A stretch of 64,000 nt of DNA from an uncultured Candidatus Poseidoniales archaeon. GTDB taxonomy: Archaea > Thermoplasmatota > Poseidoniia > Poseidoniales > Thalassarchaeaceae. The notes beneath the pieces were generated by a model. That model was not told the DNA's origin, did not search any database, and saw only the letters and a list, made by a program, of their open reading frames with translations. This document shows, piece after piece, positions 1 to 64,000 of this stretch. The first letter of the stretch is position 1; every line of letters starts with the position of its first letter. The stretch is taken from the NCBI GenBank assembly GCA_902593945.1, contig CACJKA010000001.1:105905-169904 (forward strand), written 5' to 3'. The translations under genes and the position numbers were made by a program.

Positions 1-1101
1 AAGGAAACCTGGGACATCAACAAAAGTTACTACTGGAATATTGAAAATATCACAAGTACGAATAAATCTAGCAGCTTTCACAGATGAATCAATATCTAAA
101 CATCCAGCTAGTACTTTCGGTTGGTTAGCAACTATACCAATAGGTTGTCCATCTAAACGGGCGAAACCAATCAGAATATTTTCAGCATATGAAGGAAATA
201 GTTCCATGAACCTCCCCTCATCTACTATTTCCTTAATCACTTTAGACATATCATATGGTTTGTTAGAGTCTGATGGAACAATGTCTTCTAGTTTTTTGCA
301 AGACCGATTCCATTTATCTCCTGATTTAACATTAAGTGGTTCTGCAAGCGTATGATCTGGCAAATATCCGAGTATTTCTGCTGCGATATTGATTGCATCA
401 TGTTCATCATCTGCGACTAAGCAAGCAATACCACTACGACTAGAATGAGATTCTGCACCACCCAATGTTTCTTCATCTATTTCTCCACTAACTACTTCAG
501 GAATAAAATATGGGCTACGCATAAACATTTGACCATGTTCAGAACCTAGAATAACAAAATCAGAAAGACCGGCGGCTAGTGCACTTACACCAGATACAGT
601 ACCAAGAATAAGAGAGATGATGGGTATTCGGCCAGAACATGCTGCAAAAATATCCAGTAGTTCACCAGTAGCACCTAGAGATGATACTCCTTCATGAGCA
701 CGTTGACCGTCTCCGTCCCAAATACCGATTACTGGCAGCATTGATTTTTCAGCAAACTCAACTATTTTGGAGATTTTCTTTGCATGCATTTCACCCATTG
801 TACCCTCAAAAATAGAATAATCTTGTGCAAAACAAACTATTCTCCTTCCATCGAGCATACCATGGCCGGCAACAACTCCATCACCTAATGGCCGATGCAA
901 ATGTAGATTATGATCTCCAGAACGATGCTGTATGAATGCATCAATTTCAACAAATGAATCGGTATCAAGTAATGCATTTATTCTCTCTCTGGCAGTCATC
1001 CGACCAGATTTTCTTAAATTTTGAACCGAGATTCTATCTCCAGGATTATTTGCGATTTGACGTAAAATATCGAGATTATCGCTCGGCGAGGCCTTAGCCA
1101 T
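1..1101 (-). CDS. Acyl-CoA carboxylase carboxyltransferase (beta) subunit (propionyl-CoA carboxylase beta / methylmalonyl-CoA decarboxylase alpha family); C-terminal part runs off the window
   Basis: Absent from the ORF track because it is open at the window edge. Hand translation of the minus strand from ATG 1101..1099 gives MAKASPSDNLDILRQIANNPGDRISVQNLRKSGRMTARERINALLD...GDGVVAGHGMLDGRRIVCFAQDYSIFEGTMGEMHAKKI...IGIVANQPKVLAGCLDIDSSVKAARFIRTCDIFNIPVVTFVDVPGFL. It is uninterrupted for 367 codons and shows the typical carboxyltransferase-domain pattern. Confidence 0.85.
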   Translation of the reverse strand, partial: MAKASPSDNLDILRQIANNPGDRISVQNLRKSGRMTARERINALLDTDSFVEIDAFIQHRSGDHNLHLHRPLGDGVVAGHGMLDGRRIVCFAQDYSIFEGTMGEMHAKKISKIVEFAEKSMLPVIGIWDGDGQRAHEGVSSLGATGELLDIFAACSGRIPIISLILGTVSGVSALAAGLSDFVILGSEHGQMFMRSPYFIPEVVSGEIDEETLGGAESHSSRSGIACLVADDEHDAINIAAEILGYLPDHTLAEPLNVKSGDKWNRSCKKLEDIVPSDSNKPYDMSKVIKEIVDEGRFMELFPSYAENILIGFARLDGQPIGIVANQPKVLAGCLDIDSSVKAARFIRTCDIFNIPVVTFVDVPGFL

Positions 1102-1149
1102 AACATGTCGAACTAACAGGCGGTTATTGAGAGATTAGGGTGAAGGCTA

Positions 1150-2532
1150 TCAGGACTGAGAATCAAATGGATTTTCTCCACACAAATCAGATGCCCATGA
1201 TGATTCAATGAATTCCCTACTTTTTTCAATCGAAAGGAGGTGATGAAGTTTCACGAGACCAGAACTAGGAGGGCATAATGACCCATGTCCTATCATTCCA
1301 ATATTCTGTTGATCTCTACCTTTAGAATAAACATCTAGATGAACGGGTCCATGTATAGTCTGAGTTGTAAGAACTGCAATACCGCCAGATTTGCAGTAAT
1401 CTTCAATTGTTAATTTTAACTTGATATTTTCTGGACTATCATTTTCGGGATCCTGAATTGGTAAGTGTCCAAGACCTGTTCCGTGGAAATATAGAGCGTC
1501 ATAATTAGAATCGATAGCTGCTTGGACCAAATCTGAGTGTAAATGTGGTCCTGATGAAAATTCTGCAATTCGAATAGATTCATCAAAAAATATTGGTGAT
1601 TCTGACTCAATTCTAGCCTCATGTAATTGGGATTCATTAAATTCTATTCTTGCACCCTTTTTATCAACATAAATATTAGCAATTGGATCTTGATTAATTG
1701 ATTTAAACGCGCCTCTTCTAGATGAATGATATTTTCTAGATGCACATCCAGGAAGTATTGCACAACATCCATCCGATGAGTCTGCATGAAGTACGACAAC
1801 TGCTGAATCTCCATCTCCGGTAGGAGATGGGCCGTGGGCTGCCCAATGTACTGCAGCAATTAGGTTCTCTGCGGCGTCAGAAGACCCTCGATCTGGCGAC
1901 CTCTGAGACCCAGTAAGAGCAATTCTTCCTGGAGGCCTTCCACCTTGACCAGCCCAACCATAAGAAATTGCTGCAGCAGTAAAATGTAGAGTATCTGTTC
2001 CATGAGTTATTACAACACCAACTGCTCCCTCTGAAAATGCCTCCTGGGTTGCTTGTAACATCCTATTCCAATGTCTTGGACGGATGTCATCTGACCACAT
2101 ATTTCCTATTTTAACCGCATGTATCCGAGCAATGGAACGCAGTTCAGGGACGGCATCTAATAGTTCATCAGGCTCAAAACGTGCAGAGACGGCTCCGGTC
2201 TTGTAATCAACCTTTGATGCAATAGTTCCTCCAGTATGGATTAAGTGAACAAGAGGTAAAGATTCATCTTGAGGGATTGGTTGAATCTCTTCCTTCTCTT
2301 CCATAGGAACAGAATCAAGAATTTCTATATTCTGGATTACTGATTCGGGGTATGATATATTGTAACCATTTACTAATTTCATTGTAATCAATTTGGGACC
2401 CGCAGGAGGTAAAGAAAGTCCCTCATGAGATGTCTCGCCCGCCCAAGTCTTAACCACGATACGAACCGGAGTACCTGCCTCTGGCCAATCCACCATGACA
2501 CCTCTGAAATGCTGGCACCACATCAAACACAC
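1150..2532 (-). CDS. gatD: Glutamyl-tRNA(Gln) amidotransferase subunit D (archaeal GatD, asparaginase-like)
   Basis: Asparaginase-type motifs HTGGTIAS and ITHGTDT follow an N-terminal GatD-type beta domain (VRIVVKT...KLVNGYNISY). The likely true start is MVDWPEAG at 2496. Confidence 0.9.
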   Translation of the reverse strand: MCLMWCQHFRGVMVDWPEAGTPVRIVVKTWAGETSHEGLSLPPAGPKLITMKLVNGYNISYPESVIQNIEILDSVPMEEKEEIQPIPQDESLPLVHLIHTGGTIASKVDYKTGAVSARFEPDELLDAVPELRSIARIHAVKIGNMWSDDIRPRHWNRMLQATQEAFSEGAVGVVITHGTDTLHFTAAAISYGWAGQGGRPPGRIALTGSQRSPDRGSSDAAENLIAAVHWAAHGPSPTGDGDSAVVVLHADSSDGCCAILPGCASRKYHSSRRGAFKSINQDPIANIYVDKKGARIEFNESQLHEARIESESPIFFDESIRIAEFSSGPHLHSDLVQAAIDSNYDALYFHGTGLGHLPIQDPENDSPENIKLKLTIEDYCKSGGIAVLTTQTIHGPVHLDVYSKGRDQQNIGMIGHGSLCPPSSGLVKLHHLLSIEKSREFIESSWASDLCGENPFDSQS

Positions 2533-2567
2533 GCCTCGAAGGACTCAAATGAAGACATCATTGGTGG

Positions 2568-3437
2568 TTGTCTGTAGGAACCAACATGGAAGGTCAGACC
2601 GTATTATTAGCTGCCTTGATGGCTGGAGTTGTAGCGACTACGGTTACAGTGCTGATAGAAAAGTATGGAGGCGTTCTGGGTGGCATCTTAGGCACCATCC
2701 CTACCACCATTATTCCTGCATCAATTGGAATGGCTTCAGAAGGTGGTAACGAAGCATTAATTGTTAGTCTAGCAATAGTCCCTGCAGGAATGCTAATTAA
2801 TGCAATTTTCCTTAGTGTTTGGGCTCTTCTTCCAGATAAACTACCAAAAACATGGAGTCAAAATAGTAGCTTAATTTTCACTAGTATTATCTCACTTATT
2901 ATTTGGGCTCTAGTAGGATTATTTACAATTAGTATTATAGATAGAGCGATAGGCAATAATTACTCGCCGGAAGAAATATCTATTGTTGGACTTGTATTGG
3001 TTGCGACACTTGGAATAGTAATGTGTTGGAATCTAAAACCTGCACCTAAGGGTAAAAACTCTGTCAGTAAAAAGATTCTCGCAGCCAGAGGTATTGTAGC
3101 CGCTATGGCAATTGGTGTTGCAGTATTGATTTCGAGTTTAGGAATGCCACTATTGGCAGGATTGGCATCAGTATTTCCGGCAATATTCTTGACAAGTATG
3201 ATCGCTCTATGGTTAGCCCAAGGACCCTCAGTTCCACTTGGTGCTGCAGGTCCAATGATGATGGGGGGTGCATCTGTTGCAATGTATTCGATTATAGCAA
3301 TGTGGTCATTAATTGAATATGGATTATTTATTGGTTCGATAATTGCATGGATTGGGTCAATTGTAGTATGGTCTATACCTTCTTTTGTATTTGTTAACTG
3401 GAGAGCAAAAGTGACAATGACGAATGAAAACTACTGA
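2568..3437 (+). CDS. Polytopic integral membrane protein, function unknown
   Basis: 289-aa ORF, hydrophobic almost throughout (about 8 TM-like segments). It has Gly-rich helix starts (GGVLGGILGTIP, LLAGLASVFPAIF). No catalytic motif recognised. An alternative start is at 2586. Confidence 0.6.
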   Translation: MSVGTNMEGQTVLLAALMAGVVATTVTVLIEKYGGVLGGILGTIPTTIIPASIGMASEGGNEALIVSLAIVPAGMLINAIFLSVWALLPDKLPKTWSQNSSLIFTSIISLIIWALVGLFTISIIDRAIGNNYSPEEISIVGLVLVATLGIVMCWNLKPAPKGKNSVSKKILAARGIVAAMAIGVAVLISSLGMPLLAGLASVFPAIFLTSMIALWLAQGPSVPLGAAGPMMMGGASVAMYSIIAMWSLIEYGLFIGSIIAWIGSIVVWSIPSFVFVNWRAKVTMTNENY

Positions 3438-3459
3438 ATAGGAATTGATTTGAGTCGCT

Positions 3460-4524
3460 TTGATGGAAGACTCCCCATTGATTCATCCAGATATCGAAAA
3501 GGCTCATACTTTACCTTCGAGATACTATACAGAAAGTTCTGTTTTTGAAGAAATAATCGCTACATTTTCTGAATGTTTTCATTTTGCTACACATATTAGT
3601 CAATTTGAAAAAAACAATATTATCCCATTACCTCAATTAGAAAATATACTCAATGAATCGCTGATTTTAGTAAAAAATGAGAAAATTAGATGTTTATCAA
3701 ATGTTTGTACTCACAGAGGAATGCTTATTGCAACAAGTCCATGTAGTTCTAAAACTCTCAAATGTGGATATCATGGACGTACATTTGGATTAGAGGGTTG
3801 TATGAAAAATATGCCAGAATTTGAGAATGTTGAAGGATTTCCAAGCGAAAAAGATAATCTAAAACAATTTCAAGTTAGAGAATGGAACGGATTATATTTT
3901 GTTGGAGGGGATAAATTCTTTGATTCGGTTTGCAAAGAATTGGGACGAAGGTTGGGGTGGTTAAATTTAGAACAATTTAGTCATGATGAATCTAGACATA
4001 GAGTCTATGAGGTCAAGGCAAATTGGTCACTATATGTCGATAATTATCTGGAAGGTTTCCATATTCCATTCGTCCACGGTGACTTAAATAAGGTTCTAGA
4101 TTATGACTCATATAAGACTGAATTATTTGATGGAGGGGTACTACAAATAGGCATAGCAAATGAAGGAGAAGAATGCTTTGATTTACCCGAATCATCACCG
4201 GACTTTGGAGAGAATATTGCGGCCTACTACTATTGGATATTTCCTGGTCTCATGTTGAACTTCTATCCTTGGGGATTATCTGTAAATATTGTGAATCCGA
4301 TCTCAGTCGATAAAACACAGATTATCTATCATGGATTTGTAGGAAATAAGAGTTTGTTAGGCAAGGGCGCAGGAGGAGACTTAGACAAAGTAGAATTAGA
4401 AGATCAAGATATTGTTGAAGCAACTCAGAGAGGAGTTTCGTCTAAGTCTTATGACAGAGGAAGGTACTCACCTACTAAAGAAAAAGGTGTACATTATTTC
4501 CATAGAATATTAACCGACCAATAA
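3460..4524 (+). CDS. Rieske [2Fe-2S] non-heme-iron oxygenase, alpha-subunit type
   Basis: Rieske signature CTHRGMLIATSPCSSKTLKCGYHGRTF (C-x-H ... C-x2-H). A catalytic-domain-like segment follows (NYLEGFHIPFVHGDL). Confidence 0.85.
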   Translation: MMEDSPLIHPDIEKAHTLPSRYYTESSVFEEIIATFSECFHFATHISQFEKNNIIPLPQLENILNESLILVKNEKIRCLSNVCTHRGMLIATSPCSSKTLKCGYHGRTFGLEGCMKNMPEFENVEGFPSEKDNLKQFQVREWNGLYFVGGDKFFDSVCKELGRRLGWLNLEQFSHDESRHRVYEVKANWSLYVDNYLEGFHIPFVHGDLNKVLDYDSYKTELFDGGVLQIGIANEGEECFDLPESSPDFGENIAAYYYWIFPGLMLNFYPWGLSVNIVNPISVDKTQIIYHGFVGNKSLLGKGAGGDLDKVELEDQDIVEATQRGVSSKSYDRGRYSPTKEKGVHYFHRILTDQ

Positions 4525-4527
4525 TGA

Positions 4528-4679
4528 TGGTGCCGGGAGCGGGACTTGAACCCGCGACCTTCGGATGTCTCAGACACTCAAAGCAGGCTGTTGCGCTCAT
4601 GACTAGTTTCGACAAAAATCATATTTTCACCAAAAATTACCCTATGAGTCCGACGCGCTACCAACTACGCCACCCCGGC
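4528..4679 (-). tRNA. tRNA with anticodon CAU (elongator Met or Ile2) interrupted by a 76-nt intron at the canonical 37/38 position; CCA encoded
   Basis: Minus-strand read: GCCGGGGTGGCGTAGTTGGTAGCGCGTCGGACTCATA-[76 nt]-ATCCGAAGGTCGCGGGTTCAAGTCCCGCTCCCGGCACCA. It has a 7-bp acceptor stem (one G-U) and a D stem GCGT/GCGC. The anticodon stem is TCGGA/TCCGA and the T arm is GCGGG-TTCAAGT-CCCGC. G1-C72 argues against an initiator. Confidence 0.85.
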
Positions 4680-4791
4680 AGTAAGTCAGTCGAGTGACAA
4701 CACCCATTTGAGTATAACCATCCAACAAATGAGGTTTTTTGGGAACTTGTCTCATCAGTACCCTTGATGAGTAGTTCGTTCTCGGGAGGGC

Positions 4792-5661
4792 GTGGTCGAC
4801 GTAGATACAGCCCTGCGTGCTAACGCTTACAATGACCGTAAGCGAAGGTCTGGCGGAGATAAGAAAGAGGGCAAGACTACACCGAAGAAAATTGAAGATT
4901 TTGATCCTGCCGCACATGCAGTAAAAGAAGTTGCAGATGCTTATTCAATGTGGCTTGTAATTATTTATGGTACAGTAGTTGCATTGGCAATACGCTACTT
5001 ATTGATGCCTGAAATGAAGGAGCCTGGAGCCATATTGTATCTTCTCCCATTATTATTATGTGCAACAATAATACCTATTCACAAAATTATAATTCCTAGT
5101 AAATACAGTGAATTATACACTAATGGGAATTGGTTTAGGGCAGTTTTCTTATTCATTTTTACTTGGTTGGCATTTTCATTCATTGTTTCAAATCCGCCTC
5201 TAGCTGATATTGCACCTCCAACTCTTGCAGGTGGAATCGATATCGAACAAACAGAAGGAATTGAAGAAACTTCATGGAAGAATGGAGTTTATACAATTAA
5301 TTTGAATCAAGATACAGTTGATGTAGTCATGGGTATGGCTGTAAGAGATAATGTAGATGCCGAAACTGTAAACATTAATGCAGCAATATATTACAGAGGA
5401 GAGATGTTAGAAGAATTAGCTAATGGGACTGCTATTTCACATACAGAAGAAATGGGAATGTTTGATTCAATCAATAACTGGACAAGAGGAGATAGAGTAG
5501 GCCCTCATGAGAACGACATAGGACTAGCATGGGATTTAGGAACTTTAGACCCTGGAGAATATACCATTGAAATCACATTGACTGAAGAAGGGTCGCCTTG
5601 GATTAATACGACCGAATTAGTATATACGATTTCAATTGCTCAAACTACTGTTCTTGGTTGA
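4792..5661 (+). CDS. Membrane protein with basic N-terminal tail and acidic extracytoplasmic domain, function unknown
   Basis: 289-aa ORF with a Lys/Arg-rich N-terminus (RKRRSGGDKKEGKTTPKK). It has 3-4 hydrophobic helices and then a D/E/T-rich soluble domain. Start uncertain. Confidence 0.5.
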   Translation: MVDVDTALRANAYNDRKRRSGGDKKEGKTTPKKIEDFDPAAHAVKEVADAYSMWLVIIYGTVVALAIRYLLMPEMKEPGAILYLLPLLLCATIIPIHKIIIPSKYSELYTNGNWFRAVFLFIFTWLAFSFIVSNPPLADIAPPTLAGGIDIEQTEGIEETSWKNGVYTINLNQDTVDVVMGMAVRDNVDAETVNINAAIYYRGEMLEELANGTAISHTEEMGMFDSINNWTRGDRVGPHENDIGLAWDLGTLDPGEYTIEITLTEEGSPWINTTELVYTISIAQTTVLG

Positions 5662-6616
5662 TTTGAGAGCAAATCATTGCCGTCATAGCATCTAGCTGTA
5701 GAGATTCTCCTCCCCCTTCTACCATTCTAAAATCTGTTTCAGCCATTACTTCGGTAACCTTAAGTTTTTGACTTTCATCAAAAAATGTAACACTTCCCAA
5801 TTCGCGATGTAATTGATTAACTAAATCAGTTCCAGCTAATCCGAATCTATCTAATAATTCTCTGAGCCTCCTTCTAGCAGGTTGGAATCCATCTTGTTGA
5901 CAAGCTAGAAAATATCCATGTAATTCTTCAGGAGGAGCAGTTGCTGTGGTCTCATAAATTAATTCTCGAGTAACATTACTATCTAAAGATGCAGCAACTT
6001 GCAAAGAAGTAATAGCTTTCCTTAAGTCTCCTAAAGAAACATGAACAATTGCATCTGCTGCTTCTGGATGAAGTTCAATTTTTTCCTCTGTGGCGACATT
6101 TACTATCATCTCTCTAACCTGATCTTCAGGTAGTGGGCGGAATCTGAATACCGCACATCTAGATTGAATTGGTTCAATGATTTTAGAAGAATAATTACAT
6201 GATAAAATAAACCTACAAGTTTCTGCATATTGTTCCATAATTCTCCTAAGTGCCCCTTGAGCATCGGGAGTTAATGCATCAGCCTCATCAAGAAAGATTA
6301 CTTTGAATGTAGTGCCAGGTACTGGAGCAGTACGAGCAAATGATTTCACTTTGGTTCTAATCGATTCTAATTTTCTCTCATCACTAGCATTCATTTCCAA
6401 CATATTTGTCCTATATCCTTCACCAAATACATCCCTAGCTAGAGCTATGGCAGCAGTGGTCTTACCTGTCCCAGGAGGTCCAGCAAACAATAAATGCGGG
6501 AATGTTCTCTTCACGGCGTATGCTTTCAATCTTTCAACAACAGCACGTTGCCCTTTGATATCTCCCACTGTTCGCGGGCGATGACGCTCTACCCAAAGTT
6601 CACTCATAGCAAACAT
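5645..6616 (-). CDS. rfcS: Replication factor C small subunit (clamp loader AAA+)
   Basis: WVERHRP box, Walker A GPPGTGKTT, Walker B IFLDEADAL, and the SRC motif (IQSRCAVFRF). The size is typical (about 320 aa). Confidence 0.95.
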   Translation of the reverse strand: MFAMSELWVERHRPRTVGDIKGQRAVVERLKAYAVKRTFPHLLFAGPPGTGKTTAAIALARDVFGEGYRTNMLEMNASDERKLESIRTKVKSFARTAPVPGTTFKVIFLDEADALTPDAQGALRRIMEQYAETCRFILSCNYSSKIIEPIQSRCAVFRFRPLPEDQVREMIVNVATEEKIELHPEAADAIVHVSLGDLRKAITSLQVAASLDSNVTRELIYETTATAPPEELHGYFLACQQDGFQPARRRLRELLDRFGLAGTDLVNQLHRELGSVTFFDESQKLKVTEVMAETDFRMVEGGGESLQLDAMTAMICSQINQEQ

Positions 6617-6666
6617 ACCATCAAAGGCGGTTGTCCTTGAAGTTTTGTAGAGATGAACTGTAAGAA

Positions 6667-7524
6667 TTAGTAACCTTCATCTGCGTTCGGGAATTGTTTA
6701 CTACGCACGTCATCGATGTACTGCTTGACTGCTCCATCAATTATTTCACCTAAATCGGAGTATCTTCTAAGGAACCTAGGGCTGAAATCTTTTGTTATTC
6801 CTAGCATATCATGTAAAACCAAAACTTGGCCATCACAATCTACTCCAGCTCCTATTCCAATAGTTGGAATTGTTAGTTTTTGACTAACTTTTTTGGCTAG
6901 TTCCGCGGGTATCTTTTCAAAAACAATAGAAAAACATCCAGCATCTTCTAATGCTTTGGCATCTTCAAGTAATTTTGTTGCCTCATCTTGCTCTTTAGCT
7001 CTAACGCTGTAAGTCCCAAATTTGTAAATTGACTGAGGAGTTAATCCAAGATGACCCATTACTGGTATTCCAGCTTGCTGAATTCTTACTACTGATTCGA
7101 CAATTTCTGAACCACCTTCTAATTTTACGGCATGACCTCCGGATTCTTTCATGATGCGAATTGCTGAGTCGAGAGCCGTTTTAGAATCTCCCTGATATGT
7201 CCCAAATGGCATATCTACAACCACTAATGCTCTATCTACTCCATTAATCACGCATTGAGCATGATAAATCATATGATCCAAAGTGATTGGGACGGTTGTT
7301 TCATTTCCTGCCATTACATTGGATGCTGAGTCACCTACAAGAATTACATCAATTCCTGCCGCATCAACAAGTCTCGCTAATGAGTAGTCATATGAGGTTA
7401 GCATAGTGATTTTCTCGCCACTTTCTTTCATTTCTTGTAGTGTATGGGTTGTAACCTTTTTTGCTCGACTAGATATTGCCATACACTCACCTTCGGTATG
7501 TTCGAGCAAGGTACATGCCTTCAA
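6667..7524 (-). CDS. panB: 3-methyl-2-oxobutanoate hydroxymethyltransferase (ketopantoate hydroxymethyltransferase)
   Basis: Shows the PanB pattern: [48 protein letters not shown]. The likely true start is MAISSRAKK at 7482. Confidence 0.9.
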
Positions 7525-7543
7525 TTAAACGCCTAATCAATCA

Positions 7544-9223
7544 CTAATCAAACTCTAATTCTTCAACACCTAATAAGAACTCATCAATTTCTAATATGCC
7601 ATCTTGATTTTCATCAGCTGAGTGGAAATATTCTCTAAGTGCATCCTCTCCTTCGCCAGGAAAACCTAGAGACTGCATTGCTGAGATAAATTCATTCAAA
7701 TTGAGATGATTATTTCGATCTATATCTGCAGCATGGAATGCGGCCCATCGACGGCGATGCTCTACTTCGTCGGGATTAGTAAATGTTAAACGGAAAGTTT
7801 CCCAAGGAGTAATAATCTGATTCTGAGAATGTTTTTTACCATATGATTGATAGATAATTAATCCTATTATAATAGCCGCAGTCCCACCAATTACTGCCTT
7901 AGAACCCATAGCATAAATTAGAATTGAGCCACCAAGAATACCTAAAATCTGGATTAGAGGAAATAATGGAGATTTCCATTCTGGTTCATACCAATGAGAT
8001 TTTGCAGACGTGCGAAGCACTAATACTGCAGCATTTAACACAATAAAAATCATAATATTAAATCCAGAAGCAAATTCTGCTACATCATGAACTGGTAGGA
8101 ACATTATGGCTGCAGCCATCGCTAAACCAGTGCCAACGATTGCCCAATGAGGAGTCTCATATTTACTATGAACATTTTCAAAAAATACTGGCAGGAGATT
8201 GTCTCGAGCCATCGCGAAAAGAAATCTAGATGCAGCCATTATACCTGCAAGAGAACCTGAGAGGACTGTGATCGCTGCAAATGTAGCCGCTATTGTTGCT
8301 ACGGTCTGCCCCCCTACATCTAAGGCAAAAATATAGATCGGATCTTCTCTTGCATGTCCACTTTCAACGTAATTAACTGGATCAACTGTGATTGCCATTG
8401 TTAGAGTAACAAAAACATATAATAAAATGCTGAAAAGTAATGAAATTAGTATACCAAATGGTAAATTTCTACTGGGTGATTTAATCTCACCACCAACAGC
8501 TGCAATTTTTGTAACACCGATATATGAAACAAAGACTAGCGCGGCTGTAGAAGAAAAACTATGCCAATCCGGCCCAAATGATTCTCTAGATAATGCATAA
8601 TCCCAGTTTAATTCAGTTGTTGCTAAAGCCCAAAAACAAACACACAGCAGATATGTGACGGAAATTAAAACAACTGGTGTTTGTACCTTCTTTATACTTT
8701 TAGCACCTAAAATATTAATTCCCACAATCAAGGCTAGCATTATCATAACTGCATAATCGAGGTTAATTGTAATACCTAAGATTCCTTGTAAAACCCATAA
8801 ATATGCTCTGAATCCGATTAATGCAAAGGCCGATTTAAGCATGAAATTAGCCCACAATCCTAATCCAGATATTGTACCAATAATTGGTCCAAATGTTTTT
8901 TCAATGTATACATAAGCTCCACCAGAAGAAGGCATTGCAGAAGCAAGTTCAGATTTCGATATTGCACCCGGTAGAATTACTAAACCTGCAAAAAAATACG
9001 CTAACCAAATACCACCAACCGGAATTTCTCCTCCTCCGAGTTCCATCATAGCTAAGGAAGGAAGAACAAAAAGTCCACTTCCCAGCATTGCAGATAATGA
9101 AAGAATAACTACTGAAAAGAGCCCTAATTTACGCTCTAAGGTGTCAGTTACTCTTTCAATTGGCTGGAGGACGATTCCTAGAACTTCAGATGGAGAAAGC
9201 CTATCCATATTTACCCGAAACAT
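7544..9223 (-). CDS. APC-superfamily amino acid/polyamine permease with C-terminal cytoplasmic EF-hand pair
   Basis: About 12 TM segments with APC-type motifs (SELASAMPSSGGAYVY). The last 60 aa carry two canonical 12-residue EF-hand loops, DIDRNNHLNLNE and DENQDGILEIDE. Confidence 0.85.
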   Translation of the reverse strand: MFRVNMDRLSPSEVLGIVLQPIERVTDTLERKLGLFSVVILSLSAMLGSGLFVLPSLAMMELGGGEIPVGGIWLAYFFAGLVILPGAISKSELASAMPSSGGAYVYIEKTFGPIIGTISGLGLWANFMLKSAFALIGFRAYLWVLQGILGITINLDYAVMIMLALIVGINILGAKSIKKVQTPVVLISVTYLLCVCFWALATTELNWDYALSRESFGPDWHSFSSTAALVFVSYIGVTKIAAVGGEIKSPSRNLPFGILISLLFSILLYVFVTLTMAITVDPVNYVESGHAREDPIYIFALDVGGQTVATIAATFAAITVLSGSLAGIMAASRFLFAMARDNLLPVFFENVHSKYETPHWAIVGTGLAMAAAIMFLPVHDVAEFASGFNIMIFIVLNAAVLVLRTSAKSHWYEPEWKSPLFPLIQILGILGGSILIYAMGSKAVIGGTAAIIIGLIIYQSYGKKHSQNQIITPWETFRLTFTNPDEVEHRRRWAAFHAADIDRNNHLNLNEFISAMQSLGFPGEGEDALREYFHSADENQDGILEIDEFLLGVEELEFD

Positions 9224-9286
9224 AAACGATAGTTGAAGGTTTGTCTCCGAAATTATTAACCTAAATACTATTGTAGGCTTAAACAG

Positions 9287-10315
9287 ATGAGGGCGGTTTC
9301 AGTCATTTTAGTATTGATTATCATGACTAGTTCATTGAGTGGATGTTTGTCGGATTCGGATAGTAAATCATCTAGCGAAGAGGAAGATTTAACGCCTCTA
9401 AGAATAAATCATATCCAAATGAAAGGGACACATAATTCCTATCATTTAGCTCCAATAGGACCTACAATTAGGGCCTATGATTATTCACATGATCCGTTAG
9501 ATATTCAGGCTGAAGAACAAGGAGTAAGACAATTTGAAATAGATGTTTGGTGGGATGCAAGAGGCCAGTTATATGTTTATCACAATCAATACGACGCAAG
9601 ATCAAATTGCATTACTTTGGAAGAATGTCTAGGAACCCTGTTAGATTGGTCAAATCAAAATCAAGAACATGTGCCATTGATGATTTGGATTGAACCTAAA
9701 GAATGGCTTGAGCAGGGTACAGATAATACATTCGTAATTGATTTGCAAAATATGTTAGATAATATCGAGCAAGAAATAATTGAATATTGGCCTCGAAATA
9801 AAACAATTACACCCGATGATGTTAGAAATGGTGAAGAAACTCTCTCAACCGCTATAATGAAAAATGGTTGGCCTTTACTTGATGATTCAAGAGGAAAAGC
9901 GATGTTCATTCTACTTTCCAGTGGAGATGTGAGACAACAATATTATGAAAAATATCCCGGATTAAATGGTTCTAGAATGTTCACTATGTCTGAACCTGGT
10001 AGTTCTGAAGCCGCAATTTTTTCAGATACTGATCCAATTGGAAATGGTGATGAAATAGAGGCCTTAGTTAGAGACGGATTCATTATTAGGTCAAGGGCAG
10101 ATAACGCTGAAGACGGAGAAGCAGATAATAATGACACAACTAGGCTTCAGGCTGCTATTTCAGTTGGTGCCCATTCTATATCTACTGACTATCCGGAAAA
10201 AGTCGATGGAATCGAATATTGGGTAGAGATTCCCAATGGCAATCCAGTAGCATGCAACCCTATTTCTGCACCGATTGACTGCACCCCTGAAAGGGTCGAG
10301 TCTTTATTTAATTAG
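9287..10315 (+). CDS. Secreted/lipid-anchored PI-PLC X-domain-like phosphodiesterase
   Basis: N-terminal signal peptide with a lipobox-like LSGC. MKGTHNSYH is the catalytic-His motif typical of the PI-PLC-like phosphodiesterase fold. An acidic linker is rich in S/D/E. Confidence 0.65.
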   Translation: MRAVSVILVLIIMTSSLSGCLSDSDSKSSSEEEDLTPLRINHIQMKGTHNSYHLAPIGPTIRAYDYSHDPLDIQAEEQGVRQFEIDVWWDARGQLYVYHNQYDARSNCITLEECLGTLLDWSNQNQEHVPLMIWIEPKEWLEQGTDNTFVIDLQNMLDNIEQEIIEYWPRNKTITPDDVRNGEETLSTAIMKNGWPLLDDSRGKAMFILLSSGDVRQQYYEKYPGLNGSRMFTMSEPGSSEAAIFSDTDPIGNGDEIEALVRDGFIIRSRADNAEDGEADNNDTTRLQAAISVGAHSISTDYPEKVDGIEYWVEIPNGNPVACNPISAPIDCTPERVESLFN

Positions 10316-10318
10316 ATT

Positions 10319-11020
10319 TCATGCCTTTGCAATTACCTTTAACTCAACAGCAATTGGAGTGGGGAGAGCTAAAACTGAACAAGTTGTTCTTGACGGTAAG
10401 ATTTCAGAAAAATATTCTGCATAAACTTCATTGTAGCCCGCAAAATCTCTATCCATATCTACGAGCATAGAATATACATCTACCACATTTTCTAGACTTG
10501 AACCATACTCTTCTAGAATAATCTTGATATTTTCTATTACTGAACGAGTTTGGGCTTTGATATCATAATCTAGAGGATTGCCATTTTCGTCCTTTATTGG
10601 ACCACCAGGTATCTCATTAGTGACTGGTTTTCTTGGACCTATTCCGCTCACAAAGATTAGGTCCCCTACTCTGTGAAGATGTGGATAAGCGCCAACTGCA
10701 GAAGGCCCTAATTCGGACTTAAAAGGTCCATTATTTGTAATAATTTTCCCTGCAGTTTTCTTTCCAACTACGCCACCAACTATTCCACCTACAGGTCCTC
10801 CAACAGCCACTCCAGCGGCTGCACCCATTGCACCTCCTGCTGAACTGAGAAATGATTTACCATAATCATTATACATTTTTTCTACAATATCTTGAGGCAT
10901 TGATCTTATTTGTTCTACAAGACGACTTCTCGCTTCGGAATCTGTGATTTGATCAACTTCATAAATCCATTCGAGTAGTTGCCCGAATTTACTCTCATCA
11001 AATTGATCCTCGGACATCAA
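10319..11020 (-). CDS. RidA/YjgF/UK114-family (imine/enamine deaminase-like) protein with about 100-aa N-terminal extension
   Basis: The C-terminal half matches the RidA pattern (AYPHLHRVGDLIFVSGIGPRKP ... TTCSVLALPTPIAVELKVIA). The N-terminal part has a helical segment plus the Gly-rich hydrophobic tract GGAMGAAAGVAVGGPVGGIVGGVVG. It overlaps the upstream gene by 4 bp. Confidence 0.8.
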   Translation of the reverse strand: MMSEDQFDESKFGQLLEWIYEVDQITDSEARSRLVEQIRSMPQDIVEKMYNDYGKSFLSSAGGAMGAAAGVAVGGPVGGIVGGVVGKKTAGKIITNNGPFKSELGPSAVGAYPHLHRVGDLIFVSGIGPRKPVTNEIPGGPIKDENGNPLDYDIKAQTRSVIENIKIILEEYGSSLENVVDVYSMLVDMDRDFAGYNEVYAEYFSEILPSRTTCSVLALPTPIAVELKVIAKA

Positions 11021-11943
11021 TGATTCCCCTTATTTAGAACATTTCTATCACCCTGATAGTATTCTACATCATCTTCATCAAACTCTTTGTCACCAAATGA
11101 ACCAGAAGACGGAGTAAGTTGAATTACAGCCCCCCCAGAGCCATGTAGTGCCTCATAAGCTAATACTTCTCCAAGGTAATTATTGTGTTGCCCCATCGAA
11201 GCAGCAAGCCACCAAGCCGGCTTGTAAGCAACAACTTTCTGGACTCTGATTTGGCCATGAATTTCTCTACTTAATTGGCTCAAGTCTTCTAGTCTACCAT
11301 CTGCAAAGAATTCGAGAATTTTTTCATTCCATTCATTATCTTTAGAACTATGAATTCTATCCTCGGAAGGGTCAATATGTTCTGTGAACATTCTATTCGA
11401 TAAGCTAGAAACCACAACTACAACTGCTTTCTTACCTTGACTAACTAAAGCATCATTTGCTGCTTTACCTAAGACAATTGTTTCGGAACGATTTGCATAC
11501 ATATTACTTGAAACAATACATGCTGGAATTCTATTATCAGGATTTAATAAACTAAGAGCGACGACTGAACCAGTATCTATTGGGAAGCCTTCATACTCCA
11601 CAGTTCTAGCATGCAAGCCCCTTTTTTCTGCTGCTGAACAATATTCATGAGCAAACTCTGTATCTATATGGAAGTTATATGGCATACTACCAAGATAATG
11701 GAAATCATCATCAACATGAGTCCAAATTGATTCTTTAAGAGCCTGAATCTGGTGACCTACGACACTTGGCCATGTGGTCGAGTAAACCAGAATTAGGTCT
11801 GCATCCGATTCTTCGATTCTCTTTCTACATTTTTCAAATGCGGCACGTAAATTTGCATATCCAGAGTTTGCATCTGGAGAAAGTAAGGGCTGTGGATGAG
11901 GAGGGACATAGAGTCCAAAAAGAATTGGTGAATCTTCGCTCAT
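11017..11943 (-). CDS. Class III extradiol dioxygenase (LigB/AmnB fold) paralog lacking the metal/catalytic His residues; probable non-catalytic partner subunit (AmnA-like)
   Basis: Aligns by eye to the adjacent 317-aa paralog (VPPHPQPLL vs APHPPHLVY). However, it has STTW where the partner has TPHW, and SSLSNRMF where the partner has SSHSLSHRHF. Confidence 0.7.
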   Translation of the reverse strand: MSEDSPILFGLYVPPHPQPLLSPDANSGYANLRAAFEKCRKRIEESDADLILVYSTTWPSVVGHQIQALKESIWTHVDDDFHYLGSMPYNFHIDTEFAHEYCSAAEKRGLHARTVEYEGFPIDTGSVVALSLLNPDNRIPACIVSSNMYANRSETIVLGKAANDALVSQGKKAVVVVVSSLSNRMFTEHIDPSEDRIHSSKDNEWNEKILEFFADGRLEDLSQLSREIHGQIRVQKVVAYKPAWWLAASMGQHNNYLGEVLAYEALHGSGGAVIQLTPSSGSFGDKEFDEDDVEYYQGDRNVLNKGNH

Positions 11944-11952
11944 TATATCACC

Positions 11953-12906
11953 TCAGAGTACTAACTCCCTAGTTTCAGTATTCGGATCCCAACAAGCAAT
12001 ACAGTTACCTGTTCCTATAACTGATTGATAACCATAAATTTCAGCCGGATAACTGGGAACCCCCATAGCGGCCATCATCCAGATTAACCCTCCTGCCTCG
12101 GTCTCAGCAATGGTCTGTTCAGTATATTCGGGCATAATATCAACTACCTCTTGCATCTGACCTTGCCTAAACATATCAATAATTTTCATATCCCAGACAT
12201 ATTGACTATGATTGTATATATGTTCTCGACTCATATCTTCTGGGAGAGGTGCTTCAGTAACAAAATGACGATGACTAAGGCTGTGGCTACTCACTAACAC
12301 TACTTTTTTCCCACTTTTCTCAATAGCCCTCATACAAGCTTCGCCCAATGCCTTAGCTTGCTCAATCATCACTTCATTTGAATAATAATGAGAATTACGA
12401 TTACTTGAAATTGTGACTATAGGTTTATCCCAACTTGGATTCAATAAATGGCATGAGGTTATAGTTCCATAGTCTACTCTAAAATCAGGGTTTCTCATCA
12501 TTTTCGTTATAATTCCTGCTTTAGCGGTTTCTTCGTGCATTGCTTCTGCTAACTCAACATCGACTTTAAGATCATAATTATACCTAAACAAATTAGGAAA
12601 AACTGGATCTACTGATTTGGATTTAAATTCCGGAAGTCCCAAGAAATGTGTCCCAATATATGTTTGCCAATGTGGAGTAAAAATTACAATAGCGTCATAA
12701 TCAATTGTTTTTAATTTTCTTGCAAGTTTTGCATAACCCCAGCGAAGAGTTTCCCAACCTCCCTCGCTAAAGGCCTCATTTTGAGGAGGGTTCTCTGCAT
12801 AAACTAGATGCGGGGGGTGCGGTGCAAGACATCCGAGTACAATTTCGCCTTTCGACATATTGGAGCGGAGACTATCCTTATTGATGAATGAGACGTATTG
12901 GGCCAT
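11953..12906 (-). CDS. Class III extradiol ring-cleavage dioxygenase catalytic subunit (LigB/AmnB-like)
   Basis: LigB-family landmarks are present: N-terminal His cluster LAPHPPHLV, the TPHW motif, HSLSH (catalytic His region) and AETEAGG (Glu ligand region). Confidence 0.75.
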   Translation of the reverse strand: MAQYVSFINKDSLRSNMSKGEIVLGCLAPHPPHLVYAENPPQNEAFSEGGWETLRWGYAKLARKLKTIDYDAIVIFTPHWQTYIGTHFLGLPEFKSKSVDPVFPNLFRYNYDLKVDVELAEAMHEETAKAGIITKMMRNPDFRVDYGTITSCHLLNPSWDKPIVTISSNRNSHYYSNEVMIEQAKALGEACMRAIEKSGKKVVLVSSHSLSHRHFVTEAPLPEDMSREHIYNHSQYVWDMKIIDMFRQGQMQEVVDIMPEYTEQTIAETEAGGLIWMMAAMGVPSYPAEIYGYQSVIGTGNCIACWDPNTETRELVL

Positions 12907-12925
12907 TCAGAGTATTATATGCTAG

Positions 12926-13351
12926 ATGCGCCCCCGACATATCATGAAGTGGGAGTCTGCTCCACTATGGCCTGTGGCAATTCCATCATTGGCAGGATTT
13001 ATTTTAGCATTCATCCCATATCTATTTGAAATAGATTTTTTTACTAAGAAGAACCTTTTATTTCCTGTATTAATTCTGGCTTTTTTGGGATTATCTTGTT
13101 TTATTCTATCAGAAAAATATGGAAATAAAACGGAACTTTACATAGGATATTTTCTAGGATTAATGGTCTTCTACTCATTTAGATTCTTCTTTGGATTTTA
13201 TGGAATTGCAGTAGTTATTCTAACTTGGCTGGGTCAATCAATGTATTTATGGCAGTATAATTTTCCTCCATTTAGAATTGGTATTTGGTTAGCACTGGGC
13301 TCGATGTCTGGATTATACATTGGTGGAATAATGGCATTCAATATATTCTAG
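12926..13351 (+). CDS. Small 4-TM membrane protein, unknown function
   Basis: 141-aa hydrophobic ORF filling the gap between convergent neighbours. No motif recognised. Confidence 0.5.
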   Translation: MRPRHIMKWESAPLWPVAIPSLAGFILAFIPYLFEIDFFTKKNLLFPVLILAFLGLSCFILSEKYGNKTELYIGYFLGLMVFYSFRFFFGFYGIAVVILTWLGQSMYLWQYNFPPFRIGIWLALGSMSGLYIGGIMAFNIF

Positions 13352-14769
13352 AACCTTCTATTGAAAAAGCCTTCAATAACTATTCCTGTTATGATAAATG
13401 CGGGGAAACTAACTAAAAATCCGGTAAAGATTAATTCATCATCGACATAATTAGATACGATTCTTACTTCCCCCAAAGAATCATCCTCTATATTATCTGA
13501 ATTGGATAATCTAACTAATAAAATATGGACATCAAAAAGACTATCCGGAGCAATTGTGAATGTTAATGTACTATTTGCTTCAATTACGGAGAGATTACCA
13601 TTAGAAACAAACTGGTCCCAATAGAAAATACCTTTTTCAGCGTGTTTTTCGACTAAATCTCTCTGAATCATTAGAACTTCGACATCATAATCTCCAACAT
13701 TGTAAACATCTACAATTACAGGATCCCAGAGACTGTGTACTTCAATGGTATCTAAGTTGACATCACCGATGCCAAATCTCATATTCGCCTCATCTTCATC
13801 TGTTCCTGAACCATCAATTACACCAACTGCTAACCAGGTAGAACAAATCAATAGAACTAATATCGAAGATAATACTTGATTTCTATCAGGGAGTAAAGAA
13901 CTCCATCCATTTTCAGTTCTAGCACGTACTACAGGTTGCACGGCGTGAACAAATGAAGATGTGATTATAGCTAAGACAATACCAGGTATTATGTCTACAA
14001 ACCAATGAATACCAAGATATTGTATAGAAAATAGATAAATTATTACGTTAAATTGAATAAAATAATCAAACTCTTTGTGACGCCAATCTTTGAAATCTAT
14101 ACCTAACTTTCGACAATGTAGTCTGTTGATAATTAACAAGCTAATTGGTAATCCTACATGTAAACTTGGTATTGCATTATCCATAGGATCATTATCTGTG
14201 AAAAACGCAAGAGTAAATGAATCGTGATACAGGAGTGCATCCATATCTGAGAGATAGGTAGATGTCACTTCAACATTGAAAAATAGATACAGAGGGACAC
14301 TTAAAATATAGATCACAAAATAATTCAAAGCCGCTTTATCGGCCATTATTTCGTCACGACACAAAATATAGTACATTGGAGAAAACCATATCATGAATAA
14401 ATACATGAATAGATAATGCCCCGATAAGAGATTTGTTAGAGTATCATTAAGGAAAAACTCCTGAATATGATTTGTCCAATCGCCCTCTATTTCATATATC
14501 CAGTGAGTAAATCCTCCAACTCTAGCCTTCATTGGTTCGTTATGATAATCAATTATTGCTTTGTAAATAAACATTAGCAAATATAGAAGAATATGCCACC
14601 AGTAGCCCTTTTCTTTAATTTCTCTTGGCAAATCTACTAATGAAACACGCCTTTCTTTCTCGTCTCTTGTCAAGAAAAAATGTATTGGTAAAGTGAAAAG
14701 TAATAATGCGCCCATGGAAGTGCCATAAGGTCCAATGGGCCAATTCATTAGACTCTCCGCGTACGACAA
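13348..14769 (-). CDS. PAP2-superfamily (sphingomyelin/IPC-synthase-like PAP2_C type) membrane protein with C-terminal extracytoplasmic domain
   Basis: A polytopic N-terminal 300 aa carries IPSLHVGLP and LGIHWFVDIIPG, the C2/C3-like PAP2 motifs. An approx. 150-aa soluble domain and a final TM helix follow. Confidence 0.6.
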   Translation of the reverse strand: MSYAESLMNWPIGPYGTSMGALLLFTLPIHFFLTRDEKERRVSLVDLPREIKEKGYWWHILLYLLMFIYKAIIDYHNEPMKARVGGFTHWIYEIEGDWTNHIQEFFLNDTLTNLLSGHYLFMYLFMIWFSPMYYILCRDEIMADKAALNYFVIYILSVPLYLFFNVEVTSTYLSDMDALLYHDSFTLAFFTDNDPMDNAIPSLHVGLPISLLIINRLHCRKLGIDFKDWRHKEFDYFIQFNVIIYLFSIQYLGIHWFVDIIPGIVLAIITSSFVHAVQPVVRARTENGWSSLLPDRNQVLSSILVLLICSTWLAVGVIDGSGTDEDEANMRFGIGDVNLDTIEVHSLWDPVIVDVYNVGDYDVEVLMIQRDLVEKHAEKGIFYWDQFVSNGNLSVIEANSTLTFTIAPDSLFDVHILLVRLSNSDNIEDDSLGEVRIVSNYVDDELIFTGFLVSFPAFIITGIVIEGFFNRRF

Positions 14770-14829
14770 TGATTCATCAATAATGCGGAAGTGGAAACAA
14801 CTTTTATCCTAATCCTATCATGAATAAAT

Positions 14830-15294
14830 ATGGATGGACATCTGATATGGATGGATGAATGTGCAAAAATCAGTTTTGATGCGAAACCAAGACGATATAA
14901 AGAAGGGACAAGAACATCAGAAGATGCTGCGAGGCAACTTCAATGTGATGTTTCTAATATTGCAAAATCAATTGTATTTGAAGGTCAAGATATGGCAATT
15001 GTTGTAATTACATCAGGATCTAATAGAGTTGATAGAAAGAAGAAACTAAAGAAAATACTCGGGTATAAACCAGGTCAGGCTACACCTGAATATGTTTTGG
15101 AAAGTACTGGGTATGAAGTTGGGGGAGTTCCACCTTTCGGACATCTTAAAGAAACAATAAAAATCATTGATGAAGACTTATTCAAATATGATTTAATTTG
15201 GGGCGCTGGAGGGACTGCAGATACAGTTTTTCCAATTACTCCGGAAGAACTTAAAGAAATTAGTAAGGCAGAGATTAGAGACGTGAAACAGTAG
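14830..15294 (+). CDS. YbaK/ProX-family aminoacyl-tRNA deacylase domain protein
   Basis: KSIVFEG...IVVITSG...GYEVGGVPPFGH pattern typical of YbaK/EbsC editing domains. Confidence 0.8.
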   Translation: MDGHLIWMDECAKISFDAKPRRYKEGTRTSEDAARQLQCDVSNIAKSIVFEGQDMAIVVITSGSNRVDRKKKLKKILGYKPGQATPEYVLESTGYEVGGVPPFGHLKETIKIIDEDLFKYDLIWGAGGTADTVFPITPEELKEISKAEIRDVKQ

Positions 15295-15301
15295 TGATAA
15301 T

Positions 15302-16048
15302 ATGATTACAGATGAGCTTATTATAGCGGCTGAAAATCTAAGAGATAGAGTTGATTCATTAGGTGATTTGTTGGTAAAAAAAGGCCTAGTGGATTATTCA
15401 TATAATCCACTTATGTATGCTTGGGAGCCACATAAAGCATTCATTGAATTAGGAGGTGGAAAAGGGGCAAAAACACTACTTCTAGGCATGAATCCTGGCC
15501 CTCATGGCATGGGACAAATGGGGATTCCATTCTCAGCAACCAGTGTAGTAAGAGATCTATTAGAGATAAAGGGATTAGAAGTTTTACAACCGAAAAATAT
15601 CCATCCTAAAAGACCGGTTACAGGGTTAGATTGGCATAAAGAGGAAGTCTCAGGGACTAGGATATGGAATGTATTAGAAGAATACTATGGAAGTATGGAA
15701 GAAATTTTTTCAAATGTGTTCATCGTTAATCATTGTCCATTAATGCTCTTTAATGGAGAAAGAGGTACTAATATTACTCCGGATAAAATATCAGGAGATG
15801 TAGTAAAAAAATTACTTCAGATATGCGATGAACACTTAGTTCAAGTGGTCAAAATTATGGGAATAAAGAAAGTAGTTGGAGTAGGGAAATATGCTGAAAA
15901 AAGGGCTCTAGGGGCATTAAAGCACTTAGATATTGAAATTACTAGTTGTTGGCACCCCTCTCCAGCGTCCCCATTGGCTAATAGAAATAAGGGCAATGAT
16001 TGGAAAGAAAATATCAAAAATGTTTTACCAAAAAATACTGATTATTAG
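15302..16048 (+). CDS. SMUG1-type (family 3) uracil-DNA glycosylase
   Basis: Motif 1 GMNPGPHGMGQMGIPF and motif 2 CWHPSPASPLANR closely match the SMUG1 signatures (GMNPGP.G / HPSP.NP). Confidence 0.8.
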   Translation: MITDELIIAAENLRDRVDSLGDLLVKKGLVDYSYNPLMYAWEPHKAFIELGGGKGAKTLLLGMNPGPHGMGQMGIPFSATSVVRDLLEIKGLEVLQPKNIHPKRPVTGLDWHKEEVSGTRIWNVLEEYYGSMEEIFSNVFIVNHCPLMLFNGERGTNITPDKISGDVVKKLLQICDEHLVQVVKIMGIKKVVGVGKYAEKRALGALKHLDIEITSCWHPSPASPLANRNKGNDWKENIKNVLPKNTDY

Positions 16049-16109
16049 TGTAATAAAATATACTAAGTTCCAATTACTACACTAGTAAACAATTAAGTCA
16101 AGATATCTA

Positions 16110-17903
16110 TTGTCAAGTCTCATGTCTGCTATGACAACACCCGAATACCTGATGGCAAATGCGAAGAATTATGGAGAAGAAACAGCGATCTCTACTAAAG
16201 GTTCTAATGGCAATTGGAACAATATTAGTTGGTCAGAATTTCATGACCAAACTGCTTCTGTAGCAAAGTCTCTTATTGCTATGGGTTTCAATGAAGGCGA
16301 TAAATTGAGCATTTACTCTTACAATCGATTAGAGTGGTATACATCTTATCATGCTGCAAATATGTGTAATGGTGCTGCGGTTGGAGTTTACCACACCTGC
16401 TCTCCTGAAGAAGTCGAATGGGTTGTAGGAAATTCAGATTCAAAAGTTGTGTTTGTTGGAGATAATCCAATGGACGGAGGTAACAAAGAAAAAATGTGCG
16501 CTTACAGATTACATGAAATAATGGATAAATTAGACAAGGTAGAAACTGTAGTAGTAATGGATGGAGTAGATATGCCTGAACACTCCAAGTGTATGTCTTG
16601 GTCGGATTTTATTCAGAAAGGAGTAGATGTAGATTACTCTGAAATCGAAAAAAGAGTTTCGAGCATTACACCAGAAGACACATTTTCATTGATTTATACA
16701 TCAGGTACGACCGGAAATCCAAAAGGAGTGGAATTGAGTCATGATAATATTGATTTCGAACTTGCTGAAGTCTGGAAATTACAAGAATTCGAAAGAGGAT
16801 GGGGCTATGTTTCTTGGTTACCATGTGCTCACGTCTTCGGTCAACTGGTAGATTGTCACGCACACATTAGATGGGGACTTCATATGACTGTTGTAGATGC
16901 ACCATTGAATGTAATTGATGTCGCCAAAGAAGTACAACCTCACCTATTCATTGGAGTACCTAGAATTTATGAAAAAGTGTACAGCAATCTAGTTGCAAAA
17001 CTTGGAGGGAAAATAAAATTAGCTAAAGTTCCAATTCTAGGTGGAATTATCAAGAATAAAGCAAAACAAGCAATAGGGATGTCTAATTGTGTCTATGCAA
17101 TTACAGGCGCTGCACCAATAAATCCAGATATTCTAAAGTTATTCCATACACTTGACATACCATTGTATGAAGGATATGGAATGACTGAAACGACTGCGGG
17201 AGCAAGTTTAGGTTACAAGAAAAATCACAAATTTGGTACAGTTGGTAAACCATTCAGTGGCACTGAGTTAATGATTTCTGATTCGGGAGAGATTCTATTC
17301 AGAGGAAGACATATCATGAAAGGATATTACAAAAATCCTGAGGCTACCGCTCAAACTATAGATTCTGATGGATGGTTGCATTCCGGAGACAAAGGAGAAA
17401 TTGACTCTGATGGATATGTAAAAATCACTGGAAGAATAAAAGAATTGTATGTGAGTTCTGGTGGGAAAAATATTGCACCCCTTGTAATTGAAGAAACTAT
17501 GAAGTCTATTCCAATGGTTTCTCAATGTATGCTAATTGGAGATGGAAGAAAATACTGTAGTGCTTTATTCACATTGGATGTAGGTGCAATTCTAAGAGAT
17601 AAACATGGAATGGACCCAGCAAAAATACCAAAAGATCCCGCTGTTCAAATCACAACATTGGAAAGTTTCGGCAAGAGTCTCTCAGATTATACGGATAATG
17701 AAGAGATTCATGCGGAGATGCAAGCACAAGTTACAGAACTGAATGGACAATTCAGTAATCCTGAACAAATAAAGAAATTTAAGATACTGCCAAGAGATCT
17801 TAGTGTTGACTTTGGTGAATTAACTCCAACCCTCAAAATTAGAAGAATTCAAATTAGAGAAAATTGGGCTGCTGAAATAGAAGCAATGTATGAAGGCGCT
17901 TAA
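16110..17903 (+). CDS. Long-chain-fatty-acid--CoA ligase (ANL adenylate-forming superfamily)
   Basis: AMP-binding signature IYTSGTTGNPKGVELSH, plus YEGYGMTET, GDKGEIDSDGYVKITGRIKE and GKNIAP. Confidence 0.9.
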   Translation: MSSLMSAMTTPEYLMANAKNYGEETAISTKGSNGNWNNISWSEFHDQTASVAKSLIAMGFNEGDKLSIYSYNRLEWYTSYHAANMCNGAAVGVYHTCSPEEVEWVVGNSDSKVVFVGDNPMDGGNKEKMCAYRLHEIMDKLDKVETVVVMDGVDMPEHSKCMSWSDFIQKGVDVDYSEIEKRVSSITPEDTFSLIYTSGTTGNPKGVELSHDNIDFELAEVWKLQEFERGWGYVSWLPCAHVFGQLVDCHAHIRWGLHMTVVDAPLNVIDVAKEVQPHLFIGVPRIYEKVYSNLVAKLGGKIKLAKVPILGGIIKNKAKQAIGMSNCVYAITGAAPINPDILKLFHTLDIPLYEGYGMTETTAGASLGYKKNHKFGTVGKPFSGTELMISDSGEILFRGRHIMKGYYKNPEATAQTIDSDGWLHSGDKGEIDSDGYVKITGRIKELYVSSGGKNIAPLVIEETMKSIPMVSQCMLIGDGRKYCSALFTLDVGAILRDKHGMDPAKIPKDPAVQITTLESFGKSLSDYTDNEEIHAEMQAQVTELNGQFSNPEQIKKFKILPRDLSVDFGELTPTLKIRRIQIRENWAAEIEAMYEGA

Positions 17904-17917
17904 TATTCAGTGATATA

Positions 17918-18541
17918 ATGACACCAGAGGCCTGGATTGCTCTTGCAACTGTTTTTTGCTTGGGGGCAATGAGTCCGGGGCCATCTCTAGCAGTTGTTCT
18001 AAGAAATACTCTCTCAGGAGGTAGGAGACAAGGGGTAATGACTGGAATTGGTCATGGCCTTGGATTCGGGATATATGCATTTCTTGCAGCAGGAGCTTTT
18101 GCTACTGCGATATCAATACACGACACAGCAGAAACAGGATTGAAATGGGCAGGAGTTTGTATCTTACTCTGGTTAGGATACACTTTCCTTAATCATGCTA
18201 GGAAAGGCCCGAATATTGGAAATAACTCAGAAAGTCATGAGAATAACGACAAGCAAGGGTTTATTCAAGGATTTATAATTGCGCTGCTGAATCCAAAAAT
18301 TTTGGCTTGGATGTTAGCATTATACACCCCTTTTATAGAAAATAATGTTAGCCTTGAAACCCTTCTAGGAATGGGGGCATTGGGAATGATAATTGATGGA
18401 ACTTGGTATGTTACTGTAGCTCTGGTACTTACAAATGGAGGACGTGTTGACAAATTAAAATCAGTTTCACATATTATTGATGGAGCAATGGGGTTACTAA
18501 TGTTTATTTTTGCAGGCTTAATGATTTCTGGAGTGATTTAA
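17918..18541 (+). CDS. LysE/RhtB-family amino acid exporter
   Basis: 207 aa with 6 TM segments. The N-terminal helix with SPGPS(L) is typical of LysE/RhtB translocators. Confidence 0.8.
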   Translation: MTPEAWIALATVFCLGAMSPGPSLAVVLRNTLSGGRRQGVMTGIGHGLGFGIYAFLAAGAFATAISIHDTAETGLKWAGVCILLWLGYTFLNHARKGPNIGNNSESHENNDKQGFIQGFIIALLNPKILAWMLALYTPFIENNVSLETLLGMGALGMIIDGTWYVTVALVLTNGGRVDKLKSVSHIIDGAMGLLMFIFAGLMISGVI

Positions 18542-18546
18542 CTATT

Positions 18547-19395
18547 TCAGACTTCCCAAAATAAGAAACTAAGGAAAATCATTGAGAAGCAAAATGAGAA
18601 GGGGGCTATGATAATTCCACCTAATAGTCCGAAACCCAGTGATTTCTTCTTAGTGACAAAACTCCAGATAATCATTGCAATATAAGCAATCGGAATAAGA
18701 AATGGGATGAATGATAATAAAATAGACGATGCTGACATGTCTTCGTCACCATCTACAGAAATATAGTCTATTTGAGAATCAAAATTTGTCGCATAGGTCA
18801 TTGTCTGGCCATTCTTTTGGAAATAAAAGTCATAATTTTCTAGTGAGCCGTAACAATTCATGGGATACCAAAATTCTCCCTCTTCTGATTGAACATAGGA
18901 ATAAAAACCGTCCTCGATTTCCCACCAACAACCTCCATAATTTTCCCAATTTTCTTGATCATAAAAATCAACTGATGTGTAAAAATAAAAATCTTTATCA
19001 TCAATTTCTTCCAAACTAAATGATGGGATGTCAAAATATAACTCAGCAGTATTAAAATCTTCATTATTTATTGTAACCAACCCATCAAAATTTGGTTCAT
19101 TTATACCCTCATAATACCAAGTATCTTCATTTGCTAGTTCAGATGATAAAAATATGAAAGCCATTAGAAAACTGGCAATTATAGGGATCAAAATTAATCC
19201 GACAAGAAATTGAGAAACTAGGAATTTATTAGGATCTTTTATCTGAGGCATGTTGACTGATTGAGGAGTAGAAAAACTGCTCACATCACCAGAAAAAACA
19301 TTCTTTGGTGCATCGATAGAAGTTTGAGGGAATTGCTCTTTTTTGGGCCCCCACCATGGGTCTTCACTATCTGTCATGTTTGAAAGTTCCTCCAA
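18547..19395 (-). CDS. Membrane protein with Asp/Glu/Tyr/Phe/Trp-rich extracytoplasmic domain, unknown function
   Basis: 282-aa ORF with one TM after a polar N-terminus. An approx. 150-aa acidic-aromatic domain (WYYEGINEPNFDG...FYFYTSVDFYDQENWENYGGCWWEIEDGFY) follows, then C-terminal TM helices. Its start abuts the stop of the upstream zinc-ribbon gene with zero gap. Confidence 0.5.
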   Translation of the reverse strand: MEELSNMTDSEDPWWGPKKEQFPQTSIDAPKNVFSGDVSSFSTPQSVNMPQIKDPNKFLVSQFLVGLILIPIIASFLMAFIFLSSELANEDTWYYEGINEPNFDGLVTINNEDFNTAELYFDIPSFSLEEIDDKDFYFYTSVDFYDQENWENYGGCWWEIEDGFYSYVQSEEGEFWYPMNCYGSLENYDFYFQKNGQTMTYATNFDSQIDYISVDGDEDMSASSILLSFIPFLIPIAYIAMIIWSFVTKKKSLGFGLLGGIIIAPFSFCFSMIFLSFLFWEV

Positions 19396-19857
19396 TTATA
19401 ACAAAACATACGGCAGATGGAAAAGTAAATCAAAAACGACTGCGAGAGCTTTGGCCTCTGATTTAGGATTTCCTTGACTCTCTTTATTTGGAGGAGAAAG
19501 TCTCTGTAGTTCGCCGGAATCAAACCAAAATGATGAACATTTAGGACAACCATCAATCTCAATTAATTCTGTTAAAGAGCCATCAATTTTCCTGAAGGCG
19601 AAATCTCGAACTTTCATCCCACTCTGGCAAAAAGGACAACAAATTTCAGTTGGAGTGCCTTCGTCTTCGAAGCCAACATGTAGTGATTTCAATTTTTTAC
19701 TACAAATCTCTGATGATGCAGACTGAGAATTTAGAGCTAATCCAGCACAAGATGGACAGTGAAATATTCCATTACGAGAAAATACTGATTTCTCACTTTC
19801 ATCGGGAGAAACAAGAGGAGTACCATCTCTGGGGCATAACATATTGTCTATCACCAA
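19396..19857 (-). CDS. Twin zinc-ribbon protein (two zf-TFIIB/PF13453-like C-x2-C...C-x2-C...W.D.GEL modules) with hydrophobic C-terminal tail
   Basis: Module 1 is MLCPRDGTPL...FHCPSCAGLAL. Module 2 is CCPFCQSGM...IDGCPKCSSFWFDSGELQRL. The protein ends in LAVVFDLLFHLPYVLL. The start may be the internal MLCPRDG at 19842. Confidence 0.7.
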   Translation of the reverse strand: MVIDNMLCPRDGTPLVSPDESEKSVFSRNGIFHCPSCAGLALNSQSASSEICSKKLKSLHVGFEDEGTPTEICCPFCQSGMKVRDFAFRKIDGSLTELIEIDGCPKCSSFWFDSGELQRLSPPNKESQGNPKSEAKALAVVFDLLFHLPYVLL

Positions 19858-21658
19858 AATAGCCGAACAGATTATTCCTATTGAATACTTACCCGGATTT
19901 CTTATGTTTTATTCCGTTTGCAGTGTTTATATGTGGTCAAAGAATTATTTCGATATGGTCGGCTATTGTAATTGGTGTAAAGGAGAAATTAGAACAGAGT
20001 GGAAATTGTGTTCTGGATGTCGATTGTTATCTCCGGAATTTATTGGGATGGATATAACTCCATTTTTATCGGAGGAACGAAATAAAGAAACTAACGAAAT
20101 TCTGGCACCTGCTAGAGGATTAACTAATTATCAAAGAATTAAACATCTAACTCAAGATGTAGATTTAGGAATATCATTACCTTCGATTCTTAGATCTAAA
20201 AGAAAGGGCGGATTAAACAGTATAAACTACGACCCGAAAGAGTGGGAGAAAATTACAAATTATTGGGAACGCTTTGAGCAGATTAGGCCTGGGAATTATT
20301 TTTTCCCAGATGGTTCAAGACTATCCATTAGCGGAAATTGTGTATTCCACATTAACGGACAGATATTAAATGGAAATATACCAATTTTAGATATAGCAGA
20401 ATGGCTTTCAAATCCATTACGTTCAGAATCCATAAGGTATTGGGATGACCTGATATTATTATTGGACTGTACACTGACTAAACTTCCAATTTTATTCAGA
20501 GATGAAGAAAGTTGGGCAAAATGGGTAAATGATAATTCTTGGAGGGGGATTGATTACCCCTGGAAAATAGGAAGAGGGGCGTCACACTTAACGGCGAGAG
20601 TACCTCCATTCTTGTTGTACATATATGAAAAATATAAATCAAGATATTTTGATGAAGATGGGGAGATAGTAAACATGTCAATACCTGAAGTAATTAGAGA
20701 AAATTTAGATGATTTAAAATTAAAAAAATATGGCGTATTGGGCGAGAATTGGGCAAACATATTCGAGAATGATAACCTTCCAAAAGAATATAGGAAAAAG
20801 ACCGTTCCTATCTTGATAGTAAGTAATCATAGATTCAAATTATTTACCATTAAAGATGAAAAACCCGCAATATTTTCAGTTGGAAATGACCCTAGAGATT
20901 GGAGAATATTGCTGACCTGGGCACTTCAACCAAATGGAGAAAGAGGGAGTGAATTAATTCAAGGTTTACTAATGAATTGGCACAAAGAAGAAAGCATTTG
21001 GCAACCAAGTAAAAGACAAATTATTTCTGCAAGATTATTACATGATGAGATTGTGAAATTGGAGGATTTTTCATCATTGTCGCCACTTGAATATGATGAA
21101 TCAACTCCTGGTCTTTTCGTTAAAGGAACTTCAGGATTTTACTATGTTATTTCACCCACTTCAGAAATGAAGCTCAAAGTTGATGCTATACCCGGACCTT
21201 TTGACATATGCAGAGCATATACAATTGGGATTGATTTATGCATAGATCCAATAATAATGGATGATATACCATTTGGAGACGTTGCAGTAAGTTATTTACT
21301 TGCACTTCATAATGATGAAGATTCTAGGAGATATATTTTCACATTAGATCTATTTTTGAACTCTTTAGAGAAAACGGATAGAAAACTGGATGATGACACT
21401 TTTTGGGAAACTGTGGAAAGTAATTATGAGAAATTATTAGAAGAAATACAAACACCTTGGCCCTTCGATGATGATGAAATAGAAGCTGAGATAGAACAAT
21501 TTGAAAGAGAACAACTTGCAATTAATCTTAATGAAGAATATGAATATGATAAAGAGATGGAAAGAATGATGGAGGAAGAAAGAGATAGATTAGAAGAACA
21601 ACTAGAAGAAGAATTCCAAGATTTTTGTAGAAATATGGCATTAAAGGGAGATGATTAA
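19844..21658 (+). CDS. Large uncharacterised protein, paralog 1: N-terminal zinc ribbon, approx. 450-aa unknown core, C-terminal acidic coiled coil
   Basis: Zinc ribbon CNWCKGEIRTEWKLCSGC. The core shares conserved blocks with the next ORF. The tail is EEIQTPWPFDDDEIEAEIEQFEREQL...EEERDRLEEQLEEEF. By analogy with paralog 2, the probable true start is MVGYCNWC at 19955. Confidence 0.7.
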   Translation: MSITKIAEQIIPIEYLPGFLMFYSVCSVYMWSKNYFDMVGYCNWCKGEIRTEWKLCSGCRLLSPEFIGMDITPFLSEERNKETNEILAPARGLTNYQRIKHLTQDVDLGISLPSILRSKRKGGLNSINYDPKEWEKITNYWERFEQIRPGNYFFPDGSRLSISGNCVFHINGQILNGNIPILDIAEWLSNPLRSESIRYWDDLILLLDCTLTKLPILFRDEESWAKWVNDNSWRGIDYPWKIGRGASHLTARVPPFLLYIYEKYKSRYFDEDGEIVNMSIPEVIRENLDDLKLKKYGVLGENWANIFENDNLPKEYRKKTVPILIVSNHRFKLFTIKDEKPAIFSVGNDPRDWRILLTWALQPNGERGSELIQGLLMNWHKEESIWQPSKRQIISARLLHDEIVKLEDFSSLSPLEYDESTPGLFVKGTSGFYYVISPTSEMKLKVDAIPGPFDICRAYTIGIDLCIDPIIMDDIPFGDVAVSYLLALHNDEDSRRYIFTLDLFLNSLEKTDRKLDDDTFWETVESNYEKLLEEIQTPWPFDDDEIEAEIEQFEREQLAINLNEEYEYDKEMERMMEEERDRLEEQLEEEFQDFCRNMALKGDD

Positions 21659-23309
21659 TTTGCATAAATGTTTAGGATGTGGGGCTGAAGTTGTTATTAA
21701 AGATTGGAAAGATCGAAATTGGTGCGATATTTGTGAAATCTTAATTCCAGAAATAACGGAATACTCATTGTTATCGATACCAAATAAGAATAATGCAGAG
21801 AAACTCGGGAATATCCTTAGAAAACCATCATCGAAAATTAACAATGTCTGGAAATCATTCAATAATATTGATAGGAGAGAGAAAAGTTGGTTCATTTTAG
21901 AAAATAAACAAGTTTGTAAAAGAAAACTATTTGATTGGAACGAAAATGAGAATAACATCTCTACAATATTTTCTGAGGATGACAAGGAATTATTTACTTC
22001 AGGTGATCAAAGTAAAGGAAATTTGGAGACTCTGAGAAGATTACAAAGAGGGGGAATCTTACCTGACGGAAGTCATATCTCATGGATTTCCGGGAAATTC
22101 TTTCTTGATGGTGAAGTGGTTAACTTACCATACATCGACCTGAGAGAAATATTAGAAAAATCTACTGATTATAATAAATATAATTGGAAACTAATATTAT
22201 ATCTAATATCACTAGCTACAGAAAACACACCTGTATTTGATAAAAAAAAAGGATTTCCACGCTTTCTTAGGCGAAGACCAAGACTTAATACGAAATACAT
22301 TTGTAAGCACCCTGTAAACAACTTAGAAACAAGAGAAAATAAAAGGCTCTATGATTCAATAAAAGAAATTACATCATTAGATTTGCATGAAGATATGAGA
22401 TATTGGATTAATAGTTGGAATAGAGTTTTGTCAGATAAATCTAGAATATACCCTAAAAGACATGAAATTCCAATATCTTTAATCATTGACAAAGGGAGAC
22501 TAATGTTAAGGGTGAGGAGAAACGATAAATGGAGAAAAATTAGGGTCCCTAGAAATCTAGACATTTGGTCAATTCTGATAAATTGGTGTCTTATGTTACC
22601 AGGCGGTGAGGGGAGAAATCATCTTGAATCTCTGCAATATTACTTATTCTGTGATTCAGAAATGGAGATTATAACAAAAACAGAAAGAAATGGCATAGAA
22701 TTTCTTAGAGGAATTATAGACAATTCAAATGGTAAAGCTTCTGTTGAGGGAAAAAAGATAGTGGTTGAAGGGCAATATGGTGTCAAATATAGCATATCAC
22801 CAGGTTTCGGCCCTCATGGTTCTAGATTCAAAGTATTTACAGATATAGTTACTGATAAAGACAATATTCAGGAAGAAATGTTCAGGAGACTGAATAGAAG
22901 ACTACGTGGACTTGGAGGGGCAAATACGAAACAGAAAGAGCTGTGTATAGTTGAAGAACCACATTTACGAAAATTAGTCATTGGAGATGCAATTGGGAGT
23001 ATCGTTATGGCTTTGCTTAATGATGATAAATCAAGAAAGAAAATAGATACCCTAGATAAGCATCTTTCTCAATTTGATTCTGAAGGAGAAGTAAATAATA
23101 GAGAAATAATTGACCAAAATAATCGCCAAGAAATTGATCAAATATTACAGAGAATTGAATATGAAGAAGAACAGATTGCTAGAATACAAGAAAGAATCCC
23201 GGGAGATTTCAATGAAAGAAGAATAGTCGTAGTAAGGAATCAGTTGGAAGTGTTACAAGAGAGATTCAGGTATCTTCAGCGAGTTTTAGACGATAGGGGC
23301 CGAGTCTAG
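21651..23309 (+). CDS. Large uncharacterised protein, paralog 2: N-terminal zinc ribbon, unknown core, C-terminal coiled coil
   Basis: Zinc ribbon CLGCGAEVVIKDWKDRNWCDIC at residues 7-28. It overlaps paralog 1 by 8 bp. Shared blocks with paralog 1: LPDGSHISWISGKFF / FPDGSRLSISGNCVF, DIWSILINWCLMLPGGEGRNHLESL / DWRILLTWALQPNGERGSELIQGL, and LCIVEEP...IGDAIGSIVMALLNDDKSRKKI / LCIDPII...FGDVAVSYLLALHNDEDSRRYI. Confidence 0.7.
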   Translation: MINLHKCLGCGAEVVIKDWKDRNWCDICEILIPEITEYSLLSIPNKNNAEKLGNILRKPSSKINNVWKSFNNIDRREKSWFILENKQVCKRKLFDWNENENNISTIFSEDDKELFTSGDQSKGNLETLRRLQRGGILPDGSHISWISGKFFLDGEVVNLPYIDLREILEKSTDYNKYNWKLILYLISLATENTPVFDKKKGFPRFLRRRPRLNTKYICKHPVNNLETRENKRLYDSIKEITSLDLHEDMRYWINSWNRVLSDKSRIYPKRHEIPISLIIDKGRLMLRVRRNDKWRKIRVPRNLDIWSILINWCLMLPGGEGRNHLESLQYYLFCDSEMEIITKTERNGIEFLRGIIDNSNGKASVEGKKIVVEGQYGVKYSISPGFGPHGSRFKVFTDIVTDKDNIQEEMFRRLNRRLRGLGGANTKQKELCIVEEPHLRKLVIGDAIGSIVMALLNDDKSRKKIDTLDKHLSQFDSEGEVNNREIIDQNNRQEIDQILQRIEYEEEQIARIQERIPGDFNERRIVVVRNQLEVLQERFRYLQRVLDDRGRV

Positions 23310-24387
23310 AGAATATGGTCTTAGTACCCTTAACTGGATTCTTCTTATGTAGTTCCTGGATATCTTTATTATCAAAGTCCAAAAATATCATTGAGTCGAC
23401 TAATGATAATAGAGCTGCAATTTGGGAGTCTCGGTTCCTGAATTTACCGTCCATTGCGTTTGATGAGAAATCATCTACTGGCTCACCATTTAATGATAAT
23501 ATTGTAATTGCTTTGTTAATTATCTCTCTGACTTTTGTATAATCAATATATGATGCCAGATGATCTCTGAAGGTGTTAAGATGGAATAATAATTCATTTC
23601 TCCTGAGCTCAATGTGCGAATGTTCATCTAAATAAGAACTATTTACAGGTATATTATAATCATTAGAAATTAATTGTCGAGATATGAACTTGATTTCTTT
23701 AGAGACGTCATCTCTGTGAATATTCCACTTCTCTTGTATCTGAAGAACAGGGTTAGGATATAATTTACGATTTAGTAATATCAAAGAAGCAACAGCGAAT
23801 ACCCGAATTTTATATTCAGACTTTTGAATACGAGTAGTTAATATCTTACAACCTTTCAATGTATCACGATTTGTAGAAAGCTTATTGTTTGTGTTTGAAA
23901 CATTCAGAACTTCTTCTAGAACGCTTAGTGTTCGTCCTCTAACTCCAGCATTTTCTGCCTCAATTACAATTTTCTCCACATAACTAAGTTTTTCCTGAGA
24001 CATTCTGTTCTGAAGGAAATAAAGCCTTCTAGATAAAGAAGAACCGTCCCTAGTTATTTGACTCCCCAAACGTGACAATGTATTATTTCTTCTTCTAATC
24101 TGTACTTCACTGGGGTGAGTATATCCTGTATCGTATCCAAGTTGAATTAGGGGCAAACCACAAGCAACACAATGGCTATATGAATCGCCTTCTTCTGTGA
24201 TTTGTCCACCACATCCACCACATCTTTCTTCGTTATTTCTACTATTTTCTGCTCTATTTGAATTACACATTTTCCGTACCTCTATTGCCCGTGGGAGAAC
24301 TATTACCCGTCCCAAATAGGTACTACTCATAGCCGGACTTTGGTGGTAGCATCGGGGGTGTTTAAGCATTGTGTAAGTATGTCGCAA
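23266..24387 (-). CDS. Divergent TFIIB/TFB-like protein (zinc ribbon + B-linker-like segment + degenerate cyclin-fold region)
   Basis: Ribbon CGGCGGQITEEGDSYSHCVACGLPL. LGSQITRDGSSLSRRLYFLQNRM resembles the TFB linker (...D..G..L....R..RLRKWQ.R). KIRVFAVASLILLNRKLYPNPVLQIQEKWNIHRDDVSKEIKFISRQL resembles a cyclin-repeat helix set. The start is uncertain (M1 24387, M20 24330, M40 24270). The 3' end overlaps the convergent paralog-2 gene by 44 bp. Confidence 0.55.
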   Translation of the reverse strand: MRHTYTMLKHPRCYHQSPAMSSTYLGRVIVLPRAIEVRKMCNSNRAENSRNNEERCGGCGGQITEEGDSYSHCVACGLPLIQLGYDTGYTHPSEVQIRRRNNTLSRLGSQITRDGSSLSRRLYFLQNRMSQEKLSYVEKIVIEAENAGVRGRTLSVLEEVLNVSNTNNKLSTNRDTLKGCKILTTRIQKSEYKIRVFAVASLILLNRKLYPNPVLQIQEKWNIHRDDVSKEIKFISRQLISNDYNIPVNSSYLDEHSHIELRRNELLFHLNTFRDHLASYIDYTKVREIINKAITILSLNGEPVDDFSSNAMDGKFRNRDSQIAALLSLVDSMIFLDFDNKDIQELHKKNPVKGTKTIFSRLGPYRLKLAEDT

Positions 24388-24448
24388 AAACCATGTCTTT
24401 ACAGAGGTTTATGGTGAAATCCAAAACGTGAATTGTTAATTTGCACAT

Positions 24449-24685
24449 CTAACAATTTTCTTCTCGCCAGCTAAAAAGATTGAATATCCCTTCTGCCATT
24501 TCCCTCATAGTAATATGATCTTCATTACTCTCTAAAGCTAACTTAACAAGAGTTTTTAGTTCCTCATCTATATTCTCTGAAATTAATGTTTCAATTATCA
24601 ATTCAACGTCTATTGCATGACCTTGTGATTTAGACAATAATTCATTGAGCTTCTCTAAAGACTCTCGATAATCTATTGCCATCAA
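24449..24685 (-). CDS. 78-aa acidic all-helical protein, unknown function, translationally coupled to the E1-JAMM gene
   Basis: Its ATG overlaps the stop of the upstream gene (ATGA, 4-bp overlap at 24682..24685). Helical heptad-like sequence. The single Cys is the C-terminal residue (..WREENC). Confidence 0.55.
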   Translation of the reverse strand: MMAIDYRESLEKLNELLSKSQGHAIDVELIIETLISENIDEELKTLVKLALESNEDHITMREMAEGIFNLFSWREENC

Positions 24686-25881
24686 ATAACCTCCGAATAG
24701 TCATAATTTATGATTGGCTCATCAGTCCAAATGCTCAAACGACCTGATTCAGACAACTTATCTATAGAATTATCATTAATCTTGATTGTCTTTTTGTAAT
24801 GATCATGGCCGAGAACAATTGCTTTATCGAGAATATCTGAATATATTGAAATTGTTTCTTTATCGGTTGATGACCAGTATGCATCTCTTGGATGAGTATG
24901 TATCCATAATTTGTATGGAATTTCAGAACCCACTGGAGGAGCTAATTCTACACGGCCAGATGTCCCTATATCAACCCAAATTGAAGAATTATTATCATAG
25001 AGAATACTTACCTCCTTGCCTAAATCATCAGCAAGGCCCCATAGAGATGGCCAATCCTTTTTCTCGGCTAAACCTGCTAAAGTTTCTTTGATTATTATGG
25101 AATGATGATTCCCATTTGAAACCTCCCTCATTACATCTGAATCTGAGTGTATCATTGGAATAATTACTCCACCCACTGCATCTAAATCTGATTCTTCTGA
25201 AGATTGAGCTAATCTTGTTGCAGTTCCAAAACTTATGCTAGATACCTGGGGAAATGGCCTCTGAGCTATATCATCTCCAGATTGAATCCTTAACGATTGT
25301 ATCAACCATTGTGCACCATGAGATGCTGCGACCATAAAACCAAATTGTATATTGCCTGAATCAATAGCACCTTCGAACTGGCAAGATTGTGAATCTTGTT
25401 CCGGAGTGAATTCCGAAATTAAATCCGACTTAACTGAGTCATCCAATGCGATGTAGCCATCACCTAAGCATCTCAAATCCAACCAATTTTCGTAATTCTC
25501 ATGCACTACTCTTCGCGCTTGATGGGAATCTACTGCAACTACTACAATATCACATGGAAGTAAATCGCTACTAGATCTAATATCCCAGGGGCAGGGTTGT
25601 AATATTAAATTAGGTCCTTCATTTATTGATTTATCACTTTCATTCCAAAGTCTATTGCACAAAGTAGTTACTTTTAACCCACCTACATCAGAAATATTGA
25701 AATTCTGATGAGGGAGATTTTTTTTCTCTACAATGTCTGAATCATAGATACAAATTCTAATGTCGCCTATGTTATCCACTAAATCTCCTTGCTGTAATGT
25801 AGGATATACCATCGAAACTAAATTTGAGCCTATGCCTCCTGCACCGATTATTGCTATTACTAATTCTTCATCAATATTCAT
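24682..25881 (-). CDS. Fusion protein: N-terminal E1-like (ThiF/MoeB/UBA-type) adenylation domain + C-terminal JAMM/MPN+ metallopeptidase domain
   Basis: Residues 9-20 are IAIIGAGGIGSN (Rossmann GxGGxG). Residues 46-61 are YDSDIVEKKNLPHQNF (E1 D.D.V...NL.RQ signature). Residues 111-119 are DIVVVAVDS (Mg/ATP Asp). Residues 326-340 are WIHTHPRDAYWSSTD (JAMM HxH-x6-S-x2-D). There are no MoeB-type CxxC pairs and no rhodanese domain. Confidence 0.8.
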   Translation of the reverse strand: MNIDEELVIAIIGAGGIGSNLVSMVYPTLQQGDLVDNIGDIRICIYDSDIVEKKNLPHQNFNISDVGGLKVTTLCNRLWNESDKSINEGPNLILQPCPWDIRSSSDLLPCDIVVVAVDSHQARRVVHENYENWLDLRCLGDGYIALDDSVKSDLISEFTPEQDSQSCQFEGAIDSGNIQFGFMVAASHGAQWLIQSLRIQSGDDIAQRPFPQVSSISFGTATRLAQSSEESDLDAVGGVIIPMIHSDSDVMREVSNGNHHSIIIKETLAGLAEKKDWPSLWGLADDLGKEVSILYDNNSSIWVDIGTSGRVELAPPVGSEIPYKLWIHTHPRDAYWSSTDKETISIYSDILDKAIVLGHDHYKKTIKINDNSIDKLSESGRLSIWTDEPIINYDYSEVI

Positions 25882-25944
25882 ATTATCACTCTCATTTCTT
25901 GGCTTTGCACCAAGATGGTAGTCATTATCCTAAACTACTAAGAT

Positions 25945-25966
25945 AATAAATGATTAATCATTTATT
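25945..25966. repeat. Perfect 22-bp palindrome AATAAATGATTAATCATTTATT followed on the plus strand by a T-run, in the gap between the Ubl and E1-JAMM genes
   Basis: Read directly: the sequence equals its own reverse complement. It is flanked by T6 (25967..25972), which reads as an A-run preceding the hairpin on the coding (minus) strand. Confidence 0.7.
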
Positions 25967-25997
25967 TTTTTTGAAAATCCGTCTTTGAAAAATTTTC

Positions 25998-26228
25998 CTA
26001 AAATCCACCTGTCAGACCTGGCATAATTCGGATTGTTCCAACATCAGCCCAATTAGCACCAGCAATATCTGTAGCTTGTACCATCTGATTGTCTTTGTAA
26101 ATCCAAGATCCCTGATTCATTTCGATAAGATCCAATGTCTCTTGCTTCGTAAGTGAAAGGGATGAATGCCCAGTACTATCGGCGATTTCTACATTTGTTC
26201 TGATATCATCCATTAACTGTTCCTCCAT
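25998..26228 (-). CDS. ThiS/MoaD/SAMP-like ubiquitin-like (beta-grasp) small protein ending in Gly-Gly-Phe
   Basis: 76-aa ORF. The C-terminus ...DVGTIRIMPGLTGGF was verified codon by codon (ggt gga ttt tag on the minus strand). The pattern matches ThiS/MoaD tails (..GDEV.FFPPVTGG) plus one extra residue. Confidence 0.7.
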   Translation of the reverse strand: MEEQLMDDIRTNVEIADSTGHSSLSLTKQETLDLIEMNQGSWIYKDNQMVQATDIAGANWADVGTIRIMPGLTGGF

Positions 26229-26368
26229 TTTTTTCTTTTCTTCTACTAGTTTCCCTATTTTAAGTCCGGGCGCAGACTATAGGAGATTCATCTCAAGAGT
26301 ATATTAACTAAACAAATTAATCTTATTTAGATTTGAAAATACATACGTAGATAACTGGATGAAATGAC

Positions 26369-26929
26369 GTGGTAATGATCAGAATGGAAGTGGATAGGGG
26401 GATGACCTTAGATGAAGCTTACAGAAATACAGTTGATGGACTTAGGGAATTGGGATGGAAAGATCTAGCTCTAGACTCAAAGAGGAAAGGAATTAATGCC
26501 CGTTTTGAGGGGGATAACGATATTTGGGAACTACTAATTCATTTCTATAAAGAAGGAAATTATCGTATTAGTTCTAGGTCCACTTGGAAAGTACAAAACA
26601 ATACTTCTGATTTAGTTCAACACTTAGTTGAGAAGATTAATCGCGGCAACCATAAACATGATTTTAGAATGAATGATAATGGTTCTTTTGAGGTTAAAAC
26701 TTCAGCAAATATCTTAGAAAGGTATCATTTCTTTGAGGGAATGAAGAAAGTAATGATTAGCAATATCCAAGCATATGAGTCATATACCAGTATGTTGAAG
26801 AGATTTGTAAATATAACGCCTGAATATTTAGATATGGAAACAGAAGGATTTAGGGCTTTGATAAGTAGTAAAAATCCACCATCGACTATACAAGATGAAG
26901 AATTAATTCGCTTGAATTTACAAAAGTAG
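26369..26929 (+). CDS. Hypothetical cytoplasmic protein (186 aa, Cys-free), divergently transcribed from the Ubl gene
   Basis: ORF with mixed alpha/beta character and no motif recognised. It contains no cysteine, so it cannot be a thioester-forming E2. Confidence 0.5.
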   Translation: MVMIRMEVDRGMTLDEAYRNTVDGLRELGWKDLALDSKRKGINARFEGDNDIWELLIHFYKEGNYRISSRSTWKVQNNTSDLVQHLVEKINRGNHKHDFRMNDNGSFEVKTSANILERYHFFEGMKKVMISNIQAYESYTSMLKRFVNITPEYLDMETEGFRALISSKNPPSTIQDEELIRLNLQK

Positions 26930-26970
26930 GCAATCGGCGGATTAAATGGGACACGTAGTGTCCCGAGTTC

Positions 26971-29900
26971 ATGCAAAAGTCTGCCGAGGCAGGTGGAACG
27001 CCACTGAGAATCATAACTGCGGCAGCCATTTTTGATGGCCATGATGCTGCAATAGGCATCTTCAGAAGAATATTCCAGTCAATGGGATGTGAAGTAATTC
27101 ATCTTGGTCATGACAGAGGTGCTGATGAAGTTGCCAGAGCTGCTATCCAAGAAGATGCACATTGTGTTGCTATCACTTCTTATCAGGGGGGAGCAGTAGA
27201 AATGTTCACTCATACCAAACAAATTTTAGATGGTTCCGGTTTTGGCCATGTTAGCTTAGTTGGAGGGGGTGGTGGAACTATTCTTCCAAATGAGATTAAA
27301 CATTTACTTGATTCTAATATTGCAAAAATATATTCTCCAGAAGATGGAAGAGAATTAGGACTTACTGGGATGGTTTCAGATGCAATTGAAAGGGCATCAA
27401 AGAATAATCTACTTGACCCTAAAAGATTTGAATCATTGAAAGAACCTATCACTGCAGAGAATCATCCTTCGGTTTCTAAATTATTGACTTTGGCAGAAAA
27501 TGCAGATGAAAAAATGTTCAATAAAATACTAGAAAATGTTAGATCTACTGATGGTTCGAAATGTCCAGTAGTTGGCCTAACTGGCACAGGCGGTGCTGGG
27601 AAGTCAAGTCTTACAGATGAGCTGATGTTAAGAATTCAAAGAGATAATCCTGGAACTAAAATCGCCTTACTTGCTACTGACCCAACTCGTAAGAGAACAG
27701 GGGGCGCTTTACTTGGAGATAGAATAAGAATGAACTCTTTATCAGATGAAAATTTATTCATGCGCTCATTTGCTAGTAGAGATAGTGGTAGAGAAATTGC
27801 AGATTGTATAGGTCGTTCTATTGAAGCTTGTAAAGCGGTTGGATTTGACCTAGTTGTAGTAGAAACTAGTGGAATTGGTCAAGGGAACGATGCAATTACA
27901 GAAGTGGCTGATCTTTCATTATATGTTACTACAAGAGAATATGGAGCACCTAGTCAGTTAGAAAAATTGGAAATGTTAGATTCAGCAGATATTGTTGTAC
28001 TGAATAAGTTCGATAGACCTGGAGCAGAAGATGCACTAGCAGAAATCAGAAAACAATTCAAAAGAAATAGAGAGATGTGGGATGCAGATAATTCTGACCT
28101 CCCAGTTGTGCCAACTATTGCTAGTCAGTTCGCAGATGCAGGAGTTGACCAATTGTGGCAGAAACTTTGTAATTTACTAAATGAGAAATATTCTCAATCA
28201 TTTTCAGCGGCAGAGCCTAGATTAGGAGCAGATGGTCTACCACATAGATCTTCACCAATACCTCCAGAAAGACAAGGATATTTGGCTGAAGTTTCAAGCG
28301 CTATCAGAAATTATCATTCTAGAACTGAAGAAGTAGCGGAGAAAATACGTCTAGTCCAACAATTAGAGGCGGCGGCTTCTCAAATGAAAACAAAGAAGAA
28401 TAAAACAGCAGCACAAGGTCTCGAAGAAGAAGCCAAAACTATTCGTTCAGAAATACCTGAAAGTGCTTGGCAAAGTTTAGAAAACTTCAGAACTAAAGCA
28501 GAAGAGTATCGTTCAGGAGCAACCAGTTATACGGTTCGAAATAAGGATATACCAGTTAAAACAACCAAAACTACGCTTTCTGGATTAGATATGCCAAGAG
28601 TCGCATTACCTGATTACAGCGACTGGGGAGATACACTACAATGGATTAGGAAAGAGAATATGCCAGGTTCATTCCCTTACACAGGAGGTGTTTTCCCATT
28701 CAAGAGACAGGATGAATTACCAGTTAGGATGTTTGCAGGAGAAGGTAGTGCAGAGAGGACAAATAAAAGATACCACTTCCTTTCTAAAGACCAAGACTTC
28801 AACAGACTATCAGTTGCTTTTGATTCACCTAGCTTGTATGGAAACGATCCACAAGAAAGACTAGACATATTTGGAAAAGTATGTGAAAGTGGAGTTTCAA
28901 TAAGTACGGTTGATGAAATGGAAAAATTGTTCGAAGGATTTGATTTGTGTGCTGCTAATACTTCAGTGTCAAAAACAATTAATGGAAATTATTGGTGGCA
29001 CCTTGCTGCTTTCTTCAACGTGGCAATCAGACAGCAAGTCAAGAAGTTCGAAGAAGAGAATGGGCGGAAACCAGACGAGAAAGAACATGCTGAAATAAAA
29101 GCGAGAACACTGAGTACAGTACGAGGAACTGTTCAGGCCGACCAATTGAAAGAATCAATGGGTCAGAATACACTGGTATTCAATCTAGATACTGCATTAA
29201 GAATGATGGGGGATGTTGCTGAGTTCTATGTTCAAAATGAAGTAAGAAATCATTACTTCGTTTCAATTTCGGGATATCATATTGCAGAAGCAGGAGCAAA
29301 TCCAATTTCTCAAGCAGCCCTAACTCTATCCAATGGTTTGACATATGTTGAGTTATTCAATTCTAGAGGATTAGATGCAAATAAATTCCTGAGAAACTTC
29401 AGTTGGTTCTTTTCTAATGGTATGGACCCTGAATATGCAGTAATAGGAAGAGTATGTAGAAGAATCTGGGCTATTGTTATGCGGGATATGTATGGAGTTG
29501 ATGAGCGAAGTCAGAAACTGAAATATCACATACAAAGTAGTGGTAGATCATTACACGCTCAAGAATACACATGGAATGATTATCGAACTACATTACAGGC
29601 ACTTTATGCACTAGCTGATAATGCTAATTCACTACATACTAACTCTCGTGATGAGGCATTTGGAACTCCTACTGAAGATACAGTAAGAGACGCAGTAGCA
29701 ATCCAACTTATCCTTTCGAAAGAATATGGATGGTTACAAAATGAGAATCCATTACAAGGATCACATGTAGCGGATTGGTTAACCGATTCCGTCGAAGAAG
29801 AGATTTTGAAAATATTTGAAGAAATGCATAGACGTGGTGGTGTTCTAGGAGCTCTTGAAGTGAATTATCAAAGAAATAGAATACAAGATGAATCTATGAT

Positions 29901-30231
29901 TTATGAACATAGAAAACACTCTGGAGAGTTACCAATAATCGGAGTAAACACCTTCGAAGAAGGAGTAGATAATTCACTATCAGTGGAAGAATTCGATATT
30001 GAAGTTACACGCTCAGATAAAGAAGAAAGGATGATGGTTATTGATAGAAATAAAGCATTCAAAGAGACTCATGCTAAAGAAGCTGAAGAAGGTCTAGCAA
30101 GACTCAAACAAGTAGCTAGAGAGGGCGGAAATCTGTTTGAAGTTATGATGGATATTGTTGAACATTGTACTGTTGGACAGGTTACACAAGCACTATTCGA
30201 GACTGGTGGAAAGTTCCGTAGAAATATGTGA
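26971..30231 (+). CDS. icmF: Fused isobutyryl-CoA mutase-type enzyme (B12-binding domain + MeaB-like G-protein + acyl-CoA mutase barrel)
   Basis: The N-terminus TAAAIFDGHDAAIGIFRRIFQSMGCEVIHLGHDRGADEV...ITSYQGG...VGGGGGTILPNEI matches the IcmF B12 domain. P-loop GLTGTGGAGKSSL, with ETSGIGQ and LNKFD G-motifs. The C-terminal 600 aa is mutase substrate-barrel-like. The 1086-aa size is typical. Confidence 0.9.
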   Translation: MQKSAEAGGTPLRIITAAAIFDGHDAAIGIFRRIFQSMGCEVIHLGHDRGADEVARAAIQEDAHCVAITSYQGGAVEMFTHTKQILDGSGFGHVSLVGGGGGTILPNEIKHLLDSNIAKIYSPEDGRELGLTGMVSDAIERASKNNLLDPKRFESLKEPITAENHPSVSKLLTLAENADEKMFNKILENVRSTDGSKCPVVGLTGTGGAGKSSLTDELMLRIQRDNPGTKIALLATDPTRKRTGGALLGDRIRMNSLSDENLFMRSFASRDSGREIADCIGRSIEACKAVGFDLVVVETSGIGQGNDAITEVADLSLYVTTREYGAPSQLEKLEMLDSADIVVLNKFDRPGAEDALAEIRKQFKRNREMWDADNSDLPVVPTIASQFADAGVDQLWQKLCNLLNEKYSQSFSAAEPRLGADGLPHRSSPIPPERQGYLAEVSSAIRNYHSRTEEVAEKIRLVQQLEAAASQMKTKKNKTAAQGLEEEAKTIRSEIPESAWQSLENFRTKAEEYRSGATSYTVRNKDIPVKTTKTTLSGLDMPRVALPDYSDWGDTLQWIRKENMPGSFPYTGGVFPFKRQDELPVRMFAGEGSAERTNKRYHFLSKDQDFNRLSVAFDSPSLYGNDPQERLDIFGKVCESGVSISTVDEMEKLFEGFDLCAANTSVSKTINGNYWWHLAAFFNVAIRQQVKKFEEENGRKPDEKEHAEIKARTLSTVRGTVQADQLKESMGQNTLVFNLDTALRMMGDVAEFYVQNEVRNHYFVSISGYHIAEAGANPISQAALTLSNGLTYVELFNSRGLDANKFLRNFSWFFSNGMDPEYAVIGRVCRRIWAIVMRDMYGVDERSQKLKYHIQSSGRSLHAQEYTWNDYRTTLQALYALADNANSLHTNSRDEAFGTPTEDTVRDAVAIQLILSKEYGWLQNENPLQGSHVADWLTDSVEEEILKIFEEMHRRGGVLGALEVNYQRNRIQDESMIYEHRKHSGELPIIGVNTFEEGVDNSLSVEEFDIEVTRSDKEERMMVIDRNKAFKETHAKEAEEGLARLKQVAREGGNLFEVMMDIVEHCTVGQVTQALFETGGKFRRNM

Positions 30232-31077
30232 ATAAAGTTTGGACCTTGCTTCAACATAAGCACAATGTTCACAAAACTCTCCTGAATCTGGTTCTGAATC
30301 CATATCAAGACAATTTTTAGCTGTAATTACGAGATTTTCAACCCAATCTAAATCGATTCGTTCTCCTTCAACAATTACATCCTCATTTGCTATATCAATT
30401 TCAATAACCAAAGCCGGTTTCAGAGGGATTCCTCTCGGACTTTCATCAGTACCTTCATTGAGTAAAGATTCTGCATCGTTATTCCCATTCTCATAAACAA
30501 AGAAGCCTCTAGTTGAAACAGGATGTCCAAGTTCTCTGAGTAACCACTGATAGATTGCCATTTGACGAACATATCCTCCCTTGTATATATCCTCAAGGAA
30601 TAATTCAGCAGTAATATTTGCATTTGAAGCAGTAGACTTGTAGTCAACTACATACCATTCTTCATTATCACCTTCTCCAGATTTCCATATATCATCAACA
30701 GCTCCTGTAAGCATCAGGCCATGTTTTGGAGCTCTGACTCCCTTGAAGTTCTCGCGCCATTCATCCATCATTGGATGATCTAGGGGCACCATATGACCCA
30801 ATCCATTCTGAATCATGTATGGGTGTGGAGTACCAGTCTCCCTATGAGCGTCAAACTCCCTCTTTAGAAGAGTATCAACAAGAGTATTGAGTAAGAAGCC
30901 TGGAATTCCAGGTTTACCGATTCCCTTCACTCTATCTAGCCAGAAGCATCTTCGACAACTATGGCACTGTTCCAACTTAGAACGACTTATGGGAAATGGA
31001 TCTTTAGATTCTGGATTACCATACATCGAATTCTCACGAGTCCGAAGTTTCCATTTCTTGCGTTTAGTAGTAACCAT
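30193..31077 (-). CDS. PD-(D/E)XK nuclease, Cas4/RecB-exonuclease-like, stand-alone
   Basis: N-terminal ISRSKLEQCHSCRRCFWL, with GAVDDIW, VVDYKS and QMAIYQWLL (D...D/ExK...QxxxY core). C-terminal CEHCAY. Its 3' end overlaps icmF convergently by 39 bp. Confidence 0.65.
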   Translation of the reverse strand: MVTTKRKKWKLRTRENSMYGNPESKDPFPISRSKLEQCHSCRRCFWLDRVKGIGKPGIPGFLLNTLVDTLLKREFDAHRETGTPHPYMIQNGLGHMVPLDHPMMDEWRENFKGVRAPKHGLMLTGAVDDIWKSGEGDNEEWYVVDYKSTASNANITAELFLEDIYKGGYVRQMAIYQWLLRELGHPVSTRGFFVYENGNNDAESLLNEGTDESPRGIPLKPALVIEIDIANEDVIVEGERIDLDWVENLVITAKNCLDMDSEPDSGEFCEHCAYVEARSKLYSHISTELSTSLE

Positions 31078-31111
31078 GGAATTGGAAATAAGGGGGGTGT
31101 TATGAACTATC

Positions 31112-31768
31112 TCATTGAGTAGACTTGTACACGTATGTTGCTAAAACTGCTCCAACAAACTGTGGTACAAAATGCATCCATGAATCTGCAAGGGTCAATT
31201 TACCTGAAACTATCAGTGCACTAGTCACTGCAGGATTGAATGATGCGAGAGAAATACTTCCAACTGTTATAGCACCAGCAAGAACAACAAGAGCGATTGC
31301 AGCGCCAAAGTAACCGTTTCCGGATGTTGATTCAGTAGTTGCAACATTAAGAATAACATAAGCTAATGCGAAGGTGAAGAGAAGTTCGGCAACTATCGCA
31401 TCAGTACCTAACTCGAACCCCAGAACCACTTCATTGGGGCGCAAAAGATTCTCAACAACTATTGCTGCAGAAACTGCCGCTATAACTTGTGAAGCAATGT
31501 ATGGAAGAACCTCATCCTTTTCACAGGCACCTCTCAGATAAATCGAAACAGTCACTGCAGGGTTGTAATGAGCACCTGAGATATGCCCACCAGCGTAGAT
31601 CATTACCATTAGAGTCGCAGCTATACCGAAAGGAGCATATTCTCCTGCAGAACCATAAACTGCTGCTGTACAAATTGTTAGTGAGAGGAAAAAAGTTCCA
31701 ATGAATTCAGTGGTTAATTTCTGCTGCATAGTATGCGTCATAGTAATGTTCGTTAACTGAATGCTCAT
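31112..31768 (-). CDS. MIP-family channel (aquaporin/aquaglyceroporin)
   Basis: Two NPA boxes (GAHYNPAVT and ASFNPAVT) and six TM segments. Confidence 0.9.
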   Translation of the reverse strand: MSIQLTNITMTHTMQQKLTTEFIGTFFLSLTICTAAVYGSAGEYAPFGIAATLMVMIYAGGHISGAHYNPAVTVSIYLRGACEKDEVLPYIASQVIAAVSAAIVVENLLRPNEVVLGFELGTDAIVAELLFTFALAYVILNVATTESTSGNGYFGAAIALVVLAGAITVGSISLASFNPAVTSALIVSGKLTLADSWMHFVPQFVGAVLATYVYKSTQ

Positions 31769-31782
31769 GAATGTTGTTCTAA

Positions 31783-32340
31783 TTATTCTTCATCAAAGAA
31801 GTTGTATGGCCTATCAGGTGGTGGCGGGAGACGCATAAATTCAACAGGTTGAGGGTTAGGAATTTCTAATTCGGTGAAGTCATGGAGGTTCATCTGTTGA
31901 TTCATATCACCTGAAAGGATTTTATTCTGTGATAGAACCCAAGCCAAAGTACTGTCATCTAGTAAACTAGCTCTAACCCAGACTTGACTTGGCAATTCAG
32001 GAGACCAGGGGAAAGTCCCCAATTCAAATGTATCAAAACCATCAAAAACAGAAAAAACTCCTCTCAATGAAGTTCCCATAGGGCATTGAGATTTAGGTTC
32101 TGCAGCTAATACCTGTTCGAATTTAAACCAATTTTCTTGCTTTACAGGTCTAGATGAAATTTCTAAGAAAAAACCTGTTTCTAAAACTTCATCCATCAAT
32201 CCACATCTCCTAACTAGATTTACCAAACCTGTTGGTATTCTTGCTTTAGGATGCCTTTTTACTTCCTCTGCAGTTCTTCCAAATGCAAATGTAGCATCCT
32301 CTAACTCATCATTCATCTCATATCCTCCAGACCTAAACAT
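31783..32340 (-). CDS. Hypothetical protein (185 aa)
   Basis: ORF directly upstream of the aquaporin gene on the same strand. No motif recognised. Pro-rich C-terminus (LPPPPDRPYNFFDEE). Confidence 0.45.
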   Translation of the reverse strand: MFRSGGYEMNDELEDATFAFGRTAEEVKRHPKARIPTGLVNLVRRCGLMDEVLETGFFLEISSRPVKQENWFKFEQVLAAEPKSQCPMGTSLRGVFSVFDGFDTFELGTFPWSPELPSQVWVRASLLDDSTLAWVLSQNKILSGDMNQQMNLHDFTELEIPNPQPVEFMRLPPPPDRPYNFFDEE

Positions 32341-32529
32341 TGTAACACTCCAGATTTTATTATTTTGATTTATTTTTCCTATATTCTCACTTCCTTACTC
32401 GTACCCAACAGTAAATAATCGCAACAAAACTATCGCGATTTGCGGAGTATAATTCATTGTAACTGACCACATATAAACTATACATGATATTATATGCAAT
32501 TCTCTTAGATGATAGATTAGAGGGAGCCT

Positions 32530-33288
32530 ATGAGAGAAGTAGCCTTAGTTACTGGAGCCTCGAGCGGAATAGGCTTAGAAATCACAAAAATATTGGCTTC
32601 GCAAAATTATGATCTAGTAATTTGTGCACGAAGAGAAAAAGAGTTACAAGATTTAGCAGAAGAAATTAGTCGTCAGCACACAGTTAATTGCAAAGTTATA
32701 GTTGCTGATTTGACTACCGAAGAAGGGGTTGACTTGTTAATCAAAGATTCAGGAGAAATAGATATTCTTGTCAATAATGCAGGTTTTGGGATACTTGGAG
32801 ACCATTTAGATATGCAATTAGGAAGACAGTTAGAAATGATTGAATTGAATATACATGCATTAACAAGATTATCTCATGTATTTGGAAACTTAATGGTCAA
32901 AAAAGGCAAGGGTCGAATAATGAATGTAGCATCAATTGCATCATATATTTCGGGCCCAAGTTTTGCAGTCTATTGTGCTACGAAAGCCTATGTCCTATCC
33001 TACTCTAGAGCATTACACAAGGAATTGAAAAATAAAGGAGTTACGGTTACAGCATTATGCCCTGGTTATGTTACGACTGGTTTTCAAGAAGTTGCGGGAA
33101 TGGAACTCAGTAAAATGGAAAAGTTAACCGCTGTACCTGTAAAAAAAGTTGCAGAAATTGCTGTAAAATCAATGCATAAAGGGAAAAGAGAAGTTATGCC
33201 AGGAATTGTGAATAAACCATTACCATTAGTAACAAAAATTACCCCAATGTGGTTGCACCTAATTATTGTAAAATGGGTACTGAAATAA
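32530..33288 (+). CDS. Short-chain dehydrogenase/reductase (classical SDR)
   Basis: Cofactor motif TGASSGIG, NNAG, and catalytic YCATKAY (YxxxK). Confidence 0.9.
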   Translation: MREVALVTGASSGIGLEITKILASQNYDLVICARREKELQDLAEEISRQHTVNCKVIVADLTTEEGVDLLIKDSGEIDILVNNAGFGILGDHLDMQLGRQLEMIELNIHALTRLSHVFGNLMVKKGKGRIMNVASIASYISGPSFAVYCATKAYVLSYSRALHKELKNKGVTVTALCPGYVTTGFQEVAGMELSKMEKLTAVPVKKVAEIAVKSMHKGKREVMPGIVNKPLPLVTKITPMWLHLIIVKWVLK

Positions 33289-33289
33289 T

Positions 33290-34129
33290 TTATTTCTGAC
33301 ATTTAGGACAATAAAAAGTTGAGCGTCCTGATTGTACTATTCTCAGAATCTTACCCTTACAATTTTCTTCAATACATTCTTCCCCTTCACGATTAAATAC
33401 TCTAAACTGTTGAGCAAAATAACCTAAATCTGATTCTCCAGAAACTCCTCTAAAATCAGAAATTGTAGAACCACCAACCATTATAGCTTCAGCAATTACT
33501 TGATTGGTATTCTCAAAGATTCGTTGTATTTTGGCATTCACCTTGTTACTCTTACCTACAACTTCTGCTGCAGTCTTAATTGGAGAAACTTTACTGCGAA
33601 ATAGAATCTCACTTACATATATGTTTCCAAGACCTGAAACGACTCTCTGATCGAGTAAGGCACTCTTTATTGGAGAACGTTTTTCATGAAGATTCGATTT
33701 CAATATTTGAACTGTAAAGTCATCAGTAAGAGGTTCTGGCCCTAAAGTGGCCAGCCACTTCTGTTCGGACTCATTTGAGGTCTCAAAAATATCCATAAAT
33801 CCAAATCTCCTATGGTCAGTATATACTGCAGTTTTCATACCATCATCAAATTCGAAATATGCATGATCATGCTTACCTTTTCCTTCTGAACCAACCGTCC
33901 AAACTCCAGTCATACCCAAATGACTCATCCAAGTATATCCGTTAGATAAACGAAATAAAAGATACTTCGACCTTCTATCAATCCTCTCAATTTTGGCTCC
34001 AGTTAATATTTCTTCGAAATTTTCAGGGAAGGGAAACCTAAGATTTGGTCGACGTAAATCAACGAAACTTACGATACTGCCTGAAAGATGAGGGACTAAA
34101 CCTCTACGAACAGTTTCAACCTCAGGCAT
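33290..34129 (-). CDS. mutM: Formamidopyrimidine-DNA glycosylase (Fpg/MutM/Nei family)
   Basis: The start is placed at MPEVETVRRGL (catalytic Pro2, ATG 34129..34127). The ORF-track start at 34189 would bury the N-terminal Pro. H2TH region LLDQRVVSGLGNIYVSEILF. C-terminal zinc finger ...RSTFYCPKCQ. Confidence 0.9.
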   Translation of the reverse strand: MPEVETVRRGLVPHLSGSIVSFVDLRRPNLRFPFPENFEEILTGAKIERIDRRSKYLLFRLSNGYTWMSHLGMTGVWTVGSEGKGKHDHAYFEFDDGMKTAVYTDHRRFGFMDIFETSNESEQKWLATLGPEPLTDDFTVQILKSNLHEKRSPIKSALLDQRVVSGLGNIYVSEILFRSKVSPIKTAAEVVGKSNKVNAKIQRIFENTNQVIAEAIMVGGSTISDFRGVSGESDLGYFAQQFRVFNREGEECIEENCKGKILRIVQSGRSTFYCPKCQK

Positions 34130-34202
34130 CTCAGGCATGAATGAACCATTGAAAGTGATTACATTATATTGTCTGTGTTGTAATTTCAATAAAAATTAGA
34201 GA

Positions 34203-34619
34203 ATGATTGAAATAATATTTGGAATTGGAATGTCTATGAGTGATGACGAGGAAGTCCCTTGGTCGGATAATAACAATGAAGTCCCATGGGGAAATCCAAC
34301 AAAAAATGCTGCTAGTTCGGTTCAAGTACAAGGGAATTCTATAGTTGGAAAATATACTGAGACTAATGCAGTTATGGCTATGATTCTTGCAGCAGTATCT
34401 TATTTCATGTGCGGAATTTGTAGCGCTATTCCTGCAGTAATAATGGCTAATGGTGCATTACAGATAACTCGTAGTCAGCCAGGTCATCCAGATCAGGGTT
34501 TGGCAAAAGCCGCTCTGATTATGGGTTGGGTTATGATAATTCTAACAGTGTTAGGAATCTTAATTTGGGGCATATTAATTTTCTTAGTTGGCGGAGTTGG
34601 ATTATTAGCTGGTTCCTAA
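34203..34619 (+). CDS. Small membrane protein (DUF4190-like two-helix hairpins)
   Basis: Acidic N-terminus followed by hydrophobic helices (AVMAMILAAVSYFMCGICSAIPAVIMANGALQI...). Confidence 0.5.
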   Translation: MIEIIFGIGMSMSDDEEVPWSDNNNEVPWGNPTKNAASSVQVQGNSIVGKYTETNAVMAMILAAVSYFMCGICSAIPAVIMANGALQITRSQPGHPDQGLAKAALIMGWVMIILTVLGILIWGILIFLVGGVGLLAGS

Positions 34620-35332
34620 ACCATATCTAATTTCTTAACAACAAATATCCTATGCTGACTCTCAAAATGAGATATGTCAATGTTTTCTAGAAGTGTTAAA
34701 TTCTTATTTAAGTTAATCAATTTCTCTGCTTCTTTGAAACGTGAATCATCACCGCCCTCAATCCATCTCTCACTAGCCGCTTTAAGAGATAATAATCCAA
34801 TGCCTTCAGGTTTCAAAAAAATCCCTGAGATTTTAAGGAACGATTGTGTTTGGTCTGCAACACTAATATCTTGATGAATCCAATCAACCTTATCTCTAAG
34901 ATATGGTGAGATTACCATAGGATTTCTAGCATCACCTAATACTGGAATTAATCCGGGTCTCAATTCAGATAATTTGCTCAAATCTCTCATCATTCGAGGG
35001 GAAATTTCGACAGATACAATCTGACCATTGTGATGGTTTCCTGAACCACAAACATGGTCATGAATATGGCTAACGGTAGTTCCTGAGGATGCACCTAGAT
35101 ATAGGCAAGTAGAACCAGGTTGTGGTATAAGCTCACTTGGATCTAATTTTGTTTTCAATAAACAAGCCGCTACTTTAGATTTCTGTGGTTCCCACTGTCG
35201 CCATTCAATTCGACTATCTTTTTTTCTTCTCTCGCCTCTAACTGAAACGCCCTTAACGGCATTTCTTGTCCATAAAGTGCGACCTTCTTTATGTACCCCC
35301 CATGCAAGTTGGATAGGTTTTCTTCGGCTCAT
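34616..35332 (-). CDS. flpA: Fibrillarin-like rRNA/tRNA 2'-O-methyltransferase
   Basis: SAM-binding CLYLGASSGTTVSHIHD. DARNP and the fibrillarin N-terminal pattern (VHKEGRTLWTRN...GERRK...EWRQWEPQKSKVAA) are present. It lies directly downstream of nop5. Confidence 0.9.
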   Translation of the reverse strand: MSRRKPIQLAWGVHKEGRTLWTRNAVKGVSVRGERRKKDSRIEWRQWEPQKSKVAACLLKTKLDPSELIPQPGSTCLYLGASSGTTVSHIHDHVCGSGNHHNGQIVSVEISPRMMRDLSKLSELRPGLIPVLGDARNPMVISPYLRDKVDWIHQDISVADQTQSFLKISGIFLKPEGIGLLSLKAASERWIEGGDDSRFKEAEKLINLNKNLTLLENIDISHFESQHRIFVVKKLDMV

Positions 35333-35336
35333 TTAT

Positions 35337-36404
35337 TCACTTCCTCTTCGGAGGTTTAGGGAATTTATTCTTTATCGATTCTGCTTCTTTATGAATCTCT
35401 GATATCTGTTCTTTTGTCAACTTCTGACCATTGAAATGGTCTATCCTGACTGCAATACTAGCCTTACCTGCCAAATATCTCGCAACTTTACCGCGTACCC
35501 AACGCGGACTACGACTTACTGCTGGCATAGAAAAGAGAATCGCTCCGTGTTTAGGGGGAGGTGCCCCCTTTCTATGTGCAGACATAGCTGCATTAGCCCC
35601 TAACACCTGAAGACTACCCGAAGGCATTCTGGCTAGGCGCTCACGACCACCTGCTAAAACAACTAATTTTGCAGCGCTTATAGGCCCCATTAAAGCAGAT
35701 AAACTAGGCAAATAATCATTAGCAAGAACTCTGATTGTTTCCTCAGAAGTTGTTATCTGATTTGCTAAATTAACTACTGATTGTGCTTGAGAATTTATAC
35801 TATTCCATTCATCTTTCGAAGGCTGATATGTGGGTTCAGAGACATTGAACTCCTTGGCCACCTCGTTTATTGATTTAGATTTAGAAACTATTTCTGGAAT
35901 TTTCTTTCTTTGTTCATCTAAATCCAAATCAAATAAAAATAATCCAGTCCATTCAATACATCTCGCTTCTAAAGTTGTCCAAGAAGATCTCAACTCATTA
36001 TTTGCAGAAACTAACATATCCATCCTTCTATCAATGTCTCCTGAAGATTCTGCGACCCCTCTTTTTGCTAATCTAGTAGATGCTTCGATAAATTTCTGCA
36101 TTTCTTCATCAGACAATTCTGGCCATTCAGAATCAGACAGTGCGCCCAGAGAATCTATTGTTGCCTCAGGAAATCGTTCCTTCAATGAACGTGCTTCAGT
36201 AGTAAGCCTTCCAGACTGCAAATCTGAAAGCCTATCTACAAGATTTTTTGTAGAAATACGGTTCCAATATAACTCATCAATTATTTGATCATCCGCATCG
36301 ATAACCCTGGCCAGCCTCCAATCGTAGATGACGCGCACAAACCTCTCGGCGTCGACTTCATGCTTCAATCTCACGATTAGCAGCGAAGGCATCAAAACTG
36401 GCAT
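35337..36404 (-). CDS. nop5: Nop5 (Nop56/58) box C/D RNP core protein
   Basis: NOP domain pattern LMGPISAAKLVVLAGGRERLARMPSGSLQVLGA...HGAILFSMP...RGKVARYLAGKASIAVRID. Lys-rich C-terminal tail. Conserved nop5-flpA gene pair. Confidence 0.85.
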   Translation of the reverse strand: MPVLMPSLLIVRLKHEVDAERFVRVIYDWRLARVIDADDQIIDELYWNRISTKNLVDRLSDLQSGRLTTEARSLKERFPEATIDSLGALSDSEWPELSDEEMQKFIEASTRLAKRGVAESSGDIDRRMDMLVSANNELRSSWTTLEARCIEWTGLFLFDLDLDEQRKKIPEIVSKSKSINEVAKEFNVSEPTYQPSKDEWNSINSQAQSVVNLANQITTSEETIRVLANDYLPSLSALMGPISAAKLVVLAGGRERLARMPSGSLQVLGANAAMSAHRKGAPPPKHGAILFSMPAVSRSPRWVRGKVARYLAGKASIAVRIDHFNGQKLTKEQISEIHKEAESIKNKFPKPPKRK

Positions 36405-36418
36405 GTATTAGCCAACTC

Positions 36419-36793
36419 ATGGATGGAAGACTGGTTCTATTAGTTGGTCTAGGTGGTGCAATAGGCTCAATCTTGAGATATTTGATAACTGAGATAATAC
36501 CATCTAATCAAATGCCATATGGAACAATTACTGTAAACTTACTAGGTTCAATGCTATTGGGAATAATGTTTGGAGCAATTGCTGCTGATGCGATTATAAA
36601 TCAAGATTATGTATTATTATTTGGAACTGGCCTATTAGGTGCATTTACAACAATGTCTGCATTTGCGATGGATACAATAACTCTAACAGAAGATGAAATA
36701 TCTACAACTCTTATTTACATAGTCATAACTATTGTTGGTAGTTTGGGTTTAGCTTGGGCGGGATACAAAATCGGTTTTTCTTTATTCTCTTAA
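36419..36793 (+). CDS. crcB: Fluoride channel CrcB/FluC
   Basis: 124 aa with 4 TM segments. GGAIGSILRY and GAFTTMSAF are signature segments. Confidence 0.9.
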   Translation: MDGRLVLLVGLGGAIGSILRYLITEIIPSNQMPYGTITVNLLGSMLLGIMFGAIAADAIINQDYVLLFGTGLLGAFTTMSAFAMDTITLTEDEISTTLIYIVITIVGSLGLAWAGYKIGFSLFS

Positions 36794-36888
36794 TATTATT
36801 AGTTTAGAGTTAGAATGTTAGTAACGTTCAATAAGATGATGATTTACCACTATTCGGTTGGTTACACAATCAACTGTTGGTGTGAGTC

Positions 36889-37269
36889 ATGTTTTGTCCT
36901 GAATGCGGTACCTTAGGTTTTATGGAAGGTAATGGAAATATTAGATGTACAAATTATACTTGTGGATATGAAGGACCTCTAGCAGGAAAAGACGGAAAGG
37001 GAGCAGAATTTACCGACCCAATGACTGGAGAAACTATTGATCTATCTAAAGCCGCAACTTCCAGTGAAACCTCCTCTCTGAGGCACTTGAATGAGGTTGT
37101 GCCTGAAACAGTCGCTCAAGGAACACTGTGGGTTGGTGATTATCTATGCCCAAAATGCGATGCAGATAGGATATTTGTTGTATTAATGCAGACCAGATCT
37201 TCTGATGAACCTGAAACAAAAATCTGTACTTGTGAGAGTTGTGGACATAAGTTTAGAGAATACCAATAA
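36889..37269 (+). CDS. tfs: Transcription factor S / RNA polymerase subunit M-type zinc-ribbon protein
   Basis: N-terminal ribbon MFCPECGTL...CTNYTCG. C-terminal TFIIS-type ribbon CPKCDADRIFVVLMQTRSSDEPETKICTCESCGHKF with the acidic SDE hairpin. Confidence 0.8.
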   Translation: MFCPECGTLGFMEGNGNIRCTNYTCGYEGPLAGKDGKGAEFTDPMTGETIDLSKAATSSETSSLRHLNEVVPETVAQGTLWVGDYLCPKCDADRIFVVLMQTRSSDEPETKICTCESCGHKFREYQ

Positions 37270-37366
37270 TATTCAAATTTTCTTGACTTTTTGTGAGATA
37301 ATACCTAATCGTTGAAACATAAGCATGAATAACCCGCAGTCAAGGGTAGGATAAGAAAGGGGTGGC

Positions 37367-38119
37367 ATGATGTTGAGAGTCACAGCAAATACGCAATTAA
37401 TGAAAGAAATAGTGGATCTACTTTCTGTGTTAACAGAAGAAGCAAAATTAGTATGGAAAGAAAATGGACTTCAGATAAATGTAGTTGATGGATCACATGT
37501 TGCTTTACTATCTGCAACTATAGGCGATGCATGCTTTGAGACATATGAAGTTGAACCCGTAGAAATTGGATTAGAGCTAGCTAAATTGAGAGATTTATTG
37601 AGTCTAGCTGGTCCTTCGGATTTAGTTGAGTTAGATTATGATAAAGCAATTGGAGCCATAAATGTCAGAGTTGGAGCGGTACACAGAATTCTAAGGGGCT
37701 TAGATACAGCAACAATGAATGAACCAAAAATGCCACAATTATCATTCGATAGTAGGGCAACTATAGACGCATCCAAACTCTCTAATGCGCTAAGAGCGGC
37801 AAAATTTGTAGGGGAATTAGTAGATTTAAGTCTAGATTCTAATCAGATGAGTGTTTCAGTAACTGTTGAAGCAGGTGAGTCGGTTAATGTAAGATTTGAT
37901 GCTGGAGAATTAAGTGAGTTAGTTGCTCCAAACCCAACACAATCGACATATTCACTGCAATTCTTGGATCCTCTAACAAGAAAACTAGCAAGTGGATTAA
38001 CTGATTCTGTAACATTAGAATTCCAAGATAAATATCCTCTTAGACTAACATGGAATAGTAATGATGGGGGAGCTAGTTGGGTGTATTTCCTAGCTCCTAG
38101 AGTCACAAATGATCCATGA
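37367..38119 (+). CDS. pcn: DNA polymerase sliding clamp (PCNA)
   Basis: 250 aa. The two-domain PCNA pattern is present (LVWKENGLQINVVDGSHVALLSATI..FETYEVEP..IGLELAKLRDLL; ...LEFQDKYPLRLTW). The length is typical. Confidence 0.85.
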   Translation: MMLRVTANTQLMKEIVDLLSVLTEEAKLVWKENGLQINVVDGSHVALLSATIGDACFETYEVEPVEIGLELAKLRDLLSLAGPSDLVELDYDKAIGAINVRVGAVHRILRGLDTATMNEPKMPQLSFDSRATIDASKLSNALRAAKFVGELVDLSLDSNQMSVSVTVEAGESVNVRFDAGELSELVAPNPTQSTYSLQFLDPLTRKLASGLTDSVTLEFQDKYPLRLTWNSNDGGASWVYFLAPRVTNDP

Positions 38120-38163
38120 TTACTCATCGATGTTATTGAAAGTGTAGGCTCTTACGGTAAGCC

Positions 38164-39252
38164 GTGAGTGAACCTTCAGTTACGGTCATTATTCCTAGCG
38201 TCAGGAATCATGAGGAGTTAGATATTGTACTAAAGGGTCTGAAAAAACAGATATATGGCGGACAAATCGAAACAGTAGTTGTTGGCCCAACAAATGACCC
38301 TGGAAAAGACGTATGTCTAGAGAATAATATTCGATTCATTGATGATGAAGGTTCTAGAACTAGAGCGGATGCATGTAACATAGCAATAAAATCTACAAGT
38401 TCAGAACTGATACTATTCACTGATGATGATGTTATTGTTCCAAAAGATTGGGTTAAGAAATTAGTTTCATGGTTTGAAAATGAGGAAGTTAGTGGGGTTG
38501 GAGGGCCTAATTTCGCCCCAGTTGATGAATCTACAATGTGGCAACAAGTAATTGATGTTGCATTCTGTAGTACAATATTTACTGCCGGAACTAATTACGG
38601 CAAAATAGGTAAGAAAGACCTAGATGAAGTCAATCAACTTCCTGGAGTTAATTGCGCATACAGGCGCTCAGTTCTAGAAGAAGTAGAAGGATTTGATGAA
38701 GGCGCTATTGGAGCAGAAGATGTTATGCTTGATCATAGGATAAGAATGACTGGAAAGAAATTATGGACCGATAGAACTGCTATAATGTGGCATAGAAGAA
38801 GAGACCTTTCAAGAGTTAAGAAACAAATTAGGAACTATGGACTTGTGAGAACTTTGGCTAGTCACGAATACCCTGAACTAAGAGCACCTACGCATACAGC
38901 AGTTGCATTTTTCCCACCAATAGTGATAGTAGCATTTGGGTTCTTTTTTTGGGGCCTAGCAAATGGAGGATTGGCATGGCCTGACTTCTGGGATATTCGA
39001 TTATCTACAGTACCTATGGGGCTACCTAGGTTAGGAGTTCATACACTACCAACACTTATTCTAGTGTACAACCTGTTAGCGTGGTATGGCTCTTGGAAGG
39101 GAAATTCCCCCAGTAAAACAAAGAAAACTATCTTTTTGTCCTCAATAGCAACTTACACATTACATTGGAACTATGGAATGGGAGTATTAACCGGTTGGGT
39201 TAGAATTTTAAGAGGGAAATCTGGCCTTCAGATAGATGATAGGTCGCGTTAA
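38164..39252 (+). CDS. Family 2 glycosyltransferase with C-terminal membrane segments
   Basis: VTVIIPSVRN start, a DxD-like FTDDDV, and a GT-A fold pattern. 3-4 TM helices lie in the last 120 aa. Confidence 0.85.
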   Translation: MSEPSVTVIIPSVRNHEELDIVLKGLKKQIYGGQIETVVVGPTNDPGKDVCLENNIRFIDDEGSRTRADACNIAIKSTSSELILFTDDDVIVPKDWVKKLVSWFENEEVSGVGGPNFAPVDESTMWQQVIDVAFCSTIFTAGTNYGKIGKKDLDEVNQLPGVNCAYRRSVLEEVEGFDEGAIGAEDVMLDHRIRMTGKKLWTDRTAIMWHRRRDLSRVKKQIRNYGLVRTLASHEYPELRAPTHTAVAFFPPIVIVAFGFFFWGLANGGLAWPDFWDIRLSTVPMGLPRLGVHTLPTLILVYNLLAWYGSWKGNSPSKTKKTIFLSSIATYTLHWNYGMGVLTGWVRILRGKSGLQIDDRSR

Positions 39253-39956
39253 ATTATTTTCATCTTGCCACAATTATTTCCAACTCTCCAAGAGTTAGTC
39301 CTTGGCCTCCAGAATACAACAGTGAATACTCCGATAAATAATCCGCCGAATACTAAATTCAGCCAGCCATCTGAGATATACCCTGAGCTTGCATTAAAAT
39401 ATGCCCAGATAAATGATGGGATGATACCAATTATTAATGAAATTAGCAACTCCTCAAATAATAACTTAGATTTATCAGATGAAGCAGGTAATTTTGGAGA
39501 TGAAGAATCATTATGGTTTATCTTTGGCCTTTTGACTAAGCGTAAATATTCACATTTCTCACCTTTACGAATAGAGCTAATTGAAGGATTTCCTGATCTC
39601 CAAGTCCGTGAAACTTTCATTAGCCAATTATCTTCTATAAATGGCCTTCCATCACAATATTTCAACCAATAAGAACCACGAATTCTATCAGATAATTCTT
39701 CAACTTGATTTTCTCCAGAAATCAGTTTCTTCTCCATTGCGAGAGTCCATTCAGATTCTGAAGCAACATAACAATCTTCATCTTGTAAAGCGACTTCTGC
39801 AATTTCATGATTTACCGGTAAAAAAGATATTTCAAAATTATAATCAATTTTTACTTCATGCCTAGGCCCGATTCCTCCAAAAAGAACTGAACGATTATCA
39901 GAACCAATGAATACTTTACCTGGTTCCACGGTTATCCATTGAATTTCCAATCTCAC
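39249..39956 (-). CDS. Membrane-anchored protein with truncated FGE-sulfatase/SUMF1-like N-terminal domain (tentative)
   Basis: WITVEPGKVFIGSDN ... PRHEVKIDYNFEISFLPVNHEI ... ASESEWTLA loosely follows the FGE-domain pattern (IPGG.F.MGS / P.H.V....F.I....VT / LPTEAEWE.A). Two C-terminal TM helices. Confidence 0.35.
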   Translation of the reverse strand: MRLEIQWITVEPGKVFIGSDNRSVLFGGIGPRHEVKIDYNFEISFLPVNHEIAEVALQDEDCYVASESEWTLAMEKKLISGENQVEELSDRIRGSYWLKYCDGRPFIEDNWLMKVSRTWRSGNPSISSIRKGEKCEYLRLVKRPKINHNDSSSPKLPASSDKSKLLFEELLISLIIGIIPSFIWAYFNASSGYISDGWLNLVFGGLFIGVFTVVFWRPRTNSWRVGNNCGKMKII

Positions 39957-39961
39957 CCCAC

Positions 39962-41863
39962 CTAGGATTCAATTTCTCCAGTTTGTATTGACCACTGAGA
40001 AGCATATACACTTTCGTTTTCCAGTAATTCTCCATGCTTTCCTCTTTCTACAATTGAGCCATCAACCATTGATATTATTTCATCGGCATTTCTAATGGTA
40101 GCGAGTCTATGGGCTACTGCTATGGTAATTCTATTCTTCTTACCGTTGGAACCGTCAAAAAGTGACTGTTGTATTCTCTTTTCTGTTTCAGCATCTAATG
40201 CCGCACTTGCTTCATCTAGAATTAGAAGATCAGGATCATTCAATAGAGCCCTGGCCAGACTAATTCTTGCCCTCTGACCGCCTGATAGCATCACTCCTCT
40301 ATCGCCAACCATTGATTCTAATCCATTTGGCAATTGAGAAATAAATTCGGATGCTCCGGCCATATCTAGTGCACTGAATATCTCTTCATCTGTAGAATCT
40401 CTCGCGTAGGAAACATTTTGTTTAATGGTCCCGTAAAAAAGAAATGGGTCCTGAGATACAAAACCTATCTTTGATCTGACTGATTTTATAGAAAAATTAT
40501 TGATATCTATTCCATTAATGAGAACTTGGCCATGTTGTGGTTGATAGAATTTCTCTACTAACTTCAGTATTGTACTCTTACCCGCCCCAGTATGGCCCAT
40601 GACTCCTAGAAATTCTCCTGAAGAAACCTCCAGATTGATATTGTTGAGGACATTAAACTCGGAAGAAGGATAGGAAAAAGATACATCTTTGAATGATAGA
40701 CTTGTAATTGGTTCTTCAAGAGGTAATGCTTCCTCCTTATCAAAAATTGAAGGTTCAAGATCTATGACCGCAAAAACTCGACGTGAAGCAGCCTCACCTT
40801 TCTGTAGTTGATTCAGCAACATCCCTAGAATCCATAATGGCATAGTCATTCTAGTAGATATCAGTAAGAATGTAACAAACTGACCAACACTTATTTGCCC
40901 GGAATTCATTAACCAACCTCCGGCTGAAACTAAGAGACCGAATGAGATTCCGGCTACTATATGGAATCCAGGAATGAAGCGATTTCTGATAAAGGCTGCT
41001 TGTATAGCTTGATCCCTATAATTGCCACTTTGCCCCTCAATCCTAACTCTCTCAAAATCGCTGGCATTATATGCTTGGACAACTGTTATGCCGGATAATA
41101 CATTTTCTAATATTGCCACTATTCCGCCAGTACTTTCTCTTTGTTGACGGTACTTTCTTTGTACTCTAGTGGAAAACCAGATAACCATAGGGACAATCAT
41201 GAATAATGGTCCAAAGAGAATCATACAAAGTGTAGGAGACATCCAAAAAAGAATTAAAAATGCAGCACTGAGAGTTGTTACTATCCTAATTATACTAGTA
41301 GTAGAATCTGAAATTATATCCTCTAATTGTGCGACATCCGCGGATAAAACAGACATCAAGTTACCAGTCTGCCTAGTTTCAAAGTATGATGCTTCCATAT
41401 CCATCAAAGATTTTGTAGCATCCATTCGGATATCATGCTGAGCCTTGTAAGCGATTGACTGCCAAAGTTGATTGCTTAACCCTTGAGTTATTGCAAGACA
41501 GATGAATGATGAAAAAATAAGTAAGCCAAAGCCAAGTTCTGTAGAATCAATCGGACCTAAATTTGGTATTACATCTAGTGTAACAAAACTCTCAACTCTT
41601 GAGTCGGTAAATTGAGATTTCTCGGGGTTATAATAATCAGCAGCCATCCCTATAGCAACCAATGGGACAAGATCAAAGATTCTAGCACCAATATTCGCTA
41701 TTAGACCACCTATCGCTCTTTCCCAGTATCTTGTCACATAAGGTAAAATTCTCCATATCTGTCGTCCAACTATTTGCTTATCATCACCAAGGTCAGACGC
41801 ATCTTTACTTATTGAAGAAACTATGACATCCTTTGCTGGGTGTGGATGACTGGCCTTCGACAT
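39962..41863 (-). CDS. ABC exporter, fused permease + ATPase (MsbA/MdlB type)
   Basis: Six-TM exporter domain, then Walker A GHTGAGKST, signature LSGGQRARISLARAL and Walker B LLILDEASAALD. Confidence 0.9.
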   Translation of the reverse strand: MSKASHPHPAKDVIVSSISKDASDLGDDKQIVGRQIWRILPYVTRYWERAIGGLIANIGARIFDLVPLVAIGMAADYYNPEKSQFTDSRVESFVTLDVIPNLGPIDSTELGFGLLIFSSFICLAITQGLSNQLWQSIAYKAQHDIRMDATKSLMDMEASYFETRQTGNLMSVLSADVAQLEDIISDSTTSIIRIVTTLSAAFLILFWMSPTLCMILFGPLFMIVPMVIWFSTRVQRKYRQQRESTGGIVAILENVLSGITVVQAYNASDFERVRIEGQSGNYRDQAIQAAFIRNRFIPGFHIVAGISFGLLVSAGGWLMNSGQISVGQFVTFLLISTRMTMPLWILGMLLNQLQKGEAASRRVFAVIDLEPSIFDKEEALPLEEPITSLSFKDVSFSYPSSEFNVLNNINLEVSSGEFLGVMGHTGAGKSTILKLVEKFYQPQHGQVLINGIDINNFSIKSVRSKIGFVSQDPFLFYGTIKQNVSYARDSTDEEIFSALDMAGASEFISQLPNGLESMVGDRGVMLSGGQRARISLARALLNDPDLLILDEASAALDAETEKRIQQSLFDGSNGKKNRITIAVAHRLATIRNADEIISMVDGSIVERGKHGELLENESVYASQWSIQTGEIES

Positions 41864-41915
41864 GTTCTGCGGGAGAACAAGTAGTGTTTGAATGCTTCAC
41901 TTGACTGTTTTGATA

Positions 41916-41990
41916 TGGTGCGCCCGCCGGGATTTGAACCCGGGACATGAGGTTGGAAACCTCAGGTGATAACCCCTTCACTACAGGCGC
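41916..41990 (-). tRNA. tRNA-Gly (anticodon UCC), CCA encoded
   Basis: Minus-strand read: GCGCCTG TA GTGA AGGGGTTA TCAC C TGAGG TTTCCAA CCTCA TGTC CCGGG TTCAAAT CCCGG CGGGCGC A CCA. Complete 75-nt cloverleaf. Confidence 0.9.
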
Positions 41991-42044
41991 GTAATCTATC
42001 GGAGGATATGCCCTTTCTAAACTAGTTCGGTTACATTCGTTCAA

Positions 42045-42275
42045 ATGTTATTACCATATCCGAGGTTTATGCTTGTGCGCCAAAGAGTGGGAATTCTGTT
42101 GATGATACTATTTCTACCCATTAATGGCCCTTTACTAAGAATTGGTATTCAAGAAATAATGAATAAACCGGTCCCAATTGGAGAATTTTATTTCTTTGCT
42201 CTATGTGTAGTTCTATTTTTATTAGGCGGAATAATGACTTTTACTCCAAAATTAAAATCCCCTTTTCAGGAATAG
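42045..42275 (+). CDS. Possible small 2-TM membrane protein
   Basis: 76-aa hydrophobic ORF filling the tRNA-to-TatD gap. No other support. Confidence 0.3.
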   Translation: MLLPYPRFMLVRQRVGILLMILFLPINGPLLRIGIQEIMNKPVPIGEFYFFALCVVLFLLGGIMTFTPKLKSPFQE

Positions 42276-43168
42276 AGAATTTGTGGCCAATTAAAATGAA
42301 TATTTTCTATAATTTCATTAATTTGTTCTACTGAATAACCAGATTGTCTTAGTTTTTCTGTCAATTGATGAGTTCTTTTGGGAATTGTTTTCGGTCCGAG
42401 GACCGCACCCGGACGATTCTTATCATCTAGAAAATCCGTTTCCATACCCCAATAAGAATTGCAATTTGGCAAGCTTTCTACAATTTTTGAAATGCTACCC
42501 TTCCCAACACTTACAGATACACTCAAACCATGAGTGAAATCAGAACTAATATTAGCCGGGGCATAATGTCTTATTGCGAGATGCCTAGGTAAACTTGCCT
42601 TATCACATAATTTTGCTAAATCAGAATATGTTTTCTCGCCATCATCTTCAACATGAAGTTGTATACTGATTTTTTCTTCCGCGGCTAATTTCATGATTTC
42701 TAATAATAAATCATTGGCTGCATCCCAGATTTGCGAATCTACAGGATAATGTGGACGACCTACTTCTCCAAGACACACGGCTTCTCCCAACGAAATATAT
42801 TGTATTGCGAGTTTTACGGCTTGAAGATGTAAAGATGTAGATTCTTGTAAACCAATTGTATGTATTTGTTTCTCCCAAGATACAGGATGGGGCCCAAGAA
42901 TTACTGAGACCTGGATTCCGAACTTTTCTCTAATTTCTCTTGCCATCTCAATAGTATTATCATATGCTGATTGATAATCAGAAATTGACAAAGGTAAATT
43001 TGAAAAATTCGGTTTGTGAACCAAATTAATAGCAGTTCCTCCTGAATTCACGAACTCAGAAACTGCATCTAGGAATCTATTATTACGATCTAAATGCATA
43101 TGTTGGTCTAATATTGGCCCTTCCCATCGGCCGTGATTAAACATATTCTCACGCCAATGCGCCCTCAT
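42266..43168 (-). CDS. TatD-family metal-dependent hydrolase
   Basis: ILDQHMHLD N-terminal His pair, an internal HVED, and TIM-barrel hydrolase spacing. The probable start is the internal MFNHGRWEG. Last gene of a three-gene overlapping operon. Confidence 0.6.
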   Translation of the reverse strand: MRAHWRENMFNHGRWEGPILDQHMHLDRNNRFLDAVSEFVNSGGTAINLVHKPNFSNLPLSISDYQSAYDNTIEMAREIREKFGIQVSVILGPHPVSWEKQIHTIGLQESTSLHLQAVKLAIQYISLGEAVCLGEVGRPHYPVDSQIWDAANDLLLEIMKLAAEEKISIQLHVEDDGEKTYSDLAKLCDKASLPRHLAIRHYAPANISSDFTHGLSVSVSVGKGSISKIVESLPNCNSYWGMETDFLDDKNRPGAVLGPKTIPKRTHQLTEKLRQSGYSVEQINEIIENIHFNWPQILYS

Positions 43169-43682
43169 TATCTAACTGGGACGACCAGTGTCTAATTGCC
43201 ATCTCAGCAATTCTTTTTGAAGTTTGTTTCAAGACAATACCATGACCATTGTTGAATAATAGAATACTACATTTATGCCTATCTGCATCTATTCTTAAGG
43301 CACCAATTCTAGAATCTAGATTTATCTCAGAAAAACGATCAGCAGCCAGCTCCATTAATACAGCTCGACCTATTGAAAAACGAATTATCATTTCACCAGA
43401 CTCTACTAACAACCATTCATCAGACATTCCAAGAGTTAACAACAATTCTTGTACAGCCAAACGTGCTACTTCGGTTCTTGAAATACCATGGACCAATACT
43501 GAACCTTCTGGTTCAATTACAAGAGTTGCATGAGGGTTTTCATGAATAATTACAACAAATTCTCCTGACTTAACGCCTCCGCCTAAACTAACGGCTTCTT
43601 CATGATTTATTGGTTCAGAAGGAGTGAAACGAAAGGTCTGTGTTTCAACATCAAGATTAATTTTGGTTTCATCCATAATCAT
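43149..43682 (-). CDS. Divergent TBP-fold (TATA-box-binding-protein-like) two-repeat protein, tentative
   Basis: Two internal repeats end in PHATLVIEPEGSVLVHGISRTEVARLAVQELLLTLG and HKCSILLFNNGHGIVLKQTSKRIAEMAIRHWSSQL. They mirror the TBP repeat cores (..ALLIFSSGKLVVTGAKS.....A......L). It overlaps both neighbours. Confidence 0.45.
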   Translation of the reverse strand: MIMDETKINLDVETQTFRFTPSEPINHEEAVSLGGGVKSGEFVVIIHENPHATLVIEPEGSVLVHGISRTEVARLAVQELLLTLGMSDEWLLVESGEMIIRFSIGRAVLMELAADRFSEINLDSRIGALRIDADRHKCSILLFNNGHGIVLKQTSKRIAEMAIRHWSSQLDNEGALA

Positions 43683-44476
43683 TCCTCCGGAGTTATCTCC
43701 TCAACATTCGTACATGAAGTAATCGCTTTTCTTATTGAAGGCAACCATGCCTGATGAATAGGTACCATCAAAGTTAATTCTTCTGATTGAGAATTACTCT
43801 CATTACTATTTCTGAGATTTGCCAAGGCACCCCTAATTCTTGAAACAAACCTTTCATCTCTGAGATTTTGTAATTCCTCAGAGATTCCTCGCTGTTCTTC
43901 TATCCACCAAGTCAAACAAGATGCAGAGGCAGCCCCCATGTCGGCATTGACTAACTTAGAACTTGTTACAGATTTAATTGCATTCTTCCTTATCTTTTTC
44001 CATCTCCTACCAGTTGTCAATGTCAAAATTAGATTAGAGTAAGTAACCTGTTGATCGGCACTTTTAATTTGCCAATCAACCCATTTCTCATCTTCAAGGT
44101 CAGGTTCAATTGCATAAATTGGAAGCCCTCCTCTTGAATTTCTAGCATGTAAAAGTAAGCGTAATTGTTCAGGATCTGGAATCACTGGACCATCTAAATC
44201 CAGTTCATTCAAATCGGTCATCAAACGTCCTAAAACAGTGCCTGAAGCAATGGCTGAGTCTCTATGAACTCCCGGACTTTCTTTCTCTTGTTTGTCCTCA
44301 ATTATCCAAGAATTAAGATCGATTGATGATGTCATAAACGCTACACCATGAAAATTAGAATGAGAGCGTAGCTTAACCGGCATTCGAATACAAGGAATAT
44401 GGGGCCAAAAAATGATTTTGCCCCCTTCAGGGTCATTAAAATGATACTCATCCCACACTAAGGCCGGCATATCCAT
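43679..44476 (-). CDS. Hypothetical protein (265 aa), first gene of the TBP-like/TatD operon
   Basis: ORF with a 4-bp overlap to the downstream gene. No motif recognised. Confidence 0.5.
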   Translation of the reverse strand: MDMPALVWDEYHFNDPEGGKIIFWPHIPCIRMPVKLRSHSNFHGVAFMTSSIDLNSWIIEDKQEKESPGVHRDSAIASGTVLGRLMTDLNELDLDGPVIPDPEQLRLLLHARNSRGGLPIYAIEPDLEDEKWVDWQIKSADQQVTYSNLILTLTTGRRWKKIRKNAIKSVTSSKLVNADMGAASASCLTWWIEEQRGISEELQNLRDERFVSRIRGALANLRNSNESNSQSEELTLMVPIHQAWLPSIRKAITSCTNVEEITPEE

Positions 44477-44570
44477 ACCTATCCGAAAAGGTATCTAGGA
44501 TTGAATACAACGGTCAGAAAATGTCCCTAAATTGATAAAATAATATGATGGGTTCAAGTTTAATGAGGAT

Positions 44571-45038
44571 TTGAGAGGGACGATAGACATGAACGAGGCC
44601 TATTCAACAGACCCGGTAATTCAACTAAATGAGGTGTTTCCAGGAGACACAAATGCACTAGACACATTATTCGGAGGGAGATTAATGTCAATTATGGATA
44701 CTGCCGCAGGAATGGCAGCATCTAAATTTGCTCATAGAAACTTTGTCACCATATCTGTTGATGCATTGAAATTTAGAAGACCCGCATATCAAGGAGATGT
44801 AATTAGAACTACTGCAAGAGTCGTTTGGACATCTCCTAGAACGGCAGGGATACATGTAATCTCATGTAGATTGTCAAGGTCAGAATGGGTAGGTGAAGAG
44901 ATATGTTCGGGATTCTTCTTTATGGTTGCAATTGATAGAGATATGAAAGCGATTAACATACCTCAATTTGAACCAAAAACAGATGAAGAAAAAGAATTGT
45001 GGAAATCAGCACAAAAAGCTAGAGAGGCAATGAGTTAG
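44571..45038 (+). CDS. Acyl-CoA thioesterase (hotdog fold, YciA/ACOT type)
   Basis: VFPGDTNALDTLFGGRLMSIMDTAAGMAA pattern typical of acyl-CoA hydrolases. Confidence 0.85.
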   Translation: MRGTIDMNEAYSTDPVIQLNEVFPGDTNALDTLFGGRLMSIMDTAAGMAASKFAHRNFVTISVDALKFRRPAYQGDVIRTTARVVWTSPRTAGIHVISCRLSRSEWVGEEICSGFFFMVAIDRDMKAINIPQFEPKTDEEKELWKSAQKAREAMS

Positions 45039-45096
45039 TCAATTTACTAATTCAATTCACCGTTCCTTTCAACAAGGGAAGGCTCTTCGGATAATT

Positions 45097-46074
45097 ATGC
45101 CTGTACTCAATGTTGCCTTTGTTGGTTCAGAATCATTAGCAAAAAAAATTGCTAAAAAAGGTGATGTCAGAGATATTGAGTCTTATGTGTATAAAGAAGA
45201 AAGAAATGGAGAAATAGGAATTATTTCATTACTTAGGCCTCTGAAACATCCAGAAAAAATAAGGCCATTACTTTCGGTATTGAATGTGGCTAAAGTAGGA
45301 ATAATCGAGATATCAAAGGTTGATTCTGCATTAGGGGAAATATGTGTATCATTTGGATGTGCTAAAATAGAGAAAGGGTTAGTAATTATTAATTCTCAAG
45401 TTGGCGATTGGGTTGATCCTGAACAGGTGAGAATTATTCTAGAACAATCAGGGCTGAAAAACTGGGAATTATTTGAGCAGTTGCCGGATGAACATAGTAT
45501 TCGTGAAAAATTATTTTCTTTCATGGATAATCTAGAAAGAGAAGTTTCATCATTAATCCTACCTGTTGACCAATTCTTTAATGTAAAAGGCGTTGGATTA
45601 GTGGCAATAGGTTATGTACAATCTGGCACTGTATCAAAACATGACACAATACAAGTATTGCCCGCAGATGAAAATGGAATTGTTCGAAGTTTACAAGTTA
45701 TGGATGATGATGTTGACACTGCTATTTCAGGCGATAGAGTAGGCTTGGCAATAAGAAATCTAAGAGAAGAGGCGCTTCATAGAGGTTGTATGGTTGTACA
45801 TGCCAATTCTAATGTATTGAATAAAAATTTATCATCCACACTCAGTATTATTAAAGCGCCATTTCAAAAAAGAGTTTTACAAATCGGTGACGTCATACAC
45901 GCAGCAGTAGATATGCAATTTATTGTAGGTAGGGTAAAAAATATTGAAGGCCAAAATTTGACTATCGATTGGGAAGTACCACTTTGGACAAGAAAAGAAA
46001 ATAGTCCTCCAATAATTATTACTCAATTGGATGCTGAACCTATGAGGATAATAGGGACTACAGTTTTACAATAA
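45097..46074 (+). CDS. EF-Tu/SelB-like protein with degenerate G domain (probable pseudo-GTPase) and intact domain II beta-barrel
   Basis: Domain II pattern VDQFFNVKGVGLVAIGYVQSGTVSKHDTIQVLP...VRSLQVMDDDVDTAISGDRVGLAIRNL. The N-terminal VAFVGSESLAKKIAKKG replaces the GxxxxGK[ST] P-loop. Confidence 0.6.
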   Translation: MPVLNVAFVGSESLAKKIAKKGDVRDIESYVYKEERNGEIGIISLLRPLKHPEKIRPLLSVLNVAKVGIIEISKVDSALGEICVSFGCAKIEKGLVIINSQVGDWVDPEQVRIILEQSGLKNWELFEQLPDEHSIREKLFSFMDNLEREVSSLILPVDQFFNVKGVGLVAIGYVQSGTVSKHDTIQVLPADENGIVRSLQVMDDDVDTAISGDRVGLAIRNLREEALHRGCMVVHANSNVLNKNLSSTLSIIKAPFQKRVLQIGDVIHAAVDMQFIVGRVKNIEGQNLTIDWEVPLWTRKENSPPIIITQLDAEPMRIIGTTVLQ

Positions 46075-46165
46075 AGCGGCAGATGAAAAAACCCTCAACA
46101 AGTGACATGAATTTATACTCAACAAACCGAGTTATTATATCGTTAATGAGTAACTCGCGGGCTGG

Positions 46166-47887
46166 ATGCACACGTTCGGGCGTAATGCCCGACCGGATGA
46201 GGGAGAGTCGGCAACGTTCGGCAACCTCTCTTTGGTTGGGGTAAGGGGTAAGTTCAGGATAGAAATAACCAAGCGTCAGCTAGTAATTTCCAACGATGTG
46301 AGAAAAGGTATCAAATTAAATTTAGCATCTATTTCAAGAATAAGGGCTATCGATATTCCAACAATCCCCGGGGGGGCAATAATTTGGGGTTCTGCGGCAT
46401 GCTACCTAGGTGCGACAATACTAATTCCTCCATTAGGTTATGCAGTTTCTCTTTTAGGAGGGCTTTCAGTTCTATCACACTTTTACTTCAAAACACCCGC
46501 ATTAGTAATTGAAACCAATATTGGCGATAGACATATCATCCAATCAAGATTAAATGATCAAGAAGTTCTATTGAAAGTCCAAATGATGATTGAAAAAGTT
46601 AGTAATGGCCAATCTGTTAGAGATGCAAAGAATATTTTGGAAAGAGAATTTAGACATGAAAATAAAGAAAAGGTAATCCCTAAAGCTCTTTTGAACGCAC
46701 CTTCTGTTAACAATTTAGTTCCTGATGTAAATCCAGATTTACAACTAGAGAGAAATTTCTCTAGTATATCTGAAACAAGATTTCAGAATAATTTCGAAGA
46801 AAGTAATATACAGTTGTTTGATAATCAGGATTCTGTAATTAAAAATCAATTTAGTACACCTATAATCCCGGATTTTGGCTATACTGAAGATATTCAGAAA
46901 ACCTCCGCTTATGAGCAAACTTGGGGTAGAAATGAACCTGAATGGTATAATGAAAAGAAACCTAGTAGCCTTCTAGAATCTGCATTAGAAGATGCAACGG
47001 AAACAATGGAAACCGGTGTTTTCGGATTTGGATTTGAAGCCGGAGGGCTTTTCGATTCTGAACCTGCCAAATCATCATCTAATGAACCTGTAAATTATTC
47101 ATCACCAGAGAAAACTAACCTGCCTGAACAATATATCTCAAATAATCATCAAAATAATAGAGAAATAAATTCAATTTTTGATTCGGAATATTCTACAGAA
47201 GCAAATATAACGAGAAGTATGTCAAGTGCTGAAATGATTAGAGCTGCAAATGGACTAAATCGTAGTCCCATGAATAATTATTCAAGATCTTTACCTGAAC
47301 CTACTGATGAAGCAGTTCGAACTGAATGTAAACCTGGTTTAGTAAAGAGAGCCAAGGCGCAACAGTCATTACATAGGAAAGCACAAATTATTGCAGCCTT
47401 GCCTGCACCGGCTGATTTAGGAGAATATCCTGGATTAGCTAAAATGGCAAATTCATATGGAGAAGGAAAACTTTCTCTAAGAAAGCAGCCTGTAAAGAGG
47501 AAAAAAATCGGATTAATTGAAAGGTTACTAGTTCCAAGACATCGTAATTATGAGAGAAGAGAATTAGATTATTCATCAGAATATGGTGACCCTGATGGGA
47601 TTAAAGCAATTGAAGGGTCAAGATTCCAATCAAAGCAACATCTCAGAATTAGAAGTGATCAAGAACATCAAGCAGACATCAATAATAGACTTAGAAGAAT
47701 AAATACAACTGAACCGTCTTCTGGAAAAGATGCATTAGATCGAGTAGTCATTAGGGTTTCGAGAGGAGAAGAACATAGCCCAACAGAATTGACCAATGAA
47801 CAGCCACTACTAAGATTTAATCAAATGCGTAGAACATCGAATAGTAACGATAAAGGACACTTGAAAGGAATTAAAAGACTGGATTAA
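46166..47887 (+). CDS. Hypothetical membrane-associated protein with long low-complexity polar C-terminal region
   Basis: N-terminal approx. 130 aa contain a PH-like segment interrupted by two TM helices (IPTIPGGAIIWGSAACYLGATILIPPLGYAVSLLGGLSVL). The remaining approx. 400 aa are N/S/E/P-rich. The start is uncertain (GC-rich 5' end; TTG at 46232 is possible). Confidence 0.5.
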   Translation: MHTFGRNARPDEGESATFGNLSLVGVRGKFRIEITKRQLVISNDVRKGIKLNLASISRIRAIDIPTIPGGAIIWGSAACYLGATILIPPLGYAVSLLGGLSVLSHFYFKTPALVIETNIGDRHIIQSRLNDQEVLLKVQMMIEKVSNGQSVRDAKNILEREFRHENKEKVIPKALLNAPSVNNLVPDVNPDLQLERNFSSISETRFQNNFEESNIQLFDNQDSVIKNQFSTPIIPDFGYTEDIQKTSAYEQTWGRNEPEWYNEKKPSSLLESALEDATETMETGVFGFGFEAGGLFDSEPAKSSSNEPVNYSSPEKTNLPEQYISNNHQNNREINSIFDSEYSTEANITRSMSSAEMIRAANGLNRSPMNNYSRSLPEPTDEAVRTECKPGLVKRAKAQQSLHRKAQIIAALPAPADLGEYPGLAKMANSYGEGKLSLRKQPVKRKKIGLIERLLVPRHRNYERRELDYSSEYGDPDGIKAIEGSRFQSKQHLRIRSDQEHQADINNRLRRINTTEPSSGKDALDRVVIRVSRGEEHSPTELTNEQPLLRFNQMRRTSNSNDKGHLKGIKRLD

Positions 47888-48849
47888 GTTAATCCTACTA
47901 TTCTTCTATATCTATCTACTCGGGCATGATACTGTCCACGTTCTAACTTTGAGATACTCGAACAACCCAATGATCCTAAGGTAAAAGAAGCAGTTACTGT
48001 GGCATGGACTAGAGCATTACGGATTACTTCAATATCATTTAATGCACCATCCCTACCAGAAATATTTGCTAAGAACGCTCCTGCAAATGAATCGCCACAT
48101 CCTGTTGGGTCAACTACATTGCTAATAGGATAGGAAGGTAGAGAAATTAGGCCAAATGGGAATTTACCAATCACTCCCCCACTCCCTCTTTTGACAATTA
48201 CACATCTAGGGCCTGGGCCCGCATTTTCTCCTCCAAATAAAGCGGCTCCAGACTGGATTGAACTGATTGCTCGAGGAAGTACTTCGTCTCCTGCAATAGC
48301 ACAAACTTCTTCTTCATTTAGTATAGCAATATCCACCTTACGCAGTGCCTCGGATAATTTGATTTTTTCTGAATTAATCCACAACATGAAACTATCTAAA
48401 GCAGTTATGACTGCACTAGGACATTGGTCAAGAACAGATACTTGCGTTGCAGGATGAGTGTTTGCACAGAATAATATCTCAGGTGAAGTCCAAGAAGTTG
48501 GAACTTCTGGGTTGAAATTTTCTAACACATTGATATCGGTCGAAATCGTTTCAGCATCTTCCATTGAGCCTTGATATCTGCCAGACCAGCGAAATGTTTC
48601 TCCATTTCTCATTTCAACACCTGCTAAATTAAGACCAGCTGATTCTAATCTTAATTGATCTGAGGGTGAGAAATCGTGCCCTACTGCACTAACTATTCCT
48701 ATATTTGGATTATTAGAAATATCATCAGAGCTATGAAATGCTGCAGATAACCCAGCATATGTCGCTGCACCTCCTAAAAGATCTGAACCTTCGGCTTCAG
48801 GAGTAGAAATATCATCATAACCTATGCTACCAACAATTACTATATCCAA
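47884..48849 (-). CDS. PfkB-family carbohydrate/nucleoside kinase
   Basis: C-terminal signature DPTGCGDSFAGAF. N-terminal GG dipeptide motif (DLLGGAATY). Confidence 0.8.
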   Translation of the reverse strand: MDIVIVGSIGYDDISTPEAEGSDLLGGAATYAGLSAAFHSSDDISNNPNIGIVSAVGHDFSPSDQLRLESAGLNLAGVEMRNGETFRWSGRYQGSMEDAETISTDINVLENFNPEVPTSWTSPEILFCANTHPATQVSVLDQCPSAVITALDSFMLWINSEKIKLSEALRKVDIAILNEEEVCAIAGDEVLPRAISSIQSGAALFGGENAGPGPRCVIVKRGSGGVIGKFPFGLISLPSYPISNVVDPTGCGDSFAGAFLANISGRDGALNDIEVIRNALVHATVTASFTLGSLGCSSISKLERGQYHARVDRYRRIVGLT

Positions 48850-48852
48850 AAT

Positions 48853-50199
48853 CTAGCCTCCCGATAGTAGGTTTGGGTGTTCTTCGAGATAATGTATAGT
48901 GATATCTCTTTTACGGAAGTCATTTTCAGATAAAATAGCAAGATGTAAAGGTATTAAAGTATCGACACCTAACAATTTTATCTCATTTAAAGCGGCAATC
49001 AGTTTGGAAATTGATTCATCTCTTGTTGGCGCCCAAACAATCAACTTGGCAAGTAAACTATCGAATGAAGCCGGCATATCATATCCGGTATGTGCATGAG
49101 TATCAATTCTTACACCTGGGCCACCTGGCCAATGACATTCCCATAATTTACCAGGTGAAGGAGATAGTGTAACAGGATTTTCTGCATTCAAACGTACTTG
49201 AATAGCATGTCCTCTAATGTGGATATCGTCTTGAATCAATTTTATTGATTCTCCAGATGCAACTCTAATTCCCATAGAAACTAAATCAGTCCCAGTAATC
49301 ATTTCGGTTACTGTATGCTCAACTTGAACTCTAGGATTTACTTCTAAGAAATAAAAATCTCCTCTGGAATCTCTTAGAAATTCAAATGTTGCTAGGCCAC
49401 AATAACCTACTGCTTTGGCTCCAGCCACTACCTTATCACCAATTTCTTTCCTAATTTCATCCGATAACCATGGTCCTTCTTCCAGTATCTTCTGATGCCT
49501 TCTTTGTATTGAACAAAACCTTTCTCCGAAATGAATAGCCTCTTTGCCGTCGCCTAGTACTTGAAATTCAATATGCTGAGCCCCCTCAATAAATTTTTCT
49601 AAAAACACTCTATCATCTCCGAAAGCGGATAAAGCACGACCCTGACATAATTTCATAGCAGATTCAAATTCATCTTCTGATTCTACCACTTGCATTCCAA
49701 TTCCTCCACCTCCTGCAGCAGCTTTGATAATTACAGGGAAACCAATGTCATTAGCGATTAAGGATGCTTCTTCAGGATTAGAAATCGGACCGGGTGAACC
49801 TTTGGCTACAGGTAGGCCTGCCTTAACCATAGCTTCTCTAGCCGTAATTTTGTCACCCAATAACTTTAGAACATCTGAACTTGGACCGATAAAAACAATT
49901 CCTTCTTCAGATAACCTTCTTGCAAATGTAGGATTTTCTGCTAGAAAGCCGTATCCTGGGTGCACAGCATCTGCACCAACATCCTTAGCAGCAGAAACTA
50001 TTGCTTCGATATCTAAATATGAAGCTAGAGGGTCATCTCGAGGAATGTATACTGACTCATCAGCTAATCTTACAGGGGTAGAAATACGATCTTCTCGACC
50101 ATAAATCATTACTGCCTCTATACCCAGAGAGTGTAGTGAACGGATAATTCTCAAAGCAATTTCACCGCGATTCGCAATGAGGACTCTCCTAAACATCAT
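48853..50199 (-). CDS. accC: Biotin carboxylase subunit of an acyl-CoA carboxylase
   Basis: RVLIANRGEIALRIIRS start, ATP-grasp motifs (GFPVIIKAAAGGGGIGMQVV, EVNPRVQVEHTVTE), 448 aa. Confidence 0.9.
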   Translation of the reverse strand: MMFRRVLIANRGEIALRIIRSLHSLGIEAVMIYGREDRISTPVRLADESVYIPRDDPLASYLDIEAIVSAAKDVGADAVHPGYGFLAENPTFARRLSEEGIVFIGPSSDVLKLLGDKITAREAMVKAGLPVAKGSPGPISNPEEASLIANDIGFPVIIKAAAGGGGIGMQVVESEDEFESAMKLCQGRALSAFGDDRVFLEKFIEGAQHIEFQVLGDGKEAIHFGERFCSIQRRHQKILEEGPWLSDEIRKEIGDKVVAGAKAVGYCGLATFEFLRDSRGDFYFLEVNPRVQVEHTVTEMITGTDLVSMGIRVASGESIKLIQDDIHIRGHAIQVRLNAENPVTLSPSPGKLWECHWPGGPGVRIDTHAHTGYDMPASFDSLLAKLIVWAPTRDESISKLIAALNEIKLLGVDTLIPLHLAILSENDFRKRDITIHYLEEHPNLLSGG

Positions 50200-50258
50200 T
50201 CTGTGGCAAACAAAGATACACTATGATTGCATCGGAATAGAAAGATAGAAATTGGCAA

Positions 50259-52100
50259 TTAATATACGTCTCTCAGATATCTTTTCTCTTTCTTCATCAT
50301 TACATCTTCAACAAATGACTTTGCATCTTCTGGAGTCATTCCACCATGTTCTGAACAAATATCAATCAATGTTTGATGAACATCTTTAGCCATACGTGAT
50401 TTATCCCCACAGACGTAGAAATATCCTCCACCATTGATCCAATTCCAGATTTCTACGCCATTCTTTTTCATTAGATGTTGGACATATACTTTTTCAGAAC
50501 CGTCACGAGACCAGGCGAGATCATGCTTGTTTAGAACGCCTCTTTCTGTCCAATCATCCATTTCTTCTTTGTAGTAATATTCTCCTGATTCTGTCCAATC
50601 ACCGAAAAATAACCAATTTCTTCCTTTATCGCCATTCAAATCTCTTTGTTGTAAAAATGCTCTGAAAGGAGCAATTCCAGTGCCTGGACCAACCATTATA
50701 CAATCTACATCGCCATTTTCTGGGAGTATAAAAGATCTTGTTGGGGACATGAAAACTCCGATAGGAGTCACACGAGGAAGGCATCTATCTGATAAATATC
50801 CAGTTGTTAATCCTGCTCTGTCTCTATCATGATGACTATACCTTACTATTCCGACAGTTAAATGTACAGTTCCTGGTTCGTGTTCAGGACTACTAGCAAT
50901 AGAATATAATCTTGGTTTCAAACGATCCATTCCATCTATAAAATCCTGAGGAGAAAATGATAAATTACTGAAATCCCTAAGAGTATCGATATAGTCTCTT
51001 GTCCAGATATAATCTTCCATTTCTTTGGAATCTGAAGTTAATTTTTTCCAAAGCACTTCCGTTGGGTCGTTAGGGGACATAATTTGAGAATATCCGGAAG
51101 GAGTATCTTCCTCATCTCCTGAACCTTCCCAACTAATTACAGAACTACCATCCGATGTTGAAACCCTATCTCTACTAACAATTCTAATCTCAATTGAACC
51201 ATCGTCACTTGCTACCTTAGGACCTAAATTTTCAATCCATTTTTTAGAAACTCTGTGAATCTCGTATCTTGTTGAAAGCGCTTCACGCAAACTGCATACT
51301 CCAAGATTTGTCTCTACTTCTTCATCGCCTGTGAAACCACCAATTGAAAGAAGATCTGACACAATTTCTGGTGGGCAGATTGGTACGACTCCAAGGGCAT
51401 CTCCTGCTTTGTATTCTAGTCCAGAATCACCTAAATCGAAAACAATATGTCGAGTTTCTTTCCCTGAACCTTCGCCGTTTAGAATGTAATTTTCTGTTAA
51501 GTAAGATGTGTAAGGGTTCTTCGCGCTCCATTCCGACTTTACCGATTTCTCTTTTACCACCGGGACCGCAACTTCTTGTTCAACTTCGTCATCAACTACA
51601 GTGCTCTCGTCAATAGCATCGGTTTCAATTGGAATATCTCTGTCTTCAATCTGGGCCATTTTCACGAGTACCGCATCTGACCAAATTTGTGCTGGCTCTT
51701 CAAAATCAACGTCACAATCAACTCTATCATGTATTCTTGTAGCGCCTTTAGACTCAAACCATTTATCCCATTCTTTTCCTGATTCACAAAAAAGATCATA
51801 TGAAGAATCACCTAAAGCTAATACTGAATAATGTAAGCCATTTAATGATTCAATATCTTCGTTATTTGCTGCTTCCCAAAGATCTTCAGCATTATCCGGT
51901 TGTTCTCCATCTCCCCAAGTACTACAACAAATTAACACCCTTGTCTGCTTAGGAATATCAGAAACAGATATTTCATCCATGGCCCTTACTGTTGGCTGTA
52001 AGTCATGTTTCAACGCTGCATTTCCAGTTTGAATAGCGACTTCTTCTGAATTACCTGATTGCGAGCCGTATAAAATTAAAATTGAACGAGCGCCGGACAT
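50259..52100 (-). CDS. Diflavin reductase (flavodoxin-like FMN domain + FAD/NADPH ferredoxin-reductase domain; CysJ / cytochrome P450 reductase family)
   Basis: ILILYGSQSGNSE flavodoxin start, RLYSIASS FAD motif, GPGTGIAPF NADPH motif, and a C-terminal ...YVCGDKSRMAKDV...YLRDVY. Confidence 0.85.
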   Translation of the reverse strand: MSGARSILILYGSQSGNSEEVAIQTGNAALKHDLQPTVRAMDEISVSDIPKQTRVLICCSTWGDGEQPDNAEDLWEAANNEDIESLNGLHYSVLALGDSSYDLFCESGKEWDKWFESKGATRIHDRVDCDVDFEEPAQIWSDAVLVKMAQIEDRDIPIETDAIDESTVVDDEVEQEVAVPVVKEKSVKSEWSAKNPYTSYLTENYILNGEGSGKETRHIVFDLGDSGLEYKAGDALGVVPICPPEIVSDLLSIGGFTGDEEVETNLGVCSLREALSTRYEIHRVSKKWIENLGPKVASDDGSIEIRIVSRDRVSTSDGSSVISWEGSGDEEDTPSGYSQIMSPNDPTEVLWKKLTSDSKEMEDYIWTRDYIDTLRDFSNLSFSPQDFIDGMDRLKPRLYSIASSPEHEPGTVHLTVGIVRYSHHDRDRAGLTTGYLSDRCLPRVTPIGVFMSPTRSFILPENGDVDCIMVGPGTGIAPFRAFLQQRDLNGDKGRNWLFFGDWTESGEYYYKEEMDDWTERGVLNKHDLAWSRDGSEKVYVQHLMKKNGVEIWNWINGGGYFYVCGDKSRMAKDVHQTLIDICSEHGGMTPEDAKSFVEDVMMKKEKRYLRDVY

Positions 52101-52226
52101 AATGAAACCTCAAGACAGTTGAACTATCCGAGTTGAAACATGTTTATGAATAGATGTCTAAAGAATAGTGAAGTTGTATCATCTTCGAAGCGATTAAATC
52201 AAGTCTTAGGTGTATAGTCGAGAGCC

Positions 52227-53018
52227 GTGATTCGCATCGACTTCTTGGGTACTGGGAACGCTTTCACCCCTTCTGGGAGGCTCCATGCATTGACTCTTAT
52301 TGATGGGAATATTTTGATTGATACTCCTCCGACTTTAATTACACAACTACGGAGAAAAGGTATTAAAACATCAGAAATAGAACATCTATTATTTACTCAT
52401 TGGCATGCAGATCATACATTCGGATTCCCATTCTTTATGCTTGAAAGGAAATATATTTCTGATCCTATGAAAGAACATGAACTGAAGATATATCTCAGAC
52501 CCGGGGGTAAAAAGAAACTCTCAAGTTTATGCAATGTAGGATTTCCAGGTAGCTTGGAAGAAATTGGAGATATGGCTGAATGGCGCGAAGAAGAAAAGTT
52601 GGAAATACTTGGGACTAATTGGAATTTTGAGAGATTTGCAGTTTGCCATACTCCTGAGACTGACCCTCATGGATATGAATTAACTCATAACTCTGGAATC
52701 AAAATATTACATTGTGGAGATTCCGGACCTTGTTTAGAAATTGAGAAGAGGGCAAAAAATGCGGATGTTGTAATACTTGAAATGGGGATGCCAGATATAG
52801 GAGATTTTCCTTATCACTATACACCTAGTGATATAGTAAAATTTTCAAATAAATTTCCTGGAAGCTTGATTTTAGTAACACATAATTATGCAAGTTCAAA
52901 GAATTTCTCAGAAGGATTTCAACCTCCTATTTTGCCAAAAGAAGTTTGTCAGTTAGAAGATGGAGATGCAATAGAAATTAATCAAAATGGCGAAATTAAA
53001 ATAATTAAAAATAGTTGA
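52227..53018 (+). CDS. Metallo-beta-lactamase-fold hydrolase
   Basis: HWHADH (HxHxDH) motif and IDFLGTGNAF start. GTG start as given in the ORF track. Confidence 0.8.
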   Translation: MIRIDFLGTGNAFTPSGRLHALTLIDGNILIDTPPTLITQLRRKGIKTSEIEHLLFTHWHADHTFGFPFFMLERKYISDPMKEHELKIYLRPGGKKKLSSLCNVGFPGSLEEIGDMAEWREEEKLEILGTNWNFERFAVCHTPETDPHGYELTHNSGIKILHCGDSGPCLEIEKRAKNADVVILEMGMPDIGDFPYHYTPSDIVKFSNKFPGSLILVTHNYASSKNFSEGFQPPILPKEVCQLEDGDAIEINQNGEIKIIKNS

Positions 53019-53224
53019 TTAAATGTTAATTTCTAAAGAAAATGGAAAAGAAAGGTTTGTTGGTTTAATAATGGAATTATAGATGAAATGTAACCTTCAC
53101 ATCACCTTAGTTTGGAATCACTTATTACCTCTAAGCGTCTCGTCAAGAATCCCCATTGTCGAGCGACCATCTGAGAGTGTGTCAATAGTGCATTGGAGAA
53201 TGCTGAGAACAATGGTGAGAAAAA

Positions 53225-54463
53225 ATGGACGGGAATATTTTTGAGAAAATACTCGGACAAGACTCATTATTTATAGATAGGAAAGCGTTTGAACATGCAT
53301 TCGAACCTAGTAATTTACCACACAGAGAACAAGAAGTAGATGCCCTAGTAAGAAATCTAGTTGATGCATTAAATGGCCATATACCATCAAATATGTTGCT
53401 TTATGGAGTACCAGGATCAGGAAAAACTGTAGTTACAAGATTTGTACTGAGTCAATTACTTGAGAAAGGGAAAGAGATGGGACATCCTGTTCAAACATAT
53501 GAAATAAATTGTAGGAATGTAGATACAAAATATAGAGTAGTACAAACATTAGCAAGTCAATTAAAACAGAGAGGAGACTATCTCATACCATTTACTGGTT
53601 GGCCGACAGATAGAGTACTTGAAACGCTAATTGAAAGAATGGATAGAGCAGGTGGAGTACATATTTTGGTTTTGGATGAGATTGATAACTTGGTTGCCAA
53701 GGCAGGTTCTGATCTACTTTACAGTCTAACAAATATGAATACATTATTGAGAAATGCTAGATGTTGTATTATTGGAATTAGTAATGATCTAAACTTCACT
53801 CAAGAACTTGATCCTAGAGTTAGTTCGAGATTGAGTCAAGAAGATGTTGTATTCCATCCTTATGGCGCTCAGGAGATTCAAGATATTCTTCAAGAGAGAG
53901 TGAAGATGGGGTTGAAAAATAATTCACTAGAAGTGGGAGTAGTTCCTCTATGTTCTGCTCTAGCAGCACAAGAACATGGCGATGCTAGAAGAGCTTTGGA
54001 CTTATTGAGAATATCTGTGCAAAAAGCAGAGCAAAGAGCTCAAAATAAAGTAGACCCGAAACACGTGCGTCTGGCTCAATCACAACTTGAACATGACCAA
54101 GTGACTCCGGTCCTACGAACTTTGCCTTTACATCAAAAGCTAGTATTGTTCTGCATAATAATTAATGAAGAAAATGGGTTGAGAAATATATCAACTGGAG
54201 AAATATTTAGAACTTATTCTGAGGCGTGTATGAAAATTAATATTGAAGCACTGACTCCAAGAAGAATTTCTACTTTACTAAATGAATTAGATACACTAGG
54301 ATTAATTATGGCCAGAAATGTAAGTAAAGGTAGAGGAGGAAGAAGTAAACAAGTAAATTCTGCAATACCAAAAGGCATTGATTCAATTAAGACTTTGAGT
54401 AAAAATGAGCCACTAATAGAAGAAGCTTCACAAGGAAAATACATGTTACAAGGCAGACTGTAA
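53225..54463 (+). CDS. cdc6: Orc1/Cdc6 replication initiator
   Basis: PHREQE box, Walker A GVPGSGKT, Walker B LVLDEID, sensor regions, and a C-terminal winged helix (...LNELDTLGLIMARNVSKGRGGRSK). Confidence 0.95.
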   Translation: MDGNIFEKILGQDSLFIDRKAFEHAFEPSNLPHREQEVDALVRNLVDALNGHIPSNMLLYGVPGSGKTVVTRFVLSQLLEKGKEMGHPVQTYEINCRNVDTKYRVVQTLASQLKQRGDYLIPFTGWPTDRVLETLIERMDRAGGVHILVLDEIDNLVAKAGSDLLYSLTNMNTLLRNARCCIIGISNDLNFTQELDPRVSSRLSQEDVVFHPYGAQEIQDILQERVKMGLKNNSLEVGVVPLCSALAAQEHGDARRALDLLRISVQKAEQRAQNKVDPKHVRLAQSQLEHDQVTPVLRTLPLHQKLVLFCIIINEENGLRNISTGEIFRTYSEACMKINIEALTPRRISTLLNELDTLGLIMARNVSKGRGGRSKQVNSAIPKGIDSIKTLSKNEPLIEEASQGKYMLQGRL

Positions 54464-54476
54464 CTTCAGTCGGTAA

Positions 54477-55025
54477 ATGAAAGCGTTAAACCAAAAGGGT
54501 AAGTCGCCGGTTGTGATAAACATGGTTCAGACAGACTGGAATGAGGCTCTAACAAAGCCAAGCAATATGATTTCAACTGCTGCATTAATGCTAGGGACAT
54601 GGATTATTTTGTTATCTCTAATCAATATGTTTGGTGGAGGAGCCGGTCAAGCAGGAAATAAAGTTGCTTGGATTGGATTCATTGGATTTGGAGGGGACGC
54701 TTTTGTCCCTTATGAGGATGGATTTATTCTTGATGATGTTATTTTTGCTGTTACCGGATTAATGTTGTTTGTTACAGGACTAAGAAATGCAGATGTCGCT
54801 AATTGGATAGAGAAAAATAAAGGAATGGATATGGTAAATAATCTAATTAGTGGAAAGAATGGAAAAGAGATTATTTCAAGTTGGCTTGTAGTAATTGGTG
54901 TCTCCTTCTACATAATTTGGAGTATTCAAAACGATACATGGGTAGACCCTGGTGTATACTCAGTTATGATTTCAATGGTAGCATTTGGTATCGCGTTAAA
55001 TATAAACTCGAGAGTAGAAAATTAA
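54477..55025 (+). CDS. Membrane protein (4 TM), unknown function
   Basis: 182-aa hydrophobic ORF immediately downstream of cdc6. No motif recognised. Confidence 0.5.
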   Translation: MKALNQKGKSPVVINMVQTDWNEALTKPSNMISTAALMLGTWIILLSLINMFGGGAGQAGNKVAWIGFIGFGGDAFVPYEDGFILDDVIFAVTGLMLFVTGLRNADVANWIEKNKGMDMVNNLISGKNGKEIISSWLVVIGVSFYIIWSIQNDTWVDPGVYSVMISMVAFGIALNINSRVEN

Positions 55026-56044
55026 TTATTTTGCTTCTCACAAAGTGATAATATTTTTTGACATCTTGTTTTGGATTCTAATCCTGTAATTCTTAATACT
55101 ACTCCCTTACTTGGTTGACCATATATTATCGCTGATTTTATTGGAGCAATTATGTGCAAGAATAACGGTGCTAAGTCTTCTTCACCATTTACAAGAATAA
55201 GTGTTGTTTCATTATTCTCTGTCCAATTATTGATTGCTCTTTTGCAAGATTCAAATAAAGATTTTGTTAGCATACCGGGTGGATTTGTACATTGAATTAT
55301 ATTATCATATAGAGACTGATCGATTTCTCTGTAGCCATCCCATTTCACCCTCTTTGTTTTCTCATCAATTATACCAATAGAAGCTGGAGAACCTACATTT
55401 TGTAATGCTCTAACCGTGACATCTCCTACACCAATAATAGGGGAATGGAAGTCTTCAAGAAAATTCAATGCATCATTAATAGCTACCGAATGATCCTCTT
55501 CTGGGCCCAGAAATAATTTACCAAAAGGGTCTTTTAACATCGATTCTACCTCTTTTGTCAAGTACAGATTTGATTTAAAATTCTCGTCTCTAATCCAAAA
55601 CTCACCATCCCTATTTATTGCGCCTTCTCTAATTCTTGAACTAGAGATAATTTCTCCGTCTTTAGATAAAGCATGAGATACTAAAATTATTGAGAGTGGC
55701 ATTAATCCACCCTCAATACGTTTTTCATTAATTATTTGACAAGTGGGGAGTGTTTCGCTGGTACAAAATATCTTAGTAGCTTTTTCGTGACGAATAGCAA
55801 TACCAAAATCATCTAATAATTCATGAAAAGTGATTCTAGAAGATTGGTCAGAAGAAAGATTTTGTTTTATTAATTCACACCTTTCTTTCCATAAAGAAAT
55901 TCTTGGATCTTTTTGCCGAACAATTTTATCTGACGAAACCCATATCTCAAGAATATCACAATTTGATAGGCAATAATTAATCAACTTCTGATGACCAATA
56001 TGGAAAAATTCGAAAGTGCCGCCAACAAGTCCGATACTACTCAT
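55022..56044 (-). CDS. Bifunctional CoA-synthesis fusion: archaeal-type phosphopantetheine adenylyltransferase (cytidylyltransferase fold) + DUF359/COG1909 GTP-dependent dephospho-CoA kinase domain
   Basis: N-terminus GLVGGTFEFFHIGHQKL (HxGH nucleotidyltransferase). C-terminal half IIGVGDVTVRALQNVGSPASIGIIDEKTKRVKWD matches the DUF359 pattern. The start is set at MSSIGLVGG (56044) because the ORF-track extension to 56152 runs into a structured-RNA locus. Confidence 0.75.
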   Translation of the reverse strand: MSSIGLVGGTFEFFHIGHQKLINYCLSNCDILEIWVSSDKIVRQKDPRISLWKERCELIKQNLSSDQSSRITFHELLDDFGIAIRHEKATKIFCTSETLPTCQIINEKRIEGGLMPLSIILVSHALSKDGEIISSSRIREGAINRDGEFWIRDENFKSNLYLTKEVESMLKDPFGKLFLGPEEDHSVAINDALNFLEDFHSPIIGVGDVTVRALQNVGSPASIGIIDEKTKRVKWDGYREIDQSLYDNIIQCTNPPGMLTKSLFESCKRAINNWTENNETTLILVNGEEDLAPLFLHIIAPIKSAIIYGQPSKGVVLRITGLESKTRCQKILSLCEKQNN

Positions 56045-56085
56045 TAATTGGCCAGAGAGATACATATGACTTGAGAACTGCGGAG

Positions 56086-56380
56086 AAAAAGTGTGCCCCA
56101 GGGTGTAACGGAACCTTTCACCGTACTTTCGTACTCTGGTTCCTGACCCCACCCTAGGACGTATGTTGGATTATGGGGTAGTCCCTAGAATCATCCCTTT
56201 CGGTCAACAGGGGACCTTACATAATCCATACCGCCTGTATTGCGCCAGAGGTCATCCTTAGAGGAATAATCTCTTCAATTATTCACAAATCGTCACTCTG
56301 GTCTTCGACAGACGGAGACCCAAATCTGTGGTACCGAGTTTCATCCTATCACCTCCGGCTGGGGGTTTTGTCAACTCGGT
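56086..56380 (-). ncRNA. GC-rich structured RNA; candidate multi-hairpin box H/ACA guide sRNA (family assignment tentative)
   Basis: By eye this stretch is about 55% GC in an AT-rich genome. Two consecutive minus-strand hairpins (56228..56164 and 56160..56092) fit the H/ACA plan. Each has a 9- or 11-bp lower stem, an internal pocket, a 5-6-bp upper stem, apical tandem G.A potential plus a GAAA loop, and ACA immediately 3' of the lower stem. The ACA lies 14 and 15 nt from the upper-stem base. A T5 run (56090..56086) follows. Two further hairpins upstream (56380..56333 and 56315..56231) are less canonical. Confidence 0.5.
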
Positions 56381-56468
56381 GTTGCCAGTTGGGTAGATAT
56401 TCTAAGAGATATTCATTCAATAACTCATCGATTGATGAAAGTTGGGGTTTTCTAATTAAAAAGTAATA

Positions 56469-59099
56469 TTACAAATTGATTGAACTGGTATTCTCATGGA
56501 ATCCTGTCTTCCTTGAAAGCAATCTTTCACCTATGATTGGATCACCATCAAATATAATTTGGGAAGAAAAATCAGGCCATTTTTCTATAGGCTGTGCTAA
56601 CCAACCAGAAAGTGAATGTGTTCTTCCAGGTAATGGAGGAGTGCTATATATTGAGGATTCGATTGCATCTAATAAGTCCAATAATGAGTCGGCAGCACTT
56701 GGCAATTCATCTCTTCCTCTACGGCCTCTGAGCCGACGGATAAGTAGGGAATAGATTTCTGGATTGAATCCAGGATGAGAGAGATTTTCTAATCCTGGGG
56801 CATTAGAGGATTCTCCAATAGGCCTTAGAACGAGAGCGGGCCAAGGATGTGCCTGAGAAAATAACCAGTCATTAGATTCTTCATCACTAAGAATTTTCAA
56901 TAATATATCAGATGAGATAGGAGCCCACCAATCATAAGGTAGTCTTTCTATAATGAGATTTAGTTCTTCTTTCGATAGTTCTCTTCCATCTATAGAATAA
57001 TTAACTAATGATGACCAAATCTTCAAATCATGATCTTTCGGAAGGCTCTGTGCTTTGAATAATATTTTTTCAAGTACCTTTTTGAAGTCTAAATTTGGAT
57101 TACGTCCCGAACTAAATAACCAAGATACACCTTGAAGAGCATCCAAAGATTTCTTTGGAGGTGAAGAGATCCATGCTTCTAGCGACCATTTAGTTAAATC
57201 ATCGTGAAGAGTCTCAGGGATCCATGCAGCATTAGTCAAAAATTGTGCAGCAACCCAAGATGTACCAGGGGAGGCTTCTATGAAATCAACAGCAGGACGT
57301 GTTCGAATTGTGGTTTTACTATCTTCTCTTATTTTTTGACCTAATCTTTCAGCGAAATAATCAAGAATTTCTTCATCTGCCTGATCTGCAAGTTCTGCAA
57401 TTCTGTCTAGAGGTATGTGATCAATATCAAATAATATTGACCATTCAATTGGCAATCTATCTCTTAATCGCTGCCATCTCGGCCACCTAGTTGCCTTCGG
57501 GGAAGCAATCCAAGCTGCTAAAGGATACCTTGCTTCCATCTGGTTTGCCCATTCCTCATTACCACTTGGATATTGAGAAATTGCGGATTTTACCATTGAA
57601 ATATATCCTGATTCTAATGCTTCAAATTTAGAGTTATAAGACCTATCCAAACCAATTAGTTTCCAAGGATTAATTTCTAAAGATATCGAATCATCATCAT
57701 TTTCTACAATATTTGGTAAACTATCAACCAATTTTAAAGAAATTGTTTCTTCATTAGAAGTTTTCAGCCTCAACCAAGGAAGTGGTCTAAGAATGTCGTT
57801 GTAGAGAAGATTTGAAGATTTTGTTATAGGACATGTCTTATCTTTAATCAAAATTCTTAATTTGGGATGAATTATGATAGAAGAGGTTGTAGATTCTGAA
57901 AAATTTTCATTTATCTCTAATACAAGAGGAGGGCGATCCTCATCTGAGATAACCCAACCAATTAATGATTCAAGTGCAAAATTTCCTAAACCTCTGGTGT
58001 CTAAATTTCTAATGTTAGATTCATCAATCGTGAAAGATTGACTTCCCCAGTCTCTTCTAAATTTTCTCCAAGTAGAATCATCAGTTCTAACTTTCCGAGT
58101 TGACATTATTCTATCCTTCAGAGACTGTACTCTTCTTTTTAATTCATTATCAGGAAGTCTAGGGTGTGCCTTTTGAATCCATATATCTAGAGAAGAGAGG
58201 GGGTAAGGATCTCCGATTAAGTCTAGACCGCCTAAATTTGCAATTACTAAAGAATTTATTCTAGTTGTTCGGATTAGCATAGTTCTGGAAAGACTATCAG
58301 GAAGTATAGCGACTATTGGAACTTTAGGCCTTATTTCTTGGCTTAATTTGTGACATTCACCTAAGACCCAATCTCCACGATGGAAAGTATTCTCGTTCAG
58401 AGGTGGTTTTTGTCTTGACTTAGGCATATCATACCAAGTTCCGAAAGTCATTGCTAATTGACTCATTTCATTTACCAAATTGGCTCTAATAATTCCGATT
58501 ACGGAAGATTGAGGAGAATATGTATCAATCTTACCTGGATCTATAGAGATTGGTGGAGCTTGAGTTAATTTCATACTCTTCAGATCAAACCATCTAGGAT
58601 CTTTTTCTTTGAATATAGCCCAATTCCAACGAACCCCCTCATTTCCTATGGAATCATCAGAATTATTTTCATAATCTGTAGGCCTATCCGGAATAAGGAC
58701 CATCGGGGACTTTGGGATTGAAGAAATTCCCATTAGAAGATTACTGCCGTCTTTATCTAAAATACAATATTTGCCAGGCAGAGATGGCAAAGGAAGTGCC
58801 TCCATAGCCCTAGATTTCTCATCCGATCTAATTCTATTCCATCCTAATTCAGTTAGATGTAGATAAGCGCCTCTGCTTCCAGCAACTAGATCACTGGAGA
58901 CTAGTCCCTCATTTCTTAATTTTCTTAGCTCTGCAGAAGCATGGGGAATCTGTAGACCAATATCTCTAGCTAAAACTGAAACAGTTGCTCCACCTTCTGA
59001 TAATCTATTTAGTAATCTACGGCGATACCTACTACGAATTTTTGTAGGTGTAGAAATAAAACTGAGAATAGGATCAAATTCGGAACCTTCTGACACCAA
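56469..59099 (-). CDS. Large (876 aa) protein with N-terminal winged-helix DNA-binding domain and uncharacterised body
   Basis: N-terminal RRRLLNRLSEGGATVSVLARDIGLQIPHASAELRKLRNEGLVSS... is an ArsR/TrmB-like wHTH pattern. The remaining approx. 780 aa are Trp/Pro/Leu-rich with no motif recognised. Confidence 0.6.
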   Translation of the reverse strand: MVSEGSEFDPILSFISTPTKIRSRYRRRLLNRLSEGGATVSVLARDIGLQIPHASAELRKLRNEGLVSSDLVAGSRGAYLHLTELGWNRIRSDEKSRAMEALPLPSLPGKYCILDKDGSNLLMGISSIPKSPMVLIPDRPTDYENNSDDSIGNEGVRWNWAIFKEKDPRWFDLKSMKLTQAPPISIDPGKIDTYSPQSSVIGIIRANLVNEMSQLAMTFGTWYDMPKSRQKPPLNENTFHRGDWVLGECHKLSQEIRPKVPIVAILPDSLSRTMLIRTTRINSLVIANLGGLDLIGDPYPLSSLDIWIQKAHPRLPDNELKRRVQSLKDRIMSTRKVRTDDSTWRKFRRDWGSQSFTIDESNIRNLDTRGLGNFALESLIGWVISDEDRPPLVLEINENFSESTTSSIIIHPKLRILIKDKTCPITKSSNLLYNDILRPLPWLRLKTSNEETISLKLVDSLPNIVENDDDSISLEINPWKLIGLDRSYNSKFEALESGYISMVKSAISQYPSGNEEWANQMEARYPLAAWIASPKATRWPRWQRLRDRLPIEWSILFDIDHIPLDRIAELADQADEEILDYFAERLGQKIREDSKTTIRTRPAVDFIEASPGTSWVAAQFLTNAAWIPETLHDDLTKWSLEAWISSPPKKSLDALQGVSWLFSSGRNPNLDFKKVLEKILFKAQSLPKDHDLKIWSSLVNYSIDGRELSKEELNLIIERLPYDWWAPISSDILLKILSDEESNDWLFSQAHPWPALVLRPIGESSNAPGLENLSHPGFNPEIYSLLIRRLRGRRGRDELPSAADSLLDLLDAIESSIYSTPPLPGRTHSLSGWLAQPIEKWPDFSSQIIFDGDPIIGERLLSRKTGFHENTSSINL

Positions 59100-59343
59100 T
59101 GACCCTCTCCGTAATCAACCACTTCAAAACTATGTATTAAATTATCTATATTAGTTACATTTTGTTACATATTTCTAGTGGAAAAATAACTAGTTCCATT
59201 TTAACACTAAAAAATAATATAGAAATCGTCTCGATTAGTGCAACTATATGTAACTAAACTGAACAATAAGTTGCAGAAGCGTTATATTACCCCCCGTCGC
59301 CCTACCTATATCGAACCGGCAGTCGAAGCCGATAGAATGAGAA

Positions 59344-59625
59344 GTGAGAATCATGGATACAAAAATAATTCGTGATTTGGTGAAAAAACACCTTTCTGAA
59401 AAACCCCGAAACACGGTTGAAATCAAAGATTGGTTATCAGAGAATATCCATTTAGAAGATAATTACGATATTGCAGCTATCTTAGAATCGGATCCAACAA
59501 TCATTAGAATTGGGAGAATTATGAAAAGTGGAGTCATTGGGAAAGAATACCCTCTGTCGGAATGGGCTACCGACGAATGGGTTTTACATCATGAAAGAAA
59601 ACAGCCCGAAGCTAATGGAGATTAA
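59344..59625 (+). CDS. Small wHTH-like protein, paralog A
   Basis: 93-aa ORF. KIIRDLVKKHLSEKPRNTVEIKDWLSEN... parallels the next ORF (RLRQKIKKFLDTKGEANTTEILEHVNST...). Confidence 0.5.
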   Translation: MRIMDTKIIRDLVKKHLSEKPRNTVEIKDWLSENIHLEDNYDIAAILESDPTIIRIGRIMKSGVIGKEYPLSEWATDEWVLHHERKQPEANGD

Positions 59626-59629
59626 AAAT

Positions 59630-59884
59630 ATGAGAACTACTAGATTAAGACAGAAAATTAAAAAATTCCTTGACACCAAAGGTGAAGCAAATACTACTGA
59701 AATATTGGAACATGTCAACTCAACTATGAGACATGGGACAACTCCTCAACAGTTAGGCAATGTGTTATCAAAAGATAAAGACATTATGAAAATTGCAACT
59801 ACCAAGCGTGGCGGTGCACTTTCTGGGCGTTATGAAATATGCGTATGGCAGTTACGCCCAGGCGCTCAAGAAAGGCAAGAATAA
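59630..59884 (+). CDS. Small wHTH-like protein, paralog B
   Basis: In frame with track ORF 59528..59884. I place the start at ATG 59630 (MRTTRLRQKIKKF...), 4 nt after the paralog A stop. This removes the overlap and aligns the two N-termini. Confidence 0.5.
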   Translation: MRTTRLRQKIKKFLDTKGEANTTEILEHVNSTMRHGTTPQQLGNVLSKDKDIMKIATTKRGGALSGRYEICVWQLRPGAQERQE

Positions 59885-59896
59885 ATTGGAAAATAT

Positions 59897-60907
59897 TTAT
59901 TTTTCTAGTTCTGAACTCCAATCTCCGGTTCTTGCTAGGCTATTCATCTTTGAACGATGCAAAAATACTGATTGGCTCCCCTCGTTGTCGCCAGAAGCCC
60001 ATGTTTTCAAAGCATTGGCTAATAATGCTCTACCAAATGAGTATGATAGTTGCCAAGGATGAACAACATCCATTGCATTCATCAAATTTAAGTGAGCAGT
60101 GGCATCTTCGTCAGACTGACCACCGGAGAGGAAGACAATACCAGGAAGACTATGAGGGACATTCTTTGTTAAACAATCAACGGTCATTTTAGCTACTTCT
60201 TCACGGGAAATTTGTTCAGAGCAGGAGTTACCAGAGATTATCATGTTTGGCTTAAGTAAAGCACCGGGCATATGGACACCTTGGACCTGGCACTCTGCAA
60301 AAGTAGCGGATAAAATCAACGAAGTAACATTATAACAAGTCTGAGCATCATGATCTCCTGCCATAATTACTTCTGGCTCAATAATTGGCACTAAACCTTG
60401 TTCTTGACATATCGATGCGTATCTAGCTAATGCATGGGCATTAGTCGAAATGCAAGCGGCCGATGGTTTACCATTTCCGATTTCTATTACTGCGCGCCAC
60501 TTAGCGAACCTTGCACCCATTGAGAAATACTCTTCACATCTGCCCCTTAATCCGTCAAGACCCTCGGTAATCTTCTCACCTTCATGATTTGCTAAATCTT
60601 TAGCTCCAGTATCTACCTTAATTCCAGGATACACACCTAAAGAAGTCAAAGCATCGGGAATACTCCTGCCATCTGGCATCTTTTGTCTTATCGTTTCATC
60701 GAATAAAATTACTCCACTAATGTATTTTTCATAATCATTTGTTGAGAAGAGATTTGCCCTATAGGCATTCCTTGTATCTGGTGATGCCGAGATCCCTACT
60801 GCCTCTAGCCTATTTGACATAGTTCCATTACTCTCGTCTGCAGCAAGAATTCCTTTACCCGCCGCAACTAGTTCACGTGCTGTTTTTTCAAGTAGTTGAG
60901 TATCCAT
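59897..60907 (-). CDS. fba: Class I fructose-bisphosphate aldolase (eukaryote/bacterial 'Glycolytic' family type)
   Basis: GKGILAADESNGTMSNRLE, ILFDETIRQ, PGIKVDTG, VFLSGGQS and the C-terminal SFGRALL pattern, typical of canonical class I aldolases. Confidence 0.9.
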   Translation of the reverse strand: MDTQLLEKTARELVAAGKGILAADESNGTMSNRLEAVGISASPDTRNAYRANLFSTNDYEKYISGVILFDETIRQKMPDGRSIPDALTSLGVYPGIKVDTGAKDLANHEGEKITEGLDGLRGRCEEYFSMGARFAKWRAVIEIGNGKPSAACISTNAHALARYASICQEQGLVPIIEPEVIMAGDHDAQTCYNVTSLILSATFAECQVQGVHMPGALLKPNMIISGNSCSEQISREEVAKMTVDCLTKNVPHSLPGIVFLSGGQSDEDATAHLNLMNAMDVVHPWQLSYSFGRALLANALKTWASGDNEGSQSVFLHRSKMNSLARTGDWSSELEK

Positions 60908-60970
60908 ATACTAACCTCATGCTAACGTGAAGGCTATAGGAAATGAAGGCATCGCTTTAGCATTCCAAAA

Positions 60971-61921
60971 TCAAGTATCATGAGAGCCTTGAATAAATTT
61001 ATGAATTCCGTTCGATACGTCAATAACTTCAGATTCAACAAAATATTTCCCATTTGCTAGAGTTACCCCCTTTGTACGCCCTGAACAAACTCCGGTCCCT
61101 ATAAACAATGCATCATCAGAGGAACATAGGTCATCTCTATGCCACAATCTTTCAATATCACCATCGATCATTTCCTCTGCTCTAGCCCTATGTCCTTCAT
61201 TCTTGAAGACTAGACGGCCCTGGAAGGGAGCATTCAGACCCCTCAAGGCCGTGGCTGTGATTACTCCTTCGGGTGCTGCCCCAATACCCATCAATAAATC
61301 AATTTCAGATTTAGGGTCTGCTGCATTCAAAGCTGCAGCAATATCTCCATCGCCGATCAAAACGACATTTACCGATAAATCCTTTAGTTCCTTAATTAGT
61401 TCATTATGACGTGGACGATCCATGACAACAACATTTAGAGAATTAATTGGTTTATCTAAAGCATTTGAAGTAGCCTCAATATTATAAGAAGTAGAGGCAT
61501 CTAGAGAAATTTCGCCCATTAACTCCGCAGAACCTGAGATTTTATTCATGTAACAATCAGGTGCATGTAATAGAGTACCTCTCGGTGCTGCTGCTAGTAC
61601 CGCCATAGCATTAGGCAAATTGTAAGCCACATGATTAGTACATTCGAGAGGGTCTACTGCAATATCAATTGCAGGAGAACTAGCATCTCCTTGTAATGAC
61701 CCTAATGGTTCACCAATCCACAACATTGGAGCATCATCTCTCTCGCCTTCCCCAATTGCAACACGCCCATCAAACGGGACAGTATCAAAAACTGCTCTCA
61801 TCGCTTCGACTGCAGCTCCGTCTGCCGCTTTACCATCTCCCTTCCCAATCCATTTTGATGCTGCAATTGCAGCAGATTCTGTGGCTTGAAGAAAATATTT
61901 CTCTAAATCAGCAGTTGCCAT
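60971..61921 (-). CDS. glpX: Class II fructose-1,6-bisphosphatase (GlpX type)
   Basis: QATESAAIAASKWIGKGDGKAADGAAVEAMR and DPLECTN (metal site) match the GlpX pattern. The start is set at MATADLEKYF (61921); the ORF track allows 61939. Confidence 0.9.
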   Translation of the reverse strand: MATADLEKYFLQATESAAIAASKWIGKGDGKAADGAAVEAMRAVFDTVPFDGRVAIGEGERDDAPMLWIGEPLGSLQGDASSPAIDIAVDPLECTNHVAYNLPNAMAVLAAAPRGTLLHAPDCYMNKISGSAELMGEISLDASTSYNIEATSNALDKPINSLNVVVMDRPRHNELIKELKDLSVNVVLIGDGDIAAALNAADPKSEIDLLMGIGAAPEGVITATALRGLNAPFQGRLVFKNEGHRARAEEMIDGDIERLWHRDDLCSSDDALFIGTGVCSGRTKGVTLANGKYFVESEVIDVSNGIHKFIQGSHDT

Positions 61922-61946
61922 ATGACTTCGGAGTAGCAATCAGCAT

Positions 61947-62441
61947 TCAATTATGTTGGTCCCCTTTGCTCTTTTTTATAACTTGGACATTATTAATTCT
62001 AGATTCAGGATATTGCCCATCTGAATCTTTCTCAATAGATTTCAACATATCCCATGCGCACAATAGTCCTGCATTAACTCCGCATAATGCTTCCATCTCA
62101 ACTCCAGTCCTCCAATGTGTTCGAACTGTGACTGTGCATCGCAGATTGCGGCCTTCAATACCCCATTCTACTGAGCAACCTTCGATTGGAATGGTATGAC
62201 AATGTGGTAAAATTCTTGGAGTTTCTTTCACCGCTTGAATTGAGGCAATGGTTGAAATTTCTCTAACATCTCCTTTTTTTGAACGACCTTTTACTGCATT
62301 GATTCCAGAAGATGATAATTCCAAGACTCCTGTCGCAATAGCCTCACGGAAAACTATATCTTTACTACCAACATCAACAATAGCAGACCATGAATTTTCC
62401 AATTCATCGATACTCATGTAACCTTCGGAGTTAGTACTCAT
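61947..62441 (-). CDS. moaC: Cyclic pyranopterin monophosphate synthase MoaC
   Basis: VDVGSKDIVFREAIA..., HTIPI and TGVEMEAL are conserved MoaC segments. Confidence 0.9.
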   Translation of the reverse strand: MSTNSEGYMSIDELENSWSAIVDVGSKDIVFREAIATGVLELSSSGINAVKGRSKKGDVREISTIASIQAVKETPRILPHCHTIPIEGCSVEWGIEGRNLRCTVTVRTHWRTGVEMEALCGVNAGLLCAWDMLKSIEKDSDGQYPESRINNVQVIKKSKGDQHN

Positions 62442-62477
62442 TATTCAGATAAACGGAAGTTAAATCTGGAATAAAAA

Positions 62478-62906
62478 TCATCCAAGTCCCGGTTTCCAAA
62501 TTTCACCATCGGATCTTACTTCTTTTTTCCATAAAGGTGCTTGCAATTTAAGCTGATTAATCAACCAAGAACAAGCTTCGAAGCCAGCCTTTCTATGTTT
62601 TGAACCGACATGTATGCAGACTATAGGCTCAGAAGGTTCTACTGCGCCAACCCTATGTGCAACTAAAACCGATTTAACACCAAATTTCTCAATAGAAGTT
62701 TTTGCAATATCTGATAGTACATGATTTAGTTTATTTTCCCAAGCATCAAATTCAAGTCTCTTGACGGTAATTCCATTATCTTCTCCTCTTGTTAGTCCGA
62801 CAAAAGAAACGATACTTCCACAACCTTCGACATCCATTAAAGAACGAAGAAAGTTCGGATCGAGGTTTTGATCTTCTATCCTAATGATTACTTCCTTTTC
62901 TGACAT
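62478..62906 (-). CDS. moaE: Molybdopterin synthase catalytic subunit MoaE
   Basis: GSIVSFVGLTRGE..., VAHRVGAVEPSEPIVCIHVGSKHRKAGFEACSWLINQLKLQAPLWKKE. The start is set at MSEKEV (62906), which leaves a 102-bp divergent promoter gap. Confidence 0.85.
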   Translation of the reverse strand: MSEKEVIIRIEDQNLDPNFLRSLMDVEGCGSIVSFVGLTRGEDNGITVKRLEFDAWENKLNHVLSDIAKTSIEKFGVKSVLVAHRVGAVEPSEPIVCIHVGSKHRKAGFEACSWLINQLKLQAPLWKKEVRSDGEIWKPGLG

Positions 62907-63008
62907 CTCAGTAACCCTCTTCTGAACTACCCGAAGACAAATTATCGGATGAACTCTTTGATTACAAATAACCAAACCTTTCAAACAATATACCCCATAC
63001 GCAAATGC

Positions 63009-64000
63009 GTGAAGGAGAGGATTGACATCTTGGGAGCGGGACTATCGGGCCTTGCTGCAGCAACTATCCTTGCTAAAGCAGGTAAAGAAGTTCATGTTCA
63101 TGAGATACGCAAAGATAGCGGAGCAAGATTCGATGGAGATTTCCAAGGAATTGAGAATTGGACAAGTGAAACTGACTTTTTTGATGAAATGATATCCTGG
63201 GGTTTAGAACCTGATGAATTTAAATCAAATGCATTTGATATTATTGATCTGATTCATCCCGACGACGTCATTACAAATCCAATAACAAATGGAACTGCTT
63301 TCAGAGTTGTAGAGAGGGGGACCGACGAACATTGTATAGATCAAGGGTTCAAACGAATGGCAATTTCAGCTGGTGCTAAGATTCACTATGGGGCTAAAGT
63401 CAATCCTGATGACTGCGATATCGTGGCAGCAGGCCCAAAAGATTCTAGCGCAATTGCTTTCGGAGAAATATTCCATACCGATCATCCAAACCATGTAGCA
63501 TTCCAATTGAATGATAAATTGGCACCAGGTGCCTATTCATACCTGATAATAATTGATGGAATAGGACTTATCTGTACATGTTTATGGAGAAAACAAAAAA
63601 AGTCTGGCAGGTATCTTAATGAAACCATAGCTTGGTACGATTCTAACTACGATTTGAATAGAATACCTATCAAAAGAGTTGGAGGTAAAGGGGACTTCAG
63701 TTTACCAAAAAAATATATTCATGAAGATAGGATATATGTTGGAGAAGCAGGAGGATTGCAGGATTTCATGTGGGGTTTTGGAATGAGGTATGCAATCACC
63801 AGTGGAGTTCTGGCTGCACAATCAATCCTCGGTGAATGTGACTATGAGGTTGAGGTAAGAAAAAGACTTGTTCCTTTAATCAAGACAAGCGCAATTAATA
63901 GATTCTTAATGAATAGAGTTGGAGATAGAGGATTTAAATTTGTAGCAAAATATTGGATGAGAGATCAAGAAAAGAAAGGTGATGGCTTGAGTTTCATGAA
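63009..64000 (+). CDS. FAD-dependent oxidoreductase (geranylgeranyl-reductase/FixC-like family), 3' end beyond the window
   Basis: Absent from the ORF track (open at the window edge). Hand translation from GTG 63009 gives (M)KERIDILGAGLSGLAAATILAKAGKEVHVHE..., a dinucleotide-binding GxGxxG-x17-E. Later comes the GD motif region YVGEAGGLQDFMWGFGMRYA. Open to position 64000. Confidence 0.7.
   Translation, partial: MKERIDILGAGLSGLAAATILAKAGKEVHVHEIRKDSGARFDGDFQGIENWTSETDFFDEMISWGLEPDEFKSNAFDIIDLIHPDDVITNPITNGTAFRVVERGTDEHCIDQGFKRMAISAGAKIHYGAKVNPDDCDIVAAGPKDSSAIAFGEIFHTDHPNHVAFQLNDKLAPGAYSYLIIIDGIGLICTCLWRKQKKSGRYLNETIAWYDSNYDLNRIPIKRVGGKGDFSLPKKYIHEDRIYVGEAGGLQDFMWGFGMRYAITSGVLAAQSILGECDYEVEVRKRLVPLIKTSAINRFLMNRVGDRGFKFVAKYWMRDQEKKGDGLSFM

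What the first reader, a model, noticed from the sequence alone, without database searches (positions are those of the whole stretch)
18547..26929. Eight-kb block of lineage-specific genes (zinc ribbons, TFB paralog, Ubl machinery) between housekeeping genes: candidate undescribed multi-gene system
Seen: nine consecutive ORFs lie between a LysE exporter (17918..18541) and icmF (26971..). None has a metabolic or informational housekeeping signature. Unit 1 (minus strand) is a twin zinc-ribbon protein followed by an acidic-aromatic membrane protein, with a zero-nt gap. Unit 2 (plus strand) is two approx. 550-aa paralogs with zinc ribbons and coiled-coil tails, overlapping by 8 bp. Unit 3 (minus strand) runs Ubl -> E1::JAMM -> 78-aa ORF -> TFB-like protein, and it converges on unit 2 with a 44-bp 3' overlap. 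Unit 4 (plus strand) is a Cys-free 186-aa ORF divergent from the Ubl gene. The tight coupling suggests co-function. Inference: in bacteria, Ubl/E1/JAMM modules embedded among unknown large proteins are often conflict or defence systems (CBASS-associated Cap2/Cap3, Bil). An archaeal analogue is conceivable, in which the Ubl is conjugated to or by the zinc-ribbon paralogs, or which is controlled by a dedicated TFB. I see no integrase, transposase or flanking tRNA, so I do not call it a mobile element.
Basis: inference. Interest (0 to 1): 0.8.

Follow-up and report, generated by a model that had tools for sequence, protein, structure and literature searches.

The report
Ubiquitin-like tagging locus with its own TFB
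Marine Group II archaea carry a conserved gene block for a ubiquitin-like protein-tagging machine, joined to a divergent transcription-initiation factor and two proteins of a new family; the same gene set also occurs in contigs that look like viruses of these archaea, and the combination appears to be undescribed.

Summary
The nine ORFs are real and lie at the stated coordinates. Six or seven of them form a genuine multi-gene system; the other two or three do not.

**Core genes**
- H is a ubiquitin-type Ubl that ends in an invariant PGL[VT]GG plus one or two variable residues.
- G is an E1 (ThiF) fused to an active-looking JAMM peptidase.
- F is a small helical protein.
- E is a highly divergent TFB, shown by fold search and by profile-profile comparison.
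- C and D are paralogs of a new family. They share an N-terminal zinc ribbon and a C-terminal domain with invariant Gly, Cys, Asp and Asp.

**Evidence for co-function**
- The block sits at a fixed, native-composition locus in MGII relatives, including Thalassarchaeaceae-named MAGs, so it is not a variable defence island.
- It persists when the left flank changes.
- Ubl, C/D-like, E1 and JAMM genes recur in rearranged MGII contigs, often with a TFB.
- They also recur in IMG/VR contigs: archaeal-virus-like ones (with a TFB in at least 10) and phage-like ones in the BilABCD order Ubl–X–JAB–E1.

**Best reading**
This is a Bil-like Ubl conjugation pathway in which C/D fill the E2 or ligase slot, coupled to transcription initiation. 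E2 homology of C/D was tested and remains unproven. A (membrane protein) and B (twin zinc ribbon) are neighbours only. I is associated only in cellular loci.

The parts
25998..26228 (-). H: 76-aa ubiquitin-like modifier precursor. The Gly74-Gly75 codons are at 26004-26009, followed by one extra residue (Phe76).
   Evidence: Alignment A2 shows invariant P70, G71, G74 and G75, followed by 1-2 variable residues, a longer tail, or tandem Ubl-Ubl-E1 fusions. Profile A2 hits ubiquitin chains in the PDB (di-ubiquitin E 4e-3, single ubiquitin only E about 1), aligned onto ...LRLRGG.
24682..25881 (-). G: E1::JAMM fusion, 399 aa. The E1/ThiF adenylation domain is at about 25192-25881 and the JAMM metallopeptidase domain at about 24682-25074. 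The HxH...S..D motif codons span 24862-24900. The conserved Cys167 is a candidate thioester site.
   Evidence: Pfam ThiF 3.9e-9. NCBIfam PRTRC_ThiF scores 47 bits, below its cutoff. Invariant GxGGxG, C138, S166-C167-Q168, E290, H328, H330, S337 and D340. PDB profile hits to MccB, UBA6, UBA3 and Cap2 for the E1 part, and to AMSH-LP and Rpn11-like proteins for the JAMM motif. E1 and JAMM are separate genes in L021, L023, L025 and viral loci.
24449..24685 (-). F: 78-aa helical protein, translationally coupled to G by a 4-nt overlap. Role unknown.
   Evidence: Conserved downstream of E1::JAMM in all type-1 loci. An F-like ORF also follows JAMM in the rearranged L024 (HMM 1.3e-5). Invariant D40, A50, W73 and R74. 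The terminal Cys is not conserved.
23266..24270 (-). E: divergent TFB/TFIIB-family protein, 334 aa from Met40 (the ORF extends to 24387). It has an N-terminal 4-Cys zinc ribbon and two cyclin-like helical domains.
   Evidence: No Pfam TFIIB hit. AF2 model pLDDT 80.5. Foldseek top hits are TFIIB chains of Pol II PICs (7o4i_M prob 1.00, 7egb_R 0.99, 5oqj_M 0.99) and Brf (8iue_V), followed by cyclins. hhalign of the E family against a profile of one Pfam-confirmed TFB (L021) plus four viral TFB-like proteins gives Prob 94%, E 9e-8 over 173 columns. A genuine TFB or a viral TFB occupies the corresponding position in L021 and in viral loci.
21651..23309 (+). D: 552-aa member of the new C/D family. 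It has an N-terminal CxxC...CxxC zinc ribbon, a middle region of unknown fold, a C-terminal signature domain (22656-23084, invariant Cys432 at 22944-22946) and a coiled-coil tail.
   Evidence: Paralogy and invariant residues. Across 37 cellular and viral members only G374, C432, D446 and D458 are invariant. AF2 model pLDDT 76. No significant PDB fold match. BFVD top hit is an unnamed viral protein, E 6e-5. The C/D-domain gene lies next to the E1 gene in all 25 viral loci that have one (24 upstream, 1 downstream).
19955..21658 (+). C: 567-aa paralog of D (the ORF as listed starts at 19844). Zinc ribbon, signature domain at 20990-21376 (Cys429 at 21239-21241) and an acidic coiled-coil tail. A TATA-like TTTATAT sits at 19927-19933.
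   Evidence: Homologs start at the position of Met38.
26369..26929 (+). I: 186-aa Cys-free protein, divergent from the Ubl gene. A possible accessory found only in cellular loci.
   Evidence: Kept next to the Ubl gene in all type-1 loci, including L072 where the left flank differs. Not detected in rearranged or viral loci.
19396..19857 (-). B: 153-aa twin zinc-ribbon protein. It is a neighbour, and membership in the system is not supported.
   Evidence: Pfam PF13453. Conserved next to LysE (59% identity in L005) but absent from L072 and from all rearranged and viral loci.
18547..19395 (-). A: 282-aa membrane protein. Not part of the system.
   Evidence: No family hit. Absent in L005/L015 and L072, and truncated in L001.

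Best explanation
The locus encodes a ubiquitin-like protein-conjugation pathway of the prokaryotic Ubl–E2–JAB–E1 (Bil-like) kind, tied to a dedicated TFB-family factor.

**Proposed steps**
1. H is made as a precursor ending in GG-X. In some relatives it is made as a Ubl-Ubl-E1 polyprotein.
2. The JAMM domain of G trims it to expose Gly-Gly.
3. The E1 domain of G adenylates the Ubl C-terminus and probably takes it onto Cys167 as a thioester.
4. The Ubl passes to the invariant Cys of the C/D signature domain (Cys429 in C, Cys432 in D). C/D act as the E2 or ligase-like component, and their zinc ribbons, variable middle regions and coiled-coil tails choose targets.
5. JAMM can also reverse the conjugation.
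6. The co-inherited TFB paralog E links the pathway to transcription initiation. E is either the regulated target or partner of tagging, or the factor that drives a dedicated regulon.

Viruses of the same hosts appear to carry their own Ubl, C/D-like, TFB, E1 and JAMM set, probably to take over or protect transcription.

**Shown:** the domain identities, the conserved motifs and the gene co-occurrence.
**Inferred:** every chemical step, the E2-like role of C/D, and the targets.
For: **Components**
- Ubl with invariant GG plus a tail, resembling ubiquitin.
- ThiF-type E1 without rhodanese, fused to a JAMM domain with a complete metal motif.

**Cellular synteny**
- C-D-E-F-G-H-I stay together in MGII relatives, including Thalassarchaeaceae-named MAGs. 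E1::JAMM identity ranges from 80% to 45%.
- The block is intact in L072 behind a different left flank.

**Rearranged loci keep the same families**
- L021 has three C/D-like genes, a genuine TFB (Pfam 1.3e-25), an AAA ATPase, Ubl, E1 and JAMM.
- L023 and L025 have C/D-like, Ubl, E1 and JAMM genes.
- L024 has C/D-like, Ubl-Ubl-E1, JAMM and F-like genes.

**Viral loci (43 retrieved through E1 peptide motifs)**
- 27 have this Ubl, 25 have a C/D-domain protein next to E1 on the same strand, 21 have all three, and 10 have a TFB between the C/D-like gene and E1.
- Phage-type contigs show Ubl, a 700-aa C/D-like protein, Prok-JAB and ThiF. This is the BilABCD order Ubl-E2-DUB-E1, and BilC pre-processes a Gly+tail Ubl (PMC10557695).

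**Other support**
- The only residues invariant across 37 C/D-like proteins are Gly, Cys, Asp and Asp.
- E is TFB-fold and TFB-homologous.
- Iyer et al. 2006 report that JAB-linked E1s lack rhodanese and predict that they conjugate proteins (PMC1779556).
Against: - **E2 homology of C/D is not demonstrated.** There is no Pfam UQ_con hit. hhalign against four E2 sequences, recalled from memory and not checked against a database, aligns the Cys to the catalytic Cys at P 0.016, but unrelated alignments score the same. Foldseek gives only weak E2 hits: Pex4 prob 0.04 and Catovirus E2 prob 0.23. C/D could instead be targets, adaptors or an unrelated enzyme.
- **The E1 is short.** At about 230 aa it is one adenylation domain, unlike BilD. 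Its Cys167 role is inferred only.
- **No known defence or Ubl-system HMM matches** beyond the E1 Rossmann region.
- **L022 shows Ubl-Ubl-E1 + JAMM without a detected C/D neighbour**.
- **Viral status rests on indirect evidence.** It depends on IMG/VR classification plus replication-module genes; no capsid gene was seen in the held flanks.
- **No expression or biochemical data exist.**
Confidence: 0.6

Rival explanations
1. It is an antiviral defence system analogous to BilABCD or type II CBASS. The host Ubl machinery tags virus proteins, and viral homologs serve as counter-defence or decoys.
For: - The component set and order match Bil.
- C, D, E and I evolve much faster than their neighbours. 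Against L005 they are 26-30% identical, compared with 59-79% for icmF, the AMP-binding gene, UDG and LysE.
- Homologous cassettes occur in viral contigs.
Against: - The locus is fixed within housekeeping synteny in every related MGII locus examined, and its GC3 is native.
- It has no PADLOC membership.
- A TFB partner has no precedent in Bil or CBASS.
- Only 21 genomic loci were sampled, so presence or absence among close strains was not measured.
Confidence: 0.2
2. The Ubl, E1 and JAMM proteins form a sulfur-carrier system like QbsE/QbsC/QbsD or CysO/Mec+. JAMM exposes GG, E1 adenylates it, and a thiocarboxylate donates sulfur. The other genes are unrelated neighbours.
For: Ubl + E1 + JAB trios with a GG+tail precursor are known from siderophore and cysteine pathways (Iyer 2006, and my own knowledge of QbsCDE). 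No E2 was proven here.
Against: - There is no rhodanese domain and no sulfur-metabolism neighbour.
- The Ubl resembles ubiquitin, and Pfam gave no ThiS/MoaD hit.
- The trio travels with C/D-like and TFB genes in viruses.
Confidence: 0.07
3. The block is a domesticated or decaying remnant of an ancient virus or mobile-element module, with no integrated cellular function.
For: - The same gene set occurs in virus-like contigs.
- The split E1/JAMM variants in short MGII-binned contigs resemble the viral versions more than the window's version does.
- Total GC of the block is the lowest in the window.
Against: - All seven ORFs are intact and under constraint in L005, L013 and L072; Thalassarchaeaceae-named contigs L012, L016 and L017 hold only parts of the block.
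- Catalytic motifs are invariant.
- GC3 equals that of the flanks. The low total GC comes from codon positions 1 and 2, that is, from amino-acid composition.
- No integrase, att-like tRNA or structural genes are present.
Confidence: 0.08
4. The nine genes are unrelated lineage-specific core genes that are adjacent only because MGII synteny is conserved.
For: The housekeeping flanks are just as syntenic as the block itself.
Against: The families re-associate in different orders and contexts: L021, L023-25, L024, L072, and viral and phage contigs.
Confidence: 0.05

Closest known systems
BilABCD (bacterial ISG15-like; types I and II) and the Ubl/E2/E1/JAB operons of Iyer, Burroughs and Aravind 2006 (classes 6a-6e)
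   Same: - A Ubl with a conserved C-terminal Gly followed by a removable tail.
- A rhodanese-less E1.
- A JAB/JAMM peptidase that is fused or adjacent.
- A fourth conserved protein in the E2 slot.
- Phage-type relatives have exactly the Bil order Ubl-X-JAB-E1.
   Different: - This system is archaeal and archaeal-virus-like.
- The E1 is a single short adenylation domain fused N-terminally to JAMM.
- The E2-slot protein belongs to a new 400-720-aa family with a zinc ribbon and no demonstrable UBC fold.
- A TFB-family gene is part of the set.
- The locus is core and fixed rather than in a defence island.
- No PADLOC hits.
Archaeal SAMP/UbaA/HvJAMM1 system (Haloferax), including sampylation and turnover of TBP2
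   Same: Archaeal Ubl conjugation with an E1 and a JAMM protease and no canonical E2/E3. There is a documented link between Ubl tagging and a basal transcription factor (abstract of PMC4895103, seen).
   Different: - The Ubl here is ubiquitin-like, with no Pfam ThiS/MoaD hit.
- E1 is fused to JAMM.
- There is no sulfur-transfer context.
- Dedicated C/D and TFB-like partners are encoded in the same locus.
Archaeal TFB / eukaryotic TFIIB (for gene E)
   Same: Zinc ribbon plus two cyclin-like domains. Foldseek top hits are TFIIB in PICs. hhalign against a TFB profile gives Prob 94%.
   Different: No Pfam TFIIB or Zn_Ribbon_TF match. Only 38 representatives were found at 50% clustering, none with Pfam-level TFB similarity noted. 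It evolves very fast, at 26% identity between the window and L005.
Type II CBASS Cap2/Cap3
   Same: E1-type adenylation plus a JAB peptidase. PADLOC Cap2 (E1-E2) models weakly match the Rossmann region of G.
   Different: No CD-NTase, no E2-E1 fusion, and a separate Ubl is present. The hits score 10-18 bits and cover residues 6-126 only.
ThiF/MoeB 'auxiliary metabolic gene' of marine archaeal viruses (RaFAH paper, PMC8276007)
   Same: That paper noted ThiF-family genes as among the most prevalent AMGs of archaeal viruses and suggested a link to ubiquitination. These are probably the viral E1 genes seen here.
   Different: The quoted passage mentions only the ThiF gene. The three magrovirus papers checked do not contain the words ubiquitin, ThiF, JAB or TFIIB.

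Membership tests
Prokaryotic Ubl-E2-JAB-E1 conjugation operons (Bil-like) | Small beta-grasp Ubl with a conserved C-terminal Gly, usually followed by a tail that the DUB removes | tested here: met
   PGL[VT]GG is invariant and is followed by 1-2 residues, longer tails or fusions. The profile hits ubiquitin chains in the PDB. The fold itself was not modelled.
Prokaryotic Ubl-E2-JAB-E1 conjugation operons (Bil-like) | E1-like adenylating enzyme (ThiF fold) without rhodanese | tested here: met
   Pfam ThiF 3.9e-9 and no other domain. PDB hits to MccB, UBA6, UBA3 and Cap2.
Prokaryotic Ubl-E2-JAB-E1 conjugation operons (Bil-like) | BilD-type E1 architecture (inactive + active adenylation domains with an inserted CYS domain) | tested here: not met
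   The E1 part of G is about 230 aa, and the stand-alone E1s are 184-223 aa. That is a single adenylation domain. The BilD description comes from PMC10557695.
Prokaryotic Ubl-E2-JAB-E1 conjugation operons (Bil-like) | JAB/JAMM metallopeptidase with an E...HxH...S..D motif | tested here: met
   E290, H328, H330, S337 and D340 are invariant. Weak AMSH-LP and Rpn11-like hits fall on the motif. Prok-JAB matches the split orthologs.
Prokaryotic Ubl-E2-JAB-E1 conjugation operons (Bil-like) | E2 (UBC-fold) protein with a catalytic Cys | tested here: inconclusive
   In favour: an invariant Cys and the E2 position in the operon. Against: no UQ_con hit; hhalign P 0.016 is matched by unrelated controls; Foldseek E2 hits have prob 0.04 and 0.23 only.
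Prokaryotic Ubl-E2-JAB-E1 conjugation operons (Bil-like) | Match to the defence-system HMMs in PADLOC, and variable (defence-island) occurrence | tested here: not met
   PADLOC gives only weak Cap2 E1-region hits to G and nothing for C/D-like proteins. The locus is fixed within conserved synteny.
TFB/TFIIB (gene E) | N-terminal 4-Cys zinc ribbon | tested here: met
   C17, C20, C34 and C37 are conserved in A7. Strands are modelled at residues 25-43. A genuine TFB hits this region of E orthologs by tblastn.
TFB/TFIIB (gene E) | Two cyclin-fold repeats following a reader/linker region | tested here: met
   Foldseek aligns about 320 columns to TFIIB chains (prob 0.99-1.00, TM 0.34-0.47, E only 1e-3 and above), followed by cyclins. 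hhalign against a TFB profile gives Prob 94%, E 9e-8, covering the ribbon, the linker and the first repeat.
TFB/TFIIB (gene E) | Match to the curated Pfam models TFIIB (PF00382) and Zn_Ribbon_TF (PF08271) | tested here: not met
   No hit at E <= 0.1. E is therefore filed as a divergent TFB-family paralog, not a canonical TFB.
TFB/TFIIB (gene E) | Binds TBP-DNA and recruits RNA polymerase | not testable with these tools
   Needs biochemistry.
SAMP/UbaA or ThiS/MoaD sulfur-carrier systems | ThiS/MoaD-family Ubl, an E1 with rhodanese or a sulfur-transfer partner, and a sulfur-metabolism gene context | tested here: not met
   No ThiS/MoaD or rhodanese hits, and the neighbours are LysE, IcmF and similar genes.
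Type II CBASS (Cap2/Cap3) | CD-NTase plus an E2-E1 fusion (Cap2) and JAB (Cap3) | tested here: not met
   No Pfam, NCBIfam or PADLOC hit among the nine block ORFs points to a CD-NTase. Cap2 models match only residues 6-126 of G at 10-18 bits.
PRTRC system (TIGR03736 ThiF) | Score above the NCBIfam cutoff, and the ParB-related cassette | tested here: not met
   47.2 bits against a cutoff of 144.75. No ParB-like neighbour.
Pfam DUF7737 (C/D C-terminal domain) | Score at or above the gathering threshold of 27 bits | tested here: not met
   11 of 37 C/D-like proteins match it. The 7 of them rescanned individually are all phage-type, match profile positions 5-62 at 13-19 bits and fall in the C-terminal part of the protein; the window's C and D do not match. 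This is a lead only.

The most novel reading that the evidence does not exclude
A ubiquitin-like conjugation pathway is hard-wired to transcription initiation in archaea and their viruses. Under this reading:
- The C/D family is a new, non-UBC class of Ubl-transferring enzyme.
- Its substrates are basal transcription proteins such as TFB, TBP or RNAP subunits.
- Host and virus each deploy their own Ubl, C/D, TFB, E1 and JAMM set to seize or defend promoter usage during infection of one of the ocean's most abundant archaeal groups.
Probability: 0.2. Interest if true: 0.9.

Novelty: new variant of a known kind. Interest (0 to 1): 0.72.

Why it matters
[quoted passage not shown] A conserved locus that pairs a ubiquitin-type modifier, E1 and JAMM with a private TFB paralog and a new protein family would be significant in three ways.

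- It would be an archaeal counterpart of the recently characterised bacterial Bil ubiquitination systems.
- It would be a new example of Ubl machinery physically linked to the basal transcription apparatus.
- It appears to be shared with viruses of the same hosts, and with large phages. That would make "ThiF AMGs" of archaeal viruses part of a complete tagging pathway.

It also offers a compact set of 4-6 genes that can be tested in E. coli. The results bear on how E2-independent or non-UBC Ubl transfer works, and on the prokaryotic roots of ubiquitin signalling.

Tried and rejected
- **Family scans of the nine ORFs.** PADLOC, PHROGs and NCBIfam gave nothing beyond weak E1 hits.
- **PDB sequence-profile searches.** Searches for C/D (whole protein and C-terminal domain) and for E gave nothing except zinc-ribbon noise.
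- **Foldseek of the D model against the PDB.** No significant match.
- **E2 homology of C/D.** hhalign aligns the Cys to the E2 catalytic Cys. A control with shuffled E2 columns reached that score once in 200 trials, but unrelated alignments reached the same score, so I do not claim homology.
- **Defence-island and recent-HGT reading.** Rejected on synteny and GC3.
- **GenBank phage collection.** tblastn with G, the L036 C/D-like protein and the L057 C/D-like protein found no match.
- **The search for related loci with the C/D alignment in viral contigs.** Failed because no stretch was conserved enough.
- **Structure job using locus-derived sequences.** I rebuilt the alignments from database hits instead.
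- **Literature.** No paper links Poseidoniales or magroviruses with Ubl, ThiF, JAB or TFB, apart from one remark on viral ThiF. "DUF7737" appears in no paper.
- **F as a mini-E2 with a C-terminal Cys.** Rejected, because the Cys is not conserved.

Full report
**1. Observation**

| Gene | Coordinates | Strand |
|---|---|---|
| A | 18547-19395 | − |
| B | 19396-19857 | − |
| C | 19844/19955-21658 | + |
| D | 21651-23309 | + |
| E | 23266-24387 | − |
| F | 24449-24685 | − |
| G | 24682-25881 | − |
| H | 25998-26228 | − |
| I | 26369-26929 | + |

- The 8-bp C/D overlap, the 44-bp convergent D/E overlap and the 4-bp F/G overlap are all real.
- Homolog alignments place the start of C at ATG 19955, 22 nt downstream of a TTTATAT box.
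- They place the start of E at Met40, coordinate 24270.
- The only tRNA in the window is at 41.9 kb.

**2. What the individual genes are**

*G (E1::JAMM).* G has an N-terminal ThiF/E1 domain: Pfam 3.9e-9, and PDB profile hits to MccB, UBA6, UBA3, Uba4 and Cap2. Its C-terminal JAMM domain has invariant E290, H328-x-H330, S337 and D340 across 12 relatives down to 45% identity. Cys138 and the S166-C167-Q168 triplet are also invariant. There is no rhodanese domain.

*H (Ubl).* H is 76 aa. In 19 orthologs PGL[VT]GG is invariant. It is followed by one or two variable residues, by a 27-aa tail in L023 and L025, or by a second Ubl and then E1 in a single ORF in L022 and L024. Its profile finds ubiquitin chains in the PDB (di-ubiquitin E 4e-3), aligned onto the C-terminal half up to LRLRGG. 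Single ubiquitin scores only E about 1, and the very low E-values for polyubiquitin are inflated by repeat summation.

*E (TFB-like).* E has no Pfam TFIIB hit. Its AF2 model (pLDDT 80.5) gives TFIIB chains of Pol II pre-initiation complexes as the top Foldseek hits, with prob 0.99-1.00 over about 320 columns but E-values of only 1e-3 and above. Brf comes next and then cyclins. A profile of the E family aligns to a profile built from one Pfam-confirmed TFB (L021) plus four viral TFB-like proteins, with hhalign Prob 94% and E 9e-8 over the ribbon, linker and first repeat.

*C and D.* These are paralogs. Each has an N-terminal CxxC...CxxC ribbon, a PDGS-containing middle region, a C-terminal signature domain (...G.SG..Y.I.P...[LI]CI...GD....LAL.ND....I.TL) and a coiled-coil or acidic tail.
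- Nothing in Pfam, NCBIfam, PHROGs or PADLOC matches them.
- PDB sequence searches also find nothing.
- The AF2 model of D (pLDDT 76) has no significant PDB fold match.

*F, B, A and I.* F is a small helical protein with a conserved WR motif. B is a twin zinc ribbon (PF13453). A is an unmatched membrane protein. I is an unmatched Cys-free protein.

**3. Conservation in cellular genomes**

The E1::JAMM family has 234 database relatives. It was found in 19 Poseidoniales-type genomic loci, including Thalassarchaeaceae MAGs.

In long contigs, the order I | H G F E | D C | B (A) lies between icmF and LysE, and the wider neighbourhood (fibrillarin, Fpg, MIP, AMP-binding, UDG) is conserved too. This is core-genome synteny, not defence-island behaviour.

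GC3 of the block genes is 0.25-0.34, against 0.24-0.28 in the flanks. The block's low total GC of 0.346 is the minimum among 8.4-kb windows, but it comes from codon positions 1 and 2.

The block genes evolve much faster than their neighbours. Identity against L005:

| Genes | Identity to L005 |
|---|---|
| icmF | 79% |
| AMP-binding, UDG | 64% |
| LysE, B | 59% |
| Ubl (H), G | 46%, 45% |
| F | 37% |
| C, D, I, E | 26-30% |
| A | not found |

In L072 the left flank is different (NDK and others). C, D, E, F, G, H and I are all present in order there, while B, A and LysE are not.

**4. The same families re-associate elsewhere**

- **L021**, a 7.5-kb contig binned to Poseidoniales, has: a partial C/D-like gene, a genuine TFB (Pfam TFIIB 1.3e-25), an AAA ATPase, a C/D-like gene, Ubl, a short C/D-like gene, E1 and JAMM. 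E1 and JAMM are separate genes there.
- **L023 and L025** have FtsZ, a T7-type single-subunit RNA polymerase (Pfam RNA_pol 1.4e-46), one or two C/D-like genes, Ubl, E1 and JAMM.
- **L024** has C/D-like, Ubl-Ubl-E1, JAMM and F-like genes. **L020** has an extra C/D-domain gene between Ubl and E1.
- **L022** is the only locus where Ubl-Ubl-E1 + JAMM stand without a detected C/D neighbour.

**5. Viral contigs**

A scan of IMG/VR with E1 peptide motifs returned 43 loci. I searched them with HMMs built from the cellular families.

| Feature detected | Loci (of 43) |
|---|---|
| This Ubl | 27 |
| C/D signature-domain protein beside E1, same strand (24 of them directly upstream) | 25 |
| Ubl + C/D-domain + E1 together | 21 |
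| JAMM of this clade | 14 |
| TFB between the C/D-like gene and E1 | 10 |

*Archaeal-virus-like type.* In L036 the order is Ubl (ending ...IVGGHY), a 92-aa ORF, a C/D-like protein of 492 aa, TFB, E1, two small ORFs, JAMM, and then GroES-like and chaperonin genes. The flanks carry a helicase, an ATP-dependent ligase and a clamp loader. L048 carries RNR, ligase and RFC genes. This content fits the replication module described for magroviruses (PMC5434244). No capsid gene lay in the held flanks, so "viral" rests on IMG/VR classification plus that gene content.

*Phage-like type.* L057 and similar contigs carry DnaB, PolA and RecA. Their order is Ubl, a C/D-like protein of about 700 aa, Prok-JAB and ThiF. 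This is the BilABCD order Ubl-E2-DUB-E1 (PMC10557695).

Across 37 cellular and viral C/D-like proteins, only Gly374, Cys432, Asp446 and Asp458 are invariant. Eleven of the 37 weakly match Pfam DUF7737. The seven rescanned individually are all phage-type; they match profile positions 5-62 at 13-19 bits, below the threshold of 27, in the C-terminal part of the protein. The best BFVD fold match of D is an unnamed 452-aa viral protein (E 6e-5, prob 1.0).

**6. Mechanism**

The data fit a Ubl conjugation pathway. JAMM matures the GG-X or polyprotein precursor. E1 adenylates the Ubl and probably forms a thioester at Cys167. The C/D signature domain, with its single invariant Cys, sits in the E2 position and is the obligate partner, so it most likely transfers the Ubl or directs it to targets. 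JAMM can reverse the tagging. In type II Bil systems, BilC performs exactly this pre-processing of a Gly+tail Ubl.

The recurrent TFB-family gene points to transcription initiation as the process being served. It is a divergent paralog E in the core locus, a genuine TFB in L021 and a viral TFB in at least 10 viral loci. In L023 and L025 an RNA polymerase gene lies nearby.

All chemical steps and all targets are inferred. I tested E2 homology of C/D and could not establish it:
- hhalign against four E2 sequences aligns the Cys to the catalytic Cys at P 0.016. I recalled those E2 sequences from memory and did not check them against a database. Unrelated alignments score equally well.
- Foldseek shows only weak E2 hits: Pex4 at prob 0.04 and Catovirus E2 at prob 0.23.

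**7. Rivals**

- *Bil-like antiviral role.* This is compatible with the fast evolution and the viral homologs. It is not supported by the fixed core locus or by the lack of PADLOC membership.
- *Sulfur-carrier role.* This is unlikely: there is no rhodanese and no sulfur-metabolism context, the Ubl is ubiquitin-like, and the cassette travels with TFB and C/D-like genes in viruses.
- *Decaying viral relic.* This is contradicted by the intact ORFs, the invariant catalytic motifs and the native GC3.
- *Mere adjacency.* This is contradicted for C-H, but it is the best reading for A and B.

**8. Comparison and novelty**

The closest known systems are the bacterial Ubl/E2/JAB/E1 operons of Iyer et al. 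2006 and BilABCD.

This locus differs from them in five ways:
- It is archaeal and archaeal-virus-like.
- Its E1 is a single short adenylation domain fused to JAMM.
- Its E2-slot protein belongs to a new family.
- It carries an embedded TFB paralog.
- It sits at a core genomic location.

The archaeal SAMP/UbaA system offers a precedent for Ubl tagging of a basal transcription factor, TBP2 (abstract of PMC4895103, seen). It is not homologous in architecture.

The literature I could search contains only a passing remark that ThiF genes are prevalent in archaeal viruses (PMC8276007). Nothing describes this cassette in Poseidoniales or magroviruses.

I rate it a new variant of a known kind, with interest 0.72.

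Noticed in passing
L023:1774-5622 and L025:249-4115: Two short contigs binned to Poseidoniales/Methanobacteriota encode a T7-type single-subunit RNA polymerase of about 1,285 aa (Pfam RNA_pol 1.4e-46). It lies between an FtsZ gene and the C/D-like, Ubl, E1 and JAMM cassette. A phage-type RNAP in an MGII context is unexpected. The contigs may be viral or element-derived.
   Followed up: partly
L022:9449-10723 and L024:1305-2546: Single ORFs encode two tandem Ubl domains, each ending in GG, fused to the E1 domain. This polyubiquitin-like precursor would need JAMM processing to release the Ubl.
   Followed up: partly
L054-L058, L061, L064, L065, L033, L034, L042 (for example L057:6873-10492): Viral contigs, several of them about 130-200 kb, with bacterial-phage replication genes (DnaB, PolA, RecA, RNA ligase) carry a Ubl, a 700-aa C/D-like protein, Prok-JAB and ThiF in Bil order. 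The 700-aa proteins weakly match Pfam DUF7737. No match was found in GenBank phage records.
   Followed up: partly
L036:12105-13873: A GroES-like gene and a 503-aa chaperonin gene lie directly downstream of the viral JAMM gene (identified by eye from the sequence, not scanned), next to a ligase and a clamp loader. This matches earlier reports of chaperonin-encoding marine archaeal viruses.
   Followed up: no
L001:14200-15993, 16493-17328 and 19841-20571: In the closest long genome (GCA_038143615.1), C is split into 501-aa and 77-aa ORFs, A is truncated or split, and the UDG gene is split into 96-aa and 146-aa ORFs. These are either real pseudogenisation or assembly errors.
   Followed up: no
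window 23266-23309: The 44-bp overlap between the 3' ends of the convergent genes D and E is conserved in the closer relatives (L001-L004). It is absent in L005. Convergent transcription could therefore couple the two operons.
   Followed up: partly
window 19927-19933 and 26229-26368: A TATA-like TTTATAT sits 22 nt upstream of the likely start of C, which suggests a leaderless mRNA. A TTAAAATA sits about 29 nt upstream of the Ubl ATG, in the 140-bp divergent H/I intergenic region. I did not search for a shared operator motif.
   Followed up: no
L013, L020 (record titles): Contigs carrying the full MGII-type cassette are deposited under bacterial MAG names (Verrucomicrobia bacterium, Acidimicrobiaceae bacterium; also a 'Longimicrobiales' protein name, P0039). 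These are probably binning errors.
   Followed up: no

What the first reader, a model, noticed from the sequence alone, without database searches (positions are those of the whole stretch)
24449..26228. Compact E2-less ubiquitin-like cassette: Ubl ending in GG-F, a single-polypeptide E1::JAMM fusion, and a coupled 78-aa helical ORF
Seen in sequence: a 76-aa ORF ends ...VGTIRIMPGLTGGF. This is a ThiS/MoaD/SAMP-type tail whose di-glycine is capped by one extra residue. The next gene on the same strand (399 aa) starts with an E1-type adenylation domain (IIGAGGIGSN; YDSDIVEKKNLPHQNF; VVVAVDS). It ends with a JAMM/MPN+ motif (WIHTHPRDAYWSSTD, i.e. HxH-x6-S-x2-D). Its stop overlaps the ATG of a 78-aa acidic helical ORF (ATGA). 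Established knowledge: Ubl + E1-like + JAMM triads are known as separate proteins. Examples are Haloferax SAMP/UbaA/HvJAMM1, mycobacterial CysO/MoeZ/Mec+, and Pseudomonas QbsE/QbsC/QbsD, where the JAMM trims residues after GG. The bacterial defence systems CBASS Cap2/Cap3 and Bil also use such parts. Inference: one polypeptide would both mature the Ubl (remove Phe76 to expose GG) and adenylate it. No UBC/E2-like ORF is nearby; the adjacent 186-aa ORF has no Cys and the 78-aa ORF has only a terminal Cys. The E1 domain lacks MoeB-type CxxC pairs and a rhodanese domain. To my knowledge this E1-N/JAMM-C fusion in an archaeal context has not been experimentally characterised.
Basis: partly seen in the sequence, partly recalled or inferred. 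Interest (0 to 1): 0.85.

Follow-up and report, generated by a model that had tools for sequence, protein, structure and literature searches.

The report
Marine archaeal ubiquitin-like modification gene cluster
The three reported genes are real, but they form the core of a larger seven-gene ubiquitin-like locus found only in Marine Group II archaea (Poseidoniales), built from known parts (modifier, E1 activator fused to a JAMM protease) plus uncharacterised partner proteins where an E2 would be expected.

Summary
Observation confirmed. On the minus strand lie a 76-aa ORF ending PGLTGG-F, a 399-aa ThiF-type E1 fused to a C-terminal JAMM/MPN+ domain, and a coupled 77/78-aa helical ORF.

The E1 fold is supported by Pfam, an AlphaFold model and Foldseek (UBA5, Cap2, MccB, ThiF, BubCD). 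The JAMM call rests on invariant E290, H328, H330, S337 and D340, on PDB profile hits that are all JAMM deubiquitinases, and on Prok-JAB hits in relatives.

In 58 related loci the modifier always ends in GG. After GG come 0-3 variable residues, a second modifier repeat, or the E1 itself, which argues for cleavage after GG. In paralogous clusters E1 and JAMM are separate adjacent genes. Cys167 (SCQ motif) is invariant in all 46 E1 sequences.

The "compact, E2-less, three-gene" reading is only partly right. The conserved unit also holds a TFIIB-like zinc-ribbon protein and two paralogous ~550-600-aa zinc-ribbon proteins. These share a ~110-aa module with an invariant Cys and no detectable UBC fold. 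In some genomes the module is fused to a di-modifier.

E1-JAB fusions were described in bacteria in 2006, and one (BubCD) was characterised in 2024. This is a new archaeal variant of a known kind. The modifier's beta-grasp fold was not modelled.

The parts
25998..26228 (-). Ubiquitin-like modifier precursor. The ORF is 76 aa; the probable start is Met6 at 26213, giving 71 aa. It ends ...RIMPGLTGG-F, with Phe as a one-residue cap after the di-glycine.
   Evidence: Sequence. In 58 loci the C-terminus ...PGLxGG is invariant. It is followed by 0-3 variable residues, a second repeat, a core module or the E1. In a PDB profile search the best-ranked hits are ubiquitin, aligned in register to its GG. 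Mono-ubiquitin scores only E 0.03-0.6, which is weak. hhalign against Ub+NEDD8 gives P=0.0019, probability 14%. The fold was not modelled.
25207..25881 (-). E1-type (ThiF/UBA-like) adenylation domain, residues 1-225 of the 399-aa protein. Key residues: GxGGxG 13-18, D47/D49, N55-x2-H58-Q59, K70, D118, and Cys167 in an SCQ motif, assigned to the crossover loop by analogy with other E1s (own knowledge; the alignment was not checked here).
   Evidence: Pfam ThiF E=3.9e-9, 36.5 bits against a cutoff of 28.1. PDB profile hits to MccB, UBA6 and NEDD8-E1. AlphaFold model with pLDDT 83.3. Foldseek hits to UBA5, AclA, Cap2, MccB, ThiF and BubCD at E 1e-8 to 1e-6. Residues including C167 are invariant in 46 distinct fused and split E1 sequences, whereas C138 varies.
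24682..25143 (-). JAMM/MPN+ metalloprotease domain, residues ~247-399 of the same polypeptide, plus the stop codon. Motif residues: E290, H328, H330, S337, D340.
   Evidence: The motif residues are invariant in 118 sequences and in the split stand-alone paralogues. A profile search of the PDB returned 17 hits at E<=10, all JAMM deubiquitinases (AMSH-LP 0.006, Sst2, Rpn11-like, BilC). Pfam Prok-JAB matched 8 of 19 family members, best E 5e-5, but not the window copy itself. In the model, HxH lies on strand 325-329 and SxxD opens helix 338-346.
24449..24682 (-). Small acidic helical protein (77 aa from the ATG). Its start overlaps the E1::JAMM stop by one nucleotide (TGATG). It has a conserved DEE motif and a C-terminal W-R.
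   Evidence: It follows the JAMM gene in both fused and split clusters. Alignment. No known relative was found.
23266..24387 (-). Zinc-ribbon plus helical protein, about 333 aa from the probable start at 24270. The N-terminus is of TFIIB type (CxxC...CxxC plus linker).
   Evidence: Conserved directly downstream in fused-type clusters. Weaker relatives occur in L032, L039, L056 and L058. PDB profile hits: BRF2/TFIIIB50 residues 5-79 at E=0.0023, and the P. furiosus TFIIB ribbon at 0.13. Suggestive only.
21651..23309 (+). Large accessory protein A (552 aa). It has an N-terminal zinc ribbon (C7, C10, C25, C28), an LQRGGILPDGS motif, and a ~110-aa core module with invariant C432, D446 and D458 (H389 nearly invariant). 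It ends in a C-terminal coiled coil.
   Evidence: Synteny. Alignments. AlphaFold pLDDT 75.9. Foldseek found no PDB match below E=1. No Pfam, NCBIfam or PADLOC family. Only 183 clusters among 1.84 billion representative proteins.
19844..21658 (+). Large accessory protein B (604-aa ORF, probable start at 19955). It is a paralogue of protein A, with the same zinc ribbon and core module (LCIDP...GDVAVSYLLALHND). Its stop overlaps the start of protein A by 8 nt.
   Evidence: hhalign of A6 against A5: probability 99.7%, E=3e-26 over 423 columns. Synteny. No PDB sequence relative.
26369..26929 (+). Divergently transcribed 186-aa protein of unknown function. It is conserved beside the modifier gene only in the fused-type clusters, so its membership of the system is uncertain.
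   Evidence: No known relative was found.

Best explanation
This is a ubiquitin-like protein-modification locus specific to Poseidoniales (Marine Group II archaea).

Step 1 (inferred from comparative anatomy). The modifier is made as a precursor. The JAMM domain of the 399-aa protein cuts directly after the invariant Gly-Gly. In the window this removes Phe76. In relatives it separates tandem repeats or releases the modifier from a fused E1 or core module.

Step 2 (inferred from conserved E1 residues). The E1 domain of the same polypeptide binds ATP and adenylates the exposed C-terminal glycine.

Step 3 (inferred). The invariant Cys167, probably in the crossover loop, takes the modifier as a thioester.

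Step 4 (speculative). The modifier is passed to protein targets. This happens either directly, as in E2-independent archaeal SAMPylation, or through the invariant cysteine of the ~110-aa core module carried by the two paralogous zinc-ribbon proteins. These occupy the operon position that an E2 holds in bacterial Bil and Bub systems.

Step 5 (inferred by analogy). The JAMM domain also removes the modifier again.

The coupled 77-aa helical protein and the TFIIB-like zinc-ribbon protein are conserved partners whose roles are unknown; they may act as an adaptor or regulator. Whether the pathway serves housekeeping proteostasis or regulation, or virus defence, is open.
For: - E1 fold and residues.
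- JAMM motif, invariant in both fused and split forms, with all PDB profile hits being JAMM deubiquitinases.
- Rosetta-stone evidence: E1 and JAMM are one gene in about 30 loci and two adjacent genes in about 25 paralogous loci.
- Processing signature: invariant ...PGLxGG is followed by F, Q, N, I, E, Y, C, L, LC, LY or SIY, by a second repeat, by a core module (L031, L032), or by the E1 itself (L049, L052, L058; the L050 E1 is split by an apparent frame break).
- Cys167 is invariant in 46 of 46 E1 domains.
- Core-module proteins sit beside the modifier, E1 and JAMM in the fused-type clusters and in most split-type clusters whose flanks are held, usually as two paralogues. No core module or modifier was detected next to E1/JAMM in L040, L041, L042 or L045, and L038 has its modifier about 7 kb away on the other strand.
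- No rhodanese domain, no CxxC pair, and no sulfur or cofactor genes in the conserved neighbourhood.
- Precedent: BubCD, a JAB-E1 fusion, cleaves its modifier fusion after Gly and activates it (PMC11601596).
Against: - No biochemistry exists; every step is inferred.
- The modifier's beta-grasp fold was not modelled. Sequence similarity to ubiquitin is weak.
- Pfam does not call a JAB domain on the window protein itself.
- The Arg of the E1 NLxRQ motif is His58 in the whole family.
- The core module shows no UBC fold or any other known fold, so its enzymatic role is conjecture. These proteins could instead be substrates or regulators.
- L026 and L028 carry E1::JAMM and the helical protein without a recognisable modifier or large proteins nearby.
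- A conserved crossover-loop Cys is also compatible with sulfur-carrier chemistry (ThiF Cys184, own knowledge).
Confidence: 0.58

Rival explanations
1. E2-independent conjugation, as in Haloferax SAMP/UbaA/JAMM1. The E1::JAMM alone activates and attaches the modifier. The two large zinc-ribbon proteins and the TFIIB-like protein are its dedicated substrates or regulators, not enzymes.
For: No UBC fold or other known catalytic fold was found in the large proteins. Archaeal SAMPylation needs no E2 (own knowledge; PMC2948915 discusses the absence of E2 and E3 in archaea). Modifier fused to a core module would also fit a model in which the modifier is delivered fused to its client, like eukaryotic ubiquitin-ribosomal protein fusions (own knowledge).
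Against: The core module keeps one invariant Cys and two invariant Asp across very divergent paralogues with 20-25% identity. That pattern is more typical of an active site than of a substrate. Two paralogous module proteins per cluster is a conserved feature.
Confidence: 0.22
2. An antiviral conflict system of the Bil/Bub/CBASS type. The locus tags viral or host proteins on infection by Marine Group II viruses.
For: All characterised prokaryotic operons that combine a modifier, an E1 and a JAB outside sulfur metabolism act in phage defence (PMC11601596, PMC10097602). The family shows paralogue expansion and frequent fusion, fission and domain shuffling. Content varies at one chromosomal site, with the large genes missing in L026 and L028. 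GC is slightly lower at 20-24 kb (0.33 against about 0.38).
Against: The locus sits at the same chromosomal position, between an IcmF-like mutase and LysE/acyl-CoA synthetase, in genomes whose E1 is only about 45% identical. That points to long vertical inheritance. PADLOC gave only weak hits to the Rossmann part. No neighbouring defence or mobile-element genes were seen. Pattern scans found no relatives on viral contigs.
Confidence: 0.25
3. A sulfur-carrier pair of MoaD/MoeB, ThiS/ThiF or CysO/MoeZ/Mec+ type. The E1 adenylates the small protein, which becomes a thiocarboxylate for cofactor, cysteine or tRNA thiolation. The JAMM only unmasks the GG.
For: GG-capped carriers trimmed by a JAMM exist (CysO/Mec+, QbsE/QbsD; own knowledge and PMC1779556). 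Cys167 occupies the position of ThiF Cys184 and MoeB Cys187 (own knowledge). MoaC and MoaE are in the window without an adjacent MoaD.
Against: MoaC and MoaE lie 36 kb away and are absent from the conserved neighbourhood in every related locus. There is no rhodanese domain, no CxxC zinc site, and no cysteine synthase or sulfur enzymes nearby. According to PMC1779556, E1s fused to JAB never carry rhodanese and belong to the conjugation-like operon classes. Tandem modifiers and the modifier-E1 and modifier-module fusions are atypical for sulfur carriers. hhalign against ThiS/MoaD aligns only the last 15 residues.
Confidence: 0.1
4. An MccB/PaaA/AclA-like peptide-maturation enzyme. The E1-like domain chemically modifies the C-terminus of a small precursor to make a secondary metabolite, and the JAMM acts as a leader or follower peptidase.
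For: The best PDB sequence and structure matches of the E1 domain include MccB, AclA and PaaA.
Against: Those matches cover only the generic adenylation fold and score about the same as UBA5, Cap2 and ThiF. The substrate here is a conserved ~70-aa folded domain with ubiquitin-like C-terminal logic, often in tandem. No transporter, immunity or tailoring genes are conserved nearby.
Confidence: 0.04

Closest known systems
Type I Bub (6E.1) operons: BubAB (modifier-E2 fusion), BubCD (JAB-E1 fusion), BubE (PMC11601596); operon class 6e of Iyer et al. 2006 (PMC1779556)
   Same: One polypeptide carries both a JAB/JAMM peptidase and a small homodimer-type E1. The peptidase cuts the modifier precursor directly after the C-terminal Gly and the E1 activates it. 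Modifiers have 1-3 tandem repeats. The modifier can be fused to the next enzyme-like component. A metal-binding protein is present in the operon. BubCD is among the Foldseek hits.
   Different: The domain order is reversed: E1 then JAMM here, JAB then E1 in BubCD. Here the E1 keeps an invariant Cys, probably in the crossover loop, whereas Bub lacks a catalytic Cys and works through oxyesters. No UBC-fold E2 and no DUF6527 serine protease were detected. The system is archaeal and confined to one order.
E2-E1-JAB triple-domain proteins (Iyer class 6a; the '6A-MBL cap2_3' family) and CBASS Cap2/Cap3
   Same: The E1 is followed by a C-terminal JAB in one chain, which is the same order as here. There is no rhodanese domain. 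NCBIfam 6A-MBL cap2_3 and the PADLOC E1-E2 models give weak hits to the Rossmann part. Cap2 is a top Foldseek hit.
   Different: Those proteins have an N-terminal UBC-type E2 domain and no separate modifier; the CD-NTase C-terminus is what gets conjugated. Here there is no E2 domain, no CD-NTase or metallo-beta-lactamase neighbour, and a dedicated modifier gene.
Haloferax SAMP1-3 / UbaA / HvJAMM1 and other archaeal ThiS/MoaD-type modifiers (own knowledge; PMC2948915)
   Same: Archaeal. A modifier with C-terminal GG, a single E1, a JAMM isopeptidase, and no recognisable E2 or E3.
   Different: SAMP, UbaA and JAMM1 are separate, dispersed genes. They belong to the widespread MoaD/ThiS and MoeB families and double as sulfur carriers. 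Here the families are lineage-specific, clustered and fused, with polyubiquitin-like precursors and dedicated accessory proteins.
Bil systems (BilA modifier, BilB E2, BilC JAB, BilD E1) (summarised in PMC11601596)
   Same: An operon combining a modifier, an E1 and a JAB peptidase. BilC is among the PDB profile hits of the JAMM domain.
   Different: [quoted passage not shown] Neither is present here, and PADLOC gives no Bil hit.
JAMM-trimmed sulfur carriers: CysO/MoeZ/Mec+ and QbsE/QbsC/QbsD (own knowledge; PMC1779556 classes 3-4)
   Same: A small protein whose GG is capped by extra residues that a JAMM removes before E1 adenylation.
   Different: Those E1s carry a rhodanese domain and sit with cysteine or siderophore biosynthesis genes. 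Neither applies here.
Eukaryote-like ubiquitin systems of Caldiarchaeum and Asgard archaea (PMC3082918, PMC5654768)
   Same: Archaeal operons with a modifier, an E1 and an Rpn11-like JAMM. The modifier profile ranks ubiquitin first in the PDB.
   Different: Those systems have bona fide ubiquitin, a UBC E2 and a RING E3, all detectable by sequence. None is detectable here.

Membership tests
E1-like adenylation enzymes (ThiF/MoeB/UBA superfamily) | Rossmann-type adenylation fold with a GxGxxG nucleotide loop | tested here: met
   Pfam ThiF at 36.5 bits, above the 28.1 cutoff. AlphaFold plus Foldseek hits to UBA5, ThiF, Cap2, MccB and BubCD at E down to 8e-9. G13, G15, G16 and G18 are invariant.
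E1-like adenylation enzymes (ThiF/MoeB/UBA superfamily) | ATP/Mg-binding residues: acidic pair after strand 2, NLxRQ, Lys, and the catalytic Asp | tested here: inconclusive
   D47, D49, N55, Q59, K70 and D118 are invariant. The Arg of NLxRQ is His58 in every member. Activity cannot be judged from sequence.
E1-like adenylation enzymes (ThiF/MoeB/UBA superfamily) | Catalytic Cys in the crossover loop | tested here: met
   Cys167 (SCQ) is invariant in 46 of 46 fused and split E1 domains, and it lies in the lower-confidence stretch between strand 142-147 and helix 178-200 of the model. Its equivalence to UBA5 C250 and ThiF C184 rests on own knowledge of the motif, not on a superposition.
JAMM/MPN+ metalloproteases | E ... 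HxH ... S-x2-D metal and catalytic motif | tested here: met
   E290, H328, H330, S337 and D340 are invariant in 118 sequences and in the split paralogues. The spacing is x6 here and the canonical x7 in the split paralogues.
JAMM/MPN+ metalloproteases | MPN fold or recognisable family homology | tested here: inconclusive
   All 17 PDB profile hits are JAMM deubiquitinases, but the best E is only 0.006 and covers about 30 residues. Prok-JAB matches 8 of 19 relatives (best 5e-5), not the window copy. The model places HxH on a strand and SxxD at a helix start. Foldseek output was dominated by the E1 domain, so the JAMM domain was not separately matched.
Ubiquitin-like beta-grasp modifiers | C-terminal Gly-Gly exposed by processing | tested here: met
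   GG is invariant. It is followed by variable caps, by repeats or by fused domains. The cleavage itself is inferred.
Ubiquitin-like beta-grasp modifiers | Beta-grasp fold | tested here: inconclusive
The PDB profile search ranks ubiquitin first, in register to GG, but mono-ubiquitin scores only E 0.03-0.6; the polyubiquitin E-values are inflated by repeats. hhalign against Ub+NEDD8 gives probability 14%. No Pfam family was found.
UBC-fold E2 enzymes (tested on the large accessory proteins) | UBC fold with HPN...Cys active site | tested here: not met
   The AlphaFold model of the 552-aa protein has no Foldseek PDB hit below E=1 and no E2 among its 41 weak hits. No Pfam UQ_con or Prok-E2 hits.
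Type I Bub system | JAB-E1 fusion (BubCD), modifier-E2 fusion (BubAB) and a DUF6527 protease (BubE), working through Cys-free oxyester chemistry | tested here: not met
   The domain order is reversed, an invariant Cys167 is present, and no E2 or DUF6527 was detected. It works like Bub in its first two steps but is not a member.
CBASS Cap2/Cap3, Bil and other PADLOC defence systems | Match to the curated defence-system protein models, with the partner genes present | tested here: not met
   PADLOC gave only E1-E2 models at E>=2.6e-4, restricted to residues 6-126. There were no hits for the other six proteins.
MoaD/MoeB or ThiS/ThiF sulfur-carrier pair | Genomic linkage to MoaE/ThiG-type partners, and an E1 with a CxxC zinc site or a rhodanese domain | tested here: not met
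   MoaC and MoaE lie 36 kb away and are not in the conserved neighbourhood. There is no CxxC pair and no rhodanese domain. NCBIfam ThiF models score far below their cutoffs.
TFIIB/TFB family (tested on the 373-aa zinc-ribbon protein) | N-terminal zinc ribbon plus two cyclin folds | tested here: inconclusive
   The ribbon-plus-linker region matches BRF2 (E=0.0023) and the P. furiosus TFIIB ribbon (0.13). The helical remainder was not matched or modelled.

The most novel reading that the evidence does not exclude
The ~110-aa module shared by the two large zinc-ribbon proteins is a new, non-UBC class of modifier-accepting enzyme. The module consists of a helix, an I.V.G.SG..Y.I.P hairpin, an ICI(D/V) cysteine and a GD....LAL.(N/D)D helix. 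In this reading it is a functional E2/E3 analogue with its own fold, working downstream of an E1::JAMM in an order-wide archaeal ubiquitin-like pathway. Such a pathway would have evolved independently of both the SAMP system and the eukaryote-type ubiquitin cascade.
Probability: 0.25. Interest if true: 0.85.

Novelty: new variant of a known kind. Interest (0 to 1): 0.6.

Why it matters
Poseidoniales are among the most abundant archaea in the surface ocean and are uncultured, so lineage-specific cell biology can only be approached from sequence. This locus would be a third kind of archaeal ubiquitin-like system, beside SAMPylation and the eukaryote-like Caldiarchaeum/Asgard cascades.

It shows polyubiquitin-style precursors, modifier-enzyme fusions and a thiol-type E1 joined to its own processing protease. 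It links archaea to the recently characterised bacterial Bil, Bub and CBASS family of operons.

It also offers a concrete set of uncharacterised proteins that may do the E2/E3 job with a different fold: two Cys-module zinc-ribbon paralogues and a 77-aa partner. The first steps are directly testable with recombinant proteins.

Tried and rejected
1. **UBC/E2 idea for the large proteins.** It was prompted by the resemblance of LCIDP-x7-P...LLALHND to ICLDIL...WSP...LLSI..LL..PN. It was not supported by Foldseek on the AlphaFold model, by hhalign against canonical E2s, or by Pfam and PDB profile searches.

2. **Repeat artefacts.** The PDB profile hits of the core module to designed "Cake/Scone" propellers (E down to 3e-10) sum many 4-5-bit hairpin matches over repeats and are artefacts. 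The same caution applies to the polyubiquitin E-values.

3. **MoaD/MoeB explanation.** MoaC and MoaE are real, but they are distant and not syntenic with the cluster elsewhere.

4. **PADLOC, PHROG-type defence or viral origin.** There were no convincing PADLOC hits and no relatives on viral contigs (these pattern scans have limited sensitivity).

5. **Palindrome as regulatory site.** The 16-nt perfect palindrome AAATGATTAATCATTT lies between the modifier and E1 genes. It is compatible with chance (18 of 100 shuffles) and is not conserved in related loci.

6. **Other accessory proteins.** PDB profile searches for the 186-aa and 77-aa proteins gave nothing significant.

7. **JAMM domain by structure search.** Foldseek against the viral library, intended to expose the JAMM domain, was again dominated by ThiF-like hits. 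Only weak metalloprotease and deubiquitinase matches appeared, at E about 0.01-0.02.

8. **"Bacterial" homologues.** Those labelled Longimicrobiales, Verrucomicrobia, Vicinamibacteraceae and Gammaproteobacteria all sit on 3-9-kb MAG contigs. Where enough sequence is held (P0039/L004-L006, L014) they carry the same archaeal gene order. They were treated as probable binning errors.

Full report
**1. Observation**

The three minus-strand ORFs exist exactly as described.
- 26228..25998: 76 aa, ending ...RIMPGLTGGF.
- 25881..24682: 399 aa.
- 24685..24449: 78 aa.

All quoted motifs and residue numbers check out. Two details need correcting.
- The E1::JAMM stop and the next start overlap as TGATG, sharing one base. 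From the ATG the small protein is 77 aa, as in orthologous gene calls.
- Orthologues start the modifier at Met6, giving 71 aa.

These are genuine genes. The 399-aa protein has 234 full-length homologues of about 400 aa, with 52-55% mean column identity and invariant catalytic-type residues.

**2. The 399-aa protein**

*E1 domain.*
- Residues 8-185 match Pfam ThiF above its gathering threshold.
- The family profile hits MccB, UBA6, the NEDD8 E1, UBA5 and MoeB in the PDB.
- An AlphaFold model built on 118 sequences has mean pLDDT 83.3.
- Its best Foldseek matches are UBA5, AclA, Cap2, MccB, PaaA, ThiF and BubCD, at E 1e-8 to 1e-6.
- In 46 distinct E1 domains, G13/15/16/18, D47, D49, N55, H58, Q59, K70, D118, R123 and the SCQ motif with Cys167 are invariant. 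Cys138 is not.
- Cys167 lies between strand 142-147 and helix 178-200, in the lower-confidence region expected for the crossover loop. By its motif (own knowledge) it corresponds to ThiF C184, MoeB C187 and UBA5 C250.
- The Arg of the NLxRQ motif is His in the whole family.

*JAMM domain.*
- The C-terminal ~150 residues carry invariant E290, H328, H330, S337 and D340.
- A profile of this domain retrieves only JAMM deubiquitinases from the PDB: AMSH-LP at 0.006, STAMBP, Sst2, the Caldiarchaeum Rpn11-like protein and BilC.
- Pfam Prok-JAB matches 8 of 19 family members, best E 5e-5, though not the window copy.
- In the model, HxH ends a strand and SxxD starts the next helix. This is the JAMM arrangement.
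- I regard the JAMM assignment as sound at the family level. A separate structural match of this domain was not obtained.

**3. Distribution**

A scan of one genome per species (185,579 species) found 52 loci. Almost all are from Candidatus Poseidoniales, covering both Thalassarchaeaceae and Poseidoniaceae. The few "bacterial" labels are short MAG contigs; where enough sequence is held they carry the same archaeal gene order, so they are probably binning errors. Pattern scans found no relatives on viral contigs.

**4. The conserved unit is larger than three genes**

In the orthologous, fused-type loci the gene order is as follows:
- a 186-aa gene, transcribed divergently;
- then modifier, E1::JAMM, the 77-aa helical protein, and a ~330-aa zinc-ribbon protein;
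- then, converging, a ~550-650-aa protein and a ~570-600-aa protein.

The flanks are an IcmF-like mutase on one side and a TFIIB-ribbon protein, LysE and an acyl-CoA synthetase on the other. This arrangement persists down to about 45% E1 identity.

The two large proteins are paralogues (hhalign probability 99.7%). Each has an N-terminal CxxC...CxxC ribbon, a ~110-aa core module with one invariant Cys and two invariant Asp, and an acidic coiled-coil tail.

**5. Paralogous clusters are the strongest evidence for mechanism**

In about 25 further Poseidoniales loci, E1 (~220 aa) and JAMM (~170-190 aa) are separate adjacent genes. This shows the window protein is a true two-module fusion.

Every modifier domain ends ...PGLxGG. 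After GG comes one of the following:
- nothing;
- one to three unconserved residues (F, Q, N, I, E, Y, C, L, LC, LY, SIY);
- a second modifier repeat;
- a core module (L031, L032; core HMM E about 3e-6);
- the E1 itself (L049, L052, L058; in L050 the E1 is split by an apparent frame break).

This is the anatomy of a precursor that must be cleaved after GG, and the only protease in the cluster is the JAMM.

Core-module proteins accompany the modifier, E1 and JAMM in most of these clusters. Usually there are two: one upstream of the modifier, and one between modifier and E1. The helical protein follows the JAMM in several. The exceptions are L040, L041, L042 and L045, where no core module or modifier was detected beside E1 and JAMM, and L038, whose modifier lies about 7 kb away on the other strand.

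**6. What the accessory proteins are not**

- The 552-aa protein modelled at pLDDT 75.9 has no Foldseek match below E=1.
- Neither large family has a Pfam, NCBIfam, PADLOC or PDB sequence relative.
- An exhaustive HMMER search of 1.84 billion representative proteins found only 183 clusters, and nine long relatives carry no Pfam domain.
- My own lead, that the Cys motif resembles the E2 active site, failed its tests. The locus therefore lacks any detectable UBC fold.
- The ~330-aa protein begins with a TFIIB-type ribbon and linker (BRF2 E=0.0023). The rest of it is uncharacterised.
- The 77-aa and 186-aa proteins have no relatives.

**7. Mechanism**

*Shown by sequence:* the parts and their conserved residues.

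*Inferred with good support:*
- The JAMM cleaves after GG.
- The E1 adenylates the freed glycine.
- Both activities sit in one chain. This is what was demonstrated for the bacterial JAB-E1 fusion BubCD (PMC11601596).

*Inferred:* a thioester forms on Cys167. This would distinguish the system from Bub, which lacks a catalytic Cys.

*Speculative:* transfer proceeds through the invariant Cys of the core module to protein targets. The alternative is E2-independent attachment as in SAMPylation, with the large proteins acting as substrates or regulators.

*Sulfur-carrier rival:* unlikely. There is no rhodanese domain, no CxxC pair and no conserved sulfur or cofactor neighbours. MoaC and MoaE lie 36 kb away. 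The modifier profile aligns with ThiS/MoaD only over its last 15 residues.

*Role:* whether the pathway is housekeeping or antiviral is unresolved. Conserved chromosomal position argues for vertical inheritance. Paralogue expansion, domain shuffling and occasional loss of the large genes (L026, L028) are reminiscent of conflict systems.

**8. Comparison with known systems**

- E1 fused to JAB at either terminus, polyubiquitin-like modifiers and accompanying metal-binding proteins were catalogued in bacteria in 2006 (PMC1779556).
- Jab-E1 was noted in a methanogen in 2010 (PMC2948915).
- BubCD was characterised in 2024.

The following appear to be new. Three literature searches on Poseidoniales, Marine Group II or E1-JAB/JAMM fusions found nothing on this system.
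- The system is archaeal and confined to one order.
- It uses its own modifier family.
- It has E1-then-JAMM order without an E2 domain.
- It keeps a crossover-type Cys.
- It is tied to two paralogous Cys-module zinc-ribbon proteins of unknown fold.

I class it as a new variant of a known kind.

**9. Limits**

The only sequence support is a weak, in-register similarity to ubiquitin.
- Prevalence within Poseidoniales is unknown, because the locus scan depends on two peptide patterns.
- All functional steps are inferences.

Noticed in passing
window 26971-30231 (+): A 1086-aa fused B12-binding / MeaB GTPase / methylmalonyl-CoA mutase protein (IcmF-like). It is the conserved right-hand flank of the cluster in several genomes.
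   Followed up: partly
window 19396-19857 (-): A 153-aa protein with a TFIIB-type / YgiT-type zinc ribbon (Pfam E=1.4e-9). It is the conserved left-hand neighbour of the cluster, so the region holds four zinc-ribbon proteins in 5 kb.
   Followed up: partly
window 21651-21658 and 23266-23309: The two large paralogues overlap by 8 nt, stop against start, which suggests translational coupling. The 3' ends of the convergent 552-aa and 373-aa genes overlap by 44 nt.
   Followed up: no
window 25948-25963: A perfect 16-nt palindrome, AAATGATTAATCATTT, lies in the 116-nt gap between the modifier and E1::JAMM genes, next to T-runs. It is compatible with chance (18 of 100 shuffles) and is not conserved in related loci.
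   Followed up: yes
window 20000-24000: GC drops to 0.33 over the two large accessory genes, against about 0.37-0.40 elsewhere in the window.
   Followed up: no
window 61947-62984 (-): MoaC and MoaE are adjacent, but no MoaD-like small ORF lies beside them within the window. Fructose-bisphosphate aldolase class I and a GlpX-type FBPase lie just upstream.
   Followed up: partly
window 56469-59099 (-): An 876-aa protein whose only recognisable feature is an N-terminal ArsR-type HTH. The rest is unassigned.
   Followed up: no
L026:600-2014 and L028:807-2215: Two genomes carry E1::JAMM plus the helical protein directly beside the LysE flank, with no recognisable modifier, zinc-ribbon or large genes. 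Unrelated small ORFs sit upstream instead.
   Followed up: partly
L023:7-550; L056:271-7559; L025:545-880: L023 has two separate tandem modifier genes before E1::JAMM. L056 has two modifier genes and three core-module proteins in 7 kb. The L025 modifier ends ...GPALAAG instead of PGLxGG.
   Followed up: no
L004-L006 (encoding P0039), L014, L029, L035: Short contigs assigned to Longimicrobiales, Verrucomicrobia, Vicinamibacteraceae and Gammaproteobacteria MAGs carry relatives of this Poseidoniales cluster. This probably reflects binning contamination in public MAGs.
   Followed up: partly
modifier family, window residues 12-16 of the 71-aa form (ADxTGH): A nearly invariant (T/S)-G-H motif sits in the predicted first turn of the modifier. 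It is unusual for ubiquitin-like proteins and is unexplained.
   Followed up: no
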